Shown: positions 1 through 64,000 of the stretch, one piece after another
How positions within the stretch are numbered: position 1 is the first letter of the stretch
Layout of the letters: each line of letters opens with the position of its first letter
Source: an uncultured Fibrobacterota bacterium
GTDB taxonomy: Bacteria > Fibrobacterota > OXYB2-FULL-49-7 > JAEUSG01
DNA length: 64,000 nt
NCBI GenBank assembly: GCA_964590225.1
Contig: CAZPWS010000011.1
Span: forward strand, 4,136 to 68,135
Reading direction: 5' to 3'
Translations under genes and position numbers: made by a program
Notes under the pieces: generated by a model
What the model was told of the DNA's origin: nothing
Seen by the model: the letters and a program-made list of their open reading frames with translations, nothing else
Database searches by the model: none

Positions 1-189
1 CGCCAGTTTTTTTGCCGATTCGTTAAGCTCCTTTGCTCTTTTGACGGGCGAAACAAAGGTATCAATAAAAAATTCTGCCATCTGGACAGTGCCTTTGGTT
101 TTCAGCTCTACAATTGCCTGAATACCGCCAACCGAGAATAGCAGAAGACAGAAAAAAATAATAAAGACAATTTGATTTTTTTTACTCAT
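1..189 (-). CDS. Partial CDS (N-terminal 63 aa; runs off the window start). It is a membrane-anchored protein directly downstream of the MBOAT gene and may be its periplasmic partner.
   Basis: The reverse complement of 1-189 translates to MSKKNQIVFIIFFCLLLFSVGGIQAIVELKTKG..., a single N-terminal TM helix. The ATG is 7 nt after the MBOAT stop, so the two are probably co-operonic. Confidence 0.45.
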   Translation of the reverse strand, partial: MSKKNQIVFIIFFCLLLFSVGGIQAIVELKTKGTVQMAEFFIDTFVSPVKRAKELNESAKKLA

Positions 190-196
190 AATCTTC

Positions 197-1621
197 TCAA
201 AATTGAAAGTAGAGGAACGGACTGAATGTCTGTGTGAACATCATTATTATGGTTAGTGCAAAAACAGCCACAAGTAAAACAAGTTTGGATACCGAAAGTT
301 TTTCAACCCAATGGTGCGCCTGTACGGGCATCCATGTGAAAATTGAACAAACCACAATAGTTATGATGTTCTGAAGTGTAAAGAGATTCGCCTCAAGCAT
401 AGCTGAAGCTGGAGCAAGCTCTTTTAGTCCAAGCATAAACCCCCAATAATCCCAGGCCTGTCCTAACGAAGGAGCGCGGAACAGCACCCATCCGAAAAGA
501 ACCAGTATTTGTGCAAACACCAGTTGGCCCCATGCTGGCAGAATGGCATAAAAGGGCTTTTTGCCCGAAAGCCGCTCAATCAAAAGCCATGCCCCCTGAT
601 AAATTCCCCACATAAGAAAGTGCATCTGGTTACCATGCCACAAACCACAAAGGAAAAGGGTAACCACCAAGTTGAAATAGGTCCGTGCAACACCTTTCCT
701 GTTGCCGCCAAGCGGTATGTAGAGATAGTCCTTTATCCAGGTTGAGAGCGAAATATGCCATCTACGCCAAAATTCAGTAATTGATTTCGAGTTATAGGGC
801 GAGTCGAAGTTTTTAATAAATTCAAAACCGAACATCCGCCCAAGCCCAACTGCCATATCGGAATAACCGCAAAAATCAAAATAAATCTGGAAACTATAGC
901 CCAGTATTCCAAACCATGCCGTAAACACCCCCGGGGTGTCTGCACCAAATGCGGTGTCGGCAATAACCGCCGCAGAATCAGCTAAAAGAAGCTTCTTTGC
1001 AAGTCCAAGAACAAAGAGGGCCATGCCTCTTGTAAACATCTCTACTGAATGTTTTCGGTGGACAAGCGCATCCGCAACTGTTTGATAACGGATAATTGGG
1101 CCGGCAATCAGCTGCGGAAACATTGCAACAAAACAGGAAAAAGAGGCCATATCCTTGATTGGACGGGCATCACCGCGCCACACATCGATAGTGTAGCTCA
1201 TTGTCTGAAAGGTGTAAAACGAAATTCCCGCGGGCAGAAAAATTTGCATTACCGGCAGCATGGCACCATCAGCACCAAGAAGCATGGCAAGCTTATTTAC
1301 GCTGTCCGCAAAAAAGCCGGCATACTTAAAAAAACCAAGCATACTTAGATTGCCAACCATCGAAAAGGTCAAAAACAGATTTCTTCTGAACTTTGTAGCC
1401 CCCTCTATAGTTATGTTTTTGCCGCATGTGTAGTCGAGGAGGGTTGAAATCCACATCAATGACACATACCAAGGATTAAGCCAACCGTAAAATATGTAGC
1501 TGACTACGGTAAGGAAAAAGTTGGGGATGCTAATATTAACCCTTGAAGCTACTAAGGCATAGTACAGGACAAGGGTAAGCGGCAGAAAATAGAACAAAAA
1601 GATTTGCGAACTAAAAACCAT
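197..1621 (-). CDS. MBOAT-family membrane-bound O-acyltransferase (AlgI/DltB-like)
   Basis: 474 aa polytopic membrane protein. The conserved MBOAT His region is present (WRRWHISLSTWIKDYLYIPLGGNRKG), and the overall profile matches AlgI/DltB/PatA. Confidence 0.85.
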   Translation of the reverse strand: MVFSSQIFLFYFLPLTLVLYYALVASRVNISIPNFFLTVVSYIFYGWLNPWYVSLMWISTLLDYTCGKNITIEGATKFRRNLFLTFSMVGNLSMLGFFKYAGFFADSVNKLAMLLGADGAMLPVMQIFLPAGISFYTFQTMSYTIDVWRGDARPIKDMASFSCFVAMFPQLIAGPIIRYQTVADALVHRKHSVEMFTRGMALFVLGLAKKLLLADSAAVIADTAFGADTPGVFTAWFGILGYSFQIYFDFCGYSDMAVGLGRMFGFEFIKNFDSPYNSKSITEFWRRWHISLSTWIKDYLYIPLGGNRKGVARTYFNLVVTLFLCGLWHGNQMHFLMWGIYQGAWLLIERLSGKKPFYAILPAWGQLVFAQILVLFGWVLFRAPSLGQAWDYWGFMLGLKELAPASAMLEANLFTLQNIITIVVCSIFTWMPVQAHHWVEKLSVSKLVLLVAVFALTIIMMFTQTFSPFLYFQF

Positions 1622-1651
1622 TTGTAGAATTGCTCCTGAAAAATTAGTGGG

Positions 1652-2125
1652 TTATTTCACAATGTCGGCTTTAAGTGAATAATACTTTGCCAATTCAGAA
1701 TCAAAATATTCGTCTTCAACGGCATCGTTCCAGACAAGAGAGATTGGTTCGATAAGGGTAAGTTTATGTAGCTGCCCTTCTTCAAATTTTGCTACTGTTC
1801 CAATGGTAAGCTTCGCCATTGCATCCTTAACTTGGCCCCTTGCAATTCTCGGATTATAATGGCCTACAAGAAGATCTTTACCAGCATAATTGCCGCTCAA
1901 CACTTTAACAATACGATATTTCATTATATAAACATAATTGTACAGGTCGTTTGGGGCAAATTTACCAGGTATTTCAACAAGTCGAGCTTCAACTACCAAG
2001 GTGTCAACTTTTTTTGCGGTAGCTTTGTTAACTTTCTTAGCTGGTTCCGCTGCATAAGAGGCCAAAAAAAGTAGCGAAAAGATAAATACAAGAGAAATTT
2101 TATTGACCATTCCAACCCCTTTCAT
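1652..2125 (-). CDS. Exported hypothetical protein (157 aa) upstream of the MBOAT gene
   Basis: N-terminal signal peptide (LVFIFSLLFLASYAAEP). No motif I recognise. Confidence 0.55.
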   Translation of the reverse strand: MKGVGMVNKISLVFIFSLLFLASYAAEPAKKVNKATAKKVDTLVVEARLVEIPGKFAPNDLYNYVYIMKYRIVKVLSGNYAGKDLLVGHYNPRIARGQVKDAMAKLTIGTVAKFEEGQLHKLTLIEPISLVWNDAVEDEYFDSELAKYYSLKADIVK

Positions 2126-2204
2126 GAGAAAATCTAAGATTCCACTAAAAATTAATCCAAACTAATACGATTAACAATAATTAATTCACATACCATAATC
2201 AATA

Positions 2205-3203
2205 CTAACGGCCACCATTTTTCTGCACTACTACCGTAAAACCATTACCAACTTTATCATCAATATCCTGCACTTCAACTATATTGAAATTCAAATACTT
2301 AACAACCTCTACAAGATCCTCAGTTATCCAGATGTTATGATGTCCATAATCGGTACTCTTAAAATCGGTTTCAAACCTCTTTATAAGTTCTTCAAGAGTG
2401 GTTCGCGGTAAATCTTTATCGAACATCCTCTCCTTATGAGGGACAAGCAGAAATAGAAATCCACCTGGCCTTATAACTCTGTGCCATTCCAAAAGACCTT
2501 TAATGGGGTTAGCTATATGTTCAAGGACATGGGAAGTAACAATAAAGTCCCATGAATTATCGGTAAAAGGAAGCTTTTCACCAAAAGCAACAATATCAAC
2601 CGGCATATAGTCACCGCATGTTCTGATTTCATCAAGTTTATAAACGGTCATAGCTGGCGTATAGTCGATGTTTAGCGTATTTAACCCAAACGCATTACTG
2701 GCAGAGCCGCCTATTTCAATGCCACGCAAACCATCCAGATACTTGTGGGCAAGCACACTTTCTCGCACACGGCCAGCAATTGGCCACTTTATAGTATTGT
2801 CAAGTATAGCCGCTATCGCTTCCGGCAATTTCTCGACCTGTTGGGAAAGCAAGGCCTGTGCCAATAGAACCTGCAAATCTTTATCTGAAGGGTTAGCGTC
2901 CAGAGCTTTTCTAATTAGAGGTATCATCTCCCATATTGAGCCAAAAGAACGGGCAACTTCGGATAAATTTACTACAATATCCGGATTTTTCTGATCGAGT
3001 ATATGGGCGTGCAGCAATATCGCAAATGATTCGCTCTTCATGCCAAGATAGTAGTTAATCAAACCCATGCACTGATAAGTTGCTGCCGTGTTCCCGAATT
3101 TAATCCGAGCCTCCTTAACGGCATCCATAGCAGAGCGAAACTCTCTTTTCTGTATGTGGCTATTTGCGAGATCGATTAAGCCTGCAAGTTCATCGTTCTG
3201 CAT
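2205..3203 (-). CDS. TPR-like N-terminus fused to a class I SAM-dependent methyltransferase
   Basis: Methyltransf_11-type motifs (LEIGGSASNAFG ... SWDFIVTSHVLEH ... RVIRPGGFLFLLVP), with a helical repeat region at the N-terminus. Confidence 0.7.
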   Translation of the reverse strand: MQNDELAGLIDLANSHIQKREFRSAMDAVKEARIKFGNTAATYQCMGLINYYLGMKSESFAILLHAHILDQKNPDIVVNLSEVARSFGSIWEMIPLIRKALDANPSDKDLQVLLAQALLSQQVEKLPEAIAAILDNTIKWPIAGRVRESVLAHKYLDGLRGIEIGGSASNAFGLNTLNIDYTPAMTVYKLDEIRTCGDYMPVDIVAFGEKLPFTDNSWDFIVTSHVLEHIANPIKGLLEWHRVIRPGGFLFLLVPHKERMFDKDLPRTTLEELIKRFETDFKSTDYGHHNIWITEDLVEVVKYLNFNIVEVQDIDDKVGNGFTVVVQKNGGR

Positions 3204-3218
3204 AACACATGTCCCCTA

Positions 3219-3839
3219 CTAAGTTAGTGATTTTCGATACTCATTCATGCGCTTGCCATGATGGATAAACTCCCGCAGCAAAACAAAGCCGGCAGAACGG
3301 TAAAAAGCGTTCGATTTATTGTCAAGTGCGCTTGTAACGACTTTATACTCTTTTATACCGCCCTTTTCTTTAAAAAAGCTGTCAAGCCTGCCTACTAATT
3401 TTTTGCCGAGTCCCCTGCCATGCATTTCTGGTGTAACCGCTACCGACAATAATTCCGCATCGATTCCCTTACATTGAAATGTATTTGTTGAGGGCTTTGG
3501 AGAATGCGATACAAAAGGATAAGCCACTGTTTCGATAATTTTCTTAAGCGTTACAATAGAAAACAGCTTACTACTGATAGCAATAATAAAAGAAAATCCA
3601 TACCGTCGTAAGGCATACCTATAAAAGCGAGGAAGAGAAAGAGTACCAGCCAGAAAAGCAACAACAGAACTGCCAGCGTCCCGTTCTAAAAAAAGCACAC
3701 TATCTTTGTGCGAGTCAACCGATTCATACAGTTTCGATAAAAAACCTACCCCAAGCGAGGAAAGAAATCCTTCGGGAATACCCTCGATATGAAGTTCCGC
3801 AACCCGCCTGTAATCTTTTTTTTCAACCATTTTTTGCAA
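3219..3839 (-). CDS. GNAT-family N-acetyltransferase
   Basis: Acetyl-CoA binding motif HGRGLGKKLV and a GNAT-like C-terminus. Confidence 0.7.
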   Translation of the reverse strand: MQKMVEKKDYRRVAELHIEGIPEGFLSSLGVGFLSKLYESVDSHKDSVLFLERDAGSSVVAFLAGTLSLPRFYRYALRRYGFSFIIAISSKLFSIVTLKKIIETVAYPFVSHSPKPSTNTFQCKGIDAELLSVAVTPEMHGRGLGKKLVGRLDSFFKEKGGIKEYKVVTSALDNKSNAFYRSAGFVLLREFIHHGKRMNEYRKSLT

Positions 3840-3854
3840 GTATAAATTTGGCTC

Positions 3855-5069
3855 TTATAGGGGCAGAATTTTATTGTATTCATTAACCTCAACAGCCGTC
3901 CACGGAAGACCATACTTGTTAAGGTCGTCCATAAAAGGATCGGGGTCAAACTCTTCCATATTAAAAACCCCCTTGCCGCGCCATTTATTTTCCAAAATCA
4001 TTTTAGCGCCTATCATTGCTGGAACGCCAGTTGTGTAAGAAACAGCCTGAGCCTTCGTTTCACGGTAACATTCGGCGTGGTCGCAAACATTGTAGATGTA
4101 CCAGACCTTTTCTATGCCATCTTTTTTGCCCTTTATTAGACAGCCAATATTTGTTTTACCGGTGTAGTTCTTGCCAAGCGAACCAGGATCGGGCAAGAGC
4201 GCTTTAAGAAATTTTATTGGCACTATCTTTTTTCCCTCAAACTCAACAGGATCGATTCTGGTCATACCAATATTCTGCAATACTTTAAGGTGTGTGAGAT
4301 AGTTTTCTCCAAAGGTCATCCAGAAACGGATTCGTTTAAGACCTGGCAGGTTTTTTGCAAGAGATTCAAGCTCCTCATGATACAAAAGAAAGCTGTTTTT
4401 ATGGCCAATTTCGGGGTAATTATAATGAAAATTTAGCGACATAGGAGGAATTTCTATCCATTTTCCATTCTCCCAATACTTGCCCTTCTGGGTTATTTCC
4501 CTTATGTTAATTTCCGGGTTAAAGTTTGTGGCAAATGGATGACCGTGGTCACCTGCATTACAATCAAGAATATCAACAAAATTAATTTCATCGAAATAAT
4601 GTTTAAGTGCATAAGCACAAAAAACATTAGTTACTCCCGGATCGAAACCGGATCCAAGAAGAGCCATAATACCTTTGGTTTTATACTTCGATTTGTATGC
4701 CCATTGCCATTTATACTCGAATTTGGCTTTTGTTGGCGGTTCATAATTGGCAGTATCTAAATAGTCAACACCTGTTGCCAGACAAGCATCCATTATTGGC
4801 AGATCCTGATACGGCAGAGCAATATTTAACACCAACTTTGGCTTATGCTTTTTTATAAGGGCTATAACCTGCTTAACATTATCGGCATTGACCTTATCGG
4901 TTTTTATAGTTCTCTTTGTTGCACTCTTTACATCTTTGGCGATTTGCTTACACTTAGACTCCGTGCGGCTTGCAAGAACAATTTCAGAAAATACTTCCGG
5001 CAATTGAGCGCATTTGTGCGCAACTACATTTCCCACTCCACCAGCCCCGATAATCAGTACCTTTGCCAT
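3855..5069 (-). CDS. Saccharopine dehydrogenase-family oxidoreductase, possibly carboxynorspermidine/carboxyspermidine dehydrogenase
   Basis: Rossmann start MAKVLIIGAGGVGNVVAHKC. The 404 aa length fits the Sacchrp_dh N+C architecture typical of CANSDH. Confidence 0.65.
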   Translation of the reverse strand: MAKVLIIGAGGVGNVVAHKCAQLPEVFSEIVLASRTESKCKQIAKDVKSATKRTIKTDKVNADNVKQVIALIKKHKPKLVLNIALPYQDLPIMDACLATGVDYLDTANYEPPTKAKFEYKWQWAYKSKYKTKGIMALLGSGFDPGVTNVFCAYALKHYFDEINFVDILDCNAGDHGHPFATNFNPEINIREITQKGKYWENGKWIEIPPMSLNFHYNYPEIGHKNSFLLYHEELESLAKNLPGLKRIRFWMTFGENYLTHLKVLQNIGMTRIDPVEFEGKKIVPIKFLKALLPDPGSLGKNYTGKTNIGCLIKGKKDGIEKVWYIYNVCDHAECYRETKAQAVSYTTGVPAMIGAKMILENKWRGKGVFNMEEFDPDPFMDDLNKYGLPWTAVEVNEYNKILPL

Positions 5070-5087
5070 TTTTTGCCCCCTTATGTT

Positions 5088-7946
5088 CTATACAAAAAGT
5101 TTTATTTCGACCCGCTCTTTACCCTCAAGAGAGAATATTTCCGTCTGGTTATCTCCACTCTCTTTCCCCCTCTTTGGAGCCACTGTCACGGTAAGAGCTA
5201 TTTTGTCGTACAAACCCTTACTGTTTTTGCGGTGTATAATGCGCTTGAATACCATCTCTTTTTTTAATTCCGAAGGAAGTATGGGGGCTATTTCAATGTC
5301 CGGTTTATCCGGGTCATGTAGATTAAGTGAAACTCCGGCGATTTTCTGGAAAATTTCTACAATCCAGTCAACCGATCCAGAAAGGCCAAAATACATTCCT
5401 TTCCCATAGTGTGGGTCATCCCTGTCAGATACATATGATGTGCTTGGAGTTTCAAACGGACCACATAGAGACTCATCGCGTAGGGCAGACATCATCGGTT
5501 TAAACTGCTTCCACACAGTATCCACCTCACCGGCAATAGATAACCTATACCTGTGCATCATTACCTGACAGTGGTGATACTCACCATTTTCTGCGGTACC
5601 GACAGGCAGCACCCCCATCCTTCCGGCAAGCTCAATAGAGCGCTGGTTATTTGCGATAGGTTTTGTGAACATCACAAGTCCAAGTTTTTCATCAAAAAAC
5701 AGCTTGTCGGTTGTTCGTAATACCTTTGAAATTATTTCACCGCCATTGTTTACTTCCGGCAACCAATCCCGTTTGGTGTTAATCATCTCGATGCAATATG
5801 CCTGACAATTAAGCTCTCTTCTGTTTATGCTATCAAAGTCTCTATTTTTGAGAGAGCCAAGTGTATAACCTGTTTCACCATTTTTGTAATTTGGCACAGA
5901 CCCATCAAGGTGGAACTCATGGATACAATTGAGGAAGCCGGAGTTAAAAGAGTCCGGACCATCTTCGTATGCCCATTTAATAATATTGGTTCGTAGTGCT
6001 GCTGCAAAATTTTTCAAAACTGAAAGGTCAACAAATAATGAATTATTTCGTAAGGAATCAGCAATATGCCTACTTTCAAGAACATCCACAACCTCAACAA
6101 TAGTCAAAAACAGATGAGCAGAAAGCCTTGTTTGTACTCCCCTACCCTTTCCCCTTGTTGACGCATCTCCTACAACCGAAGTTCCAAACATATCAATGGG
6201 ATCACACCAGTCGCCGTAAAGAATTTGCGCCATACCATACGGCGAATCGTCTGCATGCCGCTTAAAGCAAAGTAAAACTTCTTCTATTACTTTCACAATG
6301 GGCAATACCCTCTCACCGCCGATAATCCCTGATACTTCGGGTTTTTCAGGATTTGTTAATTTTATGGTGCCAACGGATTCAAATAGTATATCGGTATCTC
6401 CCGTTTCCTTGATATACATACAAAGAGAGTTTAACAACCATAATGGGCTATCGGTATAGGGTCTGTTATCGTTTTTAATCTCGATGGTGCGATTGTTCCA
6501 TGAGCTCGGATATTGCCGGGGGAACATTCCATGCAGCTTTTCTTTGAGTGTAAGCGGTCGCTCGTCTTTTTTTGGAAAGGAGTCTGTCGTCTGATAGGTA
6601 AACCCAAGTGCGTAAACAAGGTCGTCTCTAACGCGGCCGGGATCCTCCTTCATTTTAGGCCACATATCCTGCCCCCGATCCCGTGTCCCAAGTTCAATAC
6701 CATCAGCCAATTTAGCGCCATGCGCACGACAATTTTCGTACAGCTCCTTTACGCCAGTCCAGACTGAATTAGCATACTCCGATACCGCTTTTTCCGCTGG
6801 CAATTGTAGTTCAAAGGGGGGAAAATAGTTTTCCGCTTTATCTTTTTTTGCAGCTTTTATATTGTAAACTTCTGAATTAATATTCGTTACCTTGAGAAGA
6901 GAACCTGTTGCTTTTCTAAAACTCTTTTCCATCGCACTAAAAGTAGGTTCAGTATGACCAGCTTCCATTCGGTATTTCTCGTTGATTGCATTGTTGTCGA
7001 TATAAAGTAAATACTGCTGTAAATCTGCACTTTTTTTAGGCGCAAGAGAAAAAGAAAATCCCGATGCACCTATCGCAGCAGTAGCAAACCTATTAATTCG
7101 CGTACCCGCACCCCCCTTTACCATTTCCCCCTTTAACACAGAGGCTGGCAAAAGCACCGAAATAGAAGTATCGCCAACAAAGGTAGAATAATCGCTTGTA
7201 GAAGCTATATGGGTAAGATTATTGTATTCACTATGAAGCCTCTTTATTTGCACAATCTCACTATATGGAACCCGTGCAGTCATTATAATATCTTTTTCCG
7301 TAACAGGCGCTCCACAGTCGTACCAGATTTCTTTATTGTACACAAATTTCTGTGTACCATGCAGTGACGAGTAGGACCAAAGTTGGCCGTTAATTTTCGT
7401 ACTTCCTCTGTTAAATATCGCCGCTGACCTTACAATAGCCGGTCCCTTTGAGGTGTACACAAGCGACAGTTTAACAGCCGTCTCAAATGTAGAATTAAAG
7501 ATTTTAAAGGCTGAACAGTACCACATTGCCCTTTCAGGATCGCCAACCTTTACTATCTTTGTTGAAATAGGAATACAACCGAAATTAATAGCAGGATTCA
7601 TAAGAGAAACAATTTTTAGCTCTTTCCCACGGTTTAATCGCAGCCAAAGATTGGTGGATGGAACTCCAACCTCCCGTTTTTCAACCGGATCAAAATGGGA
7701 ATCAAGCACCTTAACATCCATGCCATCTTTCAGCTTAACAGTGAACCCGACACTGCCATTAGACATGAAAGTAGCGGTCGCATTTAGTATATTGTCAACA
7801 ATAACGGATGGACACCCTGATGGATGCGCATTGTATATTACCTCGCTTGCAGGACCATACCCGCCGAGACGATTAACCCTGTGGACAACCTTAAGTGAAA
7901 GAATTCTGTTTGCCTCAGCTAAGAATCCATTTTGTTTGTCTGCCAT
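5088..7946 (-). CDS. Large (952 aa) glycoside hydrolase/phosphorylase-like protein, probably six-hairpin GH94/GH36-like. I cannot assign the family by eye.
   Basis: Long uninterrupted ORF with Trp/aromatic-rich segments typical of (alpha/alpha)6 glycosidase or phosphorylase cores. Translationally coupled to the IMPase gene. Confidence 0.45.
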   Translation of the reverse strand: MADKQNGFLAEANRILSLKVVHRVNRLGGYGPASEVIYNAHPSGCPSVIVDNILNATATFMSNGSVGFTVKLKDGMDVKVLDSHFDPVEKREVGVPSTNLWLRLNRGKELKIVSLMNPAINFGCIPISTKIVKVGDPERAMWYCSAFKIFNSTFETAVKLSLVYTSKGPAIVRSAAIFNRGSTKINGQLWSYSSLHGTQKFVYNKEIWYDCGAPVTEKDIIMTARVPYSEIVQIKRLHSEYNNLTHIASTSDYSTFVGDTSISVLLPASVLKGEMVKGGAGTRINRFATAAIGASGFSFSLAPKKSADLQQYLLYIDNNAINEKYRMEAGHTEPTFSAMEKSFRKATGSLLKVTNINSEVYNIKAAKKDKAENYFPPFELQLPAEKAVSEYANSVWTGVKELYENCRAHGAKLADGIELGTRDRGQDMWPKMKEDPGRVRDDLVYALGFTYQTTDSFPKKDERPLTLKEKLHGMFPRQYPSSWNNRTIEIKNDNRPYTDSPLWLLNSLCMYIKETGDTDILFESVGTIKLTNPEKPEVSGIIGGERVLPIVKVIEEVLLCFKRHADDSPYGMAQILYGDWCDPIDMFGTSVVGDASTRGKGRGVQTRLSAHLFLTIVEVVDVLESRHIADSLRNNSLFVDLSVLKNFAAALRTNIIKWAYEDGPDSFNSGFLNCIHEFHLDGSVPNYKNGETGYTLGSLKNRDFDSINRRELNCQAYCIEMINTKRDWLPEVNNGGEIISKVLRTTDKLFFDEKLGLVMFTKPIANNQRSIELAGRMGVLPVGTAENGEYHHCQVMMHRYRLSIAGEVDTVWKQFKPMMSALRDESLCGPFETPSTSYVSDRDDPHYGKGMYFGLSGSVDWIVEIFQKIAGVSLNLHDPDKPDIEIAPILPSELKKEMVFKRIIHRKNSKGLYDKIALTVTVAPKRGKESGDNQTEIFSLEGKERVEIKLFV

Positions 7947-8747
7947 TTATGCACCCTTATTAAATCCTGAAGTTAACGCAATAAACCGTTCCTGAAGTTT
8001 GTAGTTAGTCGCAAGAAAGGTCTCTCTATAAAGATTATCGTTGGCACCAAAAAAATCGCCACAAAAACCGCCCGCCTCTTTTACAATAAGCTGCCCAGCT
8101 GCAACATCCCACGGTTTAAGCTGGAGCTCGTAAAAGGCTTCTGCCCGTCCGCAAGCAACAGAGACAAGATCGAGTGCTGCCGAACCTTCGCGCCTGTGGT
8201 CGCTCACCGCATTTTGAACACGCCCATACAAGGAGGCAAAAGCATTAACAATGTCACTATTCTGACGAAATGGCGTTCCAAATAAAACCAGTGCGTTTCG
8301 CAAATCCGCAGTTTCAGAGACTATAATTTTCTTGCCATCAAGAAAAGCCCCTTTGCCATTAAGCGCCGTGAATAGTTCATTGTGCATCACATCCATTACA
8401 AGGGCAGCAGAAAGAACCCCTTTTATTTCCGCAGCAATCGATACAGAGAAGCGGTGATGCATACGAAGGTAGTTAGTTGTTCCGTCAAGCGGATCGATTA
8501 TCCATCGCACATCTCCGCATCCATTTTGTTCAGCCATGCCTTCTTCAGTTAAAAAAGTGTGATCTGTAAATTGGCTGAGGATGGTATTTACAATGGCTTT
8601 TTCGGCCTCTTTATCAACAAAAGAGACGAAGTCATTTTTCGCCTTTATCTCGATCTGAGTCTGATCAACCTTTCCATAATGCTTTAGCAGCACAACCCTT
8701 GCTGCTAAAGCGGCTTGTTCCGCAACTTTTAGTAAATCGTCATTCAT
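7947..8747 (-). CDS. Inositol monophosphatase-family protein (SuhB/IMPase)
   Basis: IMPase signature motifs WIIDPLDGTTNY and the metal-binding region. 266 aa. Confidence 0.8.
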   Translation of the reverse strand: MNDDLLKVAEQAALAARVVLLKHYGKVDQTQIEIKAKNDFVSFVDKEAEKAIVNTILSQFTDHTFLTEEGMAEQNGCGDVRWIIDPLDGTTNYLRMHHRFSVSIAAEIKGVLSAALVMDVMHNELFTALNGKGAFLDGKKIIVSETADLRNALVLFGTPFRQNSDIVNAFASLYGRVQNAVSDHRREGSAALDLVSVACGRAEAFYELQLKPWDVAAGQLIVKEAGGFCGDFFGANDNLYRETFLATNYKLQERFIALTSGFNKGA

Positions 8748-8765
8748 TTATTATGGTTCCATGCT

Positions 8766-9884
8766 TTATGCTACGGAATATTTTGAAGCGACATCATTAA
8801 TTGCTTTTTTATAAACCTTTTGCGCCTGTCTATACCAGAACTCATACTGCCCAGCACCAGCCTGCTTGCCTGGATCAGCACCCGCTTTTCTAAACGCATC
8901 GATCAAGTTAAGCAACTGTGGCTGTTTACCTCTGCACACTTCCACAACAAGAAGGTAGTAGTACGACTGCCAAATTCTATCCGGTATATCTTGAGGGGGG
9001 AAACGGATACAGTCTTTAAAACTCATTTCCGCTTTTTCAAGCAACTCGCTATCTTTTTTAGCGCCATTCATAAAATTATAAACAAGAAAATGGGCAAGTC
9101 CGACCTCATAAAAACGGTTTATACCTCTATCAAAGGAGGTTGCAGTAATGCAATCGGCACATAACCGATAAGCGTAATCGAGATGTTCCCTATCCGCAAA
9201 AAAAGAAAGATAATCCCCCTGTTCAACGCCGATTTTTGCAAGCATATCCTTTCTTCTGTTTGTGCTTTTTATAAGTAGCGTCCGTGCATCTGATGAATAT
9301 ATAGGCGGAAATTCCTGTCCTTCAGAGTGACAAATGAAATCTTCCTTATAAAACGATGTCAAAAGACATTCGCTGCACATTATAAGGGTATCACGATAAA
9401 AATCGATCTCTTCGTCTGTTGTACTATTTACAGCTACGGGCAGAAGCGAATGTTCTTTCCAAATAAACTTGATGGCTTGCTGGTTTAGAAATTCACTTGG
9501 GAAATCGGTATTATGACACACTGGACACTCAATAGTTGCATTAACCCAGTGAGTCCCCTTTCTTACACTGCCATAAACGGAAGCGCCAGCATCTCCATCA
9601 ACTAAGGAAATATTTGGCAAAACCCTGCAAAATTGTTCGGCAAGTTCAGCCGAACCACAAAGAATAGAAAACGAAACGCCCTGCTTTTCCAGAGTATTAT
9701 ACACATTGTTAATTAGTTTAAAGCCAACGCTATCAACACTCTTTACTCTCGACAGGTCAAGCAATACAGAGTTTCCAGAACGGACATCAGATAGCATCGT
9801 TGTAAAGAACGATTTTACCTGAACAAGATTTTTTAAATCAAATGAAAATTCTGGTCTGAGTGTTTTAAACTTTTTTGTATCCAT
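8766..9884 (-). CDS. STAS (anti-sigma-factor antagonist-like) domain fused to a DUF2225-like zinc-ribbon/helical domain
   Basis: The N-terminal ~110 aa has a STAS profile (LLDLSRVKSVDSVGFKLINNVYNTLEKQGVSFSILCGS). This is followed by CPVCHNTDF ... MCSECLLTSF, matching the Cys4 ribbon plus helical tail of DUF2225. Confidence 0.55.
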   Translation of the reverse strand: MDTKKFKTLRPEFSFDLKNLVQVKSFFTTMLSDVRSGNSVLLDLSRVKSVDSVGFKLINNVYNTLEKQGVSFSILCGSAELAEQFCRVLPNISLVDGDAGASVYGSVRKGTHWVNATIECPVCHNTDFPSEFLNQQAIKFIWKEHSLLPVAVNSTTDEEIDFYRDTLIMCSECLLTSFYKEDFICHSEGQEFPPIYSSDARTLLIKSTNRRKDMLAKIGVEQGDYLSFFADREHLDYAYRLCADCITATSFDRGINRFYEVGLAHFLVYNFMNGAKKDSELLEKAEMSFKDCIRFPPQDIPDRIWQSYYYLLVVEVCRGKQPQLLNLIDAFRKAGADPGKQAGAGQYEFWYRQAQKVYKKAINDVASKYSVA

Positions 9885-9944
9885 ATACTCTTTGGTAATT
9901 TCTTAACAACAGGACGAGTAAAATATAAGTGATGTATTTTACAT

Positions 9945-10943
9945 TCACCAAGACAAATGGTTGTATCCGCTGCGAGCCAAATCCACCAAACCCATTGTTC
10001 CTGTTTGCAATAGTTTAACAGAAGGCCTGTTTGATTTTTTCTTCACAACACCAATCCTGAAACATTCACAACATGGTTTCCAGTCTGGAGAGGCGGTAAA
10101 CAGTAGTTCGTATTCCTCACCGCTTTTTAAAGCGAGAGAAAGGGAGGATTCACCAATTAATTGTGCAACTTTTTTTAGTTCGCCCTCACAACCAATTTTT
10201 TCTGCCTCCACCTCAATTTGTACTCCTGACGACTCGGCAATATGCCATAATTCGGAGGAGAGGCCATCGCTTATGTCGATCATAGCGTGAACCTTCTTTT
10301 CTCTTCCAAGCAGCTCTCCTTTTAAGCAGGGCAAAGGCATGATGTGTTTTTTTATGGCATTTTTTGCTGCTCTTGTTCTGAATTTTACCTGCTTATTATC
10401 CTCCTTCATAAGTAGGCGAAGACCTGATTCCGACATTCCGACGCTACCAGTTAAATAAACGATATCGCCTGCCTTCGCCATCGACCGCATTTTAAGTGAA
10501 GAGCGGTCAACCACCCCACACACAGTTATAGTCGCCGAAAAATGGTCAGACGGGGACCTAACTGTATCTCCCCCTGCCACCACAGCTCCACATAAATCGG
10601 AGATATATTTCATACCCTTATAGAATTTGAGAATTTCCCTTTCGGCCAATCCAAACGGAACGGATATTGCCGAAAACAAGTAGTCACCACCGCCCCCCAT
10701 CGCATACATATCACTAATGGCTCCACTTGCAGCTTTTATACCAGCCTCGTAAAAAGAGGACCACTTCCTTGTGAAATGGATTTCCTCCACAAAGGAATCT
10801 GTTGAGACAATTAATGCCTTTCTATTCGGCAAAGGAATAACTGCGGTATCATCGCCTATGCCCATATAATACATAGAATTACAACAAACACCTCTTGTAA
10901 GTAGTGAGGATATTTTTTTAATTAAACCAAATTCGTTTTTCAT
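9945..10943 (-). CDS. thiL: Thiamine-monophosphate kinase
   Basis: EFGLI start, GDDTAV motif, and an AIR-synthase-related N and C domain layout. 332 aa. Confidence 0.75.
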   Translation of the reverse strand: MKNEFGLIKKISSLLTRGVCCNSMYYMGIGDDTAVIPLPNRKALIVSTDSFVEEIHFTRKWSSFYEAGIKAASGAISDMYAMGGGGDYLFSAISVPFGLAEREILKFYKGMKYISDLCGAVVAGGDTVRSPSDHFSATITVCGVVDRSSLKMRSMAKAGDIVYLTGSVGMSESGLRLLMKEDNKQVKFRTRAAKNAIKKHIMPLPCLKGELLGREKKVHAMIDISDGLSSELWHIAESSGVQIEVEAEKIGCEGELKKVAQLIGESSLSLALKSGEEYELLFTASPDWKPCCECFRIGVVKKKSNRPSVKLLQTGTMGLVDLARSGYNHLSW

Positions 10944-11013
10944 ATAACTTTAACTTTTTCTTTAAGTGCTACCACTTATTAACCGATAGATTGAAGTAAA
11001 GGGGGGCATAGCT

Positions 11014-11181
11014 ATGGATTTAGGCGCAATAGCATTAAACAATTCTTCGGCAGCACAAAACGAGATATCAATAGCGCTTTTAAAAAAGGCGCAAGATATT
11101 TCAAAAACAGAGGCGTCCCAATTGATTGAGTCGGTAGCTGTCGCTTCGCCGAAAAACGGCAAGATCGATTTATTAGCATAA
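11014..11181 (+). CDS. Small (55 aa) YjfB-like putative motility-associated protein. It is below the 60 aa cutoff of the ORF track.
   Basis: Strong SD (AAAGGGGGG) 7 nt upstream of the ATG. The product MDLGAIALNNSSAAQNEISIALLKKAQDISKTEASQLIESVAVASPKNGKIDLLA resembles the YjfB family (MDIAAL...ISI..LK...D). Confidence 0.4.
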   Translation: MDLGAIALNNSSAAQNEISIALLKKAQDISKTEASQLIESVAVASPKNGKIDLLA

Positions 11182-11188
11182 TCTTTGT

Positions 11189-13483
11189 TTACCTCAGGTG
11201 AAAACGATAGGGCATGATGGCAAGCATGGAGCCGTCGCGCGCCATTTCTGTAACCGCCCCTAGAATTCTTCGCTTCACTTTGGCCTCGCCACCCGAAAGT
11301 TCCGCAAAAAACCCCCTCGGTTTAGGATATAAGTCTATTCCAATAGGTGCAGCTTCATCAAATCCCGCCCTAACTTTAGCACTGTTTATAGCCTCCGCAA
11401 GTCCCCCTATCTCGTCTATCAACCCCCTCGCTAATGCCTGCTCGCCACTAAATACCCTTCCCCTTCCAAGTACATTAGCGCTGTCCTTTGATATGTTACG
11501 CCCCTCAGCCACCCTGTTTAGGAACCCCGAGTAAAATTCCTCAAGCGAAGCCTGCATAGTGGTCACCTGTTCCTCTGAAAACTCTTTATAATCAGAAAAC
11601 AGATCAGCATTTCTGCCAAATGTAATTAACTCTTTTTTTATGCCAAATTTATCGTACAGCCCCTTTAGTACAAATTTCCCTGCAAAGACGCCTATACTAC
11701 CAATAACCGCCCCCTCACCTGCAAAAATGGCATCGGCTCCCGCCATAACGAAATATCCACCAGAAGCGGCAACATCTCCAACAGAGGCTACAACAGGCTT
11801 CCCACTCTCACGAAGCCTTTTAACTTCACGCCAAATCTGATCGGATGCAGAACCCGATCCCCCTGGGCTATTAACACGCAGCACGACGCCCTTCACCCGT
11901 TTATCTTTCCGAATTTTGGCAAGTATATCACAAATCGTACGGGAACCGACAAAGCTTTCTCCGGAGAAAAAATCGGTAAATGACTCACCATTGACTATTG
12001 TCCCTTCAATTACAACAATAGCAATTTTGCTACCTCCGCTCCACTCCCTTTTATAGTATGAGCGGTTACGCAAATTTACAGGCCGTTCCCTTTTCGGAGC
12101 CAATTCTTCGAAAATATCTCTATAATAACCGATTTCATTAATCAGCCCTATTGAGCAGGCCTCGGAAAGCGGTATTGACCCTCTGTCAAGTACAGCAGCA
12201 AAAGTATCTCTATCGACTCCCCTATCAGTTACAATGTTATCAATGAAATGGTTATACCACGAAGACAACAACATAATTTCATTTTCACGAAACTTGGCCG
12301 ACATCGAATCGTCGGTAAAGACTTCAGGATAGTTTTTATACTCTCCCACCCTTAGAAAATTAGCTTTAACTCCAAGCTTATCAAAAAGTCCCTTATAAAA
12401 CGAAACTTCCGCGCCAATGCCAGTCATAACCCAGGGTGATAACGGTTCAACTATTATTCTGTCCGCAGCAGCAGCAAGGTAGTACGAACTTGGTTCAACA
12501 CTTTCAAGACAGGCCGTTATCCGTTTGTTTACAAGCCTTAAATCTTTTATGGCACTGCGGATTTCGTCAAGCATGCCAAAACCGGCTCTAATTTGGCCTA
12601 TTCTTAGGATTATTTGTCCAATGTCCTCATCTCTCGCGCCATTTCTGAGCTGAATTAAAATATCGCTAAGCCTTTGCGCGCCTCCTCCAAACAGCGAAAA
12701 ATCGGATGCCCCATCTGTTAACACTCCACTAATTTCAATTACTGCCACTTTACGCGGTCCGTTAACAACAGGTTCTTTGCGGTCCTTGCCCATCCATAAC
12801 GCAATGGAACCATTTTTACCAGCACCATCAAGTGGATGCGAATAGCCAAATTCAGAGTTGGATAGAGAGAAAGAAAGAGCAGCATTCCATTTGTTATCGT
12901 CAGGGGAATAGGCCGCCTGAAGTGCCATACCATTTAAATCAAGGGCAAGTGTAATAGCCGTACCATTAAAAGCCGCATCAAGGTATTTTGATGATGCGCC
13001 TATTGTCACAATATTTACTGGTCTAACAGCAACACCGCATTGAAGGATATGGGCTCCTCCTGCACCAATCAATCCATCCGTTGTAATCCCAAGAGAAAGC
13101 CACTGAACTGGGCGGAACAGCGTTCCTATGTCAAATTGATAACTTGAATTGGAGACTAATCTGTTTTGAATAAAGCCAAGTCGTGTTCCAAAGGAAAGAG
13201 CTTTCGATGTACGATGCCCTGTACTGAAAAAGAATGCATCCGTCTCCTTTTCTCTTCTAAAGCCCATGCCCACCAGACCTGTAGCTATCGCGGCCTCAAT
13301 GAGAGAATCCTGCGCAAGAGAGGAATGTAGCGCTATATTGGCCCCTCTGCCTTCTGCGAGTCCGGCAGGGTTAACTATGACAGATAACGCATCGTCTCTA
13401 ATGGCCGGCGAATTATTTAAAACTGAGGACGAAATAATTGAAACGAACATCAACACAAAGAGCAGAATCTTCTTTTTACTCAT
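11189..13483 (-). CDS. sppA: Signal peptide peptidase SppA (protease IV, 67K type) with an extra N-terminal beta-rich domain
   Basis: Tandem ClpP/crotonase-fold halves with SppA motifs (VVLRVNSPGGSGSASD, catalytic Ser/Lys regions). 764 aa, with a signal peptide. Confidence 0.75.
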   Translation of the reverse strand: MSKKKILLFVLMFVSIISSSVLNNSPAIRDDALSVIVNPAGLAEGRGANIALHSSLAQDSLIEAAIATGLVGMGFRREKETDAFFFSTGHRTSKALSFGTRLGFIQNRLVSNSSYQFDIGTLFRPVQWLSLGITTDGLIGAGGAHILQCGVAVRPVNIVTIGASSKYLDAAFNGTAITLALDLNGMALQAAYSPDDNKWNAALSFSLSNSEFGYSHPLDGAGKNGSIALWMGKDRKEPVVNGPRKVAVIEISGVLTDGASDFSLFGGGAQRLSDILIQLRNGARDEDIGQIILRIGQIRAGFGMLDEIRSAIKDLRLVNKRITACLESVEPSSYYLAAAADRIIVEPLSPWVMTGIGAEVSFYKGLFDKLGVKANFLRVGEYKNYPEVFTDDSMSAKFRENEIMLLSSWYNHFIDNIVTDRGVDRDTFAAVLDRGSIPLSEACSIGLINEIGYYRDIFEELAPKRERPVNLRNRSYYKREWSGGSKIAIVVIEGTIVNGESFTDFFSGESFVGSRTICDILAKIRKDKRVKGVVLRVNSPGGSGSASDQIWREVKRLRESGKPVVASVGDVAASGGYFVMAGADAIFAGEGAVIGSIGVFAGKFVLKGLYDKFGIKKELITFGRNADLFSDYKEFSEEQVTTMQASLEEFYSGFLNRVAEGRNISKDSANVLGRGRVFSGEQALARGLIDEIGGLAEAINSAKVRAGFDEAAPIGIDLYPKPRGFFAELSGGEAKVKRRILGAVTEMARDGSMLAIMPYRFHLR

Positions 13484-13617
13484 TTAATTTCCTTTTCTAT
13501 GTAAAATACAAAATCAAGCTTTCCGTAAAATTCATTTTCTTTATCTTGCATATCGACCTGCAATACAGAAATATTTTGACTGCTTTTTTAAATTGCAGAA
13601 AATTTTAAGGAGGTTCC

Positions 13618-14082
13618 GTGCAAATATCAGAATTACTCACTGCTTCATCAATAGTGATACCTTTGCGCTCCACCGACAGAGATGGTATAATAGCTGAGCT
13701 GGTTAAAGCCGCCCCCTTCAGCAGAAGCCATATCAATGAAGAAACAGTCGTAAAGGCCGTCATTGAACGAGAAAATGTTACAAGTACCGGCATAGGAGAT
13801 GGCGTGGCCATTCCACATGCAAAATGTGATATAAAAGAAGAATTGTTAATGTCGGTTGGCGTGGCGGATAATCCAATAGAGTTCGCAGCAATCGACAATA
13901 AACCGGCCAGAATATTCTTCATGCTCTTGTCACGCAAGGATGTTTCCGGTCTGCACATTAAAATGCTCGCCAAGATTGCAAAGCTTGCAAGACTCGATAA
14001 TTTCAGGGAAGGTGTGCTTCTTTGTAAAAACGCAGCTGAACTACTTGAATTGTTCAGAAAAGAGGAAGCTGCTATTCTGTAA
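13618..14082 (+). CDS. ptsN: PTS EIIA type-2 domain protein (PtsN / EIIA-Ntr-like)
   Basis: GTG start with an AGGAGG SD. Conserved His region GIGDGVAIPHAK. 154 aa. Confidence 0.65.
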   Translation: MQISELLTASSIVIPLRSTDRDGIIAELVKAAPFSRSHINEETVVKAVIERENVTSTGIGDGVAIPHAKCDIKEELLMSVGVADNPIEFAAIDNKPARIFFMLLSRKDVSGLHIKMLAKIAKLARLDNFREGVLLCKNAAELLELFRKEEAAIL

Positions 14083-14112
14083 CGAAATAGCTGTCAAATT
14101 CGGAGGTTAATT

Positions 14113-15588
14113 TTGTCACGAGTGAGAGTCAGAATAGCCCCATCACCAACGGGCGAACCGCATGTAGGCACCGCTTACATTGCCCTGTTTAACTACTGTT
14201 TCGCAAAAGTTAACAATGGTGATTTTATTTTAAGAATTGAAGACACCGATCAAACCCGCTCAACAAAGGAAAGTGAAGACTCCATATTTAAGGCTCTTTC
14301 ATGGCTTGGGATTAAGTGGAATGAGGGGCCTGATATTGGAGGACAATACGCACCATATAGGCAAAGCGAAAGAATTGCCATTTACAAGGAGCAGGCCGAA
14401 ACTCTTCTTAGTTCGGGCAAAGCTTACCGTTGCTTTTGTTCCGCCGGTAGGCTCGAAGAAATGCGCAAGAAACTTATAGCAGAAAAAAAGAACTACTTTT
14501 ACGACGGGTTATGCCGAACTTTATCACAGGAAGAGTCGGACAGACGGGCCAACACGGGTGAACCATTTGTAATACGAATGGCAGTACCGCGACAAGACGG
14601 GGCAACAACGAAATTCTTTGACGAAATCCGACAGAAAGAGATTGAATTAGCGCATACGGAAATTGATGACCAGATATTACTTAAAGCAGATGGCTTTCCT
14701 ACTTACCATCTTGCCAATGTGGTTGACGACCACCTAATGAGAATTAGCCATGTCATACGGGCGGAAGAATGGATAACATCAACACCAAAGCACATATTGC
14801 TATACAACGCGTTCGGATGGGAAGCACCAAAATTTGCCCATGTTTCATTGTTGAGAAACAGCGATAAGTCAAAGGTAAGCAAAAGGAAAAATCCTGTCTC
14901 CTTAAATTGGTTCCGTGCGGCTGGCTATACCAAGGAGGCAATAATAAACTTCCTCGGCCTTATGGGCTATTACAGCGGCACAGATAACGAGCGATTCGGC
15001 ATAGCGGAACTCTCCAAGGATTTTGCACTCAACAAAATATCCACCTCTGCCCCAATCTTTGACATGAATAAACTGAACGCTCTGAACGAAGAGTATATCC
15101 GTAAAATGGAACCTGACCAATATGCCGCTTTTCTTGGCAAAAGAGCTTTTTATAGAGCTAATTATCTTAAGCCTGTTCTTCCTCTTGTCCAGGAACGGCA
15201 CAAAATAAACAGCGATTTTGAATACTGGACAAATTTATTTTTTATCCACAATTTGTCCTACAACAAAGACTCTTTCGCCATTAAAGGGGCTGAAAAGCAG
15301 GTAATTGAAAAAATACTTAAGGAACTCCCCGAGGAAATAGATGCCGCTAAACCTCTTTCTTCAGCTGAGTTTGAGGCGGTTATTAACAAAGCAAAGGAGA
15401 AAAGCGCTCCTGATAAAAATAGTCCATTCATGACAGTTATTAGGGTCGCGCTAACCGGATCAACCGTCTCGCTGCCCATAGGCGCTGTTATGGCTACTCT
15501 TGGAAAGGATAGATGTATATTGCGCCTGAAGGAGGCGGCCTCTTTTGTCAGAAACAACCTAAAATCAAGTGATACAGAAAAAAGGTGA
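14113..15588 (+). CDS. gltX: Glutamyl-tRNA synthetase
   Basis: Class I HIGH motif (RIAPSPTGEPHVGTA) and KMSKS-like KVSKRK. 491 aa. Confidence 0.9.
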   Translation: MSRVRVRIAPSPTGEPHVGTAYIALFNYCFAKVNNGDFILRIEDTDQTRSTKESEDSIFKALSWLGIKWNEGPDIGGQYAPYRQSERIAIYKEQAETLLSSGKAYRCFCSAGRLEEMRKKLIAEKKNYFYDGLCRTLSQEESDRRANTGEPFVIRMAVPRQDGATTKFFDEIRQKEIELAHTEIDDQILLKADGFPTYHLANVVDDHLMRISHVIRAEEWITSTPKHILLYNAFGWEAPKFAHVSLLRNSDKSKVSKRKNPVSLNWFRAAGYTKEAIINFLGLMGYYSGTDNERFGIAELSKDFALNKISTSAPIFDMNKLNALNEEYIRKMEPDQYAAFLGKRAFYRANYLKPVLPLVQERHKINSDFEYWTNLFFIHNLSYNKDSFAIKGAEKQVIEKILKELPEEIDAAKPLSSAEFEAVINKAKEKSAPDKNSPFMTVIRVALTGSTVSLPIGAVMATLGKDRCILRLKEAASFVRNNLKSSDTEKR

Positions 15589-15591
15589 ATT

Positions 15592-17253
15592 ATGTCTGAT
15601 TTTATTAGTGAAGCAATTAATGAAGATCTCCAGAGCGGAAGATTTACAAAAATACACACCCGTTTCCCACCTGAACCAAATGGTTACCTCCATATCGGTC
15701 ATGCAAAGGCCATCTGTATCGATTTTGGCCTCGCAGAAAAATTTGGGGGTAAAACAAACCTCCGTTTTGATGATACTAATCCGGTCAGAGAGGATGTTGA
15801 ATTCGTCGATGCCATAAAGGATGACATTCACTGGCTCGGTTTTGACTGGGAAGAAAGACTCTATTACGCCTCAGACTATTTCGACCAGATTTTTGAATAC
15901 GCTGTAACGCTTATCAGGAAAGGCAAAGCCTTCGTTTGCGACCTTTCGTCCGATCAAATCCGTGAATATAGAGGTACGCTCACAGAGCCAGGCAAAGAGT
16001 CCCCTTTTCGCAACCGAACAGTTGATGAAAATCTTGATCTTTTTTTAAGAATGAGAAACGGAGAATTTGCGGAAGGAACAAAAACGCTTCGGGCTAAAAT
16101 CGATATGGCATCGCCAAATATCAACCTACGCGATCCTGTAATGTATAGGATAATAAATACACCTCACCACAGAACAGGCACAAAGTGGTCTATTTATCCC
16201 ATGTATGATTTTGCACACGGCCAGAGCGATTCCATAGAGGGAATTACCCATTCCCTCTGCTCGCTCGAATACGAAGACCACCGCCCCTTATACGATTGGT
16301 ACATTAAAGAGCTTGGCATATTCCATACTCGCCAAATCGAATTTGCGAGGCTTAATCTCACTTATACAGTTATGAGCAAAAGAAAGCTAATGAAACTTGT
16401 TGAGAGCGGCGTTGTATCCGGCTGGGATGATCCACGGATGCCCACTCTCGCTGGTATGCGGCGCCGTGGCTATACTGCAGAATCTATAAAGAATTTCTGC
16501 GATAGAATTGGCGTGGCAAAACGGGATAGCACCGTTGATTTTGCTTTTCTTGAGCACTGTGTCCGCGAAGTACTTAACCGTGACTCTGCCCGCATGTTTG
16601 CTGTATTACGACCATTAAAAGTGGTGATAACAAATTATCCCGAAAATTATACCGAAGAATTTGACGCAATCAACAATCCTGAGAATCCTACAGACGGAAC
16701 ACGCAAGGTTCCCTTCTCCAGAGTACTTTATATTGAACAGGATGACTTTAGGGAGGCTCCTCCTCCAAAATATTACAGGCTTTCTCCTGGTAAAGAGGTA
16801 CGACTTCGCTATGCCTACTTTATCAAGTGCAACGAGGTTATTAAGGATGGCAATGGTAACATTATTGAAATCAGATGCACTTACGATCCCGCAACAAAAG
16901 GTGGCGAGTCGCCCGATGGACGAAAGGTAAAAAGCACAATTCACTGGGTGTCTGCACAACATGCCGCCAGTGCTGAAGTAAGACTTTACAGCGTTCTCTT
17001 TTCAAAGCCAAATCCGGAAGATGTGGCTGAAGGTGGTGATTTTATCGATAACATTAATCAAAATTCAATAGAAACTGTTAAAGAGTGTAAGATAGAACCT
17101 CTTCTTTCAAAAGTAAAACCAGGAACAAAAGTTCAGTTTGAGCGGATTGGTTACTTTTGTGCGGATACTGTAGATTCCAAAGAGGGAGCACCAGTGTTTA
17201 ATCGGATTGTGACACTAAAAGACACATGGGCTAAGATTGAAAAAATGGGTTGA
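15592..17253 (+). CDS. glnS: Glutaminyl-tRNA synthetase
   Basis: [17 protein letters not shown] (HIGH), VMSKRK (KMSKS) and a GlnRS-type anticodon-binding C-terminus. 553 aa. Confidence 0.9.
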
Positions 17254-17316
17254 AAAAGCGCAAAACCCGTAAAACCTCACTTGAATATTGCTACAAAAAA
17301 ATGATTCTTTAAAAAA

Positions 17317-17400
17317 TGCCCAAGGGGGGACTTGAACCCCCAAGCTCTTGCGAGCACTAGTACCTGAAACTAGCGTGTCTGCCAATTTCACCACCTGGGC
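17317..17400 (-). tRNA. tRNA-Leu (anticodon CAG)
   Basis: The reverse complement folds as a cloverleaf with a GCCCAGG acceptor stem, anticodon loop TTCAGGT, a long variable arm (class II) and a GGTTCAAGTCC T-arm. 84 nt. Confidence 0.85.
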
Positions 17401-17430
17401 AATCATTTTGTGCTAAATATACATTTATGC

Positions 17431-18714
17431 TTATCCGTTAAGCTTTTCTTTAGTTGTCCATAAACCGGCAGAAGGGGTACTTATGAAATAAATTTCTTCG
17501 CCGTTAGGTAGTTTGTTAAAACCATTTTTTAGTTTTGCCGGATTATAGAGTTCCATAGCTTTACTGTAATCCATATAGCCGAAATTTACAGATGTTACTT
17601 CCTCTTCTGTAAGGTGCCCGGGAGCATAGGTGATTTTAAACCGACCTTCGGAAGAACCGTGTATAAGATGAGCGGTTGCGTGGGTTAAGTCCTGTAGGTC
17701 GTCATTTTCCTTCCAAAGCTTCATTATTTTTTCGGTGCCGCAATAGCCATATTTTCTTATTATTTTATCAACCGAATCCTGTTCGCCAAAGCGTTTTAAC
17801 CCTGGAGCAAGAACAATGAGCTCTCCCCCATCTGCCATTGCCTTTCTGGTTCGATATATTGACTTATTGGCCACCCATGTACTAAAAAACTCATCACCCT
17901 GCATAACAGCAACTACCTTTTTAAGGGGCGGCACAACCGTAATATTCTCTGACATGGATTGCTTTGCTGCAAGCAAATAGGTATCGACATCATCCCCGCA
18001 ATAAAAGCCTGTGTGAACAAGCTCTCCTGAAGCGTTGTAGGCCATTGTAACTTGAATATAAACATCCTTGACCTTACCGAGAAACTCCTGTTCGGCCTTG
18101 TTGTAGCAGTGCCGCAATGGAGTAACTAGTGTTCCAAGGTTGTTTTCGATCCCGTAGCAGGCAGCAGCCATATGGGAGGCGCAAATCATCTCTTTTCCGC
18201 CAAGACCGATGAAATAATTTTTGTTATGATTGGCAAAACCAAGTACTTCATGAGGTACAACATGACCAACATTAATTACAAGATCCCAGTCGTCCTGTAC
18301 AACCGCCCTGTTTATTGACACAGGAATATCCCAATCAGCACGGCCACTGGTAATCGCTTTTACATAATCAGCAGGTACTGTGCCTATACGGTCACAATCC
18401 GTAAGCCAATCGTGCTTAAGAATTCTATCCTCCGGAATATCTCCAAACATCCATTTATTTTGCTCTTCGGTGTGCGGAACATGTTGTCCAAGGGTAGGAA
18501 TTAAGTAAACTAATGCAGATTTCGAAAAATAGTCATACAAAATTTTGGTAATCCAGCCTGCACCGCTATGCGCCCTTGTAATATCAGGCGGGAGCAAAAG
18601 AACCTTCTTGGGACTTTTACAAACTCTCTTCACGCATTCATCAGCACTTTTTAGAACAAGCTGCTCTATCCTTTTCCTGCCAATTTCAGAACTCTTTTCA
18701 AAAAACCATGCCAT
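17431..18714 (-). CDS. LarA-family (lactate racemase-like, DUF2088) protein
   Basis: PPDITR ... NVGHVVPHEVLGFANHNKNYFIGLGGKE aligns to LarA SSDHTRP ... HxxxGFSGGRK and its His-rich active-site region. 427 aa. Confidence 0.6.
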   Translation of the reverse strand: MAWFFEKSSEIGRKRIEQLVLKSADECVKRVCKSPKKVLLLPPDITRAHSGAGWITKILYDYFSKSALVYLIPTLGQHVPHTEEQNKWMFGDIPEDRILKHDWLTDCDRIGTVPADYVKAITSGRADWDIPVSINRAVVQDDWDLVINVGHVVPHEVLGFANHNKNYFIGLGGKEMICASHMAAACYGIENNLGTLVTPLRHCYNKAEQEFLGKVKDVYIQVTMAYNASGELVHTGFYCGDDVDTYLLAAKQSMSENITVVPPLKKVVAVMQGDEFFSTWVANKSIYRTRKAMADGGELIVLAPGLKRFGEQDSVDKIIRKYGYCGTEKIMKLWKENDDLQDLTHATAHLIHGSSEGRFKITYAPGHLTEEEVTSVNFGYMDYSKAMELYNPAKLKNGFNKLPNGEEIYFISTPSAGLWTTKEKLNG

Positions 18715-18754
18715 TTGTCACCTCCAAAAAAAAGTTGTTAAGAGATAAAGAAAA

Positions 18755-18783
18755 TAATTTTTTTTGACGGTAAGTATAAATAA
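18755..18783 (+). promoter_or_regulatory. Sigma-70-like promoter candidate (TTGACG-N17-TATATT) upstream of the STAS gene
   Basis: -35 TTGACG at 18755-18760, a 17 nt spacer, then -10 TATATT at 18778-18783. It sits about 20 nt upstream of the ATG at 18806. Confidence 0.3.
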
Positions 18784-18805
18784 AACTATATTTTAAGCGC
18801 TTAAA

Positions 18806-19135
18806 ATGGAAATAACACTATCTACCCATCACGCTTTCAGTGTGGTTGAAGTAAGCGGTCAGATTAACTCTCTTAAGGATTCAATACAACTGAAATCCAT
18901 CATAAATACACTTTTTGATGATGGAAAACGGAATATTGCAATTAAGCTGAAAGATGTTGAGTATGTCGATAGCGCAGCAATAAATGTGCTTATATATGCG
19001 AGAAACATTGCAGACAAACTTAAAGGCGAACTTGTTATTCTCGAACCCAACGAGTACATCCTAAACATGCTCTCAGTTGTTGGAATATCAAAAATTTTCA
19101 CCATTTGCGAGAATTTAGAAACGCTTAAACGGTAA
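18806..19135 (+). CDS. Stand-alone STAS-domain protein (anti-sigma-factor antagonist family)
   Basis: 109 aa. A SpoIIAA-like profile is visible in MEITLSTHHAFSVVEVSGQINSLKDS..., but with no nearby kinase or phosphatase. Confidence 0.7.
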   Translation: MEITLSTHHAFSVVEVSGQINSLKDSIQLKSIINTLFDDGKRNIAIKLKDVEYVDSAAINVLIYARNIADKLKGELVILEPNEYILNMLSVVGISKIFTICENLETLKR

Positions 19136-19193
19136 CACATAAAAGAATCTTAAGGTATAATCGCGTATCTTCCGATAATTTATATATAGTCCT

Positions 19194-22130
19194 ATGAGCG
19201 ATGCCAAAATTAGGCCTCTATTTTTTGTGTTATTCTCCATATGTGGTGTTGTATATGGGCAACTCGATTTATTGTTTAAGAATGGCAGCGATGGAGCTGG
19301 TTCAACCGCCTTTACAACTTTAAATCTTAATGATGGTGCTAGAAATGAAGCACTTGGCGGAAATGCGGGTAGTCTTCTTTATGGCAGTGAGGCAATCTCC
19401 GTAAACGCAGCGATGCTTGCACATACTAACCGAAGCGACCTATCTCTTTCGCATAAAGAGATGCCTATGGGTATGCGCATGGATAAGGTCTCTTTTGTTT
19501 ACCCAACATTTGAATACGGAACCTTTGGCTTCCAATGGAAAAGTTTTCGTTCTGGCTTAATTACGGATGCGCGAAACATAGACGAAGAAGTGGTAGATGT
19601 CTCAACGGGAGACATGAGTCTTGGTGCAGCATATGCGATTGCCTTTATTGACGGAACTCTCTCTGTTGGTGCATTCGGCCAGTTTCTTCAAAGCAATCTC
19701 GCAGATGCAAGCGCAAGGGGATTTTCGTTTGATATTTCAACAAGTGCGCTTATTCTACAGACATTTCGAACAACATTATCACTTCACAACATGGGAGCCG
19801 GAGTATCCTTTGGTAATGTAAAAGAACCGCTTCCGCTTGGAATCTCGACAAATATTGCGTTACCAGTTTTTGAAAACAGGGTGTCAATCACTGCGGGAAT
19901 AAAAAAGAGCGCCGGTAGCGATCTTGAAAGTGGATTTGGGATAGAAACGCACATTCATTCACTGCTGTCCTTACAAATGGGATATGCACATAGAACCGGC
20001 GAAACCGAAAAATCTGAAAAAATTTTTGATGGCCTCCGCTTCGGCACCGGAATAAACATTGGGGATTTCAAAATCAATTATGCATATTCAAAAATCAACG
20101 CTTTTCTTGGCCTAACTCACTCGATTGAAGCGCGCTACAATTTCTCTCCGCTCATACCACCTAATGCGAGCGACTACCTTCGTCGTGCCGAGCGACAATT
20201 CCGCGAGGGCCGGTTTAGTCGCTGTATTTCTTCCGCAGAGCAAGCTCTCCGGCTAAACCCCAATCTATGGCAGGCACACGCGCTTATCGAAGAAGCTCAT
20301 CGACGCCTTAAAGTCAATGAAGGAAGTATATTCGCAGTGTTCTATACCGGCAACACAAATGGTGTGTTTGTTCCAAGTTTAACCAACGGACTTGGCGGAC
20401 TTGCGCGGAGAAGCGCACTATTGAAAATGTTAAGAGATGGCTACCCTTACTCGGTAACTGTAGATGGAGGAAACCTCTGTAAGCAGGATGCTGATTCTGT
20501 TCTCTGGAAAATTGGCTTTGATGTCCTGAAGGAAATGAACTATACAGCAGTATGCGCAGGCTATAACGAAGTAGCGGCTCCAATTACCAAGATACTACCT
20601 TATATCAAGAAAAACGGTACGCCATTTATCTCTTCAACCGGAACCAAAGGAGTTGAAGCATCAACAACAATCGATGCCGGAGGAGGATATAAAATAATCG
20701 TTTCCAGTGCACTTGCAGCCTCGCGAAAAATTGACCCCCTTTTAACTTCATCAAACAGTGGGGCAACAATCAAGCTTTTACTGTTCTCAGGTACAGCTTC
20801 GCAGGCTAAATTAATCGCTCGTTCCAATCCACTAATTGACTTAATTATTTGCAGCAATGACTTAATTCCCACCTATAAAGCTATTCAGGAAGGAAGGACA
20901 ATTATTGTTTCTCCAGGGAAAGATGGCAACTACCTTGGCCAACTATTGCTTCAATGCGATAAGAATAGAAAAATAATTGGGGTTAGCAACAGACTGCATC
21001 CACTTGATGCTTCAACACCGGAGGACGAAAGAATCAAAGCAGCGCTACGGAGCCTTGTAGCTAAAGGTGATATAGCCACAATAAACGACTCCCTATTTAG
21101 ACAGGAAGATACATGGCTGCCATTTATATCAAAATATGACTTTACACTTCAATACAAGCCGAAAACCGTAAAAGATACATCTATAAATGCAGATATGCGC
21201 AGAACAGATACTACTAACCAGATATATCTTGCCTCTGTAAGGACCAATCAAAAAATACGAGTAAGCCATAACCGCCGACATAACAGGCTACCAGAAATAA
21301 ACAGACAAAAGAGCGGAGTCATTTATCTTTCAGACTCAATATCAACTGGATATAACTCAACCGATCTGTTTGTCTATTTTACTCTATACAACATAACAAG
21401 GGCAATAAAAAAAGACGACCCTTTCGCGATCCCCTTAACTGCAAAATGGTCAGCCGAAGGCGACGCAATTTATTTAATCGAAAAAGACAAAACGGGAAAA
21501 AGTGAATTGTTCCTGCAATCTGTGCGTGGAAATGGACGAATTAATATTTCAAGATCACCTGAATCATCCGAGTTTGAGGTGGCGGTTTCGCCAGACGGTA
21601 AAAATATTGCTTTTACTTCCGACCGCGAGGCCGGACAACCCATCTATATTTCAGATCCCTATGGCGAAAAACCCATGAGATTACTCAATAGTCAAGCATA
21701 CTGCGCAAATCCGGAATTTTCGGCATCGGGTAGATATCTATCATTTACCGTTAATGGCAACAGGGCAACTGGAAGCGGAGACCTCTTCCTTTTTGATACA
21801 AAAACAGGTAAGATTGACACTTTAATTGCAGGCCAACCCGTTAGTGAGGCTAAATGGGCAAATGACGAAACCATATTAGCCGTTCAGGGAGAGCTATATA
21901 CTGATATCATTAGAATCAATGTACGCGAAAAAACTTTTCACAGGCACACCGACAGAACACGGAAAGCACCAGTAAAAGAACTAACCCCCCGCCCCTTCAT
22001 GGTTGGCGACACACTTAAGGTCTATTACGAACAGGAAATTGACGGAAAAAATGAAATCTACTGGACTGAATCACCAACAAATCGCCCAATTAAATTTTAC
22101 AATCAATCAGGCGTTGTTCATTTGCGGTAA
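19194..22130 (+). CDS. 978 aa exported multidomain envelope protein: N-terminal outer-membrane beta-barrel-like domain, TPR segment, unknown central domain and C-terminal PD40/TolB-like beta-propeller
   Basis: Signal peptide. The barrel-like region ends in HSIEARYNF. TPR-like EAHRRLK ... AEQALRLNPN. Repeated PD40-type segments (SPDGKNIAFTSDREAGQPIYISD, SASGRYLSFTVNGNR...LFLFDTKTG). Confidence 0.8.
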   Translation: MSDAKIRPLFFVLFSICGVVYGQLDLLFKNGSDGAGSTAFTTLNLNDGARNEALGGNAGSLLYGSEAISVNAAMLAHTNRSDLSLSHKEMPMGMRMDKVSFVYPTFEYGTFGFQWKSFRSGLITDARNIDEEVVDVSTGDMSLGAAYAIAFIDGTLSVGAFGQFLQSNLADASARGFSFDISTSALILQTFRTTLSLHNMGAGVSFGNVKEPLPLGISTNIALPVFENRVSITAGIKKSAGSDLESGFGIETHIHSLLSLQMGYAHRTGETEKSEKIFDGLRFGTGINIGDFKINYAYSKINAFLGLTHSIEARYNFSPLIPPNASDYLRRAERQFREGRFSRCISSAEQALRLNPNLWQAHALIEEAHRRLKVNEGSIFAVFYTGNTNGVFVPSLTNGLGGLARRSALLKMLRDGYPYSVTVDGGNLCKQDADSVLWKIGFDVLKEMNYTAVCAGYNEVAAPITKILPYIKKNGTPFISSTGTKGVEASTTIDAGGGYKIIVSSALAASRKIDPLLTSSNSGATIKLLLFSGTASQAKLIARSNPLIDLIICSNDLIPTYKAIQEGRTIIVSPGKDGNYLGQLLLQCDKNRKIIGVSNRLHPLDASTPEDERIKAALRSLVAKGDIATINDSLFRQEDTWLPFISKYDFTLQYKPKTVKDTSINADMRRTDTTNQIYLASVRTNQKIRVSHNRRHNRLPEINRQKSGVIYLSDSISTGYNSTDLFVYFTLYNITRAIKKDDPFAIPLTAKWSAEGDAIYLIEKDKTGKSELFLQSVRGNGRINISRSPESSEFEVAVSPDGKNIAFTSDREAGQPIYISDPYGEKPMRLLNSQAYCANPEFSASGRYLSFTVNGNRATGSGDLFLFDTKTGKIDTLIAGQPVSEAKWANDETILAVQGELYTDIIRINVREKTFHRHTDRTRKAPVKELTPRPFMVGDTLKVYYEQEIDGKNEIYWTESPTNRPIKFYNQSGVVHLR

Positions 22131-22990
22131 GCCGCTAAGGCCATCTCTTCCGGCATTGGCGCTTCCACAGATATCTTTTTATTTGTAAACGAATCCGTAA
22201 ATTCAATCAGAGCTGAATGAAGCATTATGCGGAAGGCCTGCTTACCGCCATACTCGGTATCGCCAATAATTGCCATGTTTTCGCCGGAAAGGTGGCGTCT
22301 AATTTGATGCATTCGGCCAGTGTAAAGCCTTACTCGAAGAAGTGCGCCCTCACCTCTCCTTTCAATAACTTTCCACGCTGTTTTTGATTCTAAAAATTTA
22401 CCGCTTTTGTCTTCGAGCGGAGTTTCAATAACGCCTGAATCTGCAAAAGGTGCCGTGCCAACAAGCGCAAAATATTCTTTTTTTACTTGCGATAAACGAA
22501 AAAGCTCAGTGGCTTTCCGAAGAGCATCAGCGCTCTTTGCGGCCAAAACTGCTCCCGAAACTCCCTTATCAATTCTGTGCGCCAATGCCGGCTCAAATGT
22601 AAAAGAGTCTGCATTTCTACCTACATGCTGCTTAATTAAATCTATCAGTGTGTCACCATGGTGAAAAGCGCCGGAATGAACAGGAAGGCCTACAGGTTTA
22701 TTAACTACAATAAATCGCTCATCTTCGTAAAGAATCATAGGGGTTAAATCAATTGAAAATTCCTTTACCTGTTCATTTACTGAAACTATACGCCTTAGGG
22801 CAATATCTCTGGCATTAAGCGTATCGCCAATTTCAAGCATCTGTTCTGCTTTACCCCGCTTACCGTTAACTCTTACTTTACCTTTCCGTAAAGACTTATG
22901 AATTAAAGAGAGCGGTGTAGCCTTAAATGCTTTTCGTAAAAAGCGGTCGAGCCTCTGGCCGGCATCATTTTCTGCGATTTTTATTTCCAC
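22118..22990 (-). CDS. RluA-family pseudouridine synthase with S4 domain
   Basis: An S4 RNA-binding N-terminus plus the catalytic motif AHRIDKGVSGAVL (HRLDxxTSG-type). Confidence 0.8.
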   Translation of the reverse strand: MEIKIAENDAGQRLDRFLRKAFKATPLSLIHKSLRKGKVRVNGKRGKAEQMLEIGDTLNARDIALRRIVSVNEQVKEFSIDLTPMILYEDERFIVVNKPVGLPVHSGAFHHGDTLIDLIKQHVGRNADSFTFEPALAHRIDKGVSGAVLAAKSADALRKATELFRLSQVKKEYFALVGTAPFADSGVIETPLEDKSGKFLESKTAWKVIERRGEGALLRVRLYTGRMHQIRRHLSGENMAIIGDTEYGGKQAFRIMLHSALIEFTDSFTNKKISVEAPMPEEMALAAYRK

Positions 22991-23685
22991 TACTTATTCC
23001 ATTTAAGCGCATTTACCGCTTCGCTGACGCTCAATTGCCCTGGAGCCACGCCTTCTTTTCCTACAAATGCATATGTAGCGAGTGAATTGAAAGCTGAAGG
23101 ATTTAATCTTGATTCTACCCCCATACTACCCATAGCTATAATGATCGATGGCATGGATAACATACCACTAAATTCCTTTATGCGCAACAAATCTTCTTTT
23201 GTGTTGGCTGTAAAGGCAAGCTTTACAACATCTGCGCCAAAAGATCTTGCAGTGTCCGCCCATCTGCAAATTTCATTAAGCGGTGGCGTTTGCTTATAAT
23301 CATGATGAGAGACAATTCGCAGTTTGTTGCTGCATTTTTCCAAGGCGACCTTTGCCGTTGGACACGAAACCTCTTCGTCGATAGCGTCAATATATGGTTC
23401 TATAAGCTCTATCAAGCTCAACCTGTCATCAACATCGGCAGCAGTTTCTCGCGCTGTTCCAAGAACTCCAAAAAAACCAAATTCCTTAACTAATCTGGCA
23501 AACTTTACCTTTTCGGATATGGTACCATGCAGCAAATCAAATCGGATTTCGACAATTTCTGCACCATCAGCTTTAATCTGTTCTAATTTTCCCTTGTTAA
23601 CAATAGAATCAAGAACTGCAATTACACAAGGTGAGCTAACGGAAAGTTCAACGGTACCAAGCCTAATCACAGTTATCCTTTTCAA
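22990..23685 (-). CDS. aroD: 3-dehydroquinate dehydratase, type I
   Basis: The type I DHQase pattern is conserved: KLAF..., AMGSMGVESRL and APGQLSVSE near the C-terminus. 231 aa. Confidence 0.7.
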   Translation of the reverse strand: MKRITVIRLGTVELSVSSPCVIAVLDSIVNKGKLEQIKADGAEIVEIRFDLLHGTISEKVKFARLVKEFGFFGVLGTARETAADVDDRLSLIELIEPYIDAIDEEVSCPTAKVALEKCSNKLRIVSHHDYKQTPPLNEICRWADTARSFGADVVKLAFTANTKEDLLRIKEFSGMLSMPSIIIAMGSMGVESRLNPSAFNSLATYAFVGKEGVAPGQLSVSEAVNALKWNK

Positions 23686-24289
23686 CTACAAAAAGGCCAT
23701 GCTCCGAAAAAAGGTTAGGCAGTGTGGCGTATATCCCCTTTAAAACTCCGCTCACTCCAATATGTTGCTCATCAACTATTTTGATTCCAAGTCGTTTGCA
23801 TATTATTCGAAAATCTTTTATTGTTGTGAGTCGGATATTTGGTGTATTGTACCACTCATAGCCATAAGCGCGTGTTACCGGAAGCCGTCCTGTAAAGCCA
23901 AGAACAAACCTGATCTTCCAGTAGCCAAAATTTGGAATGCCCACAACTACCCGTTTCCCGACCCTTAACGATTCTTTGAGTAAAAGCTCTGTATTATAAA
24001 CAGATTGCAGGGTTTCGTTAAGCACTACCCAATCATACGACTGATCGGGATACTCTTTTAGCCCTTCTTCGATGTTACCTTGAAACACTGATAAACCTCG
24101 CCTTATGCACTCAATAACATGATCTTCGTTAATTTCAACGCCCCGTCCTTTCGCACCACTTTGAGTCAAGACCTGAAGCAGCTCTCCACCGCCGCAACCA
24201 AGGTCGAGGACACTGCTGCCACCTTTAATAATTGAGGCGATAATCTCCTGAGAAACTGAAAGGGGTGTACTACCACCTTCTTTTATCAT
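23663..24289 (-). CDS. metW: Methionine biosynthesis protein MetW (SAM-MTase-like)
   Basis: VLDLGCGGGELL and IPNFGYWKIR are hallmark MetW segments. Immediately downstream of metX with a 4 nt overlap. Confidence 0.8.
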   Translation of the reverse strand: MIKEGGSTPLSVSQEIIASIIKGGSSVLDLGCGGGELLQVLTQSGAKGRGVEINEDHVIECIRRGLSVFQGNIEEGLKEYPDQSYDWVVLNETLQSVYNTELLLKESLRVGKRVVVGIPNFGYWKIRFVLGFTGRLPVTRAYGYEWYNTPNIRLTTIKDFRIICKRLGIKIVDEQHIGVSGVLKGIYATLPNLFSEHGLFVVEKDNCD

Positions 24290-25431
24290 GTTTTCCTCGC
24301 AGTGGCAAGAAAACTTTCTATTATTCGCCCAAGCTTGTCAACTTCAAGCAAAAAGGCATCATGCCCGTAAGATGACTCAATCGCACAATACGATACATCT
24401 TTTTGATTCCGCATTAATGCCTTTACAATCTCCTTCGACTGATATGGAGGGAAAAGCCAGTCCGATGAAAAAGAGACAATCAGCATCTTGGCAGCTATAT
24501 TGCGCACAGCCGCATCCATCGATCCATATTTTCCAGGAAGATCGTAATAATCCATCGCCTTTGTAATATAGAGGTATGTATTGGCATCAAATCTTTCAAC
24601 AAAAACGCCTCCTTGATGTTCAAGATAACTCTCAACGGCAAATTCATCGGCAAGTTCAAAGGAAACCTCATCCCGCGATTGCAGATTTCGCGAAAACTTT
24701 TTCCGCATTGACTCGTCGGAAAGGTAGGTAATGTGACCAATCATTCTTGCTATTGAAAGTCCCTTTTCGGGCGCCTTTGCACCATAATAGTGGCCTTCCT
24801 GCCAGTTTGGGTCGGATGTGATTGCATTTCGCCCAACCTTGTTAAAAGCAATCGCCTGTGCAGAAGTATATGCTGCACTCGCGATAATAACCGCCGACCT
24901 AACTGTCTCAGGGTATAAAATCGACCAAGACAATGCCTGCATTCCCCCCATAGATCCGCCAACAACACAGAGTAGTTTATCTATTTCAAGTGTGCCAATA
25001 AGCTTTTTTTGCACCCTAACCATGTCATCAATTGTAAATACTGGGAAGGTTGATGCGTACTCCTTACCGGTATCAGGGTTAATGCTTGCGGGGCCGGTAC
25101 TTCCCTTACAACCACCAATCACATTCGAACAGATAATAAAATATTTATCAGTATCAAAAGTTTTTCCTGGCCCGACCATAGAGTCCCACCAACCACCTTT
25201 TTTGTCCGTAACGCTATACTTTCCTGCAACATGGGAGTCGCCTGTTAAGGCATGGCAAATAAGAACTGCGTTATCACGCTCTTTAGAAAGTGTTCCAAGC
25301 GTTTCGAATGCCACTTCAAGCGGAGCAATGCTTTTACCACTTTCCAATTCAAAAGCGCTCTCCTTTGTGAATAATTCAACGATTTTTTTTTCTACAATCA
25401 ATTCTTGCAAAGTAGCCGCCTTTAGGATCAA
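24286..25431 (-). CDS. metX: Homoserine O-acetyltransferase
   Basis: Alpha/beta-hydrolase with GGSMGGMQAL nucleophile elbow and a MetX N-terminal profile. 381 aa. Confidence 0.85.
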   Translation of the reverse strand: MILKAATLQELIVEKKIVELFTKESAFELESGKSIAPLEVAFETLGTLSKERDNAVLICHALTGDSHVAGKYSVTDKKGGWWDSMVGPGKTFDTDKYFIICSNVIGGCKGSTGPASINPDTGKEYASTFPVFTIDDMVRVQKKLIGTLEIDKLLCVVGGSMGGMQALSWSILYPETVRSAVIIASAAYTSAQAIAFNKVGRNAITSDPNWQEGHYYGAKAPEKGLSIARMIGHITYLSDESMRKKFSRNLQSRDEVSFELADEFAVESYLEHQGGVFVERFDANTYLYITKAMDYYDLPGKYGSMDAAVRNIAAKMLIVSFSSDWLFPPYQSKEIVKALMRNQKDVSYCAIESSYGHDAFLLEVDKLGRIIESFLATARKT

Positions 25432-25488
25432 TTATTCAATTACGATTTGCATACAAAATATAATGAATAAATTTTGTGGGCACAGTGC

Positions 25489-26232
25489 TTAAACAAGAGA
25501 AAAGGCGATTATTCCAAACGCAACTGCAACATTTAATGACTCAACATCCTTATGTAGCGGTATATGAATCCGCTCGTTCGAAAAAGCGGAAACGGCGGCG
25601 GAAACTCCCTCCCCTTCATTTCCCATAATTATCAGCCTATTCTTTTTTTTATCCATTTGACGGTAATCCTTACCTCTTTTAACATCCGTTACAGTAAGCA
25701 TAAAGTTTTTCTGTTTTAACCGAGGTAAAAGAGTTCCGGATGTGTCCTCAATTAAATCAAGGTTAGCAAAAGCGCCAGCTGTCGATCGAATTACTTTAGG
25801 ATTGAAAAAATCAACCGTCCCTTTTCCTGCTATAACATTCCTAAACCCAGCCGCCGCCGCAGATCGGATGATTGCACCAACATTACCTGGGTCCTGTACG
25901 CCATCAAGATAAACCGAATTGCCGCCCGTTACAACCGTATCGGCCTTAATATCGGTAACGCCTACTGCAAGTATCCCCTGCGAGTTTTCTGTTTCGACTA
26001 AATTGTCAATATTTCGCACCTGCACAAACCGTACCTCAACCCCTAATCTACGGGCACCAATTGCAATATTACTATACTTGGCTGACTGAGTTTCGTCAAT
26101 TAGTATCTCCTTTATGGGAAATTTCATATCGATGCAATGAGCGATAATAGAAGGCCCTTCTATCAAAAAAAGATGGTATTTATCGCGATATTTTTTGTGG
26201 GATAACGATGCTATAACTTTTTCAGACAACAT
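25489..26232 (-). CDS. TrmH/SpoU-family RNA 2'-O-methyltransferase (RlmB-like)
   Basis: SPOUT motifs (LDGVQDPGNVGAIIRSAAAAGF ... IMGNEGEGVS ... IPLHKDVESLNVAVAFGI). Confidence 0.75.
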   Translation of the reverse strand: MLSEKVIASLSHKKYRDKYHLFLIEGPSIIAHCIDMKFPIKEILIDETQSAKYSNIAIGARRLGVEVRFVQVRNIDNLVETENSQGILAVGVTDIKADTVVTGGNSVYLDGVQDPGNVGAIIRSAAAAGFRNVIAGKGTVDFFNPKVIRSTAGAFANLDLIEDTSGTLLPRLKQKNFMLTVTDVKRGKDYRQMDKKKNRLIIMGNEGEGVSAAVSAFSNERIHIPLHKDVESLNVAVAFGIIAFSLV

Positions 26233-26249
26233 TCTATTACTTCCTCATT

Positions 26250-28040
26250 TTAAGTATCTCTTCGCCACCTTGCACGCAGAATATGGGCTGCCATTTTAGG
26301 CTGCCTTTGCCTCGTAAAAACCCCTTTTTTATTACCCGCCACACGGTTAACTGCTTGCTTTGTAGCAAAGTCAGCAAAATTCCACACATGCTCGCCAATC
26401 ATAAAGTCACATTTATCAAAAGCCTTGTGGTAACATTCAAGTATGGCACATTGATATTCTTCCGAAAACATAATAGCGGGCTCCTGATGTAGCCCAGCTA
26501 TGGTATCTGCGCCGTATTCCGCACATAGAACCGGTTTACCGTACTTTTCCCACCATCCAGTTATTTCGTTTGTAACCCGCGCTTCTGCAACTGCTAATTG
26601 GCCCGGTTCTGAGTACCACGCATAGTAACGGTTAAAACAAATTACATCACAAAGGTCACCAACCAGATCCGGTACGGGATACCATGCCTCGTAAGTTGGA
26701 AGAGACGACTGCACTATGGTAATAGGGCGCGATGAATCCAATTCCCTTGCACGCTTAAAAAGTGTTTCAAAATAGGGTCTGGAGCTCTTTTCGTATGTTG
26801 CAGCTTCGTTTGCCAGGCTCCACATAACCACACACGGATGGTTATAATCTCGTTCAAATGTCGCATTCAAGGTATCAAGATGGTGGGCAAGTGTAGCATC
26901 TCCGATTACCTGACTGTTAAATACCTCTTCAGGTTTGTGTGGATGCCAAAAATTCATACCAACGGCCGGCAACTCATCGATCACGAGAATACCCCTTTTG
27001 TCTGCCAGTTGAAGGGTTTCTTCGGCATAAGGGTAATGTGCAGTACGAAAACTGTTTGCACCAATCCAGTCAAGTAAATTAAAATCCTTAAGCATTAACG
27101 CCATATCAAAACCACGGCCATTGATATCCATGTCTTCGTGCTTACCAAACCCCTTAAAATAAAAAGGCTCACCATTAACTAAAAACTGTTTACCCTGTAT
27201 CTCTATAGACCGAAAGCCAAAATTTTCCCTATACAAATCACCTTCATCACTGTCTAACCTGATTTCAAAAGTGTATAAATATGCCTTGCCTGGATTCCAT
27301 AAACATGGATTTTTTATTGTTATAGAACCATTAAAACCACTCCCCACTGCAACGCAATTATTTGTCTCATCTATGACCCTGATAGCAGTGGTTGCATGAG
27401 TTGCGCCATCAACATCTACACTGTATAAAAGCGTACCTGTTTTCCGTTTAAGATCAATATTCGGCTGTAGGCGAATTCGTTGTATTTTGGTTTGTGGTGT
27501 CGTATATAGCGTAACAGAGCGGTGAATTCCTGCATAATTAAAAAAATCGAAAAAAGTTTCCTGTTTAGGCAATGCAATAGAGTCACTAGGAGGAATAAGT
27601 GTACCAGTTGGTAAGCAGGTATAGTCAAGACGGTTGTCAACAACAACGGACAGACGGTTCTCTTTTCCGGAATTATAATGGGCGGTTATTTCAAATTCGA
27701 ACGGAAGAAATCCCCCTTTATGAGAGCCTAGCTCCTGTCCATTTAACCAAACAGTTGCATGATGCGTAACCGAGCCAAAACGCAGCCATACCCGTTTATT
27801 TTTCCATGTTTGCGGCACAAAAAAAGTTCTTTCGTACCATACAAGACCTATATGATCACGCAACGATGGATCCTGTGTAATGTCATTATAACTCGCCGGA
27901 ACAGCCATTTCAGTTGAACCTAACAGGTTTGATTTGTACCAGCCAAGCTCAACCCCATTCCCCCGTTCATCTTTTTTAAATGCCCACAAGCCGTCCAGCT
28001 TATTTGTTTCTCTGACCTCATTGGACTGCGGAAATAGCAT
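26250..28040 (-). CDS. uidA: GH2 beta-glucuronidase
   Basis: Block-for-block similar to E. coli GusA: KLDGLWAF, FFNYAGIHRSV, LLDWIGANSFRTAHYPYAEE, MWSLANE, EEYQCA, IGEHVWNFADFATKQ, GNKKGVFTRQRQPK. Confidence 0.9.
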   Translation of the reverse strand: MLFPQSNEVRETNKLDGLWAFKKDERGNGVELGWYKSNLLGSTEMAVPASYNDITQDPSLRDHIGLVWYERTFFVPQTWKNKRVWLRFGSVTHHATVWLNGQELGSHKGGFLPFEFEITAHYNSGKENRLSVVVDNRLDYTCLPTGTLIPPSDSIALPKQETFFDFFNYAGIHRSVTLYTTPQTKIQRIRLQPNIDLKRKTGTLLYSVDVDGATHATTAIRVIDETNNCVAVGSGFNGSITIKNPCLWNPGKAYLYTFEIRLDSDEGDLYRENFGFRSIEIQGKQFLVNGEPFYFKGFGKHEDMDINGRGFDMALMLKDFNLLDWIGANSFRTAHYPYAEETLQLADKRGILVIDELPAVGMNFWHPHKPEEVFNSQVIGDATLAHHLDTLNATFERDYNHPCVVMWSLANEAATYEKSSRPYFETLFKRARELDSSRPITIVQSSLPTYEAWYPVPDLVGDLCDVICFNRYYAWYSEPGQLAVAEARVTNEITGWWEKYGKPVLCAEYGADTIAGLHQEPAIMFSEEYQCAILECYHKAFDKCDFMIGEHVWNFADFATKQAVNRVAGNKKGVFTRQRQPKMAAHILRARWRRDT

Positions 28041-28198
28041 TATAAAATCCCCTAAATAAGATTAGAACCATTGCGTGCAATTGAGTGTTAATTATAAATA
28101 AAGATGGCTGGAAGAATCAAAAATAGCAAAAAGAATTTATTCGGTTTTTTTTATATTATATTTAGCTGACGGTTCAAGACATTGTCTTTGGAAATAAT

Positions 28199-28271
28199 GG
28201 GGTTTTAGCTCAGTTGGTAGAGCACAACGCTGGCAGCGTTGGGGTCAACGGTTCGACTCCGTTAAGCTCCA
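28199..28271 (+). tRNA. tRNA-Ala (anticodon GGC)
   Basis: 73 nt cloverleaf with anticodon loop CTGGCAG. The acceptor stem carries the G3:U70 wobble pair that is the AlaRS identity element. T-loop GGTTCGACTCC. Confidence 0.85.
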
Positions 28272-28282
28272 CAAAAATATAA

Positions 28283-28318
28283 GAGATTCCGCTTCAAAAA
28301 GCTGGGTCTCTTTTTTAT
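28283..28318 (+). terminator. Weak stem-loop plus T-run downstream of tRNA-Ala
   Basis: CCGCTTcaaaAAGCtGG imperfect hairpin followed by TCTCTTTTTTATTTT. Confidence 0.35.
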
Positions 28319-28327
28319 TTTATACCT

Positions 28328-30283
28328 ATGGCACTATTTAGCACTATGCTGCCAAAGGCAGCCCTTTCCACTCTTGTTGACCGTTTTCCGGATGGCCTGG
28401 CGATTTTTCTGCACGAAAACAATACCCCCATTTATGTTAATGACGCTTTCGCAGCCTTACTATGCCTATCAAAAGAAGCACTTCTAAGCGGCGACGCAAG
28501 GCTCCCCTTTGCAATACCGCAAAATGGAACCCAGCATATCGATTTTAGAAGTCCACTTCGAAGCATAACTCTTGACTGTAAGGTTTTTAACATTAAGCAT
28601 GAAAACTTCAATTTTAGGGCTATCACCATAAGGGATGTTACGGATGTCGTTTACAAGGAAAACATGCTGAAGGAAAAAGAGGAAAGACTCAGACTTGCTT
28701 TTCAGGGTGCACAAAACGGAATATGGGACTGGGACTTACGAACCGGCAAAATGCATTTTTCGCCTGAGTGGAAGATTATGATAGGTTGCGCGGAAAACGA
28801 AGTTTCAGACCATCCGGATGCATGGTTTAAACGAGTTCATGACATGGATATGCCGGTTCTTCAAAATGCCATACAGGAGCATCTCCGCGGTAAAACACAG
28901 CATTTCAAGTGTCAATACAGAATTCTCCACAAAGATTTCTCCTATAAATGGATGCTTTGCAGTGGCGCCGCAATTAACGGACCCGATAACCGACCGGCAC
29001 GGCTTACAGGTGTCCAAGTTGATATTACCTCACAAAAAGAAAATGAAACAAGGCTCAAGGAAGCACTTGATGACTTGCAATTAGCACTCACATCCGAAAG
29101 GCTCCTGCTTCAAGAGCTTGATCGAAAAAACAAGGAATTAACTGAGCTGTCCATTACTGATGGTTTAACTAAACTTTACAATCATAGATTTCTTCAGGAA
29201 AGATTTGATTTTGAATTCGGTAAAGCAAGACGCTATGGTCAGGTACTATCATGCCTTTTAATAGATATTGACCATTTTAAAAACATAAACGATACATACG
29301 GCCACCAGTTCGGCGATTGCGTACTACGAGATTTATCGCGACTACTCAAAGAAAATTCCCGCGAATCGGATATTTGTGGAAGATATGGAGGCGAAGAGTT
29401 TATGGTTGTATCGTCAATATCTATTGACGACGCGCTGAAATTCGCGCAAAAACTTCACGATGCTGTAGCCTCTTACCCATTTTCTGACGGTACAACAACT
29501 ATTAAGGTTACAATAAGTATCGGCGTTACAGATTATAAAAACGATATAAAAACAAAGCAGGAAATGATTGAGCGGGCAGACAACGCTCTTTATCAAGCCA
29601 AGCACGAAGGGCGTAACACCGTGCGACAATGGAAGGAAAGAAATGACAACGACGACAAAACTATGGACCCCGATGCAATAGAAGGTTTGCGTAACAGTTT
29701 TAACAACCTGACTGAAAAAATGCGTACAACCTACATAGAGTCAACAAACGCACTGGTTAATGCCATAGATGCGAAAGATCACTACACCATGGAACACTCG
29801 CAAAATGTCGCCAATTATGCTGTCGCTCTTGCGAAAGAAATTCACTTGCCAGATAAAACTATCGAGACCATAAAGAACGCCGCCCTACTGCATGATGTTG
29901 GTAAAATTGGAATAGCACAGGAAATACTTCTTAAAAACGGACCTCTTACAAAGGAAGAATTTGAAGTAATGAAACGGCATCCTGTAATTGGTGTCAATAT
30001 TCTTAAAGATGTAAAATTCCTTGAGAAGGAGTTGCCAATTATCCTGCACCATCACGAAAGATTTGATGGAAAAGGATATCCACACGGTCTCAAAGCGTAC
30101 GAAATACCTCTGGGGGCAAGAATTCTCGCTGTGGTGGATGCTTACGACGCAATGACTACAGACAGGCCATACCGAAAAGCGTTATCAAATGAAATTGCTA
30201 TTGAGGAGCTTAGGAAAGGGGCTGGCACCCAGTTTTCAGAAGAGCTAATTGATGCTTTCATAAGAATTATCCGAACTTCATAA
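28328..30283 (+). CDS. PAS-GGDEF-HD-GYP composite c-di-GMP turnover protein
   Basis: PAS-like region (WDWDLRTGKMHFSPEWK), intact GGDEF A-site (RYGGEEFMVV), and an HD-GYP domain (HSQNVANYAVALA ... LLHDVGKIG ... HHERFDGKGYP). Confidence 0.85.
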   Translation: MALFSTMLPKAALSTLVDRFPDGLAIFLHENNTPIYVNDAFAALLCLSKEALLSGDARLPFAIPQNGTQHIDFRSPLRSITLDCKVFNIKHENFNFRAITIRDVTDVVYKENMLKEKEERLRLAFQGAQNGIWDWDLRTGKMHFSPEWKIMIGCAENEVSDHPDAWFKRVHDMDMPVLQNAIQEHLRGKTQHFKCQYRILHKDFSYKWMLCSGAAINGPDNRPARLTGVQVDITSQKENETRLKEALDDLQLALTSERLLLQELDRKNKELTELSITDGLTKLYNHRFLQERFDFEFGKARRYGQVLSCLLIDIDHFKNINDTYGHQFGDCVLRDLSRLLKENSRESDICGRYGGEEFMVVSSISIDDALKFAQKLHDAVASYPFSDGTTTIKVTISIGVTDYKNDIKTKQEMIERADNALYQAKHEGRNTVRQWKERNDNDDKTMDPDAIEGLRNSFNNLTEKMRTTYIESTNALVNAIDAKDHYTMEHSQNVANYAVALAKEIHLPDKTIETIKNAALLHDVGKIGIAQEILLKNGPLTKEEFEVMKRHPVIGVNILKDVKFLEKELPIILHHHERFDGKGYPHGLKAYEIPLGARILAVVDAYDAMTTDRPYRKALSNEIAIEELRKGAGTQFSEELIDAFIRIIRTS

Positions 30284-31143
30284 TGTATATTACCAGTATG
30301 AAGAAGTTTTATTTGATATTGCCATTTCTTCTTTCTGTGATCGGGTGTTCCGGCAGGGGTAAGGAGCTAAAATTTTCCTTTGCGGTTCCCGATACTGTCC
30401 GATATAAAGTCCTTTCTCAGGCAAGCTCACGAACCACTACAGCTTCTTCCACAACTGCCCATTCAACAAGAATCGAAATGACTGTATCGTATTTTGTAAA
30501 AGAACAGCTTGCTAACGGCGACAAAAGGCTACAATTTTCATACGATGATATTAGTTACGAAAATTCACAGGCCGATAAGCATAATACCGATTCCATTATT
30601 AAGGAATTAAAAAGCACACCAATAACTGTAACAATGTCTCCATACGGGGATATTGCCGACGCTACTGGATACGAACAGATACCACGGTTTATGGCGGAAG
30701 ATTTTAACATTTTTACTCTCCTTCTTAAGGCTCTGCCCGTATTTCCTCGTTCGCCTGTACAACCGGGAGCGAAATGGGAAAGGGAACAGGAATATCCAAT
30801 CGAGAATGGCCTTATAAAAGGAAGAATGCTTGTATATAAAAGATTTACACTTATCGATTCTTCCGTGAATGAGAATCCCTTTCTTTCGCTTGTTTCAACA
30901 GACATTTCAATGCGATTTGATGTTCCTGATAATGAAAATTTCTCTATACAACGGGACGGTCAGGAAGAACTTGGCCTTAATGGCCGTGGCGAAATTCGTT
31001 TCGACAGCGACAGAGGCATGGTAACAGATGCAAGAGCGGCCGTATTCGGAAAAATGATAATTGGACTTAAGCATCCAATCACCAAAGAGTCCATTTTAAC
31101 AAAAGTGGAAATTGCTCAAAGTATCCAGGTCTATGAACCATGA
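30283..31143 (+). CDS. Lipoprotein (286 aa), function unknown. The real start is probably the internal ATG at 30298.
   Basis: MKKFYLILPFLLSVIGC has a signal peptide plus lipobox Cys. There is a 1 nt stop/start overlap with the upstream gene. Confidence 0.6.
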   Translation: MYITSMKKFYLILPFLLSVIGCSGRGKELKFSFAVPDTVRYKVLSQASSRTTTASSTTAHSTRIEMTVSYFVKEQLANGDKRLQFSYDDISYENSQADKHNTDSIIKELKSTPITVTMSPYGDIADATGYEQIPRFMAEDFNIFTLLLKALPVFPRSPVQPGAKWEREQEYPIENGLIKGRMLVYKRFTLIDSSVNENPFLSLVSTDISMRFDVPDNENFSIQRDGQEELGLNGRGEIRFDSDRGMVTDARAAVFGKMIIGLKHPITKESILTKVEIAQSIQVYEP

Positions 31144-31865
31144 AAACAAACACTATGGCTATTTCTACTATTGTAATTGTTTGTTTTCTTTTCCACTCCT
31201 TGCAAGCTATTAGCATAAGCGGCACACTGGAAAAAAACACTACATGGTCTTCCGCCGACAACCCTATTATTATTACGGGCAACATTGAAATTCCAGACTC
31301 GGTTGCACTAAAAATCAAGAAGGGAACGATAATTCGCTTCGACGGTTACTATCGTTTACTTGTTCGTGGTTCTTTAGAGGCTGATGGCGAGGCAGGCAGC
31401 GAAGTTGAATTTTCTTCAAATAAAGAGAAACCCTCTGCAAGCGACTGGGAAGGCATAATTTTCTACGGAGAAAAAAGCGGTGGTTACCTAAAGTATTGCA
31501 AGATTCGGCACGCATACAGAAATTTTGTTTGGAAATCTTCGCCCTTTATTCAGTCCTGCACCTTTATAATGAACAATTATGCGATATACTGTTCATATTC
31601 TAAATCTGCTAAGATTATTGACAACTCATTTACAAAAAATAACTTTGCTATCTATTGTGACTATTCAAGTCCGGTAATACAAAAAAACACTATTACCGAT
31701 AACTCTTACGGCATTTACTGTGTTCTCTCATCCGCGCCAATTGTTGGTGAAAATAGAATTGCGGCCAATACAGAGAAAGATATTTACATGGACGATAGTT
31801 TGGGGAAAAATGGTGCAGAAAATGTAAACAACCATGTTTGGGATTTGATGAAAGGTCTTTTTTAA
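31140..31865 (+). CDS. Exported right-handed parallel beta-helix repeat protein (241 aa)
   Basis: Signal peptide. Repeated PbH1-like units (NNYAIYCSYS / NNFAIYCDYS / NSYGIYCVLS). Overlaps the upstream stop (ATGA). Confidence 0.65.
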   Translation: MKTNTMAISTIVIVCFLFHSLQAISISGTLEKNTTWSSADNPIIITGNIEIPDSVALKIKKGTIIRFDGYYRLLVRGSLEADGEAGSEVEFSSNKEKPSASDWEGIIFYGEKSGGYLKYCKIRHAYRNFVWKSSPFIQSCTFIMNNYAIYCSYSKSAKIIDNSFTKNNFAIYCDYSSPVIQKNTITDNSYGIYCVLSSAPIVGENRIAANTEKDIYMDDSLGKNGAENVNNHVWDLMKGLF

Positions 31866-31867
31866 TT

Positions 31868-33073
31868 ATGGCAAAAACACACCCTGGATTCGATCAAGTA
31901 GCGAAAGGTTATCTTTTTCCCGAAATCGGTCGGCGTGTCAGAGCGTATGCTTCGGCAAATCCAAAAGCGAAGATAATGCGACTTGGCATCGGGGACACAA
32001 CACAACCACTACCTTCCATTGTTATAGCAGGGCTCCTTAACGGTGTTAATAAACTCGCAAAGATTGAAACTTATACCGGTTATCAGGACGACAGTTCCGG
32101 CATCCCATCTCTTAAAAATGCCCTTAAGACACGATATCAGAAATTAGGAGTAACCCTTGACCTTGACGATATCTTTGTTAGCGATGGAGCTAAGTCCGAT
32201 TCTGCCAATATCCAGTCGATATTCGATATAAGCAATATAGTGGCCTTTCAAGATCCGGCTTACCCTGTATATGTCGATAGCAACATAATGGCGGGCCGAA
32301 ATAAAAACAACTTCGTTTATATGCCTTGCTCAGAAGAAAACGGCTTTTTCCCTGCCATACCTAATGAAAAGGTTGACATTATTTACCTGTGTAGTCCCAA
32401 CAACCCAACGGGTGGAGTAGCAACCAAAGAACAGCTTAAAAGTTTTGTGAACTACGCTATTGAACAGAAAGCGGTTATTATTTTTGACGCTGCATACAGT
32501 GCATATATTTCCGATCCACTACTCCCCCGCTCAATTTATGAGATACCAGAGGCTAAAAAGTGTGCAATTGAAATAAACAGCTTTTCAAAAGAGGCAGGTT
32601 TCACAGGTGTCCGTTTGGGCTGGACAATTGTACCCAAGGCAATTGTGTGCGAAGATGGCGAAGAAGGAAAGCTGAACAGGCTTTGGACTAGAAGGCAAAA
32701 CACTATGTTCAATGGTGCATCTAATATAGTTCAAGACGGCGGCATAGCCGTTTTGTCCGATGCCGGACAAAAAGAGTGTAACGAAGTTATCGCTTACTAT
32801 ATGGAAAACGCAAAACTGATCCTTAATGGCGTAAAAGAAAAGGGGCTCGTTGCCTTTGGTGGTATAAACGCCCCATATATCTGGATGAAAACTCCAAATG
32901 GAATGGCATCGTGGGACTTCTTTGATAAACTATTGAACGAGGCTCATGTTGTCGGTACACCCGGTAGCGGTTTCGGCGCAAGCGGAGAGGGATATTTTCG
33001 TCTGAGTGCCTTTGGTATTAGGGAGAATGTTATTGCGGCAATTGACTCTATAAACAAAAATCTTAAATTATGA
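31868..33073 (+). CDS. dapL: LL-diaminopimelate aminotransferase
   Basis: AKGYLFPEIGRRV N-terminal hallmark of DapL and a fold-type I PLP aminotransferase (SFSKEAGFTGVRLGW carries the PLP Lys). The ORF track starts at 31838. The ATG at 31868 is 2 nt after the upstream stop and fits better. Confidence 0.8.
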   Translation: MAKTHPGFDQVAKGYLFPEIGRRVRAYASANPKAKIMRLGIGDTTQPLPSIVIAGLLNGVNKLAKIETYTGYQDDSSGIPSLKNALKTRYQKLGVTLDLDDIFVSDGAKSDSANIQSIFDISNIVAFQDPAYPVYVDSNIMAGRNKNNFVYMPCSEENGFFPAIPNEKVDIIYLCSPNNPTGGVATKEQLKSFVNYAIEQKAVIIFDAAYSAYISDPLLPRSIYEIPEAKKCAIEINSFSKEAGFTGVRLGWTIVPKAIVCEDGEEGKLNRLWTRRQNTMFNGASNIVQDGGIAVLSDAGQKECNEVIAYYMENAKLILNGVKEKGLVAFGGINAPYIWMKTPNGMASWDFFDKLLNEAHVVGTPGSGFGASGEGYFRLSAFGIRENVIAAIDSINKNLKL

Positions 33074-33291
33074 TAAACGAACAGTCGGTAGAGGAATTTT
33101 CCTCCATTCTTCATGATCTCAACAACATTATTAATACCCTCAACGGCTATGCCGAACTGCTAATCGAAGCCTCAAAGCAGAATAGTCAGGATGAGGTGCA
33201 ACTCTATAAAGAAAAGATAGTAGCAACAGTAATTAACAAGCTACCTCTTGCAAAAAGCATTGCTCAACGGATGCAACAGTTAGAAATTTAA
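33070..33291 (+). CDS. 73 aa protein with a HisKA-like H-box (phosphoacceptor/dimerisation helix only)
   Basis: FSSILHDLNNIINTLNGYAELL resembles the histidine-kinase H-box HDLNNxL. ATGA overlap with the dapL stop. Confidence 0.45.
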   Translation: MINEQSVEEFSSILHDLNNIINTLNGYAELLIEASKQNSQDEVQLYKEKIVATVINKLPLAKSIAQRMQQLEI

Positions 33292-33311
33292 TCTTTGGGA
33301 TACTAAAAACT

Positions 33312-34247
33312 ATGAAAAGAAAAGATCTCCTTACCCTATTAGACTATTCGGAGCAGGAAATAATAAACATTATAAGAATGGCAGCATCACTCAAAAAAGA
33401 GCTTAAAGAAAAAAAATTTCCCAAACCACTGAACAATAAAACAGTTGCGCTAATATTTGAGAAACCTTCACTGCGGACACATGCTACATTCGAAACTGGC
33501 ATTGTACAGCTTGGTGGCCACGCACTCTATCTGCCTCCTTCAAATATCAAGATAGGCATTAGAGAGAGCGTAGTGGATGTGGCAAAGAATCTTGAAAGGT
33601 GGGTGGACGGTATAGTTATTAGAACATTTTCGCAAAAACTTGTTGAAAATTTGGCGATTGCCTCTTCTATACCTGTAATTAACGCCCTTACCGATGAAGC
33701 CCACCCATGCCAAGCGCTTGCGACAGGCCTTACAATCAAAGAGCATTTTGGCAAATTCGACAAACTAAAGGTTGCTTTTGTTGGCGATGGAAACAATGTG
33801 GCATCATCTCTCCTAATTATGTGCGCAAAACTTGGTATGAACTGCGTACATGTCGGACCGCCAAGGTACCAGCTCCCCTCCAACTATCTTGCAATAATAA
33901 CTGAACTTTCTAAAAAGAAAAAAAGAACCTTTGAGTACAGCCAAGACATTAAGAGTGTAGCGAAAGCTGACCTCATATATACCGATGTCTGGACAAGTAT
34001 GGGCCAAGAAGCCGAATCTGCCCGAAGATTGAAAATTTTCCGAAAATATCAGGTAAATAGCGCCTTAATGGAGATTGCAGGACCGCAAGCCTTATTTTCA
34101 CACTGCCTACCTGCGCACAGAGGTGAAGAAGTTACCGCCGATGTGCTTGATTCCAATAAGTCAATAGCTCTTGACGAAGCAGAAAACAGGCTGCATGTTC
34201 AGAAAAGCGTCCTTACGATGCTTCTGGCAAATAACCACAAACGATAA
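33312..34247 (+). CDS. Ornithine carbamoyltransferase-family enzyme (possibly N-acyl-ornithine carbamoyltransferase, argF')
   Basis: Carbamoyl-phosphate site KPSLRTHATFE (SxRT) and the OTC-type HCLPAHRGEE motif. 311 aa. Confidence 0.75.
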   Translation: MKRKDLLTLLDYSEQEIINIIRMAASLKKELKEKKFPKPLNNKTVALIFEKPSLRTHATFETGIVQLGGHALYLPPSNIKIGIRESVVDVAKNLERWVDGIVIRTFSQKLVENLAIASSIPVINALTDEAHPCQALATGLTIKEHFGKFDKLKVAFVGDGNNVASSLLIMCAKLGMNCVHVGPPRYQLPSNYLAIITELSKKKKRTFEYSQDIKSVAKADLIYTDVWTSMGQEAESARRLKIFRKYQVNSALMEIAGPQALFSHCLPAHRGEEVTADVLDSNKSIALDEAENRLHVQKSVLTMLLANNHKR

Positions 34248-34253
34248 CAGTTA

Positions 34254-35540
34254 TTAGTTTACAGTTATAGCCTTACCCTGTCCTCTATAAAGGTCAAGTT
34301 CACCTTCTAACTCGATTTTTATTACAGTTGCGTATTTGTCTATCTCAGATTCTGGTATGTTTATCCATAGCACACCAGGGATGGGAATTTTCATCCAAGG
34401 CGCTCCTCCAATCATTTTATAATCGAGTTCTCTCCCACTCTTAAGAGCGGAAATCCGCTTAATTCTATTATTGATACCCTTTATAGCAACTGCGTCCCAC
34501 GGGCGATCGAATAGATAGGCATAAATTACAGTACGATCCTTAGATAGTGTAGTTGCCCCATAAAAATGGCCTGCTGGAAGACCGGCAACCGTACCATAAA
34601 CAGCCTCAGAATGATTTTTTATCCAGCCTCCAAGCTCTTTTAATACCGCTACTTGCTCTTCAGGAATGGTTCCATCTGGCTTTGGACCAATATCAAGCAG
34701 CAGATTTCCTCCCATACCAATGCATTCAACAAAAGTTCTTATTATTTGTCGTGGTGTCTTGTAGTTTTTATCACGAGGTTGATATCCCCATGAGTCGTTG
34801 ATGGTCATGCAAAATTCCCACTGCCCTTCCGGAGCTATTATAGGAAAAGCTTGTTCGGGAGTTTCATAGTCACCATGACCATGCATACGAGAGTTAAGAA
34901 TAACTTCCGGCTGCCAACTGTGAAGTAAGTCCCTCAACTCCTTCATTTTCCACTGCTCGGGACTCGGCCACCAGTCACCATCAAACCAAAGTAAATCTAT
35001 TTTTCCAAACTCTGTACACAATTCTTTCAACTGCGCACGATGAAATCTTAAAAACTCTTTCCATTGTGGATCATCACCGAACTTATAGGGGTGAGCTGGT
35101 GAGCAAACGGTCTCTTGGGTCCGTTTATTTACTGGTACCTGAGGTGCATATCCTGGGTGTGACCAGTCAAGTTGTGAAAAATAAAGTCCTACCTGAATCC
35201 CTTCAGCACGAATGGCATCACAATAGGGCGCAACAAGATCCCGACCAGCAGGGGAGCTTTTAACGCAATTTAGATCGCTCTCCTTCGTGTTCCAAAGAGC
35301 AAATCCATCGTGATGTTTTGCGGTTAGTACGGCATATTTCGCGCCCGCTTCCTTAAAAAGTTTTGCCCACTCATTGGGGTTATACTTTTCACCAGTAAAT
35401 CCATCCTTCTGTTTAAAGTAATCTTCGTAGGAGATTTCCCCGTTAAAAAAAGACCACGACTCAGCTATTCCGTTAACAGCATAGATTCCCCAATGGATAA
35501 AAATACCAAGCTTTGCGTCAGTGAACCACGGTTGCATCAT
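34254..35540 (-). CDS. GH29 alpha-L-fucosidase
   Basis: N-terminus WFTDAKLGIFIHWGIYAV ... AKHHDGFALWNT is typical of GH29. 428 aa. Confidence 0.8.
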   Translation of the reverse strand: MMQPWFTDAKLGIFIHWGIYAVNGIAESWSFFNGEISYEDYFKQKDGFTGEKYNPNEWAKLFKEAGAKYAVLTAKHHDGFALWNTKESDLNCVKSSPAGRDLVAPYCDAIRAEGIQVGLYFSQLDWSHPGYAPQVPVNKRTQETVCSPAHPYKFGDDPQWKEFLRFHRAQLKELCTEFGKIDLLWFDGDWWPSPEQWKMKELRDLLHSWQPEVILNSRMHGHGDYETPEQAFPIIAPEGQWEFCMTINDSWGYQPRDKNYKTPRQIIRTFVECIGMGGNLLLDIGPKPDGTIPEEQVAVLKELGGWIKNHSEAVYGTVAGLPAGHFYGATTLSKDRTVIYAYLFDRPWDAVAIKGINNRIKRISALKSGRELDYKMIGGAPWMKIPIPGVLWINIPESEIDKYATVIKIELEGELDLYRGQGKAITVN

Positions 35541-35680
35541 AACAGACCTCCTTTTTATTGTATTTCAAGTATAGTAAATCATCATGAAATTAGCTATGTA
35601 ATATGGCACTTTATTTGTGTAGATTTCTGATATGATGATATCCTATACAGGTAGTCTTAATGTAACTTATATTTCGATCA

Positions 35681-38404
35681 ATGCAGCAGTTATTTGCGCT
35701 ACTCTTTTTAATTTTCTCGTCTGTTATTCTCGGCGATAATGTTTCCGACTCTATGCTTTTATCGTACTTTGATGCATCTCTTTTGCCGGTAATGTTTATA
35801 CTTAACGCAATCCTACTGTTTATCGTATCTGCCTTTTTTATGACCTTAATAGATAGAGTTGACCGCGGCTACTTACTAATAGGCGTTCTTGTCAGCCACC
35901 TAATAATACTGTCTGCAGTAAAAGTTGCAATAACATTAAAAATATTCGTAGCCTGTCCATTTTTGTACTCTTATTCCTATTCATCTAAAATGATTTTATT
36001 TATGGTTTTCTGGACAGTTGTCAATGATATTATTGATGCACGGGATGCAAAAAGGCTGTTCCCACGAATAGCAGCAGGTGGCGTACTTGGTGGAATCACA
36101 ATCTCCTTTGTTGCGGCTATATTTGCCCCTAGCCTCGGCGCAGAAGGGCTTATGGTTGTATGGCTTGCAATTGTTAGCGCAGCTATTCCTCTCTCGTTCG
36201 CGATACATAAAAAATTCATGCCACATTTAAAGGCTACACGCGAGCCATCAACATCATCATCTCTTTTTCAAAGGCTAACAGACTTTCGTTTAATCCGCAA
36301 TGACAATCTGCTACGGCATATGGCGATTATCTATTTTCTTACCTTCATTCTCTTATACGCGAACGATTTTATATTTCTTTCAACACTTAAAGAAAATTTT
36401 CTTTCGGCGCGCAATAGCCTAATAGAAGCGATCGATCCATCGCTGATACTTGGCCTATTAAGTGGCGGCGATGCCGATGCACTGATCTTAAAAAAGGCAG
36501 TGCCAACTTTTCTTGGACTTTTTAAAGGAATAGCAAACACACTTACCTTGATAATTCAGTTTACAATAGCAGGTTTTATTCTCCGTAGTCTTGGAACCGT
36601 AAAAGCTATGCTTGTTATGCCAATTTGCCTCTTTTTTATTTATGGTTCAATGGTAGCGGTCAAGTTTCTTAATTTTCCAGATATTGCCCCACTAGGATAT
36701 CCTTTTTTCGGAAATCTTTTATTCACAACTGTACTATTTGGTCTTACCGCGAGAATCGCGCTTTTCGACGCGATTTATTCACCCAATTTCCAAATTTTCT
36801 TTTCTGCACTAAATAAAGACATTAGGGGAAGAGGAAAAATCCTTATCGAAGGCCTTATAAAACCATTCGCCATTCTTGCAGCCGGACTTTTTATACTTAC
36901 ATTTTATGAATCCCACCCTACTGGTTCGCTTATCTCTCTATTTGTTTTTTCGTTTGTACTAATCGTGATATGTCTTTTAATAAAAAAATCATATACAAAG
37001 AGCATTGCGAAATCGCTCGGAGACGGTAGAGAGGAAAGACTTGAAACCCTGCTGCACTCCGACAAAGAGAAAGAAGAAAACGCCATCCCCTTTCTTCAGG
37101 ACTTTATTGAGGACACCGATACAGAAATAGCTGAATTCGCGACTTTCACGCTAGCTTCTTTGAGTGGAGATGAACCCCCAAAGCTTCTATGGGGACGCTT
37201 CTCTCGAGCGAGTGAGTCTGAAAAAATACACTTTCTTCGTGTCATATTACCGCTAAAAGATATGCGATATATACGGCTCTATGAAGCTGGTCTTTTTAGC
37301 ATCTCGGGCGATGTAACGGCAACATCACTTGAGGCTATTATTAAATTAGGAATACCAATAGATACTTCTCGCATATCCAGATTTGTCAACAGTAATCATG
37401 ACGGAGTGAGAGCGGCAGCGGCAGTTGCACTATGGAAGAATGGTTCTGCAAGCGAAAAACAGATGCTGCAAACTGTTTTGCGTGAGGTGCTATTTGCATC
37501 CGATACATCTTATCTTAAATTTGGTATTAGAGCACTTGCAGCCTCCTCTGATTCTTCGCTCTGGCCCTTGCTTGAAATGGGATTAAATAGAGCGCTACTG
37601 CTCGGTACAGACTATACGAGAATAGCAATTGAGGCCGCCTCCTCCATAAACGATATCAGGGCATGTAGGTGGTTAATGACACAAATACCTCTTTTAGAAG
37701 GAACCGTTCTGGATCTTATTGATAAACATCTTTCACTGTATTTGCATGAGTATCCTGAACTTGTTGAAGAGGCTTTTAATAGTCCATGCGCGGTTCTGCG
37801 AATACATACCGTCAAGGCCCTTGTCAACAGGAGTAAAGACAATGACGAAGCAATTACAACTCTACTTGAGGATCTGCTTGAAACTGAAGTACAACTTATG
37901 TTTCGCTATGCGTCGTACACATCCATACTGCTGCCAGAAAGCGATGGTGAAAAACTTTTATCTGATGCTGTTAACGAGCGAAAAATATCCACCAACTTAT
38001 CGCACTTTCTAATGATATGCGCGGCACTCTATCCAAATTCGGGACTAAAAGCTGCGGCGAATAGAATTAAAAGCATAAATAAACATGTAAGAGCCTCAGC
38101 CCTTGAGCTGCTTGATAATACAACATCAATCCGTCCTGTTAAGCTTTTTCTAAAGCTTATCGACAAACCGGACCATTCGTGGATACGAGATACGCTTCGC
38201 AAGGAGTGGCGAGAGGAAACGCCAACGCGCCTTTCCGTTATCAAAACATTATCTGAAGAGTCTGATGCATGGATACGAATGCTCGCTATTTACGCTGCAT
38301 TGGAACACGACAGAGCTTTTGGAAACACAGAATTTCTCGATGCAATTGACCTAAACAGGGTAAGCGCTCTTGCACTTATGGCGGAGGTAATTGAAGATGG
38401 CTGA
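35681..38404 (+). CDS. TLC/NTT-like (ATP/ADP-translocase family) polytopic membrane domain fused to a ~450 aa cytoplasmic HEAT-repeat array
   Basis: The N-terminal ~440 aa has 10-12 predicted TM helices. WTVVNDIIDARDAKRLFPRIAAGGVLGGI parallels the TLC signature WQFANQIT..AEAKRFY..FG.LANL. The C-terminus carries repeated HEAT/PBS-lyase-like helices (VRAAAAVALWK..., LRIHTVKALVN..., VRASALELLDN..., IRMLAIYAALE...). Confidence 0.65.
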   Translation: MQQLFALLFLIFSSVILGDNVSDSMLLSYFDASLLPVMFILNAILLFIVSAFFMTLIDRVDRGYLLIGVLVSHLIILSAVKVAITLKIFVACPFLYSYSYSSKMILFMVFWTVVNDIIDARDAKRLFPRIAAGGVLGGITISFVAAIFAPSLGAEGLMVVWLAIVSAAIPLSFAIHKKFMPHLKATREPSTSSSLFQRLTDFRLIRNDNLLRHMAIIYFLTFILLYANDFIFLSTLKENFLSARNSLIEAIDPSLILGLLSGGDADALILKKAVPTFLGLFKGIANTLTLIIQFTIAGFILRSLGTVKAMLVMPICLFFIYGSMVAVKFLNFPDIAPLGYPFFGNLLFTTVLFGLTARIALFDAIYSPNFQIFFSALNKDIRGRGKILIEGLIKPFAILAAGLFILTFYESHPTGSLISLFVFSFVLIVICLLIKKSYTKSIAKSLGDGREERLETLLHSDKEKEENAIPFLQDFIEDTDTEIAEFATFTLASLSGDEPPKLLWGRFSRASESEKIHFLRVILPLKDMRYIRLYEAGLFSISGDVTATSLEAIIKLGIPIDTSRISRFVNSNHDGVRAAAAVALWKNGSASEKQMLQTVLREVLFASDTSYLKFGIRALAASSDSSLWPLLEMGLNRALLLGTDYTRIAIEAASSINDIRACRWLMTQIPLLEGTVLDLIDKHLSLYLHEYPELVEEAFNSPCAVLRIHTVKALVNRSKDNDEAITTLLEDLLETEVQLMFRYASYTSILLPESDGEKLLSDAVNERKISTNLSHFLMICAALYPNSGLKAAANRIKSINKHVRASALELLDNTTSIRPVKLFLKLIDKPDHSWIRDTLRKEWREETPTRLSVIKTLSEESDAWIRMLAIYAALEHDRAFGNTEFLDAIDLNRVSALALMAEVIEDG

Positions 38405-38861
38405 TCAAAAGATGGATGCCTTGCGGTTTCTTGAAAATGTAATTTTCCTGCGAAAACATACGCTTTTTTCCGGCTTACAAACTGGAGAACTGAGAGCCCT
38501 TGCCCTCATTGCAAAAGAAATACCCTTGATAAGTGGTGAATACGCAGTAAGAGAAGGAGATGCCGGAGATTCTTTTTTTATTGTTAAGTCCGGTACTCTT
38601 CTTGTTGTTAAGGATGAGGGAAAAATTACTCTAGCCCGCATCGAGCAAGGGGGCTGTTTTGGAGAAATGGCATTATTTGAAGATGGCACACTTCGTTCAG
38701 CAGATGTCAGGGCAGATGGGCCAAGCATACTTCTTTCCTTTCAACGGGAAGACTTTTTTGATGTGCTAAGCCGACAACCGAGAATTGCAATTGAGTTGCT
38801 TGTACTGTTCAGTCGCCGTATCAGAGAACTCAACGAAAAGCTATCTGCGGAGAAATTATAA
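38391..38861 (+). CDS. Stand-alone cyclic-nucleotide-binding (cNMP/CAP-effector) domain protein, 156 aa
   Basis: Canonical cNMP cassette FGEMALFEDGTLRSADVRA. It overlaps the upstream gene by 14 nt and the downstream gene by 1 nt. Confidence 0.7.
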   Translation: MKMADQKMDALRFLENVIFLRKHTLFSGLQTGELRALALIAKEIPLISGEYAVREGDAGDSFFIVKSGTLLVVKDEGKITLARIEQGGCFGEMALFEDGTLRSADVRADGPSILLSFQREDFFDVLSRQPRIAIELLVLFSRRIRELNEKLSAEKL

Positions 38862-40291
38862 TGGGTAAAACTGGATTTGCTACTCTATTTATAGTAGCTA
38901 CAATGTTGCTTAACTGTGTAGCAACGCGACAGGTTTCGATAACGGTTCGAATGATGCCAGAACAGGAAAAATATTTTAAAGAGAACATTCTTTCTCCTTT
39001 CGAAAAGAAGCATAAATGCCGTATTACGGTTAATTCCTACGATCACCCAGCATCATTAGATACAATGCTTATGGATGGTGCAAAAAATACTATTCTTGTT
39101 AAAGTTCCCTTTGAAGCCACCAGGCATGTCGCCGAAACCAAGCTATTAAAACCTATCGACTCTATAGTTAATACTAAGGAATTTACAGAAATTAAAAACC
39201 GTTATTTTCTGATGCAACTCGCGGCTTTTGATGGCCAAACATATTACTTTCCGAGAAAATTTGAAACAAGAATAGTTGTAGCATTAAAAAGTAAAATAAA
39301 CGAAGCTATTAGGATGTGGGGCGGACATCGAGAAGCAATTGATTCGGTACTTAAGACATACAACGGATACGGTCTTCCGAGCGGATATACTTTGGAAGCT
39401 AATCCCGATGAATGGGACTATTTCGATGTATTTGTCGCTGGCTGGTACTGGGCAAGATCTGACTCAACAAAGTTTATGCCACGAATTGCGCATCGAAGCA
39501 AAAGATACTCAGGCACATGCCAAAGACTTGTTGATAGGATTATATCGCTTGGAGGGAACAGTAGCTCAATAATGAAAATGGAAGGACCAGAAACCGATGG
39601 CTCCTTTATATGGGAAGCGCTCTATGCACGAGAAAAAATTTATCATCCATCAATGATCAAAGATGGATGGTCGGGAGTGGACATATGGAATGGTTTTAAA
39701 AAAGGCGAAGTATATCTTGCTTTCATGACACAACTTGATGCCTTTTTTATACACGGCGATGACGCAGGAAAACAGGCTGGTTATATTGCGAATCCTGACG
39801 ATCTTACTTTTGCTGTTATGCCTAAAGGTGTCTCGCTTGAATTATCATCGGAAGGAAAGCCCCTGTTTGTTGGAACAAACTCCGTATCAACTGGTGGGTG
39901 GTGGTGGGGTATCCCTGTAAATTCCCCCGACTATAAACTCTCTTTACTCCTTGCAGAGTGGATACTCGCTTCTGCCAATCAAACAACCGAAGCAAGCAAT
40001 TTTGGAATGATACCAGTGCGAAAAGATATCTTGAGTGACATCGGGTTGCTGTTTGGAAGAACATGGATTGCTGATATCTATAACACTTCACTCAAACAAC
40101 TCGTTTATAACCGTTATAATACAGTTCCTGTTCATGATAAATATGCTGAGGTAGAATCAATTTATCTTGACGCTTTCGACGACATAGTAATAAAGGGAAA
40201 CAACGGTCCAACAAACAGTGGCATGATTTCATACATTGGGAAAATATTGGAACCTTACCGATCTAAGGCATATATCATTTCAAACAAGTAA
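38861..40291 (+). CDS. Periplasmic solute-binding protein (SBP_bac_1-like) lipoprotein, with no adjacent ABC permease or ATPase
   Basis: Signal peptide with LLNC lipobox-like Cys. 476 aa. Aromatic blocks WDYFDVFVAGWYWA and GGWWWGIP are typical of family-1 sugar-binding proteins. Confidence 0.55.
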   Translation: MGKTGFATLFIVATMLLNCVATRQVSITVRMMPEQEKYFKENILSPFEKKHKCRITVNSYDHPASLDTMLMDGAKNTILVKVPFEATRHVAETKLLKPIDSIVNTKEFTEIKNRYFLMQLAAFDGQTYYFPRKFETRIVVALKSKINEAIRMWGGHREAIDSVLKTYNGYGLPSGYTLEANPDEWDYFDVFVAGWYWARSDSTKFMPRIAHRSKRYSGTCQRLVDRIISLGGNSSSIMKMEGPETDGSFIWEALYAREKIYHPSMIKDGWSGVDIWNGFKKGEVYLAFMTQLDAFFIHGDDAGKQAGYIANPDDLTFAVMPKGVSLELSSEGKPLFVGTNSVSTGGWWWGIPVNSPDYKLSLLLAEWILASANQTTEASNFGMIPVRKDILSDIGLLFGRTWIADIYNTSLKQLVYNRYNTVPVHDKYAEVESIYLDAFDDIVIKGNNGPTNSGMISYIGKILEPYRSKAYIISNK

Positions 40292-40309
40292 TATATTAAC
40301 GGTGGCCTG

Positions 40310-41152
40310 CTACGAGCCAACAATTACAGAAATTATTCCACCGATCAGCACAACTTTAAGAATAGTAGATAAAATATCGCATCTATTTTTGATATTTTTA
40401 GTATAGGTCAGTAAAAGAAATATTGAATATATAGTTGCTGCTAATATAATGGGAGCTGCTATCAATAGATATCGTAAAGAGTACCTTTCTGTTAACCACG
40501 GTAATGGTATGAGAAATGTCAGCAGTAGCATAAACAAAACAACTATTAGCAATGCTCGATTAACACCATAGACAATCGGAAAGGTAAGAATTCCGGCAGA
40601 TTTGTCGCCTTCAACATCAGCGATATCTTTAACAATTTCCCTGCAAAAATGAATTATCAAGGCAAATATTGAAGGCCAAATAACATGCGTAACCGCCGTA
40701 ACACTAAGCAATGCACCATACAGCAGAGTAACAGTTGACAAGAGTGCTACAACAAGGTTCCCCCAAATCACGGTTCCTTTAAGATAAAAGGAGTAGATCC
40801 AGAGCAAAAACGCTATGCATAAGGTAGTAAGAAAGTAGTGAAGACTAACAGCACGAGCGAGGGAAAATCCAATAAGTAATAGCAAAAATGAAAAGTTATG
40901 CGCGCCCTCTATTGTTACCATACCGGATGGCAGCGGCCTGTTAGGACGATTAATTTTATCAATATCTATATCAGCAATATCATTAATGACATTTCCATAT
41001 GCGGTTATTAGAAATGCTGCCCCAGAAAGCAAAAGTAGTTGTCCTGTTACTGTAAAAGTATAGGGATTAGAAACAAGCACATACCCGGTTACAACTCCAA
41101 TTGAAGCAAGCAGTGAATTTATAGGGCGTATCATCAGCAAAAAATTGATCAC
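40310..41152 (-). CDS. UbiA-family aromatic/isoprenoid prenyltransferase
   Basis: NDIADIDIDKINRPNRPLPSG (first Asp-rich motif) and a second motif KDIADVEGD. Polytopic, 280 aa. Confidence 0.75.
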   Translation of the reverse strand: MINFLLMIRPINSLLASIGVVTGYVLVSNPYTFTVTGQLLLLSGAAFLITAYGNVINDIADIDIDKINRPNRPLPSGMVTIEGAHNFSFLLLLIGFSLARAVSLHYFLTTLCIAFLLWIYSFYLKGTVIWGNLVVALLSTVTLLYGALLSVTAVTHVIWPSIFALIIHFCREIVKDIADVEGDKSAGILTFPIVYGVNRALLIVVLFMLLLTFLIPLPWLTERYSLRYLLIAAPIILAATIYSIFLLLTYTKNIKNRCDILSTILKVVLIGGIISVIVGS

Positions 41153-42150
41153 GAAACCAACCTCTCAGTTTCGTTAAAATCAAATGGTGGCTCAACAAAA
41201 AACTCCATCTTCTTATCACTGATGGGGTGATTGAAAGAGAGATACTCTGCATGCAGCATCACCCGCGCAGCGGAATCTGCTAATTTGGCCGCTTTTGCTT
41301 TATAAAGAGGCTCAATCTGCTTCATTCTGTTTGCACGCGATTCGCCATATAAAGAATCACCGGCAATGGGGTGACGCATATATGCCGCGTGAACTCTAAT
41401 CTGATGGGTTCGACCAGTTTCTGGATACGCATAAACAACAGCTGCAAAAGGTGCTGAACGAATAAGCGCAAATTCTGTTTTTGCAATCCGTCCGTTAACA
41501 TTGGCTGCGATTTTTAGCGGGTTAGAAGGGCTTCGTTTCAAGGAAATGTCAACCATAAAACCCGACTCAACGCATCCCCACAATATTGCACGATACCTCT
41601 TTTTAATTTTTCTATCGGAAAAATAGTTAGCCATCACGGTGTGAGACTTTTCGTTCAGCGCTATAACTAATAAACCCGAGGTCTCTTTATCAAGACGATG
41701 CACTACGCCAGGCCTATTTGATGATGTTCTTTCGGGCATCGGCAGGGAATTACCGTACCTGAATAATAAAGCATTTACAAGAGTACCTTTTTTAATACCT
41801 GCTCCAGGATGCACTACCATACCGGAAGGCTTGTTTATAACAAGAATATCACTGTCCTCATACACAACATTAAGATTGATGTTTTCTGCTTCTACGGCAA
41901 GCTCGTTTATAATATAAGAAGAATCAAAATCTATCTGATCGCCATGCCTTACGGAATAGCCTGGTTTTGCAATGTCACCATTTACCTTAACTTTTCCTAA
42001 TTCAATAAAACGCTTGATAGCGGAACGCGATAGGTCTGGTATTTCCGGCTGTGCCTTTGTAAGCCAAATATCAAGCCGTTGATCCGCACTATCAGGCGGA
42101 ACAGTCAACTTTATCACAACGGCTTCCCCTTTTTTGGAAAAAAGAGACAA
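41149..42150 (-). CDS. rluD: 23S rRNA pseudouridine synthase RluD-like. The 5' end probably begins at a later start, because the ORF-track start overlaps lspA by 58 nt.
   Basis: S4 domain plus HRLDKETSGLLV catalytic motif. Confidence 0.8.
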   Translation of the reverse strand: MSLFSKKGEAVVIKLTVPPDSADQRLDIWLTKAQPEIPDLSRSAIKRFIELGKVKVNGDIAKPGYSVRHGDQIDFDSSYIINELAVEAENINLNVVYEDSDILVINKPSGMVVHPGAGIKKGTLVNALLFRYGNSLPMPERTSSNRPGVVHRLDKETSGLLVIALNEKSHTVMANYFSDRKIKKRYRAILWGCVESGFMVDISLKRSPSNPLKIAANVNGRIAKTEFALIRSAPFAAVVYAYPETGRTHQIRVHAAYMRHPIAGDSLYGESRANRMKQIEPLYKAKAAKLADSAARVMLHAEYLSFNHPISDKKMEFFVEPPFDFNETERLVS

Positions 42151-42637
42151 TTACGAGAGTAAACACACCAACCGTTACACATGAATCGGCAAAATTAAAG
42201 ATAAAAAACCGCTCCATAATAATATCGGGGAGGTTGACATCTATAAAATCAACAACTTTTCCATGCATAAATCTGTCGTACATATTTCCCAACCCACCAC
42301 CAAGAATCAGGATAAAACAGGCCATTCCTAGTTTGCCATTATTTCTATCAAAATAATAGAGATATAGTATCATTAATACCGCCAAAACAGAGAAAATCGT
42401 ATAAAACAGCTTTGAGCCAATAAATGGCAGTACGGCACCAGGATTAAGACCGAAAGCACCATTGTAATTATACACAAAAGTAAAACGGACTGCATCACCT
42501 ATTACCTCAATCGACTCGTGCAGCGACATACGCGTAACAACAAGCTTTTTAGTGTACTGGTCAATAGCAAAAATTGTCGCAACACATACTAACAATAGAA
42601 TTGTTTTTATAATATTTTTACGAACTTTAGGGTTCAT
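42092..42637 (-). CDS. lspA: Lipoprotein signal peptidase (signal peptidase II)
   Basis: FNFADSCVTVG (FNxAD motif), four TM helices, 181 aa. Confidence 0.8.
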   Translation of the reverse strand: MNPKVRKNIIKTILLLVCVATIFAIDQYTKKLVVTRMSLHESIEVIGDAVRFTFVYNYNGAFGLNPGAVLPFIGSKLFYTIFSVLAVLMILYLYYFDRNNGKLGMACFILILGGGLGNMYDRFMHGKVVDFIDVNLPDIIMERFFIFNFADSCVTVGVFTLVIVSFFQKRGSRCDKVDCSA

Positions 42638-43649
42638 TAATTACCTTTCTTGCTCTATTAGAGGTAGATTTCAAATTATTAATTATCTCAGTAGATTTAT
42701 TATCGGTACCGTATAAATGGCCGTAAAGAGCAATAATCGAATCACACCTTTCTGCGCTCATTTTATAGTTTTTCTCATCAAACTCCAATTGCGCAAGTGT
42801 GCTATGAATCGAAAGTCGGTTATAGGCAAAATCCATTGGTATTAAATCAACCAAAGGCAGTAACTCATAAAAATACCGCTTTGCAATATCCTTTCTCCCT
42901 GCCGAGATTGCCCCCTTGGCAGCAATCCACAAAAAAGACCTGTTAGTAGGGTATTTTTCCCTAAAAACAGCAAGAAGAGAATCCGCTTCTGCCCATTTTT
43001 TTGAACTACAATAGAGGTTTAGAAGTATTTGCGCAGAAACAATTTTTGAAAATAATCCATATGAAATTGAATGACGCATTTGATTTTCCATGCTGTGGAA
43101 GCCATCATCAACACCAGGTAACCAGCTTACTATTCTTTTCTTGGCATATCTATATACTGTGATGTAAAAGAGGGCATCAACCATTGCAGGATCCCTCTTA
43201 AGAGCTGTTTCAATATGTCCAACGCCTTTAAGCATATTCTTGGCAAAATCATAGTATTGCGCAAATCTTACCTGATGTGCCCCTTTAGTTATAAGTAGAG
43301 AACCAAGATAAAATGGAATCCATGGTGACGCATTATGCTTTCGATAGATACCACGAATCAAGGTTTCAAGTGCGGTTGAAAGGCTATCAAATTCTCGGCC
43401 GTATATGTCGCTTTCATAATCGACCATTGCAGCTTCGTAGGTAATTATCAGACAAAAGTCTTTAATAATTTTTTTTTCGTTACAGTCATTTTTTACGGAT
43501 GAGAAGATTGCTATTGCGCTGTCGTATTCTTGCGTAGCCACAAAATCCATGCCGCGCAAAATATCCGCTTCAATATCTAAAGGGGAAAGATAATGATGAA
43601 CAGAACTCGCGTTAACCGACAAGAAAAGGGCTAAAATGATAATTAACAT
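42627..43649 (-). CDS. Exported alpha-helical (TPR-like) hypothetical protein, 340 aa
   Basis: Signal peptide and helical repeat character. It sits between the M16 peptidase and lspA. Confidence 0.5.
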   Translation of the reverse strand: MLIIILALFLSVNASSVHHYLSPLDIEADILRGMDFVATQEYDSAIAIFSSVKNDCNEKKIIKDFCLIITYEAAMVDYESDIYGREFDSLSTALETLIRGIYRKHNASPWIPFYLGSLLITKGAHQVRFAQYYDFAKNMLKGVGHIETALKRDPAMVDALFYITVYRYAKKRIVSWLPGVDDGFHSMENQMRHSISYGLFSKIVSAQILLNLYCSSKKWAEADSLLAVFREKYPTNRSFLWIAAKGAISAGRKDIAKRYFYELLPLVDLIPMDFAYNRLSIHSTLAQLEFDEKNYKMSAERCDSIIALYGHLYGTDNKSTEIINNLKSTSNRARKVINEP

Positions 43650-43661
43650 AACGGTTAATAA

Positions 43662-44927
43662 TTAAAACCGCGCCTTCATAACCAACTTGTCAATATTTTT
43701 TATTTTTGGCGATGCAGTACAAATGGCCATATTACTGTCCGAAAAGTAACGGTTAGCCACATCAACAATGTCCTTTTGAGTGACCTTCTCAATTCTTTTA
43801 ATAGCTACCTCAACAGGCTCCAATCTTCGCCAATAAAGTTCACTTTTTGCAATCTGCCCCATGCGATTGCTGGTATTCTCCATTCCGAGCATTATACTAC
43901 CACAAAGGTAAGTTTTTGCAAAATCAACCTCCTTCGCACCCACTCCCCTTGTTTTAATGGAGTTTAATTCCTCAAAGAGAGCATTAAGTGCTTTCCCGAG
44001 GTTTTCAGGATCGGTACCAAGGAAAAAGCCAATAATGCCGTTGTCGATATTTGCTTCCATAAAAGAATAGACAGAATAAGCAAGTCCAAGACGCTCCCGT
44101 ATATTTTGAAATAGCCTGGAACTCATACCGTCACCAAGAATGGCATTTAGTACAAGAAGTGGGTATTTATCTTTGTGCACAAAAGATGGGATTCTGAAAG
44201 CTGCAGAAAAATTAACCTGCTGAATGGGTTTAATAAAATACTTCCGTACAGGAGAAGATAACTCGGGAAGCATCCTTTTACTCTGCCCCATTTTAAGTGC
44301 GACAAGAGGTTTGGCATACAAGCATAACTTCTTGTGGTCCACATTACCAGATGCGGCAACAATAATTCGACTCGAACGCATTAACTCACTCATGTGAAGT
44401 ATATCTTGCCTGCTAAAGGCACGAACATGGTTGTCTCTGCCGGTAATGGGCCAACCAAGAGAAATTTCCGGCCAAAGGCATTCCATTATACCATCATGAA
44501 CAAACTCTTCCGGATTATCGTCACACCCTTTAATTTCCTCAAGAATTACCAATCTCTCTTTTTCAAGTTCACCAGCATCAAAAGAGGAATTGAGAAAGAT
44601 ATCATTGATGAGTTCACACGCAGTTCTTAGTTCCTTATCGACAAACTTTGCATGTACACAGACCTGTTCACGGCCTGTAAACGCATTAATGGACCCTCCA
44701 CTTCTTTCAAGTGTACGAGCGATATCTTCGGGTGAGCTCTTTGCCGTTCCCTTGAAAATCATATGCTCATAAAAGTGCGACAATCCCATTTCCCGCTCGT
44801 TTTCATCTCTTGATCCCCTATCGATCCAGACCCCCAGGGTAATGGATGATACATGGGGCAGAAAATCGGTTACCACAGTAACATTTTTTCCGATCTTCGT
44901 GCGGGAAACGGACTGTCTCATTTTCAT
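43662..44927 (-). CDS. M16-family zinc peptidase (insulinase/pitrilysin-like, active subunit)
   Basis: Inverted zinc motif HFYEHMIFKGT (HxxEH). 421 aa. ATGA overlap with the pnp stop. Confidence 0.8.
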   Translation of the reverse strand: MKMRQSVSRTKIGKNVTVVTDFLPHVSSITLGVWIDRGSRDENEREMGLSHFYEHMIFKGTAKSSPEDIARTLERSGGSINAFTGREQVCVHAKFVDKELRTACELINDIFLNSSFDAGELEKERLVILEEIKGCDDNPEEFVHDGIMECLWPEISLGWPITGRDNHVRAFSRQDILHMSELMRSSRIIVAASGNVDHKKLCLYAKPLVALKMGQSKRMLPELSSPVRKYFIKPIQQVNFSAAFRIPSFVHKDKYPLLVLNAILGDGMSSRLFQNIRERLGLAYSVYSFMEANIDNGIIGFFLGTDPENLGKALNALFEELNSIKTRGVGAKEVDFAKTYLCGSIMLGMENTSNRMGQIAKSELYWRRLEPVEVAIKRIEKVTQKDIVDVANRYFSDSNMAICTASPKIKNIDKLVMKARF

Positions 44928-47002
44928 CCTGCCTGTTTTTTACTCAGGCGAATCTTTCCGCTAATTGGGTCAATATCCAAAAGTTTTACCGAAATGGTGT
45001 CGCCGATATTTACCACATCCTCTACCTTTGCCACACGCGTGCTGGCAAGTTCGGAAATATGGACCAATCCTTCGCGGCCAGGCATAAACTCAACAAAGCA
45101 ACCAAAATTTTGTATGCCTTTTACGACACCATTATAAACTTTTCCAATTTCAGGCTTCATGGTGATCCGTTCGATCCACGCCTTTGCTTCGCTGCCTCCC
45201 CGACCACCTGTTGATGCAATTAATACCGTACCATCATCGTCGATATTTATTACCGCACCTGTTTTTTCCTGAATTTCCTTGATCACCTTACCTTGCGGAC
45301 CTATTACTGCACCAATATCGGCAACAGCAATTTTTATATTTATAATACGAGGTGCAAACTTAGAGAGTTCTGTCCGCGGTACACTTATGGCTTGCTCCAT
45401 CTTTCCAAGAATGTGCAATCTGCCCTCTTTTGCCTGTTGTAGAGCTCGTCTCATAAGGTCAGGAGTAATACCGTTAATCTTGATATCCATCTGGAATGCG
45501 GTAATACCTTCGCTTGTACCTGTTACCTTGAAATCCATATCGCCAAGGTGGTCTTCATCCCCGAGAATATCAGACAGTATAGCTGTCCTATCGCCTTCCT
45601 GAATGAGTCCCATTGCTATACCGGCAACGGGGGCCTTTATTGGAACACCCGCATCCATAAGAGAGAGCGAACCACCACAGACTGACGCCATTGAAGACGA
45701 ACCGTTCGACTCAAGAATATCAGAAACAACACGGATAGTATATGGGAACTTATCCTTGCTCGGCAACACAGCAGCAAGCGACCTCTCCGCAAGGTGGCCA
45801 TGACCGATCTCACGGCGGCCAGTTCCTCTCATCGCCTTAACCTCGCCGGTCGAGAATGGAGGAAAATTATAATGGAACATATAATCTTTCCAGCTTTCAC
45901 CATGCAGAGCATCAATTTTTTGTTCGTCAAGCTTTGTTCCAAGAGTTGATGCGACAAGCGCCTGTGTTTCACCTCTGGTAAATACTGCTGATCCGTGCGC
46001 TCGCGGCAATACGCTTACTTCGCAAGTAATTGGACGAATCTCATTTGTAGCCCTCGAATCGATACGGATACCTTCGTCGAGAATTCTTGCCCGCATTATA
46101 TCGCTTTCGAATCCGTGAATAATCTCTATTATCGCCTTTTCCTGTTCGGGATATTCAGCAATTAAAGCAGCGACCGCATCCTTTTTTATAGTCTCAATAG
46201 CAACTCTCCGCTCCTCTTTTTTCGCTATCTTATACGCCGCTTTCAGCTTATCCACGGTTATAGCCGAAATTTTATCCTTAAGAGCTGAATCCGTTTCGAC
46301 TTTTTCAAATTTGAACTTCGGCTTACCTACTTCCTTAACAATTTCATCCTGAAGTGCACAAATCTTTTTGATAGCTTCGTGTCCGGCCAAAATTCCCTCA
46401 ATCATTTTTTCTTCGGAAATCTCGAAAGCGCCGCCTTCAACCATCATTATTGAGTCTCGGGAGCCAGCCACTACCATATCGGCTGAACTTTTCTCTAGTT
46501 CTTCAAATGTGGGATTGATAATAAACTTATCATCAACGAGTGCGACACGGACACCAGCAACCGGACCGGCAAAGGGAATATCTGAGATACAAAGTGCAAG
46601 ACTTGCAGCAGAGATAGCAAGCATATCGGCGTCGTTCTCTTGATCCTGCGAAATTATAGTCGCTATTACCTGTGTATCGTTCATAAATCCTTCAGGGAAT
46701 AGCGGACGGATTGGTCGATCGACACAACGAGCAGCTAAAATCTCTTTCTCTGATGGTTTTGATTCCCGCTTAAAGAAACCACCGGGGATTTTTCCTGCGG
46801 CATAAGCCCGTTCCCTGTATTCAACCTGCAATGGGAAAAAATCCTGCCCATCTTTTACTTCTTTAGATACACAAGCCGTTACGAGCACCATGGTCTCTCC
46901 CATTCTCGCAACCGCCGCGCCATTAGCCTGTTTTGCCCATTTGCCTGTTTCAAGTGAAAATGGATGCCCATTAAGCTCCATCTCTTTTCGTATTAATTGC
47001 AT
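44924..47002 (-). CDS. pnp: Polynucleotide phosphorylase
   Basis: Two RNase PH domains plus KH (GPQGKVIKEIQEKTGA) and S1 domains. 692 aa. Confidence 0.95.
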   Translation of the reverse strand: MQLIRKEMELNGHPFSLETGKWAKQANGAAVARMGETMVLVTACVSKEVKDGQDFFPLQVEYRERAYAAGKIPGGFFKRESKPSEKEILAARCVDRPIRPLFPEGFMNDTQVIATIISQDQENDADMLAISAASLALCISDIPFAGPVAGVRVALVDDKFIINPTFEELEKSSADMVVAGSRDSIMMVEGGAFEISEEKMIEGILAGHEAIKKICALQDEIVKEVGKPKFKFEKVETDSALKDKISAITVDKLKAAYKIAKKEERRVAIETIKKDAVAALIAEYPEQEKAIIEIIHGFESDIMRARILDEGIRIDSRATNEIRPITCEVSVLPRAHGSAVFTRGETQALVASTLGTKLDEQKIDALHGESWKDYMFHYNFPPFSTGEVKAMRGTGRREIGHGHLAERSLAAVLPSKDKFPYTIRVVSDILESNGSSSMASVCGGSLSLMDAGVPIKAPVAGIAMGLIQEGDRTAILSDILGDEDHLGDMDFKVTGTSEGITAFQMDIKINGITPDLMRRALQQAKEGRLHILGKMEQAISVPRTELSKFAPRIINIKIAVADIGAVIGPQGKVIKEIQEKTGAVINIDDDGTVLIASTGGRGGSEAKAWIERITMKPEIGKVYNGVVKGIQNFGCFVEFMPGREGLVHISELASTRVAKVEDVVNIGDTISVKLLDIDPISGKIRLSKKQAG

Positions 47003-47023
47003 TTTTACTCCGATTTAAATTTT

Positions 47024-47293
47024 TTAGCGGCGAATATTAAGTTCCTTAATAACAGCACGATATCTTTCAACATCCTTTTTGTGCAGATATTGGAGGAGAG
47101 AACGACGCTTATTGACCATCATTATGAGACCTCTCCGCGAATGGTTATCCTGAGCATGTTCCTTTAAGTGCTCAGACAAGTGGTTTATTTTCTCAGTAAG
47201 TATAGCAACCTGTACCTCTGTTTTACCAGTATTGTTCTCGTTTCCACCGAACTTAACAGTAAGTTCCTTTTTTTTCTCAACAGTAACTTTCAA
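47024..47293 (-). CDS. rpsO: 30S ribosomal protein S15
   Basis: [20 protein letters not shown] and the C-terminal NIRR. 89 aa. Confidence 0.9.
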
Positions 47294-48242
47294 GCGACTC
47301 CTCCTTTTGATTTTTTTTATTTATCATTACAGCAATATCATCTGTTATTTTCTTTTCAAGTTCTTTGATGTTCCTAAAAACCTGCTGTTGCCGTATAAAC
47401 CCTTCAACAAACAAATCTACCTTTCTGCCATAAAGGTCCCCCGAATATCCGGGTATATGCACCTCAAGTGCCCTTTCGACTGCAACACCAAATGAAGGGC
47501 GGCTTCCAAGCGAAACAACCGCATTCCACTTTTTCTTATCTATACAGATTACCCCGTAATAGACTCCATCGGGCATGAGGAGCTTCTCTCTTTCGACCGC
47601 CACATTGGCAGTCGGGAAGCCCAATTGGCGACCCCGTCCGTAACCTCTCACAACCGGCCCCCTTATAAAGTAGGGACGACCAAGAAGCGATGACGCAGCC
47701 TCCATCCTGCCCAAGGCTACAAGCTCCCGTATTACGGTACTGCTTATTGTGTAACCCTGGAACCCCAAAGAGCGAGCCCGATGGACCCGCACCCGATACT
47801 TTTCGCACGCCTTACGAACAAGATCATAACCACCCTGTCGCTTGGCACCAAAACGGTGATCGTAACCAAGAACGATCTCCTTCGGGGCAAGATACTTAAA
47901 GATAATATTTTCAAGGAATGATATTGCATCCATTTTTTTCATTCTGCCACCAAATGGAGCCAACACAAGAGCATCAATACCACTTTTTTCTATAAGAAAG
48001 GCTTTTTCATGACTTGGGGACAAAACCTTAAGCATTCCTTCAGATGTACAGCTTGGCGCAAGAACAGATTGTGTATGAGGCTCAAATGAAAGTACAACAG
48101 AGGGGCCATTAACAGCTTTGGCTCTTTCGATAACCTTTTTAAATACGAAAAGATGGCCACGATGACATCCATCAAAGTTACCGACGGTAACCACACCACC
48201 ACGATACTGAGTGCAATTAGCGAATCTCCTAATGACTCTCAT
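47277..48242 (-). CDS. ribF: Bifunctional riboflavin kinase / FAD synthetase
   Basis: [13 protein letters not shown] nucleotidyltransferase motif and a C-terminal riboflavin kinase PTAN motif (GFPTAN). Confidence 0.85.
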
Positions 48243-49141
48243 ACAAGCATCCTGTCGGGTTGAAGTACAATACCTTTACCTATATCTTTTGCTATTGCAA
48301 TGCAAATAGGCTTGTTTTCGGCACTCTTAACCAATATGAAGCGACTAATGGTATTCTTAGCAAATTCGCAATCTGTGCAATGAATGTACGCACCTCTCCT
48401 TATGCGTGCCTCTTCCTCGTTATTCACGCAATACGACCTGAAAAAACTGAGCGCAACAGAAATTGGAATAACCGCCCGACAAACAGCTTCACTATCGACA
48501 CGATCTGTAATCTGTATTGCTTTTTCGATGTTATACTCACCAATTGACTCCCTTATTAACTTTGTTAGATGGGCTCCACATCCAAGTTTATCACCAATGT
48601 CTCTCACAATAGATCTTATGTATGTGCCCTTCGAACACTTTATCCGGAAAGAGGCAACGCCACTGTTCCGATTGTATCCACAGAACTCAATATTGTAAAC
48701 AATAATCCGTCGTTCTGGAATATCAACCACACTTCCACTCCGTGCTACACTATATGCTCTGCGCCCATTTAACTTCACAGCAGAAAACTGCGGTGGTCTC
48801 TGAAGCTGTTCTCCTATAAAACAATTTAGCAACTGGATAATTTGCGCCTCTGAAACATCTTTAAAGCTACCATTAAATATAACCGTACCCTCTTTGTCGT
48901 CTGTGTCGGTTTTTTTGCCAAGCTGGAATTCAACATAATAAGTTTTATCCATCCCTTCAAAAAAACGAAGAACCCTTGTTCCTGTACCAACGCCAACCAC
49001 AAGTACGCCGCTTGCCATTGGATCAAGCGTTCCGGCATGACCAGCCTTACTAATACCGTATGTGCGGGCAAATTTTCTGACAAGAAAAGCCGAAGATATT
49101 CCCTCTTGCTTATCAATTATTATCAGTCCGTTCATTTCCAT
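48239..49141 (-). CDS. truB: tRNA pseudouridine(55) synthase
   Basis: GHAGTLDPMASGVL catalytic Asp motif. 300 aa. Confidence 0.85.
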   Translation of the reverse strand: MEMNGLIIIDKQEGISSAFLVRKFARTYGISKAGHAGTLDPMASGVLVVGVGTGTRVLRFFEGMDKTYYVEFQLGKKTDTDDKEGTVIFNGSFKDVSEAQIIQLLNCFIGEQLQRPPQFSAVKLNGRRAYSVARSGSVVDIPERRIIVYNIEFCGYNRNSGVASFRIKCSKGTYIRSIVRDIGDKLGCGAHLTKLIRESIGEYNIEKAIQITDRVDSEAVCRAVIPISVALSFFRSYCVNNEEEARIRRGAYIHCTDCEFAKNTISRFILVKSAENKPICIAIAKDIGKGIVLQPDRMLV

Positions 49142-49144
49142 CTG

Positions 49145-50107
49145 TTAATTGAAGATGCCTGCTGCCACTGAGAGGACCATTTCTCTGGCCTTATTAATGT
49201 CGGCCACAATTGTACAACCGGAAGCGGCTTCATGACCGCCGCCATCAAAACGAGAAGCCATATTCCTCACATTTACACCGCCGTAAGAACGAAAACAGAC
49301 CTTTGTTTTTTCTTTTTGCTCAATAAGAAGAATACCAACCTCAACACCTTTAATAGAAAGTGTATAATTGGAGAGTCCTTCAAGGTCCGACTCCCTCGCG
49401 CCCGATTCAACCATATCCGACAAGCTTATTTGCATTACACAAAGTGCCCCACCAAAGTAAATTTGCATACTGCTATACATCTTTGCTTCAATTAGAATTC
49501 GAGACATTTCTTTATCGAGAAAAATCCTACGATATAACTCATGAGGCTGCGCGCCATATTCAATTAGTTTTGCGGCAATAGATAATGTATTGGCAGTCGT
49601 ATTAGAGAAACGAAATCCTCCCGTATCCACAAGCAGACCGGAATAAAGTGCAGACGCAGAAATTGCATCCGGCACGACACCAAGCTCCGTAAATAATTCA
49701 TAAATCATTTCAACAGTAGCCGCAGAATTACCGTTTATCCAGTTAACATCACCATAGGCCGGATTATCACCGTGATGATCGATAACTACAAGCTTTCTGC
49801 CCGCCCGTAATTTTACAGTACCAGTCCTCTCGTATCGAGATGTATCGAGAACAATCCAGGTATCCGCGACCTCTGCCTCCGGCGAGACAGCTGTCTGAAT
49901 ATGAACTGTTTCTTCGATAAACGAATGCGGTTTGGACAATCTGCCTTCGTTAATTATAAAACTCTTTTTACCCAACGCCAATAAGAGCCGTTGAAGTGCA
50001 ACACACGAACCAACGCCATCGGCATCAGGGTTAATATGAGTTGTAAGTATGAAGGTTTTACCTTCATGAATACTATTCAGAACTTGTTGAGGAATCATTT
50101 TTGCCAA
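49145..50107 (-). CDS. nrnA: DHH-family phosphoesterase (NrnA-like oligoribonuclease/pAp phosphatase)
   Basis: DHH motif (VVIDHHGDN) and a DHHA1-like C-terminus. A later Met may be the true start, because the track start overlaps rbfA. Confidence 0.7.
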   Translation of the reverse strand: MAKMIPQQVLNSIHEGKTFILTTHINPDADGVGSCVALQRLLLALGKKSFIINEGRLSKPHSFIEETVHIQTAVSPEAEVADTWIVLDTSRYERTGTVKLRAGRKLVVIDHHGDNPAYGDVNWINGNSAATVEMIYELFTELGVVPDAISASALYSGLLVDTGGFRFSNTTANTLSIAAKLIEYGAQPHELYRRIFLDKEMSRILIEAKMYSSMQIYFGGALCVMQISLSDMVESGARESDLEGLSNYTLSIKGVEVGILLIEQKEKTKVCFRSYGGVNVRNMASRFDGGGHEAASGCTIVADINKAREMVLSVAAGIFN

Positions 50108-50432
50108 GATTATTCAAAATGGAAAGGACTCTATCTCCACTCTCAAGGCCATCGTCATAAATAAAACGAAGTTCGGGCATATTTTTTATTCTTATTATGG
50201 CAGCCGTCTCCCTCCTTATATAGGAGGCCGACGCTTCAAGACCCGATAAAAGTGACTTTCGTCCGTTAGACGAAAATGAACTTACAAAAATAGTAGCATT
50301 GCGTAAATCAGGGCTAACACTAACAGAGGTAACTGTAACCGAAACAATTCGGGGATCTTTAACTTTCCTCTGTAAAACTTCCGTAACCGCTCTCAATAAA
50401 GCATCTTCAACTCTTTTTGGTCTAACTCCCAC
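50073..50432 (-). CDS. rbfA: Ribosome-binding factor A
   Basis: RbfA N-terminal KH-like profile (RVEDALLRAVTEVLQRKVKDPRI ... VSVTVTSVSVSPDLRNATIFVS). Confidence 0.8.
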   Translation of the reverse strand: MGVRPKRVEDALLRAVTEVLQRKVKDPRIVSVTVTSVSVSPDLRNATIFVSSFSSNGRKSLLSGLEASASYIRRETAAIIRIKNMPELRFIYDDGLESGDRVLSILNNLGKNDSSTSSE

Positions 50433-50434
50433 CT

Positions 50435-53089
50435 TTACTCAGCTTTCTTAATTTTTTGTATTTCGTAGAATTCAAAAATATCGTCAACTTCACAATCATT
50501 GAAACCATCAAGTACTATGCCACACTCAAAGCCAGCCAAGACTTCACCTACATCGTCCTTGTGTCTTTTAAGCGAACCTACCTTCACATCGGCAATTACT
50601 TCGTCTTTCCGTATAACACGGACACGAGCCGATCTCTTGATAGTCCCACTTTCTACATGCGAACCCGCTATAGTACCAAGTCTGGAAATCTTGAAAAGTT
50701 CCCTAACCTTTGCGGTACCAAGAATCACCTCTTTCTCAACGGGCTCAAGCATACCATCAATGGCCTTTTGCAGTGACTCTATCGCTTCGTAGATGATTTT
50801 ATAGAGCCTGATTTCCACACCTTCGCTCTCAGCAAGTTCTCGCACTTTACTATTTGGATTAACATGGAATCCAATTATAACAGCATTTGTTGTAGCAGCA
50901 AGTAGCACATCGCTTTCTTTAATTGAACCAACGCTTTTATGAACAATATTTACTTTAAGTTTATCGTTAGTTAACTTGGCAAGCGAATCAGAGAGCGCTT
51001 CAACTGAGCCATCAACATCTCCCTTAACAATAAGATTAAGATCCTTAGCACCCTGTTTAATCTCCGAATACAAATCATCAAGGGAAATGTGCTTGATCTG
51101 CCTGATCTCCCGTTCTTTTTCCGCCTGTGACCGTTTTACAGATATATCCCTCGCCACCCGTTCGTTCTCAACAACAACAAACGAGTCTCCAGCGCGAGGG
51201 GTGCCGGAAAGGCCAAGTACCCGTACAGGAGTTGAAGGACCAGCTGATTCAATTCGATTAAGGTGTTCGTCTGTCATCTGCTTAACTCTTCCATAATGCG
51301 AACCCGTAACAAAATCGTCGCCAAGCTTTAGGGTTCCGTTTTGGATGAGTACAGTAGCTACGGCACCAAGACGGGTATCCATACGAGCCTCAATAATAGT
51401 TCCAATCGCAGCCTTGTTTGGATTGCCCTTTAATTCAAGGAGTTCAGCCTCCGCAGCAACCATATCAAGAAGTTTTTCAATATTAAGCCCACTCTTGCAG
51501 GAAATTTCTACGGACACAACATTGCCTCCGAAATCTTCGACAACAACCCCATGCTTGGTAAGTTCCTGCTTAATCTGCATAGGGTTAGCAGTCGGCAAGT
51601 CAACCTTGTTAATTGCCACTACAATTTTTACACCAGCAGCCTTTGCGTGGTCAATGGATTCAATAGTTTGCGGCATAACATGGCTATCGGCGGCTATCAC
51701 GAGAATTATTATATCGGTTATTCTTGCGCCACGGGCACGCATTGTTGCAAAGGCTTCGTGGCCAGGAGTATCGAGAAACGCAATTGGGCCATGAGCCGTA
51801 TTCACTCTATATGCACCAATATGCTGGGTTATGCCACCAGCTTCGCCTGCCATAACATTTGTTCTTCTGATATAATCAAGAAGAGAGGTTTTGCCATGGT
51901 CAACATGACCCATAACGGTAACAATTGGAGCCCGAAGTACAAGCTCCCCCCCCTCATCGTCACTACTCTCTTTCAAAATATTCTCTTCTGCGTATTCTTC
52001 CATTAGCTTGGCTTCATAGCCAAACTCATCAACCACAGCCGCCATTGTAGTAAAATCCAGCCGCTGGTTCATTGTTGCCATTATTCCAAGCCGCATACAA
52101 GCAGCGATAACTTCAGCTGGCTTAACATTCATAATATTAGCCACCTCGGCAACCGACATAAAGTCGCTTATATATAGAGTTTTATCATCTTCTAATTCTC
52201 CTGCATCATCATACGCTTTACGATATCTCTTTCGCGACGCAGTATTTTCAATATTGATTTTTGCCATTGTCCGCTTAACAGCATCTTTCGCCGCAATTGT
52301 ATCTTCGACTGTCTTTTTCTTTTTCTTTTTTCTGCGTCTTTGACCGCCGCCGGAAGCGCCACCGAAAAGCGCTTTTGGATCATCCTTGGCTCCCTTTGGT
52401 GATTGAATTGGAGCAACCACCTCATCTTCATACTCAATTTCTTCTATAACCTCCTGTACCTCTTCCTCAACTTCTTCGTACTCATCCTCATTTGCTGCTA
52501 TTACAGGTACTTTCATCGCCGTAAGCGCCTTTTCGAGTCTTGCCACTGATCGTGCCTCAACATCCAGCGCCTCGCGAGCTAATCGCTCCTTTTCTTTTTC
52601 CTTTTCCCGTTCTTTCTCTTTCTCTCTCAACGCATTCTGTTCAGCGAGCTCCTTAAGAGAAATTACATCCCTGCCAGAGTGCGGCATAACGGGATCTGTG
52701 TGACCATGCCCTGCCGTTTTTACCAATGGGTCCGTAGCTTTGGCCGCTGCAGCTTCGACAGCAGTAATTTCCGCTGATACAGTTTCTTCTGGTATTGAAG
52801 CAATTGCAGCAACAGCACCTTTTCGGATTACTGTTGACTTTTTTCCTGCGACAGCCTTATTGCTTTTGGGTGTAATTGAGGACTCAGCAGAAACAACAGT
52901 CTCTTTTTTCAGACTCTTTTTGCGGCTGACCACACCATGATGTGCGACAGGAGTAGCTGGTGAAGCTACATCGCCTGAAAGAGAGCCAAATAACTCTTCC
53001 TCAATTTTTTTTCTGTCTGCCTCAGTTACTTCAACCTTCGCAGAAACAACCACCTTCTTATCGCTTTCGCTCTTTTTTATAACCGCCAT
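50435..53089 (-). CDS. infB: Translation initiation factor IF-2
   Basis: G-domain VTVMGHVDHGKTSLLD ... DTPGHEAF ... NKVD. The start MAVIKK at 53089 has a GAAGGGAAG SD. The track start at 53125 is probably an upstream extension. Confidence 0.93.
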   Translation of the reverse strand: MAVIKKSESDKKVVVSAKVEVTEADRKKIEEELFGSLSGDVASPATPVAHHGVVSRKKSLKKETVVSAESSITPKSNKAVAGKKSTVIRKGAVAAIASIPEETVSAEITAVEAAAAKATDPLVKTAGHGHTDPVMPHSGRDVISLKELAEQNALREKEKEREKEKEKERLAREALDVEARSVARLEKALTAMKVPVIAANEDEYEEVEEEVQEVIEEIEYEDEVVAPIQSPKGAKDDPKALFGGASGGGQRRRKKKKKKTVEDTIAAKDAVKRTMAKINIENTASRKRYRKAYDDAGELEDDKTLYISDFMSVAEVANIMNVKPAEVIAACMRLGIMATMNQRLDFTTMAAVVDEFGYEAKLMEEYAEENILKESSDDEGGELVLRAPIVTVMGHVDHGKTSLLDYIRRTNVMAGEAGGITQHIGAYRVNTAHGPIAFLDTPGHEAFATMRARGARITDIIILVIAADSHVMPQTIESIDHAKAAGVKIVVAINKVDLPTANPMQIKQELTKHGVVVEDFGGNVVSVEISCKSGLNIEKLLDMVAAEAELLELKGNPNKAAIGTIIEARMDTRLGAVATVLIQNGTLKLGDDFVTGSHYGRVKQMTDEHLNRIESAGPSTPVRVLGLSGTPRAGDSFVVVENERVARDISVKRSQAEKEREIRQIKHISLDDLYSEIKQGAKDLNLIVKGDVDGSVEALSDSLAKLTNDKLKVNIVHKSVGSIKESDVLLAATTNAVIIGFHVNPNSKVRELAESEGVEIRLYKIIYEAIESLQKAIDGMLEPVEKEVILGTAKVRELFKISRLGTIAGSHVESGTIKRSARVRVIRKDEVIADVKVGSLKRHKDDVGEVLAGFECGIVLDGFNDCEVDDIFEFYEIQKIKKAE

Positions 53090-53125
53090 ATTACACTTCC
53101 CTTCAGTACAATAGCACCAAAACAA

Positions 53126-54295
53126 CTACCCTCTTTTAGACCGCGCCGATGTAGATGCAAGAGGATCAGCGTGAACATCAGCCTCAGCAACAGTTATATC
53201 TTCTTCGGAATCCTGCATACCTTTAGTTAACGCCGCCTCTCTCTCCTCTTCCGACATCTTTGCAAAATCATCTGTTCCAAAAACATCTATCTGCTTCTTA
53301 AGCAATTTACTTACAAGGCGAATATTCTGCCCACTCTTACCTATGGCCTGCGCAAGATTTTCCTGCTGTACTATAGAAACAATTTTGTTGTCTCCGACGA
53401 AATAAATTTTCTTAACTTCGGAAGGCTGAAAAGCCCGCTTAACATATACATCAAGATTATCGTTCCAGTGAACAATATCGATTCGCTCACCTGACAACTC
53501 CCTAACTATTGCTTGTACCCTGTTTCCCTTCATTCCAACGCAAGAGCCTACCGGATCAATCCTATCGTCCTTGGAATACACAGCAATCTTCGCTCGCTTG
53601 CCAGGATCCCTTGCTACACCTTTGATTTCAACAATTTTATCGTAGATTTCAGGCACTTCAAGCTCAAATAGTTTTACAAGAAACTGCGGATGCGTTCTGG
53701 ACAATATTACCTGTGCACCAGATGTACCATCATCAACTTTGAGTATATATGCCCTGATGGTGTCGCCTTGCCTGTACTTTTCTCCACGGATTTGCTCGTT
53801 TGGAGGAATAATTGCCTCTGTACGGCCAAGATTAACAAGAATAATTCCACGGTCAACTTGCTGTACTGAACCGGTAATAAGCTCACCAACCCTGTCCTTA
53901 TAGTCCTCAAAAATTTTCCGTCTTTCGAGATCACGAATCCTTTGCACAACCATCTGCTTTATGGAGAGTATGATAGTGCGTCCGAATTCATCAAGGGTAA
54001 TATCACGGACAATCTGATCGCCTACCTCAACATCCGGTTCGATCTCCTGAGCCTCTTCAAGAAGCATCTCCTTTTCTTCGTTTCCTTCCGTGTAGGCATC
54101 AACAACATTTACAACAAGTTGTATTTCGATTCCGCTTGTTACTCTATTGATTTTTACATCAATAAACTTATCAAGTTCGAGATATCGCTTAGCAGCGGTG
54201 ACAAAAGCCCCCTTAATTGTGTCCTCTACTACACCCTGTGAAATGTTTTTCTCTTTTGAGATCTGCATTATCAGCTCGTTCACATCAAGATTCAT
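53126..54295 (-). CDS. nusA: Transcription termination/antitermination factor NusA
   Basis: NusA N-terminal domain, S1 and two KH domains. 389 aa, with no C-terminal AR repeats. Confidence 0.9.
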   Translation of the reverse strand: MNLDVNELIMQISKEKNISQGVVEDTIKGAFVTAAKRYLELDKFIDVKINRVTSGIEIQLVVNVVDAYTEGNEEKEMLLEEAQEIEPDVEVGDQIVRDITLDEFGRTIILSIKQMVVQRIRDLERRKIFEDYKDRVGELITGSVQQVDRGIILVNLGRTEAIIPPNEQIRGEKYRQGDTIRAYILKVDDGTSGAQVILSRTHPQFLVKLFELEVPEIYDKIVEIKGVARDPGKRAKIAVYSKDDRIDPVGSCVGMKGNRVQAIVRELSGERIDIVHWNDNLDVYVKRAFQPSEVKKIYFVGDNKIVSIVQQENLAQAIGKSGQNIRLVSKLLKKQIDVFGTDDFAKMSEEEREAALTKGMQDSEEDITVAEADVHADPLASTSARSKRG

Positions 54296-54320
54296 GTAGC
54301 TCCTCCAAATTATTTAACAG

Positions 54321-54767
54321 CTAAAATTTAATTATTTGCTTTGCCTTTATAATTGCCGTTAGTGGTATTTCTGTTTTCTCACCATTTTTACCAAGCAGCA
54401 CAAGCTGTCCACTATTCACAGAGTTTATAATACCCTCAAGCTCTTTTTCTGCACCTTCTATCAGGTACAAGAGTCTTATATGCCGTCCTTCTTTTCTGAT
54501 AAAATCAGCCTCTGATTTAAGTGGGCGATCTATACCTGGAGAAGAGACCTCGATCAGCAGATTATCGGGAAGATCCGCCTCGACAAGAGAGAGAACGGAG
54601 AGTTCCTTTGCTATTCGTCCACATTCATTAACCGTAATACCGCCCTTTTTATCGACTATTACTCTCGCAATGGACCTTTTCCCTGAACGAAAACACGACA
54701 CCTCAAGAATATCAACTTCTTGTCTTGCGACAATAGAACTAAGTAGAGCAGCAATTTTTTCGTTCAT
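54321..54767 (-). CDS. rimP: Ribosome maturation factor RimP
   Basis: RimP profile (LLSSIVARQEVDILEVSCFRSGKRSIARVIVDKKGGITVNECGRIAKELS). I chose the ATG at 54767 (MNEK...). The track's GTG at 54791 lies only 4 nt from the T-run of the upstream hairpin. Confidence 0.8.
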   Translation of the reverse strand: MNEKIAALLSSIVARQEVDILEVSCFRSGKRSIARVIVDKKGGITVNECGRIAKELSVLSLVEADLPDNLLIEVSSPGIDRPLKSEADFIRKEGRHIRLLYLIEGAEKELEGIINSVNSGQLVLLGKNGEKTEIPLTAIIKAKQIIKF

Positions 54768-54794
54768 GCCAAAAGAACCTATCTTCTCCACAAG

Positions 54795-54825
54795 AAAAAA
54801 AAATGGGGTCTTTGGTCAAGACCCC
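54795..54825 (-). terminator. Perfect 8 bp GC-rich hairpin plus a 9-nt T-run on the minus strand, between truA and rimP
   Basis: Plus strand shows AAAAAAAAAT-GGGGTCTT-tggtc-AAGACCCC. On the minus strand this reads as stem GGGGTCTT/AAGACCCC with a 5 nt loop followed by UUUUUUUUU. Confidence 0.5.
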
Positions 54826-54889
54826 GAACCCGTAAACAACGATTCATTGTAAAGATAATCAATGTTATTGGCTCAACACAAGACTTGGT

Positions 54890-55615
54890 TTATGGATAAT
54901 CAACCCGTACCAGAGTTAAACCGTGAGCAGGAGCGCAAAATGTCTTTTTCCCCTCGTCTCCATTTAAAAGCCGCTCCAAAATCATGGGGTCTGCCCTCCC
55001 CTTGCCAATCGCAAGTAGTGTCCCTACAATAATTCTAACCATTTTATGGAGGAACCTGTTAGCGGTAATGTTAAAAAAAAGCCTATCCCCATCTGTAATG
55101 ATGCTTAGTTCATAAACGGTACATAAGGTTGACTTTTTCCCCGGATCCACCGATAATTGTTTGAAGTCATGCGTTCCGAGAATAGATTGAGCGGCATTTC
55201 GCATTAGCTCAATATCTATGCCACACATTACCGTATAGCATTTTCGTCGATCGATTGCTACCTTTCGTCTTGAAACTGTATATGTATAGGAACGAGCGAG
55301 GGCAGAGTATCGTGCATGGAAGCTCTCATCGACTTCCGCCACACTCTTTATGGCTATTCCCTCCCTAAGTATCCCGTTCAGAGACTGCATAAGCTGGTGC
55401 ATAGTCATTAACAGCTTATTAACCTTAAAATTGGCAACTTGCCCAATCGCGTGAACACCGGTATCTGTTCTGCCGGCACCAATTATTGTAACACGCTCCC
55501 TTAAGATGATTTCAAGAGCTTTTTCAATTGATTCCTGCACGGTATCCGCATCTTTTTGAATTTGCCATCCGTGATACAAGGAACCGTCATACTCAATATC
55601 GAGTCTTATATTCAT
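54890..55615 (-). CDS. truA: tRNA pseudouridine(38-40) synthase
   Basis: GAGRTDTGVHA catalytic Asp motif. 241 aa. Confidence 0.85.
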   Translation of the reverse strand: MNIRLDIEYDGSLYHGWQIQKDADTVQESIEKALEIILRERVTIIGAGRTDTGVHAIGQVANFKVNKLLMTMHQLMQSLNGILREGIAIKSVAEVDESFHARYSALARSYTYTVSRRKVAIDRRKCYTVMCGIDIELMRNAAQSILGTHDFKQLSVDPGKKSTLCTVYELSIITDGDRLFFNITANRFLHKMVRIIVGTLLAIGKGRADPMILERLLNGDEGKKTFCAPAHGLTLVRVDYP

Positions 55616-55624
55616 TCAATAAGC

Positions 55625-56656
55625 TTACTTCGTTACTTTTACGCAGAGCTGACCACAAGCCGCGTCAATATCCCTGCCCCTGCTCTTTCTAACTGTAACT
55701 ATTACAGGACTTCTTAACAATGGAGCCATAAACAAATCAACCTCTTTTTCTGTTGGTGGATGAAATTCACTTTTTCTATATGAATCGTTATAAGGAATCA
55801 GATTTATTTTTGATGGTAACCGGGAAAGCCTTTTAGCAAGAGTTGCCGCGTCACTTGGAGAGCAATTTACCCCCCCAATCATCACATATTCAAAAGTAAT
55901 CTTTTCTCCTGTTATTCTCGCATAATTTGCAGCATGTTTTAAAAGAGTATCCATATCAAGCTCATATGCGTGAGGTATCAGAGTCTTTCTAATTTCATCA
56001 TTGGGGGCGTGCAATGAAACAGCAAGCCCAACGCCTCCCCCCTCTTTTGCGAGCCGTTCGAAACCCTCAATAATTCCCACCGTGGAGACCGTTATTCGCT
56101 TTGGGCTTATGCAAAAGGCTTCTTCAGAAACAACAACTTTTATTGAAGCCAAAACCGCATCGAGATTGTCTAATGGTTCACCCATTCCCATATAGACTAT
56201 ATTTGATATTCTCTCTTTCGTCAATAATCTTTTTGCTGCAATTATCTGGTTAAGTATTTCCCCTGTTGATAGGTTTCTTTTAAAACCCATCGATGCAGTT
56301 GCGCAAAGGCGACAACCCCGGGCACAGCCAACCTGAGTTGAAATACAAAGAGTAGTCCTCTTTTCGTCTGGAATAATTACACTCTCTACCGCAAGCCCAT
56401 CCCTAAGACGGAGAAGAAATTTTTTTGCACCATCGCTGGAAACCTGCAAATTCTCAATAACCGGTTCGTCGATATCAAATGAATCCGACAATGTCAATTT
56501 GAGTGCTGAATTAAAATTTGTTATGGACTCAAAATCAGAAACACACTTATTATAAAGCCATGTAAAAAGCTGGCGCGAACGAAATGCTTTTTCTCCTTTG
56601 GTGACAAACCACTCCTCAAGTTCAGCAAGCGGCAAGTCCTTTACAGAAAGCCTCAT
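55625..56656 (-). CDS. rlmN: Radical-SAM 23S rRNA/tRNA adenine-C2 methyltransferase RlmN/Cfr family
   Basis: STQVGCARGCRLCATA radical-SAM cluster motif in an RlmN context and a C-terminal Cys. 343 aa. Confidence 0.8.
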   Translation of the reverse strand: MRLSVKDLPLAELEEWFVTKGEKAFRSRQLFTWLYNKCVSDFESITNFNSALKLTLSDSFDIDEPVIENLQVSSDGAKKFLLRLRDGLAVESVIIPDEKRTTLCISTQVGCARGCRLCATASMGFKRNLSTGEILNQIIAAKRLLTKERISNIVYMGMGEPLDNLDAVLASIKVVVSEEAFCISPKRITVSTVGIIEGFERLAKEGGGVGLAVSLHAPNDEIRKTLIPHAYELDMDTLLKHAANYARITGEKITFEYVMIGGVNCSPSDAATLAKRLSRLPSKINLIPYNDSYRKSEFHPPTEKEVDLFMAPLLRSPVIVTVRKSRGRDIDAACGQLCVKVTK

Positions 56657-57747
56657 TTTTTTTTCTGAAGCGGCACAATATCCGTTCCACCATACATTCC
56701 AATGTCATTCACCGTGCCATCATTATCGTTGTACGCTCTTCCTTTTTCACCAGCATCAATAAGGCGTGAATAGCGGGAGAGCTGCCACGGCTTGTGCGGT
56801 TTCTTCCATTCATTTTCCCTTTTTACCGAAGCGGGAATTGACTCAACAATTGTGCGAGAAAGCCGCTTATTTGCCACATCAGAATCAATTGTATCGGTGG
56901 CGACAGTAACATCCCTTCTTATACTATCAAGATGGCTATTCGAACCCATAAAAACCGGATCAATAAAAATGTTTTCACCGTCGTCGCACGCATCCTTTCT
57001 ATGATTTATCTTCCGTATAAGTCCATACTCTGGCGGACAGTCGATAAGATGTCCGTCGAAATTGCCCCAGAATGCGTTATTTTTGACAACAAAGCGGCTC
57101 AACTTGTCACCAATAATGGCCGCGAAATTATAAGCAATTATATTGCTTGACAATAACGGATTAGAATTTTTTATTGTTACCGCAGCAGCCCGATTGTATA
57201 GCACATTGTTATTTCTTATTTGCGCTATACTGCCATTTTCAACTACAATTCCCTGATGATTTGCCACTATAAGATTATTCCTAATAATTGGAGAAGAATT
57301 CAGCAGTGTTACTGCTCTAAATGCACCTCTGATATCGGTATAGGCGACTGTTCCGGTACTCGCTCTATCATCTTCAAATATAATTCCATACCAAACTGGT
57401 TCATTGGCGGCAGAGTCGGAAATATCAGGACCAATCGAAATCCTGTTATTACTTGCGCCTACGCAATCAAGCCTTCCCTTGACTATAATTGCCGGCAATT
57501 CGCTTTCCTTTGCAATTGGATGGTCAACTGCTACCGTGCATAAAGTGGATTTTTGAATACGAATAACTGTTCCGGGCATAACAGTAACTGTAGTTTTATA
57601 GGGTATCAATACTGTGCCCGTAATCGTATATGGCCCTTTTTGAGGCTGCAATAACAGATCGTTATCTATCACACCACATAATTTTACTTCTGCCCTCACA
57701 GTAGCGAAAATGAACAGCAAAAACGCAATAGCGGCAAAACGGTTCAT
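56653..57747 (-). CDS. Exported right-handed parallel beta-helix protein (364 aa), paralogous at its N-terminus to the 31140-31865 product
   Basis: Signal peptide. PbH1-like repeats (NNLIVANHQGIVVENGSIAQIRNNNVLYNRAAAVTIKNSNPLLSSNIIAYN). The shared N-terminal module is PYTITGTVLIPYKTTVTVMPGTVIRI versus NPIIITGNIEIPDSVALKIKKGTIIRF. Confidence 0.65.
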   Translation of the reverse strand: MNRFAAIAFLLFIFATVRAEVKLCGVIDNDLLLQPQKGPYTITGTVLIPYKTTVTVMPGTVIRIQKSTLCTVAVDHPIAKESELPAIIVKGRLDCVGASNNRISIGPDISDSAANEPVWYGIIFEDDRASTGTVAYTDIRGAFRAVTLLNSSPIIRNNLIVANHQGIVVENGSIAQIRNNNVLYNRAAAVTIKNSNPLLSSNIIAYNFAAIIGDKLSRFVVKNNAFWGNFDGHLIDCPPEYGLIRKINHRKDACDDGENIFIDPVFMGSNSHLDSIRRDVTVATDTIDSDVANKRLSRTIVESIPASVKRENEWKKPHKPWQLSRYSRLIDAGEKGRAYNDNDGTVNDIGMYGGTDIVPLQKKK

Positions 57748-58701
57748 CTAATCCTCCACAGATATATCATTGAGCCTAAACATTGAGGCAGCAAGAATGG
57801 CTGCCACTTTTTTTGCATTTACAGATATCTTTGCGGTCTCTTTAGTTTTGCCCTCAAGCAAAGTTTTTTCATCAAAATTCACCACTTCCATCTGAGCAAG
57901 TTCTGTCATGAAATCACCATTAGAAAACAGCTTATCAGCACCTTCACCAAGCTTTGTAAGCGATAATTCACACATGCCATCTTTCTCACCCTTGGCGACC
58001 TTCACTGCATCGTAAAGAACCCGCAGTACGGTGATTGCCTCAACAGACAATGGCTGACTGGCTTCTATAGAAGAATCCGCAATTTCTCCCCGCTTATAAC
58101 TGGCAAATAGCTCGATGGCCGATTTATCCGGAACCTGAATACGGTTATTACCGATAGCTATTAGTTTATGTCTTTCAATCTCCTTTAAAGCGGCAAGAAC
58201 ACGGTCGTGCGGTAGGCTCATTATTTCCATTATTTCGTTTTTTGCAAATTTTAGATCAAGTTCATCGTGGCCTGATAACGAATCTTCCTTTTTCCTGTTT
58301 ATCATAAGAGTCAACATAGTGGCAATGTTTGCCACAGTGTCCGAATCGAGGGAGGCTCGCACCTTTCTATCGGTATCCCTAAGGCGAGTGCATAATATCC
58401 TAATGATTGCCAAAAACCACTCGGGCATCTGGTGTGATCGCTTCTCAAACTCCTCAACAGAGATAACCGAAGCCTCAACCTCATCAATTGCTTCTACCGT
58501 TGCAGAACGGGAGCGGCCATCAAGCATGGACATTTCACCAACTATGCCACCCTTGCCAATTTCACACAAGTCAATTCGTTGTCCCTTTTCCGTCCTGTAA
58601 ACTTTCACCTTACCGCGGTGTAATAAATACATCTCACGACTTCTATCATTTTCTCTGAAAAGAACTGAACCGCTTACAAAAATTTTATTTACAGGTGCCA
58701 T
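57748..58701 (-). CDS. cNMP-binding domain protein (317 aa) with an uncharacterised C-terminal helical domain
   Basis: N-terminal cNMP cassette (LCEIGKGGIVGEMSMLDGRSRSATVEA). Its stop abuts the start of the downstream beta-helix gene (57747/57748). Confidence 0.7.
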   Translation of the reverse strand: MAPVNKIFVSGSVLFRENDRSREMYLLHRGKVKVYRTEKGQRIDLCEIGKGGIVGEMSMLDGRSRSATVEAIDEVEASVISVEEFEKRSHQMPEWFLAIIRILCTRLRDTDRKVRASLDSDTVANIATMLTLMINRKKEDSLSGHDELDLKFAKNEIMEIMSLPHDRVLAALKEIERHKLIAIGNNRIQVPDKSAIELFASYKRGEIADSSIEASQPLSVEAITVLRVLYDAVKVAKGEKDGMCELSLTKLGEGADKLFSNGDFMTELAQMEVVNFDEKTLLEGKTKETAKISVNAKKVAAILAASMFRLNDISVED

Positions 58702-58767
58702 ACTATCTGTAAAATTAAGGCATTAGCGCATAAGTTTGCAAGTTTCACCTGAAATATCTGATTATAT

Positions 58768-60342
58768 TTGTTAAATATGCTTCCATTTCCCCCAATATCC
58801 TTCGCATATGTAGAAACTCACTTTAGAAAACGCCCCCTCCCCTCTTTCCTGTACAGAAAAGAGCCAGAAATCCTCTTTGATACCCCTTCCCGACTTGAAC
58901 CAGGCAAAAAACTTCCGGCCATGCTACTAATAAAAGACGCTAATCTCTTCCCTATTGAATTAATAAATATTACAGCAGCAATAGGACTAATAGAACAACA
59001 CCGAATATTTTTTAAGGAGTTTGTGCCGGAGCAAAAAAAAATCAACTCCAAAATTTACTTCCAGACAATGGAAATTCCGCTGCCCGTTGATTACTCTGGC
59101 CAGCTACATATAAATTTCAAGCTCGATTACCGGATAGGAAATTCTTTGCGATTTGTTTTGAATGATAATATTCCCAGCTTACTCCATGCACCATGCTCGC
59201 TTTTTATTGCAAACACCCCCCTTCCCGTGCCTTATGGCTGGATTACCGGCGATATGCACACACATTCGATATTTACAAATGACGAAGTTGAATATGGTGC
59301 GCCAATTGAAGTGATGCCCATGATGGCAAAAGCGATGGGTTTTTCTTTTGCTGCTTTACTCGACCACAGTTACGATCTTGACAATAAAAACCCATTTTCT
59401 GAAAAAGATTCTTTTTATTTACAAAAGCAATTCGCAAATAAACTTTCGGACGACACTTTCGCTCTTTTTTCGGGCGAAGAGGTAAGTCTTATTAACTCAA
59501 AAGGCAAGACAGTTCACGCAGGTGTTATAGAACCGTACTCATTGATAAATGGTTATAGAGACTCAGGGCGTACTTTTTCTACAAAAAATGATGCAAGAAT
59601 AGATGATCTTTCGCAAAAGAGCCAAGGTAAAATCATTTTTGCCACCCATCCTTGCCATTCTCCAGGTCTTTTTGAACGGATTCTCTTGAACCGTGGTTCA
59701 TGGAGCAGAAGTGATATCGATAATGTCAGTCACATTCAATTTATGAATGGAGCAATTGATACCTCCTTTTTTAAAGGTCGAGTGCTTTGGATAAAATCTC
59801 TTTTGAGAGGTAAAAAACTGTTTGCCGTCGCGGGAAGCGACGCGCATGGCGACTTTTCACAAACCCGAAGGATCGGCTTGCCGTTTATAAACGCAAGGAA
59901 AGATAACTCTCATAACTTTGGAATAAGCAGAACTGTCATTCCTTCAAAGATCAATAAAAACGATATACTTGATGCAATTAAAGAAGGAAGAGCAGTAATA
60001 TCAAATGGACCATTTCTATCTCTCCTTTTTAAACAGGAAAACCATCAGATTGAAACCGGACAAACATTTAGTGGAGAAGGTATTTTTAAAATAACTGCTA
60101 TCTCGACCAGTGAATTTGGAGCCATCACCGCCATCAAGCTATACCACGGCATTATTGGCACAAAGCGCGAAGAATTAATTTCAGAATGGAAACCCGAACC
60201 AAATATATTTTCAATGGATTGCGAATTTGCATTTGTTTCAAAAGAACATGGATATACAAGAGCTGAGATATATACAGGAAAAGGGCTAAACAGCATTACT
60301 GCTGGATACGCTGCAACTAACCCAATATGGAATGTGGAATGA
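58768..60342 (+). CDS. PHP-domain (polymerase/histidinol-phosphatase-like) metal-dependent phosphoesterase, 524 aa
   Basis: PHP motif series GDMHTHS ... ATHPCHSPG ... AGSDAHG. Confidence 0.6.
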   Translation: MLNMLPFPPISFAYVETHFRKRPLPSFLYRKEPEILFDTPSRLEPGKKLPAMLLIKDANLFPIELINITAAIGLIEQHRIFFKEFVPEQKKINSKIYFQTMEIPLPVDYSGQLHINFKLDYRIGNSLRFVLNDNIPSLLHAPCSLFIANTPLPVPYGWITGDMHTHSIFTNDEVEYGAPIEVMPMMAKAMGFSFAALLDHSYDLDNKNPFSEKDSFYLQKQFANKLSDDTFALFSGEEVSLINSKGKTVHAGVIEPYSLINGYRDSGRTFSTKNDARIDDLSQKSQGKIIFATHPCHSPGLFERILLNRGSWSRSDIDNVSHIQFMNGAIDTSFFKGRVLWIKSLLRGKKLFAVAGSDAHGDFSQTRRIGLPFINARKDNSHNFGISRTVIPSKINKNDILDAIKEGRAVISNGPFLSLLFKQENHQIETGQTFSGEGIFKITAISTSEFGAITAIKLYHGIIGTKREELISEWKPEPNIFSMDCEFAFVSKEHGYTRAEIYTGKGLNSITAGYAATNPIWNVE

Positions 60343-60728
60343 TATACGGGATAGGCACAGACATAATAGAAGTTGATAGATTAAAGAAAAGTCTGCAAAG
60401 AACTACCGGCCTGATCCACCGTATTTTTTCAGCAATAGAAATTAGTCATTGTACCAGCAATAATCAGGAGAGAAACCTAAATTTCGAAAAACTCTCTGCC
60501 CGATTTGCGGCAAAAGAGGCTTTCCTTAAAGCTTGCGGAACGGGGCTTCGCGGCGAATACAAACTCACCGAAATCAGTATTACAAATGATGAACTTGGTA
60601 AGCCGGCTATAACGCTTACAGGTAAATCCAAGAAAGAATTTGAAACAAACATCAACGGGAAAATATTTGTGAGCCTCTCCCACCTTCAGTCCATTGCACA
60701 AGCTGTTGTAATAATCGAAAAAAATTAA
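60327..60728 (+). CDS. acpS: Holo-[acyl-carrier-protein] synthase
   Basis: MIYGIGTDIIEVDRL start and a conserved AcpS fold signature (FAAKEAFLKACGTG). 133 aa. Confidence 0.8.
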   Translation: MECGMIYGIGTDIIEVDRLKKSLQRTTGLIHRIFSAIEISHCTSNNQERNLNFEKLSARFAAKEAFLKACGTGLRGEYKLTEISITNDELGKPAITLTGKSKKEFETNINGKIFVSLSHLQSIAQAVVIIEKN

Positions 60729-63001
60729 CTCTCTGTCCCATCCTGTTCGCGGAGAACTTCTGCCTTACACTTAATACAGCGATAAAAACTGCCTTTTGTC
60801 TTAGTTGACATTTCCATCATGATAGGATTTTCGCAAACTTCGCATTTTTTTTCTACCGGTTTGCTCCAGCTTGCAAATTTACATTTAGGATATTCGCTAC
60901 AAGAATAAAAAACTTTACCTCTTTGAGAGTACCTTTCAGCTATATAACCCGTGCAGTTTTCCTCTGGACATTTGACACCTATGGGAAAAGGCATTACACC
61001 CTTACATTCCGGATATCTTGAACAGCCCATAAACCTGCTCTTGCGCCATCTTTTTACAACCATCGGTGCACTACAAACTTTACATTTAATATCCGGCACG
61101 GCAGAATCGGAGGCGATATCCTCCTCAAGAGGTTTGGTAGTTTTACAGGCTGGATAGGCAGTACAGGCAAGGAAGCGGCCATTCCGTCCCCATTTTACAA
61201 CCATAGGCTGGCCACACTTTTCACAAACCTCATCACTTTTTTCTTCGAGCGCTTTCTTAAGTTCCTTAGCCTTATTTTGTGCATGTTCAAGATCTTTACT
61301 CATTGGTTCATAGAACTGCCGCAAGAGCTGAACCCAGTCATTTTCTCCCGATTCGACTTTGTCAAGTTTTTCTTCCATATTAGCCGTAAAACTGACATCA
61401 AAAATATCGGGGAATTCTTTAACAAGAAGCGTATTAATTGTTTTTCCTAAAAGTGAGGGGGCGAAACGACGCTGATCCTGCTCTACATACTCTCGCTTTT
61501 TTAGGGTATCGATTATTTGTGCGTAGGTGCTTGGACGGCCAATGCCCTGTTTCTCAAGTTCTTTAACAAGTGTAGCTTCACTATAGCGAGGCGGCGGCTG
61601 GGTAAAATGCTGCTCTTTGTCAAACTTTTCCGGTTTAACAACCTCTCCTTCGGATAAATCAGGGAGAATTACTGTGCCATCATCTTCAATGGCATCGGAA
61701 TCCGATTCATTTTTGTTTTGCTGTTCAATTAAACCATAAACCCTAAGAAAACCATCAAATTTCATTACCGAACCAGCCGCTCTGAATATTGTATTATCTA
61801 TCACAATATCGGCAGTAGTTAGGTCAAATTCGGCTGGTACCATCTGTGAAGATAGAAAGCGACACCATATAAGCTCATATAATTTGTACTGGTCCTTAGA
61901 TAGGAAACCTTTGATTTTTTCGGGTGCATAATCGGCAGAGATATAGGTTGGCCTTATAGCTTCGTGTGCATCCTGCGCCATTTCATTCTTTTTGTATTCT
62001 CTGAATGATTCGGGGAGGTAATTCGCACCAAATTCAGACTCAATGTAAGCCGCCGCCGCTGTTTTTGCCTCGTTAGATATACGGGTAGAATCGGTTCGCA
62101 TATATGTTATTAAGCCAACTGTGCTTTCGCCGAGATCGAGTCCCTCGTACAATTGCTGAGCAAGCGACATGGTTTTGGAAGCCGAAAAATGGAGCCTACG
62201 AGCAGCTTCCTGCTGAACCGTACTTGTTATAAAGGGTGGTAATGGATTCCTCTTCTTTGATCGACGGGAAATATCGCCTATACGCCATGAAGCGTTTTCG
62301 ACCTTTTTTACAATATCATTAACAGCTGATTCATTGGGTAACGCAGGATCCTTTCCATCTACTTTGAAGAGATTAACAAAAAATTGTCTGCCAGCGCTAT
62401 TTTTTACTGTTACCGCAAGAGTCCAGTATTCATCCTTTTTAAATGCCTCCCGCTCAGCTTCGCGCTCACAAATTAACCTCAGCGCCACTGATTGTACTCG
62501 GCCTGCAGAGAGGCCTCTATACAATGCCCGCCATAGAAACGGACTAACCTTGTAACCCACAATTCTATCGAGGAGCCGACGCGCCTGCTGTGCATTAACC
62601 TTACTCATATTAAGCTCTCGCGGCTCTTTAATGGCAGCGATAACGGCATTCTTTGTAATCTCATTAAGAAGTATCCGCTGGATGCGTGCTTTCGGATTTG
62701 ACTTACCGAGGATTTCCGCGATATGCCATGCAATAGCCTCACCTTCACGGTCAGGGTCGGGCGCAAGATAGATTGCGGATACCTTAGCTGCGGCTTTCTT
62801 TAGATCGGCAATTATTTTTGCCTTTCCCTTCATAGTTACATACTTGGGAGCAAAATCATTATCGATATCAATACCAAGTTCCTTAACGGGTAAGTCAATG
62901 ATATGCCCCATCGATGCTTTAACTACATAATCCTCTCCCAAATATTTGCCGATTGTCCGTGATTTAGCTGGAGACTCTACAATTATTAAATTCTTTGACA
63001 T
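60725..63001 (-). CDS. topA: DNA topoisomerase I
   Basis: Toprim start (LIIVESPAKSRTIGKYLG), active-site Tyr region, and three or four C-terminal Cys4 zinc ribbons. 758 aa. Confidence 0.9.
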   Translation of the reverse strand: MSKNLIIVESPAKSRTIGKYLGEDYVVKASMGHIIDLPVKELGIDIDNDFAPKYVTMKGKAKIIADLKKAAAKVSAIYLAPDPDREGEAIAWHIAEILGKSNPKARIQRILLNEITKNAVIAAIKEPRELNMSKVNAQQARRLLDRIVGYKVSPFLWRALYRGLSAGRVQSVALRLICEREAEREAFKKDEYWTLAVTVKNSAGRQFFVNLFKVDGKDPALPNESAVNDIVKKVENASWRIGDISRRSKKRNPLPPFITSTVQQEAARRLHFSASKTMSLAQQLYEGLDLGESTVGLITYMRTDSTRISNEAKTAAAAYIESEFGANYLPESFREYKKNEMAQDAHEAIRPTYISADYAPEKIKGFLSKDQYKLYELIWCRFLSSQMVPAEFDLTTADIVIDNTIFRAAGSVMKFDGFLRVYGLIEQQNKNESDSDAIEDDGTVILPDLSEGEVVKPEKFDKEQHFTQPPPRYSEATLVKELEKQGIGRPSTYAQIIDTLKKREYVEQDQRRFAPSLLGKTINTLLVKEFPDIFDVSFTANMEEKLDKVESGENDWVQLLRQFYEPMSKDLEHAQNKAKELKKALEEKSDEVCEKCGQPMVVKWGRNGRFLACTAYPACKTTKPLEEDIASDSAVPDIKCKVCSAPMVVKRWRKSRFMGCSRYPECKGVMPFPIGVKCPEENCTGYIAERYSQRGKVFYSCSEYPKCKFASWSKPVEKKCEVCENPIMMEMSTKTKGSFYRCIKCKAEVLREQDGTES

Positions 63002-63018
63002 TTTACTCCCTGCAAATA

Positions 63019-64000
63019 TCAGTGTCTGAAATGACGGGTTCCGGTAAAAATCATCGCAATACCTTTTTCGTTACAGGCCGCAATTACTTCATCATCCCGT
63101 TTTGACCCACTTGGCTGCACAATATACTTAATCCCAACTTCCGCAGCCTGCTCAATAGTATCAGCGAAAGGGAAAAAAGCATCCGATGCCATTACGCATT
63201 CGGCCATTCTCTCCCTTAGAAAAATATCAAATGGGGTTTCCGGTTTTGTTTCGTCGTACAACCTGCGAAAGTTTTCTTCTGCCTTAACTGCGGATAGTTT
63301 CCGTAGAGAATCAATTCTGTTAGGCTGCCCCGCTCCCATTCCAACCACACGATACAAACCGGGAGAATATTCATGAGCCAATACAATCGCGTTACTTTTT
63401 GTATGTTTACAGGCTTTATAGGCAAACTCCGCAAGTCCTCTTTTACCATCATCAAAAACAGTTTTTGTAACCGTTTCGAATTTCTCAAAAAGTAATGTAT
63501 CCCTATCCTGCTCAAGCATACCTCCTATGATATGCCTATAAACCTTACCCTGTAGCGGAGCGGCAACCTGACCATTCAACTTCAGGAGACGAATATCCTT
63601 CGATTTTGTTTTTAAAAACTCAAGCGCATCCGAATCGAAATCGGGAGCGATGAGAATCTCAACAAATCTGCCAGAAAGACGGCGCGCTGCTTTAATATCA
63701 ACAGTATCGGTTACAGCAATTACACTACCAAAGGCGGAAATTATATCACCACTCCATGCCATTTCAAGTGCCTGCTCAATTGAATTGCCAGTTGCATAGC
63801 CGCAGGGATTTGTGTGTTTAATAACGACAGCGCCCTTTTTACCTGCAAGTTCCTTAACGGCTTCAAGCGCCGCATCACCATCTACAAAATTATTGAATGA
63901 GAGTTCCTTACCATGCAGTTTTTTTGCGCTGCCAAGAGTCGCTTCTTCACTCTTCTGCCTGTAAAAAACCGCTGTCTGATGTCCATTTTCTCCATAGCGC
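63019..64000 (-). CDS. purH: Bifunctional AICAR transformylase/IMP cyclohydrolase PurH, C-terminal part. The gene continues past the window end.
   Basis: The C-terminal end ...IFTGTRHFRH is the PurH hallmark, and AFGSVIAV matches the AICARFT region. The ORF stays open upstream to position 64000. Confidence 0.8.
   Translation of the reverse strand, partial: RYGENGHQTAVFYRQKSEEATLGSAKKLHGKELSFNNFVDGDAALEAVKELAGKKGAVVIKHTNPCGYATGNSIEQALEMAWSGDIISAFGSVIAVTDTVDIKAARRLSGRFVEILIAPDFDSDALEFLKTKSKDIRLLKLNGQVAAPLQGKVYRHIIGGMLEQDRDTLLFEKFETVTKTVFDDGKRGLAEFAYKACKHTKSNAIVLAHEYSPGLYRVVGMGAGQPNRIDSLRKLSAVKAEENFRRLYDETKPETPFDIFLRERMAECVMASDAFFPFADTIEQAAEVGIKYIVQPSGSKRDDEVIAACNEKGIAMIFTGTRHFRH

What the first reader, a model, noticed from the sequence alone, without database searches (positions are those of the whole stretch)
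31140..31865. Recurring pairing of a nucleotide-signalling gene with an exported beta-helix paralogue
The 241 aa beta-helix protein here and the 364 aa one at 56653-57747 share an N-terminal module (approximately TxxxxPYxITGxVxIPxxxxxxIxxGTxIRF) followed by PbH1 repeats. Each lies directly downstream of a nucleotide second-messenger protein. Here it is GGDEF-HD-GYP, with one lipoprotein in between. There it is a cNMP-binding protein with no gap. Two independent occurrences within 30 kb suggest a functional cassette, with the beta-helix protein as a secreted or surface output (adhesin or polysaccharide lyase-like) of the signalling protein.
Basis: seen in the sequence. Interest (0 to 1): 0.6.

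Follow-up and report, generated by a model that had tools for sequence, protein, structure and literature searches.

The report
Split cyclic-nucleotide receptor and beta-helix gene block
The two exported beta-helix genes are distant relatives from a single conserved gene block built around a CRP-like cyclic-nucleotide receptor; the block was split in this genome, so the pairing is real but not two independent events, and its function is still unknown.

Summary
A241 (31140-31865) and B364 (56653-57747) are homologous, collinear, signal-peptide-bearing right-handed beta-helix proteins, and each sits behind a nucleotide-signalling gene.

The two occurrences are not independent. In 7 of 12 related lineages (Fibrobacterota and Raymondbacteria MAGs) both genes lie in one divergent locus: RlmN<-B<-cNMP receptor <> lipoprotein->A->DapL. 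A tree of A puts this arrangement as ancestral and the window's 25-kb separation as derived.

- **The cNMP protein** is a CRP-family homologue with an invariant cyclic-nucleotide phosphate-binding motif.
- **The GGDEF-HD-GYP neighbour** occurs only in this genome. The two sister lineages carry a class I adenylate cyclase in the same slot. Two other lineages have a Ser/Thr kinase or RlmN there.
- **The shared N-terminal module** is generic. It occurs, often reiterated, in more than 6,800 protein clusters, many of them closer to A than B is.
- **Fold and sorting signals:** A's fold matches the whole pectin-lyase-like superfamily without a specific family, and there is no T9SS domain.
- **The lipoprotein** is predicted to be a beta-barrel like the N-terminal barrel of lipovitellin and vitellogenin.

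A link to cyclic-nucleotide signalling is plausible but unproven. The interest is modest.

The parts
28199..28272 (+). tRNA-Ala(GGC), followed by a hairpin plus T-run, directly upstream of the GGDEF gene. It marks the left edge of the lineage-specific junction.
   Evidence: ARAGORN, Rfam, sequence read.
28328..30283 (+). PAS-GGDEF-HD-GYP protein (651 aa). The RESD I-site, GGEEF, HD and GYP motifs are all present. It is the lineage-specific upstream neighbour of the lipoprotein-A pair.
   Evidence: Pfam GGDEF 8e-44, HD_5 3e-38, PAS_3 1e-16; NCBIfam; motifs read in the translation. BLAST found no homologue of it in any related locus.
30281..30297 (+). Conserved AT-rich element TAATGTATATTA-N5 immediately before the probable lipoprotein start (ATG at 30298). 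It is a likely -10 or 5' element of the pair's own promoter.
   Evidence: Same element before the lipoprotein gene in L011 and L013, and a TATATTAT-like box in L001 and L026-L028. Its function is inferred.
30298..31143 (+). Lipoprotein (DUF6263; lipobox ...VIGC). The ORF finder starts it at 30283. Its stop overlaps the start of A241 by 4 bp. The predicted fold is a beta-barrel with internal helices.
31140..31865 (+). A241: signal peptide, about 80-aa cap module, about 5 PbH1 coils, flexible linker, then an invariant C-terminal helix ...NNHVWDLMKGLF.
31868..33073 (+). Class I/II aminotransferase (DapL-like), co-transcribed 2 nt after A241. It is a conserved downstream neighbour.
   Evidence: Pfam Aminotran_1_2, gene calls, synteny.
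55625..56656 (-). RlmN, with a 4-bp overlap with the end of B364. It is a conserved downstream member of the receptor-B operon.
   Evidence: Pfam RlmN_N and Radical_SAM; synteny.
56653..57747 (-). B364: signal peptide, cap module with an 18-aa insertion, PbH1 coils, and a conserved 130-aa C-terminal region ending ...IDAG...DGT.NDIG.
57748..58701 (-). CRP-family cyclic-nucleotide receptor (317 aa): cNMP-binding domain with invariant GEM..DG..RSA, a winged-helix region, and a C-terminal extension of about 120 aa.
   Evidence: Pfam cNMP_binding 6e-20. PDB CAP/CRP aligned over residues 8-186. NCBIfam CRP 1.8e-16, below its cut-off. HTH_Crp_2 is above cut-off in the L016 orthologue. Alignment A5.
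58712..58741 (-). Promoter-like element of the receptor gene: TTGCAA-N18-TAATTT. It is conserved as TTGCCA-N18-TA(A/T)T.. in L001, L027 and L028.
   Evidence: Read from the sequences. Its function is inferred.

Best explanation
A241 and B364 are distant paralogues, each a single 'cap + PbH1' beta-helix unit. Both belong to one vertically inherited gene block of a Fibrobacterota/Raymondbacteria lineage. In that block, a CRP-family cyclic-nucleotide receptor is co-transcribed with periplasmic beta-helix B and RlmN. It is transcribed divergently from a translationally coupled pair, a DUF6263 lipoprotein and the small periplasmic beta-helix A, followed by DapL.

In the window's clade a rearrangement broke the block between the two promoters. 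The lipoprotein-A half now lies directly behind an enzyme that makes or degrades a nucleotide messenger: a class I adenylate cyclase in the sister lineages and PAS-GGDEF-HD-GYP here.

Proposed working:
- A cyclic nucleotide, probably cAMP, is sensed by the CRP-like receptor, which controls its own B operon and the divergent lipoprotein-A operon.
- The lipoprotein and A are made in equal amounts and form a membrane-tethered periplasmic complex. A's invariant C-terminal helix is the likely docking element.
- Together with B, the complex binds or processes an envelope glycan or other ligand.

Shown: homology, export signals, conservation of the block, its ancestral state and the split, the intact cNMP-binding motif, and intact GGDEF/HD-GYP motifs. 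Inferred: the regulation, the complex, and the biochemical role.
For: - **Homology:**
- **One divergent locus** in L001, L002, L003, L016, L023, L026 and L027.
- **Ancestral state:** in the NJ tree of A, the window and the adenylate-cyclase lineages form a 99%-bootstrap clade nested among lineages with the divergent locus.
- **Receptor-B operon also separate in a sister MAG** (L025).
- **Synteny outside the six-gene block is not conserved**. By established comparative-genomics reasoning, conserved divergently transcribed pairs that include a regulator tend to be regulator-target pairs.
- **Receptor:** a CRP homologue over both domains, with an invariant phosphate-binding motif.
- **Adenylate cyclase:** the class I assignment is confirmed by Pfam, 1.4e-44 and 2.3e-29, and the gene occupies the same slot as GGDEF-HD-GYP.
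- **Background is low:** BLAST with the GGDEF, cNMP and cyclase queries found no other such gene in about 100 kb of related loci and only one more in the window. By my rough estimate, two signalling neighbours among about four independent neighbour changes is therefore unlikely by chance (roughly 0.001-0.02).
- **Coupling and constraint:** the 4-bp lipoprotein/A overlap is conserved in most lineages (L003 and L026 have a 3-4 nt gap). A is as conserved as DapL (51-69% identity, against 34-47% for B and the lipoprotein), which points to a constrained enzyme or complex subunit.
Against: - No CRP-type operator or other shared palindrome was found in the intergenic regions.
- The putative recognition helix of the receptor is poorly conserved and lacks the usual basic residues, so DNA binding is uncertain.
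- Two lineages have non-nucleotide neighbours: a Ser/Thr kinase in L024 and RlmN in L028, where the receptor and B are absent.
- The lipoprotein gene keeps its own promoter-like element in all lineages, so it need not depend on the upstream gene.
- RlmN and DapL are equally faithful neighbours, so conserved order alone does not prove shared function.
- No c-di-GMP or other riboswitch is present.
- The enrichment estimate is post hoc and rests on few events.
- The fold gives no specific biochemical assignment.
Confidence: 0.5

Rival explanations
1. Inherited gene order only. The six genes stay together because they form two compact operons in a housekeeping region. The receptor, cyclase and GGDEF-HD-GYP genes are neighbours without any functional tie to the beta-helix proteins.
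For: RlmN and DapL, which are clearly unrelated in function, are conserved just as tightly. Overlapping or abutting genes are common throughout the window. The lipoprotein gene has its own promoter-like element. L024 and L028 lack a nucleotide-signalling neighbour. No operator or riboswitch was found.
Against: The divergent junction between the receptor and lipoprotein genes is not held together by co-transcription, yet it is kept in 7 lineages whose RlmN is only 46-59% identical, while outer flanks differ. After the junction broke, two different nucleotide-messenger enzymes occupy the same slot against a very low background.
Confidence: 0.3
2. One reading: two independent cassettes, in each of which the beta-helix protein is the secreted adhesin or polysaccharide-lyase-like output of the adjacent signalling protein.
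For: Both proteins carry signal peptides and a pectin-lyase-like fold. Both follow a signalling gene.
Against: The cassettes share a single origin. GGDEF-HD-GYP is a neighbour only in this genome. There is no T9SS or other secretion domain. A is only about 215 aa when mature and evolves as slowly as core enzymes, which is unlike an adhesin. There is no family-specific lyase match and no DPHD epimerase motif.
Confidence: 0.08
3. Split autotransporter-like export pair: the lipoprotein is an outer-membrane barrel, and A is a passenger whose C-terminal helix plugs the barrel.
Confidence: 0.05
4. Cyclic-nucleotide-based anti-phage defence (Pycsar- or CBASS-like) with the cNMP-binding protein as effector.
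For: PADLOC models of Pycsar TIR effectors hit the receptor at E 2e-15.
Against: The hits cover only the shared cNMP-binding domain. There is no TIR or transmembrane effector domain and no defence cyclase, and A, B and the lipoprotein have no PADLOC hits. The block is a vertically inherited core locus.
Confidence: 0.01

Closest known systems
CRP/CAP-family cAMP receptor regulators with divergently transcribed target operons
   Same: The receptor aligns to E. coli CAP over residues 8-186, covering both the cNMP-binding and helix-turn-helix regions. The phosphate-binding Glu and Arg-Ser are invariant. The divergent arrangement with a neighbouring operon is conserved. A class I (CyaA-type) adenylate cyclase is a neighbour in sister lineages.
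   Different: It has about 120 extra C-terminal residues with no known domain. The recognition helix is not conserved. No TGTGA-N6-TCACA box was found. It scores far below the NCBIfam CRP equivalog cut-off (60 against 266 bits). It is co-transcribed with an exported beta-helix protein and RlmN.
NosD, the periplasmic beta-helix component of the NosDFY/NosL N2O-reductase maturation system
   Different: TIGR04247 scores are 23.8 and 16.4 bits against a cut-off of 300. No NosF, NosY or NosZ genes were seen nearby. A is about half the size of NosD. The lipoprotein here is DUF6263, not NosL.
Giant multi-unit beta-helix surface proteins (thousands of uncharacterised clusters)
   Same: A's 81-aa cap module and the following PbH1 coils match single units of these proteins at 30-38% identity and up to 110 bits.
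   Different: A and B are free-standing single units of 241 and 364 aa. They have their own C-terminal ends and sit in a conserved core locus.
Periplasmic or secreted CASH-type polysaccharide enzymes (AlgG C5-epimerase, pectate and alginate lyases, phage tailspikes)
   Different: Sequence identity is only 9-15%. There is no DPHD motif. No family stands out from the rest, and no sequence-level hit to any solved structure was found.
N-terminal beta-barrel of large lipid transfer proteins (lipovitellin, vitellogenin, ApoB, MTP) and LolA/LolB-type lipoprotein carriers
   Different: There is no sequence-level relationship (11-12% identity, no Pfam Vitellogenin_N hit). The model has medium confidence and rests on 11 sequences.

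Membership tests
Right-handed parallel beta-helix / pectin-lyase-like superfamily (Pfam Beta_helix PF13229) | PbH1 repeat profile above the curated cut-off | tested here: met
   A scores 50.2 bits and B 47.8 bits against a cut-off of 25.9.
Right-handed parallel beta-helix / pectin-lyase-like superfamily (Pfam Beta_helix PF13229) | Right-handed beta-helix fold | tested here: met
   [not shown]
NosD (TIGR04247, N2O-reductase maturation) | Full-length family score above cut-off | tested here: not met
   23.8 bits (A) and 16.4 bits (B) against a cut-off of 300.
NosD (TIGR04247, N2O-reductase maturation) | Genomic association with NosF/NosY ABC transporter genes and nosZ | tested here: not met
   No such genes were found among the annotated ORFs of the window (most ORFs of at least 150 aa scanned with Pfam) or in related loci.
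T9SS cargo proteins | C-terminal sorting domain (Por_Secre_tail, TIGR04183/PF18962) | tested here: not met
   No hit in the Pfam or NCBIfam scans of A or B. A has only about 25 residues after the helix.
CRP/FNR transcription factors | N-terminal cNMP-binding domain with the phosphate-binding cassette (Glu, Arg-Ser/Thr-Ala) | tested here: met
   PF00027 at 71.4 bits. GEM..DG..RSA is invariant in 9 orthologues.
CRP/FNR transcription factors | C-terminal Crp-type helix-turn-helix that binds DNA | tested here: inconclusive
   The alignment to CAP runs through residue 186. HTH_Crp_2 scores 28.6 bits against a cut-off of 27 in the L016 orthologue but is not reported for the window protein. The recognition helix is variable, and no operator was found.
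GGDEF-HD-GYP c-di-GMP turnover proteins | GGDEF and HD-GYP domains with catalytic motifs | tested here: met
   Pfam GGDEF 149.7 bits and HD_5 131.7 bits. RESD, GGEEF, HD and GYP were read in the translation. Activity was not tested.
Class I adenylate cyclase (neighbour in L011 and L013) | Adenyl_cycl_N and Adenylate_cycl domains above cut-off | tested here: met
   152.9 and 102.8 bits against cut-offs of 27.
DUF6263 (PF19777) | Profile score above cut-off | tested here: met
   27.9 bits against 26.7, which is borderline and covers only residues 84-141.
Pycsar/CBASS-type defence | Cyclase plus a cNMP-activated effector domain (TIR, transmembrane or nuclease) | tested here: not met
   Only the cNMP-binding domain matches. 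There is no effector or cyclase, and A, B and the lipoprotein have no hits.
Type V (autotransporter/two-partner) secretion | Integral outer-membrane beta-barrel translocator | tested here: inconclusive
   [not shown]

The most novel reading that the evidence does not exclude
The receptor-B and lipoprotein-A units form a previously undescribed envelope system controlled by cyclic nucleotides. Selection keeps the lipoprotein-A pair beside a nucleotide second-messenger gene even after rearrangements (CRP-like receptor, then class I adenylate cyclase, then GGDEF-HD-GYP). The small, highly constrained beta-helix A docks through its invariant C-terminal helix into a vitellogenin-N-like barrel lipoprotein, and this complex is a dedicated output of, or feedback sensor for, second-messenger signalling.
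Probability: 0.2. Interest if true: 0.6.

Novelty: new variant of a known kind. Interest (0 to 1): 0.35.

Why it matters
If the link is functional, it defines an uncharacterised four-gene envelope module governed by cyclic nucleotides: a CRP-like receptor, two periplasmic beta-helix proteins and a barrel lipoprotein. The module occurs in uncultured Fibrobacterota and Raymondbacteria lineages, whose signalling outputs are essentially unknown. It would also give a first context for DUF6263.

More generally, the case shows that apparently repeated gene pairings within one genome can be fragments of a single ancestral locus. Such repeats should not be counted as independent evidence.

Tried and rejected
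- **Operator search:** no canonical CRP box (TGTGA-N6-TCACA) had fewer than 3 mismatches in any relevant intergenic region, and no shared palindrome was seen. The only conserved elements are promoter-like.
- **Riboswitch scan:** Rfam on the window and nine loci found only tRNAs.
- **Generic promoter and terminator scan:** no more hits than in shuffled sequence.
- **Sequence searches of solved structures with the A and B profiles:** nothing significant. NosD scored E 0.8, and a spurious Cam1 hit scored E 0.59.
- **Foldseek against the PDB for A:** only generic hits, E>=8e-3.
- **Pfam on the isolated N-terminal modules, B's C-terminal region and the receptor's C-terminal extension:** no family.
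- **PADLOC defence models:** only the shared cNMP domain matched.
- **Literature searches** for DUF6263 and for beta-helix/CRP/cyclase/lipoprotein operons found nothing relevant.
- **Genome and metagenome pattern scans** gave few extra loci, 3 and 6, so a true genome-wide paralogue survey of the source organism was not possible.
- **tRNA identity near related loci** showed no shared rearrangement site.

Full report
**Observation.**
- A241 (31140-31865, +) and B364 (56653-57747, -) both begin with typical signal peptides and both pass the Pfam Beta_helix and NosD cut-offs.
- They align at 24% identity over about 200 residues, E 1e-14.
- Profiles built from their orthologue families align collinearly from the mature N-terminus: hhalign 99.7%, E 1.2e-25, A 20-210 against B 21-233.
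- The N-terminal modules alone are similar beyond shuffled controls: 27.7 bits against a maximum of 19.6.
- No further paralogue lies in the 64-kb window.
- Upstream of A lie a DUF6263 lipoprotein and a PAS-GGDEF-HD-GYP protein with intact RESD, GGEEF, HD and GYP motifs. Directly upstream of B lies a cNMP-binding protein.
- The arrangement recurs in several independent assemblies.

**The shared N-terminal module is generic.**
- A's residues 24-104, searched against 1.84 billion cluster representatives, retrieve 6,850 proteins at E<=1e-3 and 1,344 at E<=1e-10. The best are giant proteins of 1,000-7,600 aa carrying 3-14 copies.
- In those proteins the module alternates with Pfam Beta_helix/NosD stretches, and no local Pfam model covers it.
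- Of the top 150 representatives, 114 contain a unit more similar to full-length A (up to 110 bits, 30-38% identity) than B is at 58.9 bits.
- A and B are therefore homologous single 'cap + PbH1' units of a very large superfamily. They are not a close or exclusive pair.

**One ancestral locus, not two occurrences.**
- A has a small, very well conserved family: 20 clusters at 49-79% identity, from MAGs labelled Fibrobacteres/Fibrobacterota, with one labelled Elusimicrobia. A Candidatus Raymondbacteria MAG also carries it.
- Genomic contexts were recovered for 12 distinct lineages.
- In seven of them (L001, L002, L003, L016, L023, L026, L027) both beta-helix genes lie in a single divergent locus: RlmN<-B<-cNMP receptor <> lipoprotein->A->aminotransferase.
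- A neighbour-joining tree of A places the window and the two adenylate-cyclase lineages in one clade (99% bootstrap), nested among lineages with the divergent locus. The divergent locus is therefore ancestral and the window's 25-kb separation is derived.
- Of the ORFs of at least 150 aa in the intervening 25 kb, all but two were scanned, and they are mostly housekeeping genes: OTC, a fucosidase, PNPase, RibF, TruB and a DHH phosphoesterase. InfB, NusA, RimP and TruA, at 50435-55615, were identified only from their translations. It also holds a HEAT-repeat protein, a second cNMP-binding protein and a 339-aa ORF with no Pfam family. This points to a chromosomal rearrangement rather than an insertion.
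- In a sister MAG the receptor-B-RlmN operon is likewise on a different contig from lipoprotein-A (L025).

**What replaced the receptor next to the lipoprotein-A pair.**
- In the two sister lineages (L011/L012 and L013), the gene directly upstream and co-directional is a class I adenylate cyclase of 655-658 aa, with Pfam E-values of 1.4e-44 and 2.3e-29.
- In the window, the same slot holds PAS-GGDEF-HD-GYP (651 aa), preceded by tRNA-Ala and a terminator-like hairpin.
- The more distant L024 has a divergently transcribed Ser/Thr kinase.
- L028 has RlmN divergent from the lipoprotein gene, with the receptor and B missing.
- BLAST with the GGDEF, cNMP and cyclase queries found no other such gene in about 100 kb of related loci and only one more in the window, a 156-aa cNMP-binding protein at 38391-38861. 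The background frequency is therefore roughly 1-2%.
- By my rough, post hoc estimate, two nucleotide-messenger enzymes among about four independent neighbour changes is unlikely by chance (about 0.001-0.02).

**Components.**
- **Receptor.** It is a CRP-family homologue. E. coli CAP aligns over residues 8-186, covering both domains. An orthologue passes HTH_Crp_2. The phosphate-binding cassette GEM..DG..RSA is invariant in nine orthologues. It differs from CRP in three ways: about 120 extra C-terminal residues with no known domain, a variable recognition helix, and scores far below the CRP equivalog cut-off.
- **Rate of evolution.** Across lineages A is as conserved as DapL: 51-69% identity, against 63-70% for DapL in the lineages with the divergent locus, 46-59% for RlmN, and 34-52% for the receptor, B and the lipoprotein. 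This is unlike a fast-evolving adhesin.
- **B.** It has an 18-residue insertion in the cap and a conserved 130-residue C-terminal region ending in the common IDAG...DG..NDIG motif. It was not modelled.

**Regulatory sequence.**
- A promoter-like TTGCCA/TTGCAA-N18-TA(A/T)T.. element precedes the receptor gene in several lineages and in the window at 58712-58741.
- A TATATTA(T) box lies 5-8 nt before the lipoprotein start in most lineages and, in the window, immediately after the GGDEF stop. This makes ATG 30298 the likely start of the lipoprotein gene.
- No CRP-type operator and no riboswitch were found.

**Explanation and rivals.**
- The best-supported account (confidence about 0.5) is a conserved module in which a CRP-like cyclic-nucleotide receptor is linked to two exported units, B and lipoprotein + A. 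The block was split in this lineage, and a messenger-making enzyme was recruited or retained next to lipoprotein-A. The regulation, the lipoprotein-A complex and a glycan- or ligand-directed role are all inferences.
- The main rival (about 0.3) is inherited operon order without any functional tie. Three points support it: RlmN and DapL are conserved just as faithfully, two counter-example lineages exist, and no operator was found.
- A split autotransporter-like pair is improbable.
- A Pycsar-like defence system is effectively excluded.

**Novelty and score.**
- The parts are new members of known superfamilies.
- The four-gene arrangement and its serial association with three different nucleotide-signalling genes are undescribed. 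The literature searches found nothing relevant.
- The evidence for function is contextual and rests on few events.
- I rate it a new variant of a known kind (a regulator with a neighbouring exported-protein operon), with interest 0.35.

Noticed in passing
window 28199-28327: tRNA-Ala(GGC) is followed by a hairpin and a T-run that ends about 10 nt before the GGDEF-HD-GYP start codon. This leaves no obvious room for a separate promoter, so the operon may be read through from the tRNA promoter, or the true start may be the ATG six codons downstream (the 645-aa product called in L006 and L007).
   Followed up: partly
window 30283-30298 and 31838-31868: The ORF-finder starts are probably too early. 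The lipoprotein likely starts at ATG 30298 (it aligns with orthologue N-termini and follows a conserved TATATTA element). The aminotransferase likely starts at ATG 31868 (401 aa, as called in L005-L008) rather than at TTG 31838.
   Followed up: partly
window 33070-33291: A 73-aa ORF lies between the aminotransferase and OTC genes and carries a histidine-kinase H-box-like motif (ILHDLNNIINTLNGYAELL). It has a weak NCBIfam hit to the phosphoacceptor region of a VirA-like kinase. A 78-79-aa ORF sits at the same position in L011 and L013. It may be a free-standing DHp-like small protein.
   Followed up: no
window 35681-40291: A second cNMP-binding protein (156 aa, 38391-38861, domain only) overlaps the end of a 907-aa HEAT-repeat protein and abuts a 476-aa extracellular solute-binding protein. 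This is another case in the window of a cNMP-binding gene directly upstream of a solute-binding protein, which is presumably exported (its signal peptide was not checked).
   Followed up: partly
window 58768-60342: A 524-aa metallohydrolase of the CehA/McbA family (PHP-like; NCBIfam 94 bits against a cut-off of 80) is now the divergent neighbour of the CRP-like gene, in the position the lipoprotein gene holds in relatives.
   Followed up: partly
[not shown]
   Followed up: partly
L028 730-3437: In this lineage the receptor and B genes are both missing from between RlmN and the lipoprotein gene, yet the promoter-like TTGCCA element remains. The receptor and B seem to be lost or moved as a unit.
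   Followed up: partly
L024 2-1573: In the most divergent lineage, the divergent neighbour of lipoprotein-A is a Ser/Thr protein kinase (cut by the contig end), and the downstream aminotransferase is only 29% identical to the window's.
   Followed up: partly
window 49145-50107: A DHH/DHHA1 phosphoesterase (NrnA-like) lies between the TruB and InfB genes, next to a NusA-InfB gene cluster. Enzymes of this family can degrade pGpG and nanoRNA, which may matter for c-di-GMP turnover by the HD-GYP protein.
   Followed up: no
window 31815-31865 (A241 residues 226-241): The C-terminal 12-16 residues of A (..NNHVWDLMKGLF) are almost invariant across 20 family members and are predicted to form a helix after a disordered linker. 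This looks like a docking peptide for an unknown partner.
   Followed up: partly

Follow-up and report, generated by a model that had tools for sequence, protein, structure and literature searches.

A translationally coupled NTT-HEAT protein, cyclic-nucleotide receptor and sugar-binding lipoprotein in Fibrobacterota: a possible sensing arm of oligosaccharide uptake

[quoted passage not shown] That paper lists one Fibrobacteres sequence, states the function of NTT-HEAT proteins as unknown, and makes no mention of a solute-binding protein (SBP), an ABC transporter or two-component neighbours. We found the NTT-HEAT family to comprise about 13,000 clusters at 50% identity. To our knowledge, no member has ever been characterised.

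We analysed such a gene in a 64-kb window (the whole stretch of DNA under study). A sequence-only reading had seen here a coupled triad of NTT-HEAT, cNMP-binding and SBP genes and knew of no described system like it. The NTT-HEAT and cNBD pairing, split and fused, was already in PMC5381601; the SBP partner is new. Three overlapping ORFs were confirmed, and the locus contains the following features:

35541 to 35680, + strand: 140-bp spacer between a divergent GH29 fucosidase gene and gene 1 (read directly)
35681 to 38404, + strand: gene 1, NTT-HEAT protein, 907 aa (ORF; AF2 model, pLDDT 85; homologues found)
35681 to 37021, + strand: gene 1 N-terminal domain, aa 1-447, transporter-like 12-TM NTT/TLC fold (fold and profile matches)
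37064 to 38401, + strand: gene 1 C-terminal domain, aa 462-907, cytoplasmic HEAT/ARM solenoid (Pfam HEAT_2, AF2 model, fold matches)
38090 to 38119, + strand: RASALELLDN motif, aa 804-813, most conserved patch of the HEAT domain
38397 to 38861, + strand: gene 2, stand-alone cyclic-nucleotide-binding protein, 154 aa (Pfam cNMP_binding, 2.9e-19, 69 bits)
38658 to 38714, + strand: gene 2 phosphate-binding cassette, FGEMALFEDGTLRSADVRA (conservation in homologues)
38861 to 40291, + strand: gene 3, CUT1-type (MalE-like) carbohydrate-binding lipoprotein, 476 aa (Pfam SBP_bac_8, 3.9e-12, 47 bits; AF2 model, pLDDT 86.7)
38861 to 38917, + strand: gene 3 signal peptide and lipobox, MGKTGFATLFIVATMLLN-C19 (read from translation)

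The three genes form one translationally coupled operon, because they overlap by 8 and 1 nt here and the junctions of relatives are equally tight (overlapping or at most 40 nt in 25/31 and 28/34 cases). The gene 1/gene 2 junction reads GGAGGTAATTGAAGATGGCTGA. Its ATG at 38397 sits 8 nt past a GGAGG and yields the 154-aa product of public gene calls, so an 8-nt overlap (ATGGCTGA) is most likely. The 14-nt overlap read earlier assumes a TTG start at 38391, and the 156-aa length given for gene 2 also fell; the 1-nt overlap of genes 2 and 3 (TAATG) stood. The spacer presumably holds the operon promoter and 5' UTR: its sole sigma-70-like match, at 35644-35673, is weak, and no Rfam family was found in it. 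The flanking genes are unrelated housekeeping genes, and no ABC permease or ATPase lies anywhere in the window.

Gene 1 encodes a divergent NTT/TLC-fold inner-membrane protein with a cytoplasmic HEAT solenoid of ~445 aa, as first proposed. Pfam gave no TLC match, even at E<=10, and it was structure and profile searches that confirmed the TLC-like nature of the protein. AtNTT1 and C. pneumoniae NTT1 were the best PDB fold matches of the N-terminal domain (E 2.9e-6, TM 0.67-0.69), and a profile built solely from Fibrobacterota sequences matched these two alone in the whole PDB. The gene 1 motif FWTVVNDIIDARDAKRLFP lines up with AtNTT1 FWGFANQITTVDEAKKFYP. The predicted topology is N-in/C-in, and in the translation the K and R residues of the TM domain cluster in predicted cytoplasmic loops. 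Polar or charged intramembrane residues are conserved (D19, K103, R358, D363, E390, K394) and the NTT gating-loop motifs are retained, which is no less compatible with a working transporter than with a pure sensor. None of 55 positions in the periplasmic loops is conserved. Gene 1 thus offers no conserved periplasmic face for the SBP docking that was first suggested.

The C-terminal domain is an all-helical repeat in the AF2 model, and its fold matches include importin-alpha, PP2A-A and CAND1. Within RASALELLDN, which was also picked automatically as a family-wide search pattern, R804, A807, E809 and N813 are each at least 90% conserved in clade I (defined below). In fused relatives the cNBD directly follows the HEAT domain. 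We infer from these features that the patch is a candidate docking site for gene 2, the detachable cNMP receptor of gene 1. Gene 2 is a bare cNMP cassette protein, as the sequence-only reading had it. Its G-E...R-S-A signature is at least 90% conserved among 39 split-type homologues, and judged by its residues the phosphate-binding cassette is intact; it resembles the CRP cassette.

Gene 3 encodes a periplasmic lipoprotein in the CUT1 class of di/oligosaccharide-binding proteins. Pfam, fold and lipobox agree with its earlier assignment as a family-1 SBP lipoprotein; Cys19 is invariant across 23 aligned homologues and at least 90% conserved in both SBP clades. Without exception, its 50 listed fold matches, down to E 7e-20, are solute-binding proteins, nearly all of them sugar-bound and none nucleotide-bound. 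The conserved positions of the family are Trp-rich, as in sugar sites. We found 340 homologues, and the named ones belong to Fibrobacterota.

We surveyed gene neighbourhoods for a conserved cNMP-SBP pairing and found it across Fibrobacterota only, where the SBP is conserved, tightly spaced and co-diverging with the transporter. Dozens of Fibrobacterota genomes have the triad in this order at 25-56% identity, although the genes on either side differ, which is far beyond chance. The SBP tree and the transporter tree split into the same two clades, which suggests that the module was duplicated as a whole and its genes long inherited together. In clade II, the sister of the window's clade I and present in many of the same genomes, NTT-HEAT-cNBD, SBP, two BPD_transp_1 permeases and a MalK-like ATPase sit inside an ExbBD-TonB cluster. 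Where the flanking sequence reaches far enough, 25/25 clade II SBP genes have both permeases and the ATPase downstream and 23/23 have ExbB-ExbD-ExbD-TonB upstream; in most of these loci NTT-HEAT-cNBD also lies before the SBP. The ATPase carries the MalK OB-fold domain and the permeases are MalFG-like. Thus, the gene 3 SBP, taken at first for an orphan, is one locally only: its sister clade has a standard ABC partner. Across both SBP clades, 70 positions are at least 90% conserved with the same residue, including eight Trp and many charged residues, and 3 are differentially fixed; the two clades would therefore share a ligand class. At its ligand site, gene 3 has the same residues as a paralogue with an ABC importer of its own.

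NTT-HEAT is dispensable in cis, since it is absent from 6 clade II and 5 clade I loci. In four genomes with no NTT-HEAT at clade I, the clade II locus encodes a fused NTT-HEAT-cNBD; conversely, three genomes with none at clade II carry the gene at clade I. This complementary distribution suggests that the two loci work together. Extended Fibrobacterota modules also encode a TPR protein and an AraC-type HTH regulator anchored in the membrane, both absent from the window's own subclade.

The NTT-HEAT and cNBD module is widespread, and the triad is a Fibrobacterota-specific elaboration of it. In other phyla the module adjoins response regulators, histidine kinases and PAS/GAF proteins, with no SBP. 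Among 88 co-directional NTT-HEAT neighbours outside Fibrobacterota, Response_reg (23), HATPase_c (20), PAS (15), HisKA (14), GAF (6) and SpoIIE (6) dominate, and no SBP or ABC family is among the 25 most frequent families. One distant relative has an adenylate/guanylate cyclase immediately upstream.

Taken together, these results lead us to favour, tentatively and at somewhat short of an even chance, a reading in which the triad is the cNMP-responsive arm, sensing or regulatory, of a pathway for oligosaccharide uptake. The triad would have arisen by duplication of a longer clade II-type operon, and the copy in the window's lineage would have lost the ABC genes and kept the SBP. Gene 3 would report the same periplasmic glycan as the importer's own SBP, or a closely related one. 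The cNMP receptor would dock on the HEAT solenoid and report the cyclic-nucleotide state of the cell. The NTT-like domain may bind or move a small, probably charged, solute and set pathway activity, for example via control of the ABC importer or of downstream regulators. As no surface on the periplasmic side of gene 1 is conserved, the SBP signal would probably reach it by an indirect route. Given that the family is uncharacterised, we infer every functional step. The original preference for a sensory or transduction device over a nutrient importer gains support from the signalling neighbours in other phyla, the AraC-type regulator of extended modules and the ligand-site residues shared with the importer paralogue.

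Several observations count against a sensing arm. Domain searches found no recognisable output domain (kinase, cyclase, DNA-binding) in genes 1 and 2. The conserved TM residues and gating-loop motifs are transporter-like, and the 0/55 conserved periplasmic-loop positions leave SBP-gene 1 communication unexplained. The 11 loci without NTT-HEAT and the missing TPR and AraC genes of the window's subclade weigh the same way.

A serious but rather unlikely alternative is that two functions are merely co-expressed: gene 3 would be an extra SBP feeding the sister locus's MalFGK-like ABC importer in trans, genes 1 and 2 a cNMP-gated NTT-type transporter of a nucleotide, possibly a cyclic nucleotide, and their adjacency a duplication relic kept for co-regulation. 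The ABC origin of the SBP family, with permeases and ATPase after every clade II SBP scored, agrees with this, as do the charged cavity and NTT motifs kept in gene 1 and its lack of a conserved periplasmic face. Among the 80 loci listed, 21/51 MAGs have both loci, among them those with the two SBPs closest to gene 3 (L008/L042 and L009/L083), while 12/51 have clade I alone, a count against trans feeding that MAG incompleteness and the limit of 80 loci weaken. The 70 common SBP positions could include a shared permease-docking surface, and tandem SBP duplicates inside the module (L017, L021, L025) are typical of several SBPs per translocator. However, one would not expect a mere relic to keep its genes together, closely spaced and diverging in step throughout a phylum, and the cNBD-SBP pair persists in five loci without NTT-HEAT. 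Of four charged residues essential for ATP/ADP exchange by AtNTT1, gene 1 keeps only one.

We doubt still more that the triad is a new kind of SBP-dependent secondary transporter, in which the lipoprotein hands a periplasmic ligand to the NTT/MFS-fold domain for import and the HEAT domain and cNMP receptor form a cytoplasmic gate. MFS proteins transport by a rocker-switch mechanism. Gene order and translational coupling are the kind of evidence behind the TAXI-GltS proposal (PMC12344293), and the window's lack of ABC genes, the co-divergence of SBP and transporter and purifying selection on the TM cavity residues also speak for such a transporter. Yet the SBP-dependent secondary transporters known so far are reported to be of the elevator type (PMC12344293), the conserved charged residues of the cavity are better matched to an ionic substrate than to an uncharged oligosaccharide, and the sister-clade SBP already has an ABC translocator behind it. 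The periplasmic loops lack conservation, an SBP-transporter fusion occurs in none of about 160 loci, and in bacteria other than Fibrobacterota the module operates with no SBP at all.

A nucleotide or second-messenger importer is very improbable. In that scheme, gene 3 would capture a nucleotide or cNMP from outside the cell for import through the NTT domain, with feedback from the cNMP receptor. The NTT fold, gene 2 and the cyclase beside one distant relative are compatible with this earlier proposal, but it founders on gene 3, which looks like a sugar binder in its fold matches and Trp-rich conserved positions and whose paralogues belong to MalFGK-type operons. Chance adjacency or an annotation artefact of three unrelated genes, for which nothing speaks except the housekeeping flanks, is refuted by the conserved order amid different flanks, the shared clades and the overlapping start and stop codons.

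How does the triad compare with known systems? In LuxP-LuxQ, ChvE-VirA, TorT-TorS and MBP-Tar, a periplasmic binding protein reports its ligand to a membrane protein with a cytoplasmic signalling part, and the sensor SBP can be the importer SBP itself or its paralogue. Unlike LuxQ, VirA, TorS or Tar, gene 1 lacks both a sensor domain in the periplasm and an output of the kinase, MCP or cyclase type; its cytoplasmic part is a HEAT scaffold with a cNMP receptor. TRAP, TTT and TAXI-GltS resemble the triad in that an SBP gene is coupled to a secondary-transporter-like gene without adjoining ABC genes, the argument made for TAXI-GltS (PMC12344293). However, gene 3 is an ABC/CUT1-type SBP, not DctP, TctC or TAXI, and gene 1 has an MFS-like rather than an elevator fold, no fusions and no conserved periplasmic docking surface.

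With CUT1 ABC sugar importers of the MalEFGK2 type, gene 3 shares the MalE-like fold, and its paralogues precede two BPD_transp_1 permeases and an ATPase; unlike MalEFGK2, it has no permease or ATPase within 64 kb and is translationally coupled to a cNMP receptor and NTT-HEAT. The canonical NTT1/Npt1/Tlc proteins (AtNTT1, C. pneumoniae NTT1; PDB 9j3j-9j3o) are gene 1's best structural and sole PDB sequence-profile match and share with it the motifs FW.(F)AN...AKR..P and LFD...GK..I(D/E). Gene 1 has about 14% identity to them and differs in the absence of a direct Pfam TLC match, in its extra HEAT domain and in its host, a free-living diderm in whose periplasm ATP is not expected.

Genes 1 and 2 are members of the NTT-HEAT/cNBD group of PMC5381601 and have the same architecture. 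Three things are new relative to that description: the SBP as a conserved partner, a sister operon that encodes a complete ABC importer inside an ExbBD-TonB cluster, and the signalling genes around the module in other phyla. The conserved SBP link is the first functional clue for a very large uncharacterised family.

The sequence-only reading had called three overlapping open reading frames, and all three are present on the + strand as one operon at 35681-40291:

35681-38404, + strand, gene 1, ORF of 907 aa (NTT-HEAT protein)
38397-38861 (alternative start 38391), + strand, gene 2, ORF with a 154-aa product (cNMP receptor, cNBD)
38861-40291, + strand, gene 3, ORF of 476 aa (sugar-binding lipoprotein, SBP)

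The gene 1/gene 2 junction reads GGAGGTAATTGAAGATGGCTGA. An overlap of 14 nt had been proposed here, which presumes a TTG start at 38391. The ATG at 38397 lies 8 nt past a GGAGG and yields the 154-aa product of the public gene calls, so the overlap is most likely 8 nt. At the gene 2/gene 3 junction, the TAATG with its 1-nt overlap is as stated. Upstream of the triad lie a divergent GH29 fucosidase gene, then genes for OTCase, an aminotransferase and a PAS-GGDEF-HD-GYP protein; UbiA, RluD-like, LspA, M16 peptidase and PNPase genes converge on it from the 3' side. These flanking genes bear no relation to transport, and no ABC permease or ATPase is detectable within the 64-kb window. An Rfam scan of the locus for riboswitches or leaders gave a single match, a spurious miRNA (E = 0.03), and promoter and terminator scans found sites fewer than, or no more than, those in shuffled sequence.

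Within 34254-35680, the GH29 alpha-L-fucosidase gene diverges from gene 1 across a 140-bp spacer. We considered it as a component of the system and rejected it because the adjacency is not kept: other loci have PriA or other genes in the upstream position. Elsewhere in the window, two separate gene pairs each place a NosD-like right-handed beta-helix protein after a nucleotide-second-messenger protein. The first pair (28328-31865, + strand) comprises a PAS-GGDEF-HD-GYP protein (28328-30283), a DUF6263 protein and a Beta_helix protein (31140-31865). The second (56653-58701, - strand) comprises a 317-aa cNMP-binding protein (57748-58701) and, directly after it, a Beta_helix/NosD protein (56653-57747).

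Gene 1 had been likened to TLC transporters, a likeness that stands by profile and fold but not by Pfam. HEAT_2 was the only Pfam family matched; the TLC model (PF03219) did not match aa 1-450 even at E ≤ 10, direct Pfam and NCBIfam searches found neither TLC nor MFS, and a single-sequence search of the PDB returned 0 matches at E ≤ 10. We built profile A8 solely from Fibrobacterota N-terminal domains, and across the whole PDB it matched only C. pneumoniae NTT1 (1.7e-6) and AtNTT1 (7.1e-6). Profile A4, which includes more distant relatives, retrieved the same two NTTs at 2.4e-27 and 6.9e-26, the next match being at 0.23. Four relatives of gene 1 (P0022, P0148, P0147 and P0021) score above the Pfam TLC cutoff of 21, with 68, 48.8, 37.3 and 31.7 bits, respectively, and a Fibrobacterota-only HMM matches the same four end to end (58-148 bits). 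In the AF2 model of gene 1 (pLDDT 85.1), a short linker of low confidence joins a 12-helix membrane domain (aa 1-447) to an all-helical solenoid (aa 462-905). Among its PDB fold matches, AtNTT1 ranks 1, 2 and 5 and CpNTT1 ranks 3 (E 2.9e-6 to 4.1e-5), both as 2025 structures; TM scores against NTT structures reach 0.69, whereas generic MFS transporters reach E values of only about 1e-3. The model and the profiles indicate a 12-TM NTT fold for the N-terminal domain, homologous to characterised NTTs. The proposed HEAT domain is borne out by the HEAT_2 match and by the modelled solenoid, which resembles importin-alpha, PP2A-A and CAND1 in fold; its most conserved segment is RASALELLDN, a candidate docking site for the cNMP receptor at the end to which the cNBD is joined in fused relatives. 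We found no kinase, MCP or cyclase output domain in gene 1 with Pfam or NCBIfam.

The hallmark motifs FW..AN....AKR..P and LFD...GK..I(D/E) of gene 1 align with AtNTT1. Lys and Arg are concentrated in the loops predicted to be cytoplasmic, which places the termini, and hence the HEAT domain, in the cytoplasm. The charged residues K155, E245, E385 and K527 of AtNTT1 are reportedly needed for adenine-nucleotide exchange. They align with a hydrophobic residue, Y100, D229 and an Ile of gene 1, so that one of the four, the acidic E385 (D229), is kept, the alignment register and the residue list both being uncertain. With only one of the four residues retained, the substrate need not be ATP or ADP. 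Positions conserved at 90% or more account for 20% of the TM helices, 14.5% of the cytoplasmic loops and 0 of 55 positions in the periplasmic loops, which are short. Because conservation is concentrated in the TM helices and cytoplasmic loops, and includes D19, K103, R358, D363, E390 and K394, the NTT domain has probably kept the ability to bind or move a small, charged solute. The same count led us to reject docking of the SBP on a conserved periplasmic surface of the membrane domain. An insertion of ~22 aa in periplasmic loop 7-8 (aa 243-264, window 36407-36472), modelled as two short helices, is absent from most relatives in both SBP clades (see below).

Gene 2 is a cyclic-nucleotide-binding domain, as had been read from the sequence: it matches Pfam cNMP_binding (PF00027) with 69.3 bits (cutoff 27.5). 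Its phosphate-binding cassette is FGEMALFEDGTLRSA, and the key positions (Gly-Glu ... Arg-Ser/Thr-Ala) are conserved in at least 90% of 39 homologues; the cNMP site is intact.

The SBP assignment of gene 3 also held. Gene 3 matches Pfam SBP_bac_8 with 47 bits (cutoff 27), and its AF2 model (pLDDT 86.7) has a bilobed, MalE-like fold. Each of the 50 structural neighbours listed is a solute-binding protein, and almost all of these structures contain a di- or oligosaccharide or some other sugar. The top ones are 1eu8 (7e-20), then 6dtq, 6j9w, 5yse and 7c68, and the ligands include trehalose/maltose, alpha- and beta-glycosides such as cellotetraose, sophoro-oligosaccharides and sulfoquinovose. The Pfam match and the modelled fold identify gene 3 as a CUT1-type ABC substrate-binding protein. 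Its hydrophobic N-terminus ends in LLN-C19, a predicted lipoprotein signal peptide whose lipobox Cys19 is invariant in 23 aligned homologues.

A survey of gene neighbourhoods had been proposed, and within Fibrobacterota the three genes are found together. Downstream of gene 1 homologues (25-39% identity) come a cNBD gene and then an SBP gene, amid different flanking genes. We scanned one genome per GTDB species for the SBP family, classifying loci with purpose-built HMMs. The scan recovered at least 80 loci, nearly all titled as Fibrobacterota lineages (Fibrobacteria, Chitinivibrionales, Chitinispirillaceae and Raymondbacteria, with a few other or uninformative labels), and the SBPs of the loci listed form two main clades. 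Clade I, to which the triad belongs, has the order split NTT-HEAT, cNBD, SBP, and the triad's own subclade has the minimal triad only. Most Chitinivibrionales and Chitinispirillaceae genomes among the loci listed carry an extended clade I module:

L033:9479-14611, and loci L016, L018, L023 and others, 3' of the SBP gene: TPR protein (485 aa), 420-aa protein, AraC-type protein, transglutaminase-like protein

The AraC-type protein is a membrane-anchored HTH_18 protein (299 aa, 2 TM). Five clade I loci (L019, L027 and L033-L035) have the cNBD-SBP-TPR string with no NTT-HEAT gene on its 5' side. Tandem SBP duplicates (NTT-HEAT, cNBD, SBP, SBP, TPR) occur at L017:6215-9413, L021:6475-9419 and L025:130-3031, the two copies lying in different subclades of clade I.

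The sister clade, clade II, lies in a larger and highly conserved cluster. It encodes a ~970-aa TPR protein, ExbB, ExbD, ExbD, a TonB_C-like protein and a 410-450-aa protein with no Pfam match, followed by NTT-HEAT-cNBD, the SBP, two BPD_transp_1 permeases, a MalK-like ATPase, a 136-aa protein and a 380-aa TPR protein. Examples are:

L052:1-13794, clade II cluster
L058:1-12334, clade II cluster
L064 and L071, further clade II clusters

Each flanking family checked is present in 22-25 of the 23-25 loci with enough flank. The SBP had been described as an orphan with no ABC genes nearby, which is true of gene 3 in the 64-kb window; its sister-clade counterpart, however, has permease and ATPase genes 3' of it in 25 of 25 loci with enough flank. 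Clade II NTT-HEAT-cNBD is usually fused (about 1,050-1,090 aa) and split in three basal loci, and six clade II loci have the same cluster without NTT-HEAT. In F. succinogenes, a TonB/ExbB/ExbD operon is reported to be cellulose-induced. Within the PNPase-M16 peptidase-LspA-RluD-UbiA gene string of the window, 2.3 kb from gene 3, a 340-aa ORF with no Pfam match (42627-43649, - strand) is homologous (phmmer, 1.8e-15) to the TPR protein that closes the clade II cluster.

A tree of NTT-HEAT proteins reproduces both SBP clades, which indicates that the module was duplicated as a whole and that its parts have been inherited together from then on. At split loci, the gene 1-to-cNBD junction is overlapping or no longer than 40 nt in 25 of 31 cases, and the cNBD-to-SBP junction in 28 of 34. 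The SBPs of the two clades share the same residue at 70 positions conserved at 90% or more, including W185, W197, W251, W270, W347-349, W402 and many charged residues, and differ by fixation at only 3. This similarity points to one ligand class for both. At least 21 of 51 MAGs contain both clades, among them the sources of both nearest relatives of gene 3. NTT-HEAT is missing from the clade I locus of four genomes, whose clade II locus carries the fused gene, and from the clade II locus of three genomes, which carry it at clade I. Among genomes in which the two loci could be judged, we saw none without NTT-HEAT at either, in a small sample of incomplete MAGs.

Outside Fibrobacterota, we did not find the SBP link. 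Among seven contexts inspected individually, the cNBD is downstream or fused in five, response-regulator or histidine-kinase genes lie downstream in two, and no SBP was found. We also scanned metagenomes with a 4-sequence alignment of non-Fibrobacterota NTT-HEAT proteins as seeds and kept 80 loci from 453 relatives. In the 57 loci with enough downstream sequence, a split cNBD comes next in 21 and a fused one is present in 10; the SBP family had 0 matches in all 80. We therefore rejected the SBP link as a general NTT-HEAT trait. Pfam families across 88 co-directional neighbours included Response_reg (23), HATPase_c (20), PAS (15), HisKA (14), Beta-lactamase2 (12), GAF (6), SpoIIE (6) and FHA (3); none of the 25 commonest families is of the SBP or ABC type.

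Some of these neighbourhoods have features of their own. At L006:4661-9217, a distant relative among the seven contexts, NTT-HEAT and its cNBD gene directly follow a gene for a MASE10-adenylate/guanylate cyclase, giving a cyclase-receptor-transporter trio. Seven metagenome loci (L099, L106, L108-L111 and L114), outside Fibrobacterota as far as can be judged, encode NTT-HEAT, a 142-aa cNBD and a ~161-aa protein, with a large protein of about 840-1,210 aa upstream in most. PAS, histidine-kinase and receiver domains are frequent in the pooled neighbours, which makes a PAS-histidine kinase and a response regulator the probable identities of the flanking proteins. In a second set of metagenome loci a Beta-lactamase2-family gene is nearby (12 of the 88 pooled neighbours), probably the ~303-332-aa gene directly upstream.

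For the triad, the operon structure, the three folds, the topology and the intact cNMP site are established, and so are the phylum-wide co-inheritance with the SBP and the setting of the sister module among ABC and TonB genes. Our favoured reading, held tentatively and at somewhat below even chances, is that the triad responds to cNMP and serves an oligosaccharide-uptake pathway as its sensing or regulatory arm. It is suggested by the sugar-type SBP, by the ligand site that gene 3 appears to have in common with the importer's own SBP, by the complementary distribution of NTT-HEAT between clade I and clade II loci, by the AraC-type regulator of the extended modules and by the signalling genes around NTT-HEAT in other phyla.

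Gene 3 might instead be an accessory SBP for an ABC importer acting in trans, with the NTT protein an independent cNMP-gated nucleotide transporter. We consider this possible and rather less probable than a sensing or regulatory arm; the importer is encoded beside the clade II SBP, and the NTT-HEAT and SBP genes have been inherited together. That the triad is an SBP-dependent, NTT-type secondary transporter seems doubtful: the discovery of TAXI-GltS (PMC12344293) is a precedent for such reasoning, but the known SBP-dependent cases are elevator-type. An SBP-fed nucleotide importer, as the sequence-only reading had allowed, is very improbable, and we rejected gene 3 as a nucleotide binder given the sugars in nearly all of its listed structural neighbours. 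Chance adjacency of the three genes, set against their co-inheritance across the phylum, is negligibly likely.

A bolder reading, which we regard as improbable, is a three-part 'transceptor' that would couple periplasmic glycan availability to cyclic-nucleotide signalling. The sugar-loaded lipoprotein SBP would act on the NTT-fold protein, directly or via ABC permeases, and the HEAT scaffold and cNMP receptor would read out that protein's cycle of transport or ligand binding. Taken furthest, this reading has the NTT domain carry a nucleotide second messenger across the membrane or, alternatively, makes it the first MFS-fold SBP-dependent secondary transporter. If true, either strong form would give a first function to NTT-HEAT, with its thousands of clusters in bacteria and oomycetes.

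NTT-HEAT(-cNBD) is a very large family. A profile search of 1.84 billion representatives retrieved 13,087 proteins at E ≤ 1e-30. At 50% identity this makes about 13,000 clusters, a figure that takes in some giant HEAT-repeat proteins; the best 150 of the 13,087 are mostly end-to-end proteins of about 750-1,260 aa (>538 bits), with five giant HEAT-repeat proteins. Two new handles supply this orphan family with testable partners: in Fibrobacterota, the conserved and co-diverging link to a sugar-binding protein and a complete ABC importer beside a TonB system, and in other phyla, the recurrent link to two-component signalling. Both name concrete partners and move the question away from whether free-living bacteria have an ATP importer. 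In Fibrobacterota, the NTT-HEAT module lies within what appears to be a main route of oligosaccharide import, which bears on the uptake of cellulose and chitin breakdown products by this phylum.

The sequence-only reading knew of no described system with this gene triad, but part of it is already in the literature. Major, Embley and Williams (2017; PMC5381601) described NTT-HEAT fusions, a cNBD gene placed a few nucleotides further on in the same operon, and NTT-HEAT-cNBD fusions, and reported the group to be monophyletic. They found a broad distribution in cyanobacteria, chlamydiae, many free-living bacteria and oomycetes, with one Fibrobacteres sequence, and suggested that ATP uptake might be tuned by cAMP; their paper makes no mention of solute-binding proteins, ABC transporters, the periplasm or two-component genes. 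Elsewhere in the literature searched, the term NTT-HEAT occurs only in a chlamydial preprint and a diatom review, and a search combining NTT, HEAT and cyclic-nucleotide-binding found nothing. Genes 1 and 2 probably represent a new and divergent member of the described family, so that two-thirds of the triad had been described before: like that clade, gene 1 joins an NTT domain to C-terminal HEAT repeats, and gene 2 overlaps gene 1 by 8 nt where the family has its cNBD immediately downstream or fused, as it is in some relatives of gene 1. What seems to be new is the conserved SBP partner, together with the ABC/TonB-embedded sister operon and the neighbourhood of two-component genes.

The triad also differs from the SBP-dependent systems already known. 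TRAP, TTT and TAXI-GltS transporters pair a DctP, TctC or TAXI SBP with an elevator-type membrane part, whereas the triad pairs a CUT1 SBP with an NTT/MFS fold. In LuxPQ, ChvE-VirA and TorTS, the membrane partner offers the SBP a periplasmic docking domain and has a kinase, MCP or cyclase as its output, and gene 1 has neither. CUT1 importers have permease and ATPase genes alongside the SBP gene; gene 3 stands apart from these in the window, and the clade II SBP is encoded with them.

Follow-up and report, generated by a model that had tools for sequence, protein, structure and literature searches.

A Crp/Fnr-type cyclic-nucleotide regulator with a predicted second winged helix and its exported beta-helix partner in an uncultured Fibrobacterota bacterium

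Analysis of a 64,000-nucleotide stretch of DNA from an uncultured Fibrobacterota bacterium (the window) revealed a 317 aa protein, encoded on the minus strand (57748..58701 in the ORF list), that by domain assignment is predicted to bind cyclic nucleotides (cNMPs) and that sequence comparison identifies as a regulator of the Crp/Fnr type. We think it reasonably probable that this protein is a cNMP-responsive regulator equipped with a second winged helix, that it heads a unit comprising an exported beta-helix protein, rlmN and truA, that it stood ancestrally head to head with a lipoprotein operon, and that the PHP-family hydrolase gene now lying opposite to it is an incidental neighbour. The apparent orphan effector domain of the cNMP protein is thereby accounted for. 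Furthermore, the Bd2879-type architecture, for which one crystal structure has been the only example, would also occur in an unrelated lineage of the FCB group if the structure model is correct. For cNMP signalling in uncultured Fibrobacterota, a phylum for which we found no description of cyclic-nucleotide signalling in the literature searched, the candidate regulon comprises a lipoprotein together with two exported proteins of the beta-helix type. The regulon itself is an ordinary lineage-specific one of the Crp family, and no long-standing open question is touched by the result.

Domain architecture of the regulator

Pfam analysis assigns residues 8-87 of the regulator to the cNMP-binding family PF00027 (E 6.1e-20; 71.4 bits, cutoff 27.5), and residues 1-92 (58426..58701, minus strand) comprise the predicted cNMP-binding beta-roll, whose phosphate-binding cassette is intact. 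This cassette, G55-E56 ... R65-S66-A67-T68 (GE...RSAT), is invariant across the 11 members of the regulator family retrieved in our search. BLASTP places its G55/E56 and R65/S66 against E72 and R82/S83 of CRP, and it likewise aligns with the cassette of Clr. The ligand is most likely cAMP (or cGMP); no nucleotide cyclase gene was found in the window. The beta-roll is followed by a C-helix (residues ~93-118; 58348..58425, minus strand), located from an AF2 model and from alignment with the C-helices of CRP and Clr and presumed to dimerise the protein and transmit the signal. In the AF2 model it is part of a long helix covering residues 94-140, with low confidence at 103-111.

Residues ~119-203 (58093..58347, minus strand) probably correspond to a first winged HTH of the Crp type, its recognition helix being divergent, as judged by alignment to Clr and CRP and by a weak HTH_Crp_2 match (PF13545; E 0.013, 15.9 bits, under the Pfam gathering cutoff of 27). 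Precomputed PF13545 assignments exist for four full-length family members (P0003, P0004, P0009 and P0007-like hits), and at residues 147-203 of the AF2 model the succession of helices and strands is that of a typical winged HTH. The homology to known regulators is extensive: the family profile matches Clr (7pza) with an E-value of 5e-22 (regulator residues 5-189, Clr 34-219) and CAP over residues 6-188, BLASTP finds the protein collinear with E. coli CRP over residues 8-190 (E 1e-15), and the NCBIfam CRP model pairs residues 10-185 with its positions 30-205 of 214. The regulator nevertheless scores far under every NCBIfam equivalog cutoff (60 bits versus 266 for CRP). With the classical Crp/Fnr proteins (E. 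coli CRP/CAP, Sinorhizobium Clr, Mycobacterium CRP and GlxR) it shares the GE...RSA cassette, the C-helix and, probably, the winged HTH of the Crp type, arranged in one and the same order, but it is ~100-120 aa longer owing to an added C-terminal domain: two-domain Crp/Fnr proteins measure ~200-250 aa, and the surplus of ~120 aa follows the HTH.

A preliminary description of this locus had seen in the protein the receptor of a possible receptor/hydrolase pair, had recognised no effector domain in its C-terminal ~190 aa, and had named an ordinary Crp/Fnr regulator with a degenerate HTH among the findings that would refute its reading. A Crp/Fnr-type regulator, and not an orphan receptor, is what was found. 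Clr and CAP can be aligned to it collinearly up to and including the HTH, and the Crp fold leaves uncovered just the final ~120 aa, which are modelled as a second winged helix.

Along the recognition helix, the regulator reads H165-D166-R167-V168 ... A170 where CRP reads R180-E181-T-V ... R185, and in the BLASTP alignment the base-contacting R180/E181/R185 of CRP are replaced by H/D/A. D166 and V168 are conserved in the family, as is H165 in most members. DNA binding by the regulator, if any, would thus be of a different specificity from that of CRP, and a recognition helix that carries H-D-R-V..A and not R-E-T-V..R would not be expected to select the CRP box TGTGA-N6-TCACA. One could suppose instead that the winged helices serve protein-protein contacts, the receptor being a cNMP-gated adaptor that acts at the post-translational level, for instance on the export, maturation or partners of the beta-helix protein. 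We regard this as distinctly unlikely, given that the homology to DNA-binding Crp proteins is collinear through the HTH and that residues of the recognition helix are conserved. In addition, the beta-helix protein is exported and the receptor has neither signal peptide nor membrane segment, so direct contact after export is unlikely, and local transcription factors typically lie head to head with another operon, as the regulator does in the ancestral layout.

The family-specific C-terminal domain (residues ~204-317; 57751..58092, minus strand) is predicted by the structure model to be a second winged helix. Foldseek analysis of the full-length model returned Bd2879 as the top match (9sfa_A; E 7e-16, 336 columns). 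This putative cyclic-nucleotide-binding transcription factor of Bdellovibrio bacteriovorus (PDB 9sfa; CASP16 target T1298), the closest known system, has been described as consisting of NBD, HTH1 and HTH2 (PMC12750041), and the order of cNMP domain, first winged HTH and second winged HTH is common to it and to our model. Bd2879 was also the best structural match of the C-terminal domain by itself, with Foldseek E-values that are not significant (best 0.14); both structure models were built from just 10-11 aligned sequences, with a pLDDT of only 71-72. Identity in the structural alignment is just 18-19%, and for the second winged helix no sequence similarity is detectable between the two proteins. 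Indeed, a PDB profile search with the C-terminal domain gave nothing at E <= 10, and phmmer with regulator residues 116-317 gave no match to 9sfa. The two proteins also differ in detail. In Bd2879 the C-terminus is a disordered tail that bears a zinc-finger motif (PMC12750041), whereas the window regulator ends ~4 residues past its last modelled helix and has no Cys-rich tail; the phosphate cradle holds the canonical R-S in the window regulator and T65/S66 in Bd2879.

The beta-helix partner and the conserved gene order

The stop codon of the regulator gene directly abuts the start of the next gene (TAG followed by ATG), which encodes an exported right-handed parallel beta-helix protein of 364 aa (56653..57747, minus strand; PF13229 47.8 bits, NosD-like PF05048 36.2 bits) with a signal-peptide-like N-terminus, MNRFAAIAFLLFIFATVRA followed by EV. 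The repeats are those of the NosD-like and right-handed parallel beta-helix proteins (PF13229, PF05048), and the window protein is exported. NosD orthology was considered and rejected (TIGR04247 16.4 bits, cutoff 300), and no nos genes were found among the scanned window ORFs of at least 150 aa. The family of the long beta-helix protein is small and lineage-restricted, with five hits in our search.

The minus-strand packing continues, 5' to 3', with rlmN (23S rRNA/tRNA A2503 radical-SAM methyltransferase; 55625..56656; TIGR00048 376.4 bits, cutoff 290), which shares an ATGA junction, a 4-nt overlap, with the beta-helix gene, and with truA (54890..55615; TIGR00071 184.2 bits, cutoff 142.85), which starts 9 nt past rlmN and with which the apparent transcription unit ends. 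Between truA and rimP lies a strong terminator-like hairpin with an 8-bp stem and a T run (54805..54825, minus strand). Co-transcription of the regulator, beta-helix, rlmN and truA genes through truA is plausible, since successive genes are spaced by 0, -4 and 9 nt and this hairpin comes after truA. The layout first proposed for the locus was confirmed: the ORFs lie where they had been placed, and both the abutting cNMP/beta-helix junction and the beta-helix/rlmN overlap were read directly in the sequence. The domain identities (cNMP_binding, Beta_helix, RlmN, TruA and PHP-type) also hold by their Pfam and NCBIfam scores.

The gene order was compared across nine related loci on MAGs and metagenomic contigs of Fibrobacterota and Raymondbacteria. 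The long beta-helix gene follows the regulator gene in all eight informative loci (8/8), down to 39% identity, and the originally proposed link between the two proteins is upheld by this comparison, which identifies the beta-helix protein as the conserved partner of the regulator. The layout exceeds chance packing, because the regulator/beta-helix adjacency recurs in all related loci in which the downstream DNA is visible. The gene rlmN comes after the beta-helix gene in five of six loci, the exception being L007. Since rlmN is a housekeeping gene, its conserved position shows that genes kept side by side in this lineage need not share a function.

The window surroundings are also of a housekeeping kind (rimP-nusA-infB, topA, acpS), as are rlmN, truA and dapL inside the very units at issue. 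These observations favour the proposal that the clustering is functionally meaningless, the regulator being a global factor of the Crp kind that acts on other parts of the genome, and the beta-helix, rlmN and truA genes merely sharing a compact housekeeping region. We judge this unlikely, since the regulator and the long beta-helix gene have stayed adjacent across at least two rearrangements and down to the above level of identity, since both families are small and found in the same lineage only, and since a paralogous beta-helix gene occupies the ancestral divergent operon.

The divergent region and the PHP hydrolase

The gene divergent from the regulator encodes a CehA/McbA-type PHP metallohydrolase of 521 aa (58777..60342, plus strand; NF038032 94.1 bits against a curated cutoff of 80, residues 157-521). 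Its ORF had been started at 58768, and public gene calls start at ATG 58777; the divergence noted earlier stands, and the intergenic region therefore measures 75 nt (58702..58776) rather than 66 nt. Reading of this region identified, toward the regulator, a -35-like TTGCAAA (58735-58741) with a 17-nt spacer to a -10-like TAATTTT (58711-58717), and, toward the PHP gene, TATATTTG (58763-58770), 6 nt before ATG 58777. The promoter-like element TTGC(C/A)AA-N17-19-TAATTTT upstream of the regulator is kept in L063, L001, L065 and L067, hence in five loci with the window. A palindrome, TTTCACCTGAAA, lies at 58743-58754. No conserved operator was found in the loci compared: the TTTCA..TGAAA palindrome is present in only ~3 of them, and the window shows no statistical enrichment of it.

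The PHP protein resembles the CehA/McbA metallohydrolases in scoring over the curated cutoff and in its PHP-type metal residues, and differs from them by an extra conserved N-terminal domain of ~155 aa without a Pfam match. H161/H163, D196-H197, E235, H247, H291 and D355/H357 (HxH, DH, E, H, H, DxH) are invariant in 21 homologues, and the enzyme is probably active because these metal-binding His/Asp residues are intact. The named members of the class, CehA and McbA, are carbaryl hydrolases. The gene contexts of the window subfamily, acpS or GT2 clusters, suggest a different substrate. Assignment as a histidinol-phosphatase (HisJ), which the preliminary description had named as another finding that would refute it, was rejected: no HisJ model was matched at E <= 0.1 in NCBIfam, and Pfam gave only a faint PHP_C match.

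A probably active enzyme, divergent from the regulator across 75 nt in the window, L063 and L064, is what would be expected if the hydrolase were a cyclic-nucleotide phosphodiesterase setting the signal of the receptor, a pairing for which conserved adjacency had been put forward as a mark. The pairing is very improbable, given that the receptor is a Crp/Fnr-type regulator, that CehA/McbA-type enzymes are not a known cNMP phosphodiesterase class, and that the adjacency is not conserved. Of the loci compared, just the window and its 73%-identical relatives (L063, L064) have PHP-acpS opposite the regulator; in six more distant regulator-carrying lineages, the genes for a DUF6263-like lipoprotein, a short beta-helix protein and dapL are found there instead. 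Moreover, the PHP family is far wider than that of the regulator (more than 550 homologues, across FCB phyla, against 11 in our search), and at the other loci inspected its members adjoin acpS, with a WYL regulator, or end clusters of GT2 glycosyltransferase genes, and never stand beside a cNMP gene.

The more constant companion of the PHP gene is acpS (holo-ACP synthase, 129 aa; 60339..60728, plus strand, start per public gene calls; TIGR00516, PF01648), which overlaps it by 4 nt. The order PHP then acpS recurs in L063, L068 and L075, and comparison of the loci indicates that PHP-acpS is the older conserved pair. In Raymondbacteria the pair is next to a WYL regulator and rimP-nusA-infB, and the WYL regulator is again a neighbour in L075. 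In the window, rimP and PHP-acpS flank the block of regulator, beta-helix and rlmN(-truA), at the place where relatives carry a WYL regulator. By this gene order the PHP hydrolase is a recent, incidental neighbour of the regulator, because the regulator block now lies between rimP and PHP-acpS with the lipoprotein operon 25 kb off. A divergent gene pair observed in a single genome may thus have arisen by a recent rearrangement.

A candidate regulon and its relocated half

For the cNMP-responsive regulator that we favour, nucleotide binding to the beta-roll would most probably reposition the winged helices of a dimer, which would then bind the short promoter region. The regulator would control its own operon and, ancestrally, the divergent operon of lipoprotein, short beta-helix and dapL as well, so that the output of two envelope or surface beta-helix proteins would be tied to the cNMP level. 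The ancestral layout would be that of the six related lineages, with the regulator head to head with the operon of the lipoprotein, the shorter paralogous beta-helix and dapL; in the window lineage, this operon would have moved behind a PAS-GGDEF-HD-GYP gene.

A broader idea, speculative and rather improbable, is that the tandem-winged-helix cNMP receptor, the two paralogous exported beta-helices and the DUF6263-like lipoprotein form a cNMP-controlled envelope or surface module, apparently restricted to Fibrobacterota/Raymondbacteria, which was split in the window lineage, where one half now lies behind the PAS-GGDEF-HD-GYP gene; this would rewire part of the module from cNMP control to control linked to c-di-GMP. 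If this were true, the module might serve adhesion or polysaccharide handling.

The relocated operon, the ancestral partner of the regulator, was located by tblastn against L007 at 30283..33073 on the plus strand, and its genes were named with Pfam and NCBIfam. It comprises the DUF6263-like lipoprotein (30283-31143; 41% identity to L007), the short exported beta-helix (31140-31865; 60%) and the LL-DAP aminotransferase dapL (31838-33073; 63%). Directly upstream lies the gene for the PAS-GGDEF-HD-GYP protein (28328..30283, plus strand; GGDEF E 8e-44, HD_5 E 3e-38), and its junction with the relocated operon was read directly in the sequence.

Gene order and conserved partners of the regulator gene

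The 317 aa cNMP-binding, Crp-like protein (hereafter the regulator) is encoded on the minus strand (57748-58701; cNMP_binding, E 6e-20), and is followed on that strand by the genes for a 364 aa exported β-helix protein (56653-57747; Beta_helix 47.8 bits, NosD-like 36.2 bits), RlmN (55625-56656; TIGR00048, 376 bits) and TruA (54890-55615; TIGR00071, 184 bits). The ORF positions of the preliminary description were borne out and its observation of this region was confirmed as a whole. Reading of the junctions likewise agreed with it: the regulator stop is directly contiguous with the long β-helix start (TAG/ATG), and the long β-helix gene overlaps rlmN by 4 nt (ATGA). The rlmN-truA gap is 9 nt. 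A strong terminator-like hairpin (GGGGTCTTGACCAAAGACCCC followed by a T run; 8-bp stem; 54825-54805, minus strand) lies between truA and rimP, and no comparable signal occurs between the four minus-strand genes. The hairpin parts the regulator/β-helix/rlmN/truA unit from the rimP-nusA-infB operon. The regulator, long β-helix and rlmN genes are presumably co-transcribed.

A promoter-like element, TTGC(C/A)AA-N17-19-TAATTTT, ends approximately 10 nt before the regulator ATG and is conserved in the window (58702-58776) and in four related loci carrying the regulator family, namely L063 (3058-3116), L001 (2990-3091), L065 (1866-2008) and L067 (1745-1841). Its position is consistent with a unit that starts with the regulator gene, and points to a very short leader on the regulator mRNA. 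On the opposite strand, a TATATTTG box is located 6 nt before the PHP ATG at 58777, and resembles the Bacteroidetes-type TAnnTTTG element. Together, the two elements suggest FCB-type promoters and near-leaderless mRNAs without a Shine-Dalgarno sequence.

The regulator family is small, with 11 full-length members, all of them from MAGs or metagenomic contigs of Fibrobacterota and Raymondbacteria. Nine related loci were compared, with gene identities confirmed by tblastn. The long β-helix gene follows the regulator gene in all eight loci (8/8) for which downstream DNA is present: the window, L063/L064 (73% identity), L005 (70%), L067 (55%), L065 (53%), L001 (52%), L007 (46%) and L002 (39%). This conserved adjacency supports the proposed coupling of the regulator to the β-helix protein. 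The next gene is rlmN in five of six loci, the exception being L007. The long β-helix protein has a typical N-terminal signal peptide (MNRFAAIAFLLFIFATVRA/EV) and is, as judged by its family match, a generic PF13229 protein; a NosD identity was rejected (16 bits; cutoff 300).

Crp-type identity and C-terminal extension of the regulator

The regulator had been described as a receptor with some 190 unrecognised C-terminal residues. This view was not upheld, as homology to Crp proteins extends through approximately residue 190. Indeed, the NCBIfam CRP model aligned to residues 10-185 (model positions 30-205 of 214), while a profile built from all 11 full-length sequences of the family matched Sinorhizobium Clr (7pza) over residues 5-189 (E 5e-22) and E. 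coli CAP over residues 6-188. BLASTP against the E. coli CRP sequence gave a collinear alignment over residues 8-190 (E 1e-15). The HTH region yields a weak Pfam match (HTH_Crp_2, E 0.013), and HTH_Crp_2 is also present in the precomputed annotation of several family members. In the recognition helix, H165-D166-R167-V168..A170 of the regulator stand against R180-E181-T-V..R185 of CRP; given these altered residues, CRP-box specificity is not expected.

The phosphate-binding cassette (PBC) of the cNMP domain has all its residues, G55-E56 and R65-S66-A67-T68, and none of them varies within the family; in the alignment to the CRP sequence, they coincide with E72 and R82/S83. For this reason, a cyclic mononucleotide is the best inference as to the probable ligand. 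The intact canonical cassette also argues against Clp-like behaviour, in which the regulator would bind c-di-GMP, and this candidate was rejected. A scan of window ORFs of at least 150 aa revealed neither an adenylate nor a guanylate cyclase, and a literature search on Fibrobacterota, cyclic nucleotides and Crp returned nothing.

The last ~120 residues have no sequence relatives outside the regulator's own family: Pfam gave no match at E <= 1, phmmer, run on 1.84 billion representatives, recovered nothing beyond the query and two spurious, repetitive matches, and a profile search of PDB sequences gave nothing at E <= 10. A phmmer search with residues 116-317 produced only a marginal CAP HTH match. 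Structural comparison was more informative. The full-length model (pLDDT 72) has as its top PDB match the Bdellovibrio protein Bd2879 (9sfa_A; E 7e-16 over 336 alignment columns), which outranks every two-domain Crp protein in that search. According to its structure providers, Bd2879 consists of a cNMP-binding domain, a pair of winged HTH domains and a tail with a zinc finger (PMC12750041). With the C-terminal domain alone, Foldseek retrieved the winged helices of CprK, CRP and Bd2879 at probabilities of 0.85-0.96, with E-values that are non-significant. With moderate confidence, these models point to the extension being a second winged helix, in which case the architecture of the regulator would match that of Bd2879. 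An origin of this putative second winged helix as an internal copy of the first was not detected by hhalign (probability 0.7%) and was rejected.

The regulator is predicted to work like the classical Crp regulators, although it is larger than these two-domain proteins. It shares the domain order of Bd2879; however, the second winged helices show no sequence homology, the regulator lacks a zinc-finger tail, and its phosphate cradle is canonical whereas that of Bd2879 is altered. Owing to the absence of homology in the second winged helix, the missing tail and a size beyond that of classical Crp proteins, we regard the regulator as a new addition to the extended Crp superfamily, specific to its lineage, and not as a Bd2879 orthologue.

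The divergent PHP gene and its partner acpS

The PHP-type gene (58768/58777-60342, plus strand; NF038032, CehA/McbA, 94.1 bits against a cutoff of 80) is followed by acpS (60327/60339-60728, plus strand). Public gene calls start the two genes at ATG 58777 (521 aa) and 60339, respectively. The divergence of the PHP gene stands as first described; its 66 nt intergenic region does not, since with the public starts this region measures 75 nt and the PHP/acpS overlap 4 nt.

The preliminary description had further proposed that the two divergent genes form a cNMP receptor/PHP hydrolase pair. Judged by that description's own criteria, this proposal is not supported, since the regulator is of the Crp type and the adjacency is not conserved: PHP-acpS is the divergent neighbour of the regulator only in the window and L063/L064. 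The PHP family is itself large (more than 550 homologues in the search), and the 120 homologues listed among these are ~520-580 aa long with near-complete query coverage, and derive from Raymondbacteria, Bacteroidota, KSB1, Zixibacteria and Calditrichota. The metal ligands of the PHP fold are invariant. No HisJ model in NCBIfam matched the protein, and an identity as HisJ was rejected; no PDB sequence matched at E <= 1. From its family match, it is a predicted CehA/McbA-type hydrolase.

In Raymondbacteria, infB, nusA, rimP and a WYL regulator lie on one strand with PHP-acpS diverging, and a second relative again has a WYL regulator diverging from PHP-acpS. In the window, rimP, truA, rlmN, the β-helix gene and the regulator gene share one strand, with PHP-acpS diverging. 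The regulator block thus occupies the place held by the WYL regulator in relatives, and the regulator-PHP adjacency is a lineage-specific rearrangement and not a conserved pairing. In Bacteroidota, KSB1 and Calditrichota, the PHP-family gene is the last of a GT2 glycosyltransferase cluster. The PHP-acpS pair, with its 4-nt overlap, is kept in Fibrobacterota/Raymondbacteria relatives (L063, L068 and L075), often opposite a WYL-domain regulator, and acpS is the stable PHP partner in this clade. A role of the PHP protein in AcpS chemistry, for example in clearing the by-product 3',5'-ADP, is purely conjectural.

An apparently relocated operon and candidate targets of the regulator

In L001, L002, L007, L065, L066 and L067, the divergent neighbour of the regulator is an operon encoding a DUF6263-like lipoprotein, an exported β-helix protein of 235-240 aa and an aminotransferase. 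The short and the long β-helix proteins are distant paralogues (24-25% identity), and the aminotransferase is LL-diaminopimelate aminotransferase (DapL; TIGR03542, 534 bits). The corresponding operon of the window lies 25 kb away (30283-33073, plus strand), its products being 41%, 60% and 63% identical to those of L007. A gene for a PAS-GGDEF-HD-GYP protein (651 aa) directly precedes it, within 0-17 nt (28328-33073, plus strand). The operon of this genome thus appears to have left a setting beside a cNMP regulator for one beside a c-di-GMP enzyme.

The best-supported reading is that the regulator would act as a local, cNMP-responsive Crp-family factor, with its own operon (regulator, long β-helix, rlmN) as the conserved target and the divergent lipoprotein/short β-helix/dapL operon as the ancestral one. 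Both its ligand identity and its DNA binding are what we infer here. Possibly, these genes together form an envelope module under cNMP control that is specific to Fibrobacterota; in this genome, half of it would now lie downstream of a c-di-GMP enzyme gene.

An inventory of the inverted repeats and shared k-mers of eight upstream regions yielded no convincing operator. A palindrome, TTTCACCTGAAA (58743-58754), adjoins the regulator's -35-like element, and look-alikes occur upstream of the orthologous promoters of L067 (TTTCATGAAA) and L001 (TTTCAGGGAAGAAA). As the pattern TTTCA-N0-4-TGAAA is not enriched in the window (three occurrences against 1.4 expected) and concerns only about three loci, the palindrome is only a lead.

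The window also encodes a second, stand-alone cNMP-binding protein of 156 aa (38391-38861, plus strand; PF00027, E 3e-19). Its gene overlaps that of a HEAT-repeat-like protein of 907 aa (35681-38404) on one side and that of an extracellular solute-binding protein (38861-40291) on the other. Elsewhere, two tandem class-I Glu/Gln-type aminoacyl-tRNA synthetase genes lie 3 nt apart (14113-17253, plus strand), one GluRS-like with Anticodon_2 and the other GlnRS-like with tRNA-synt_1c_C.
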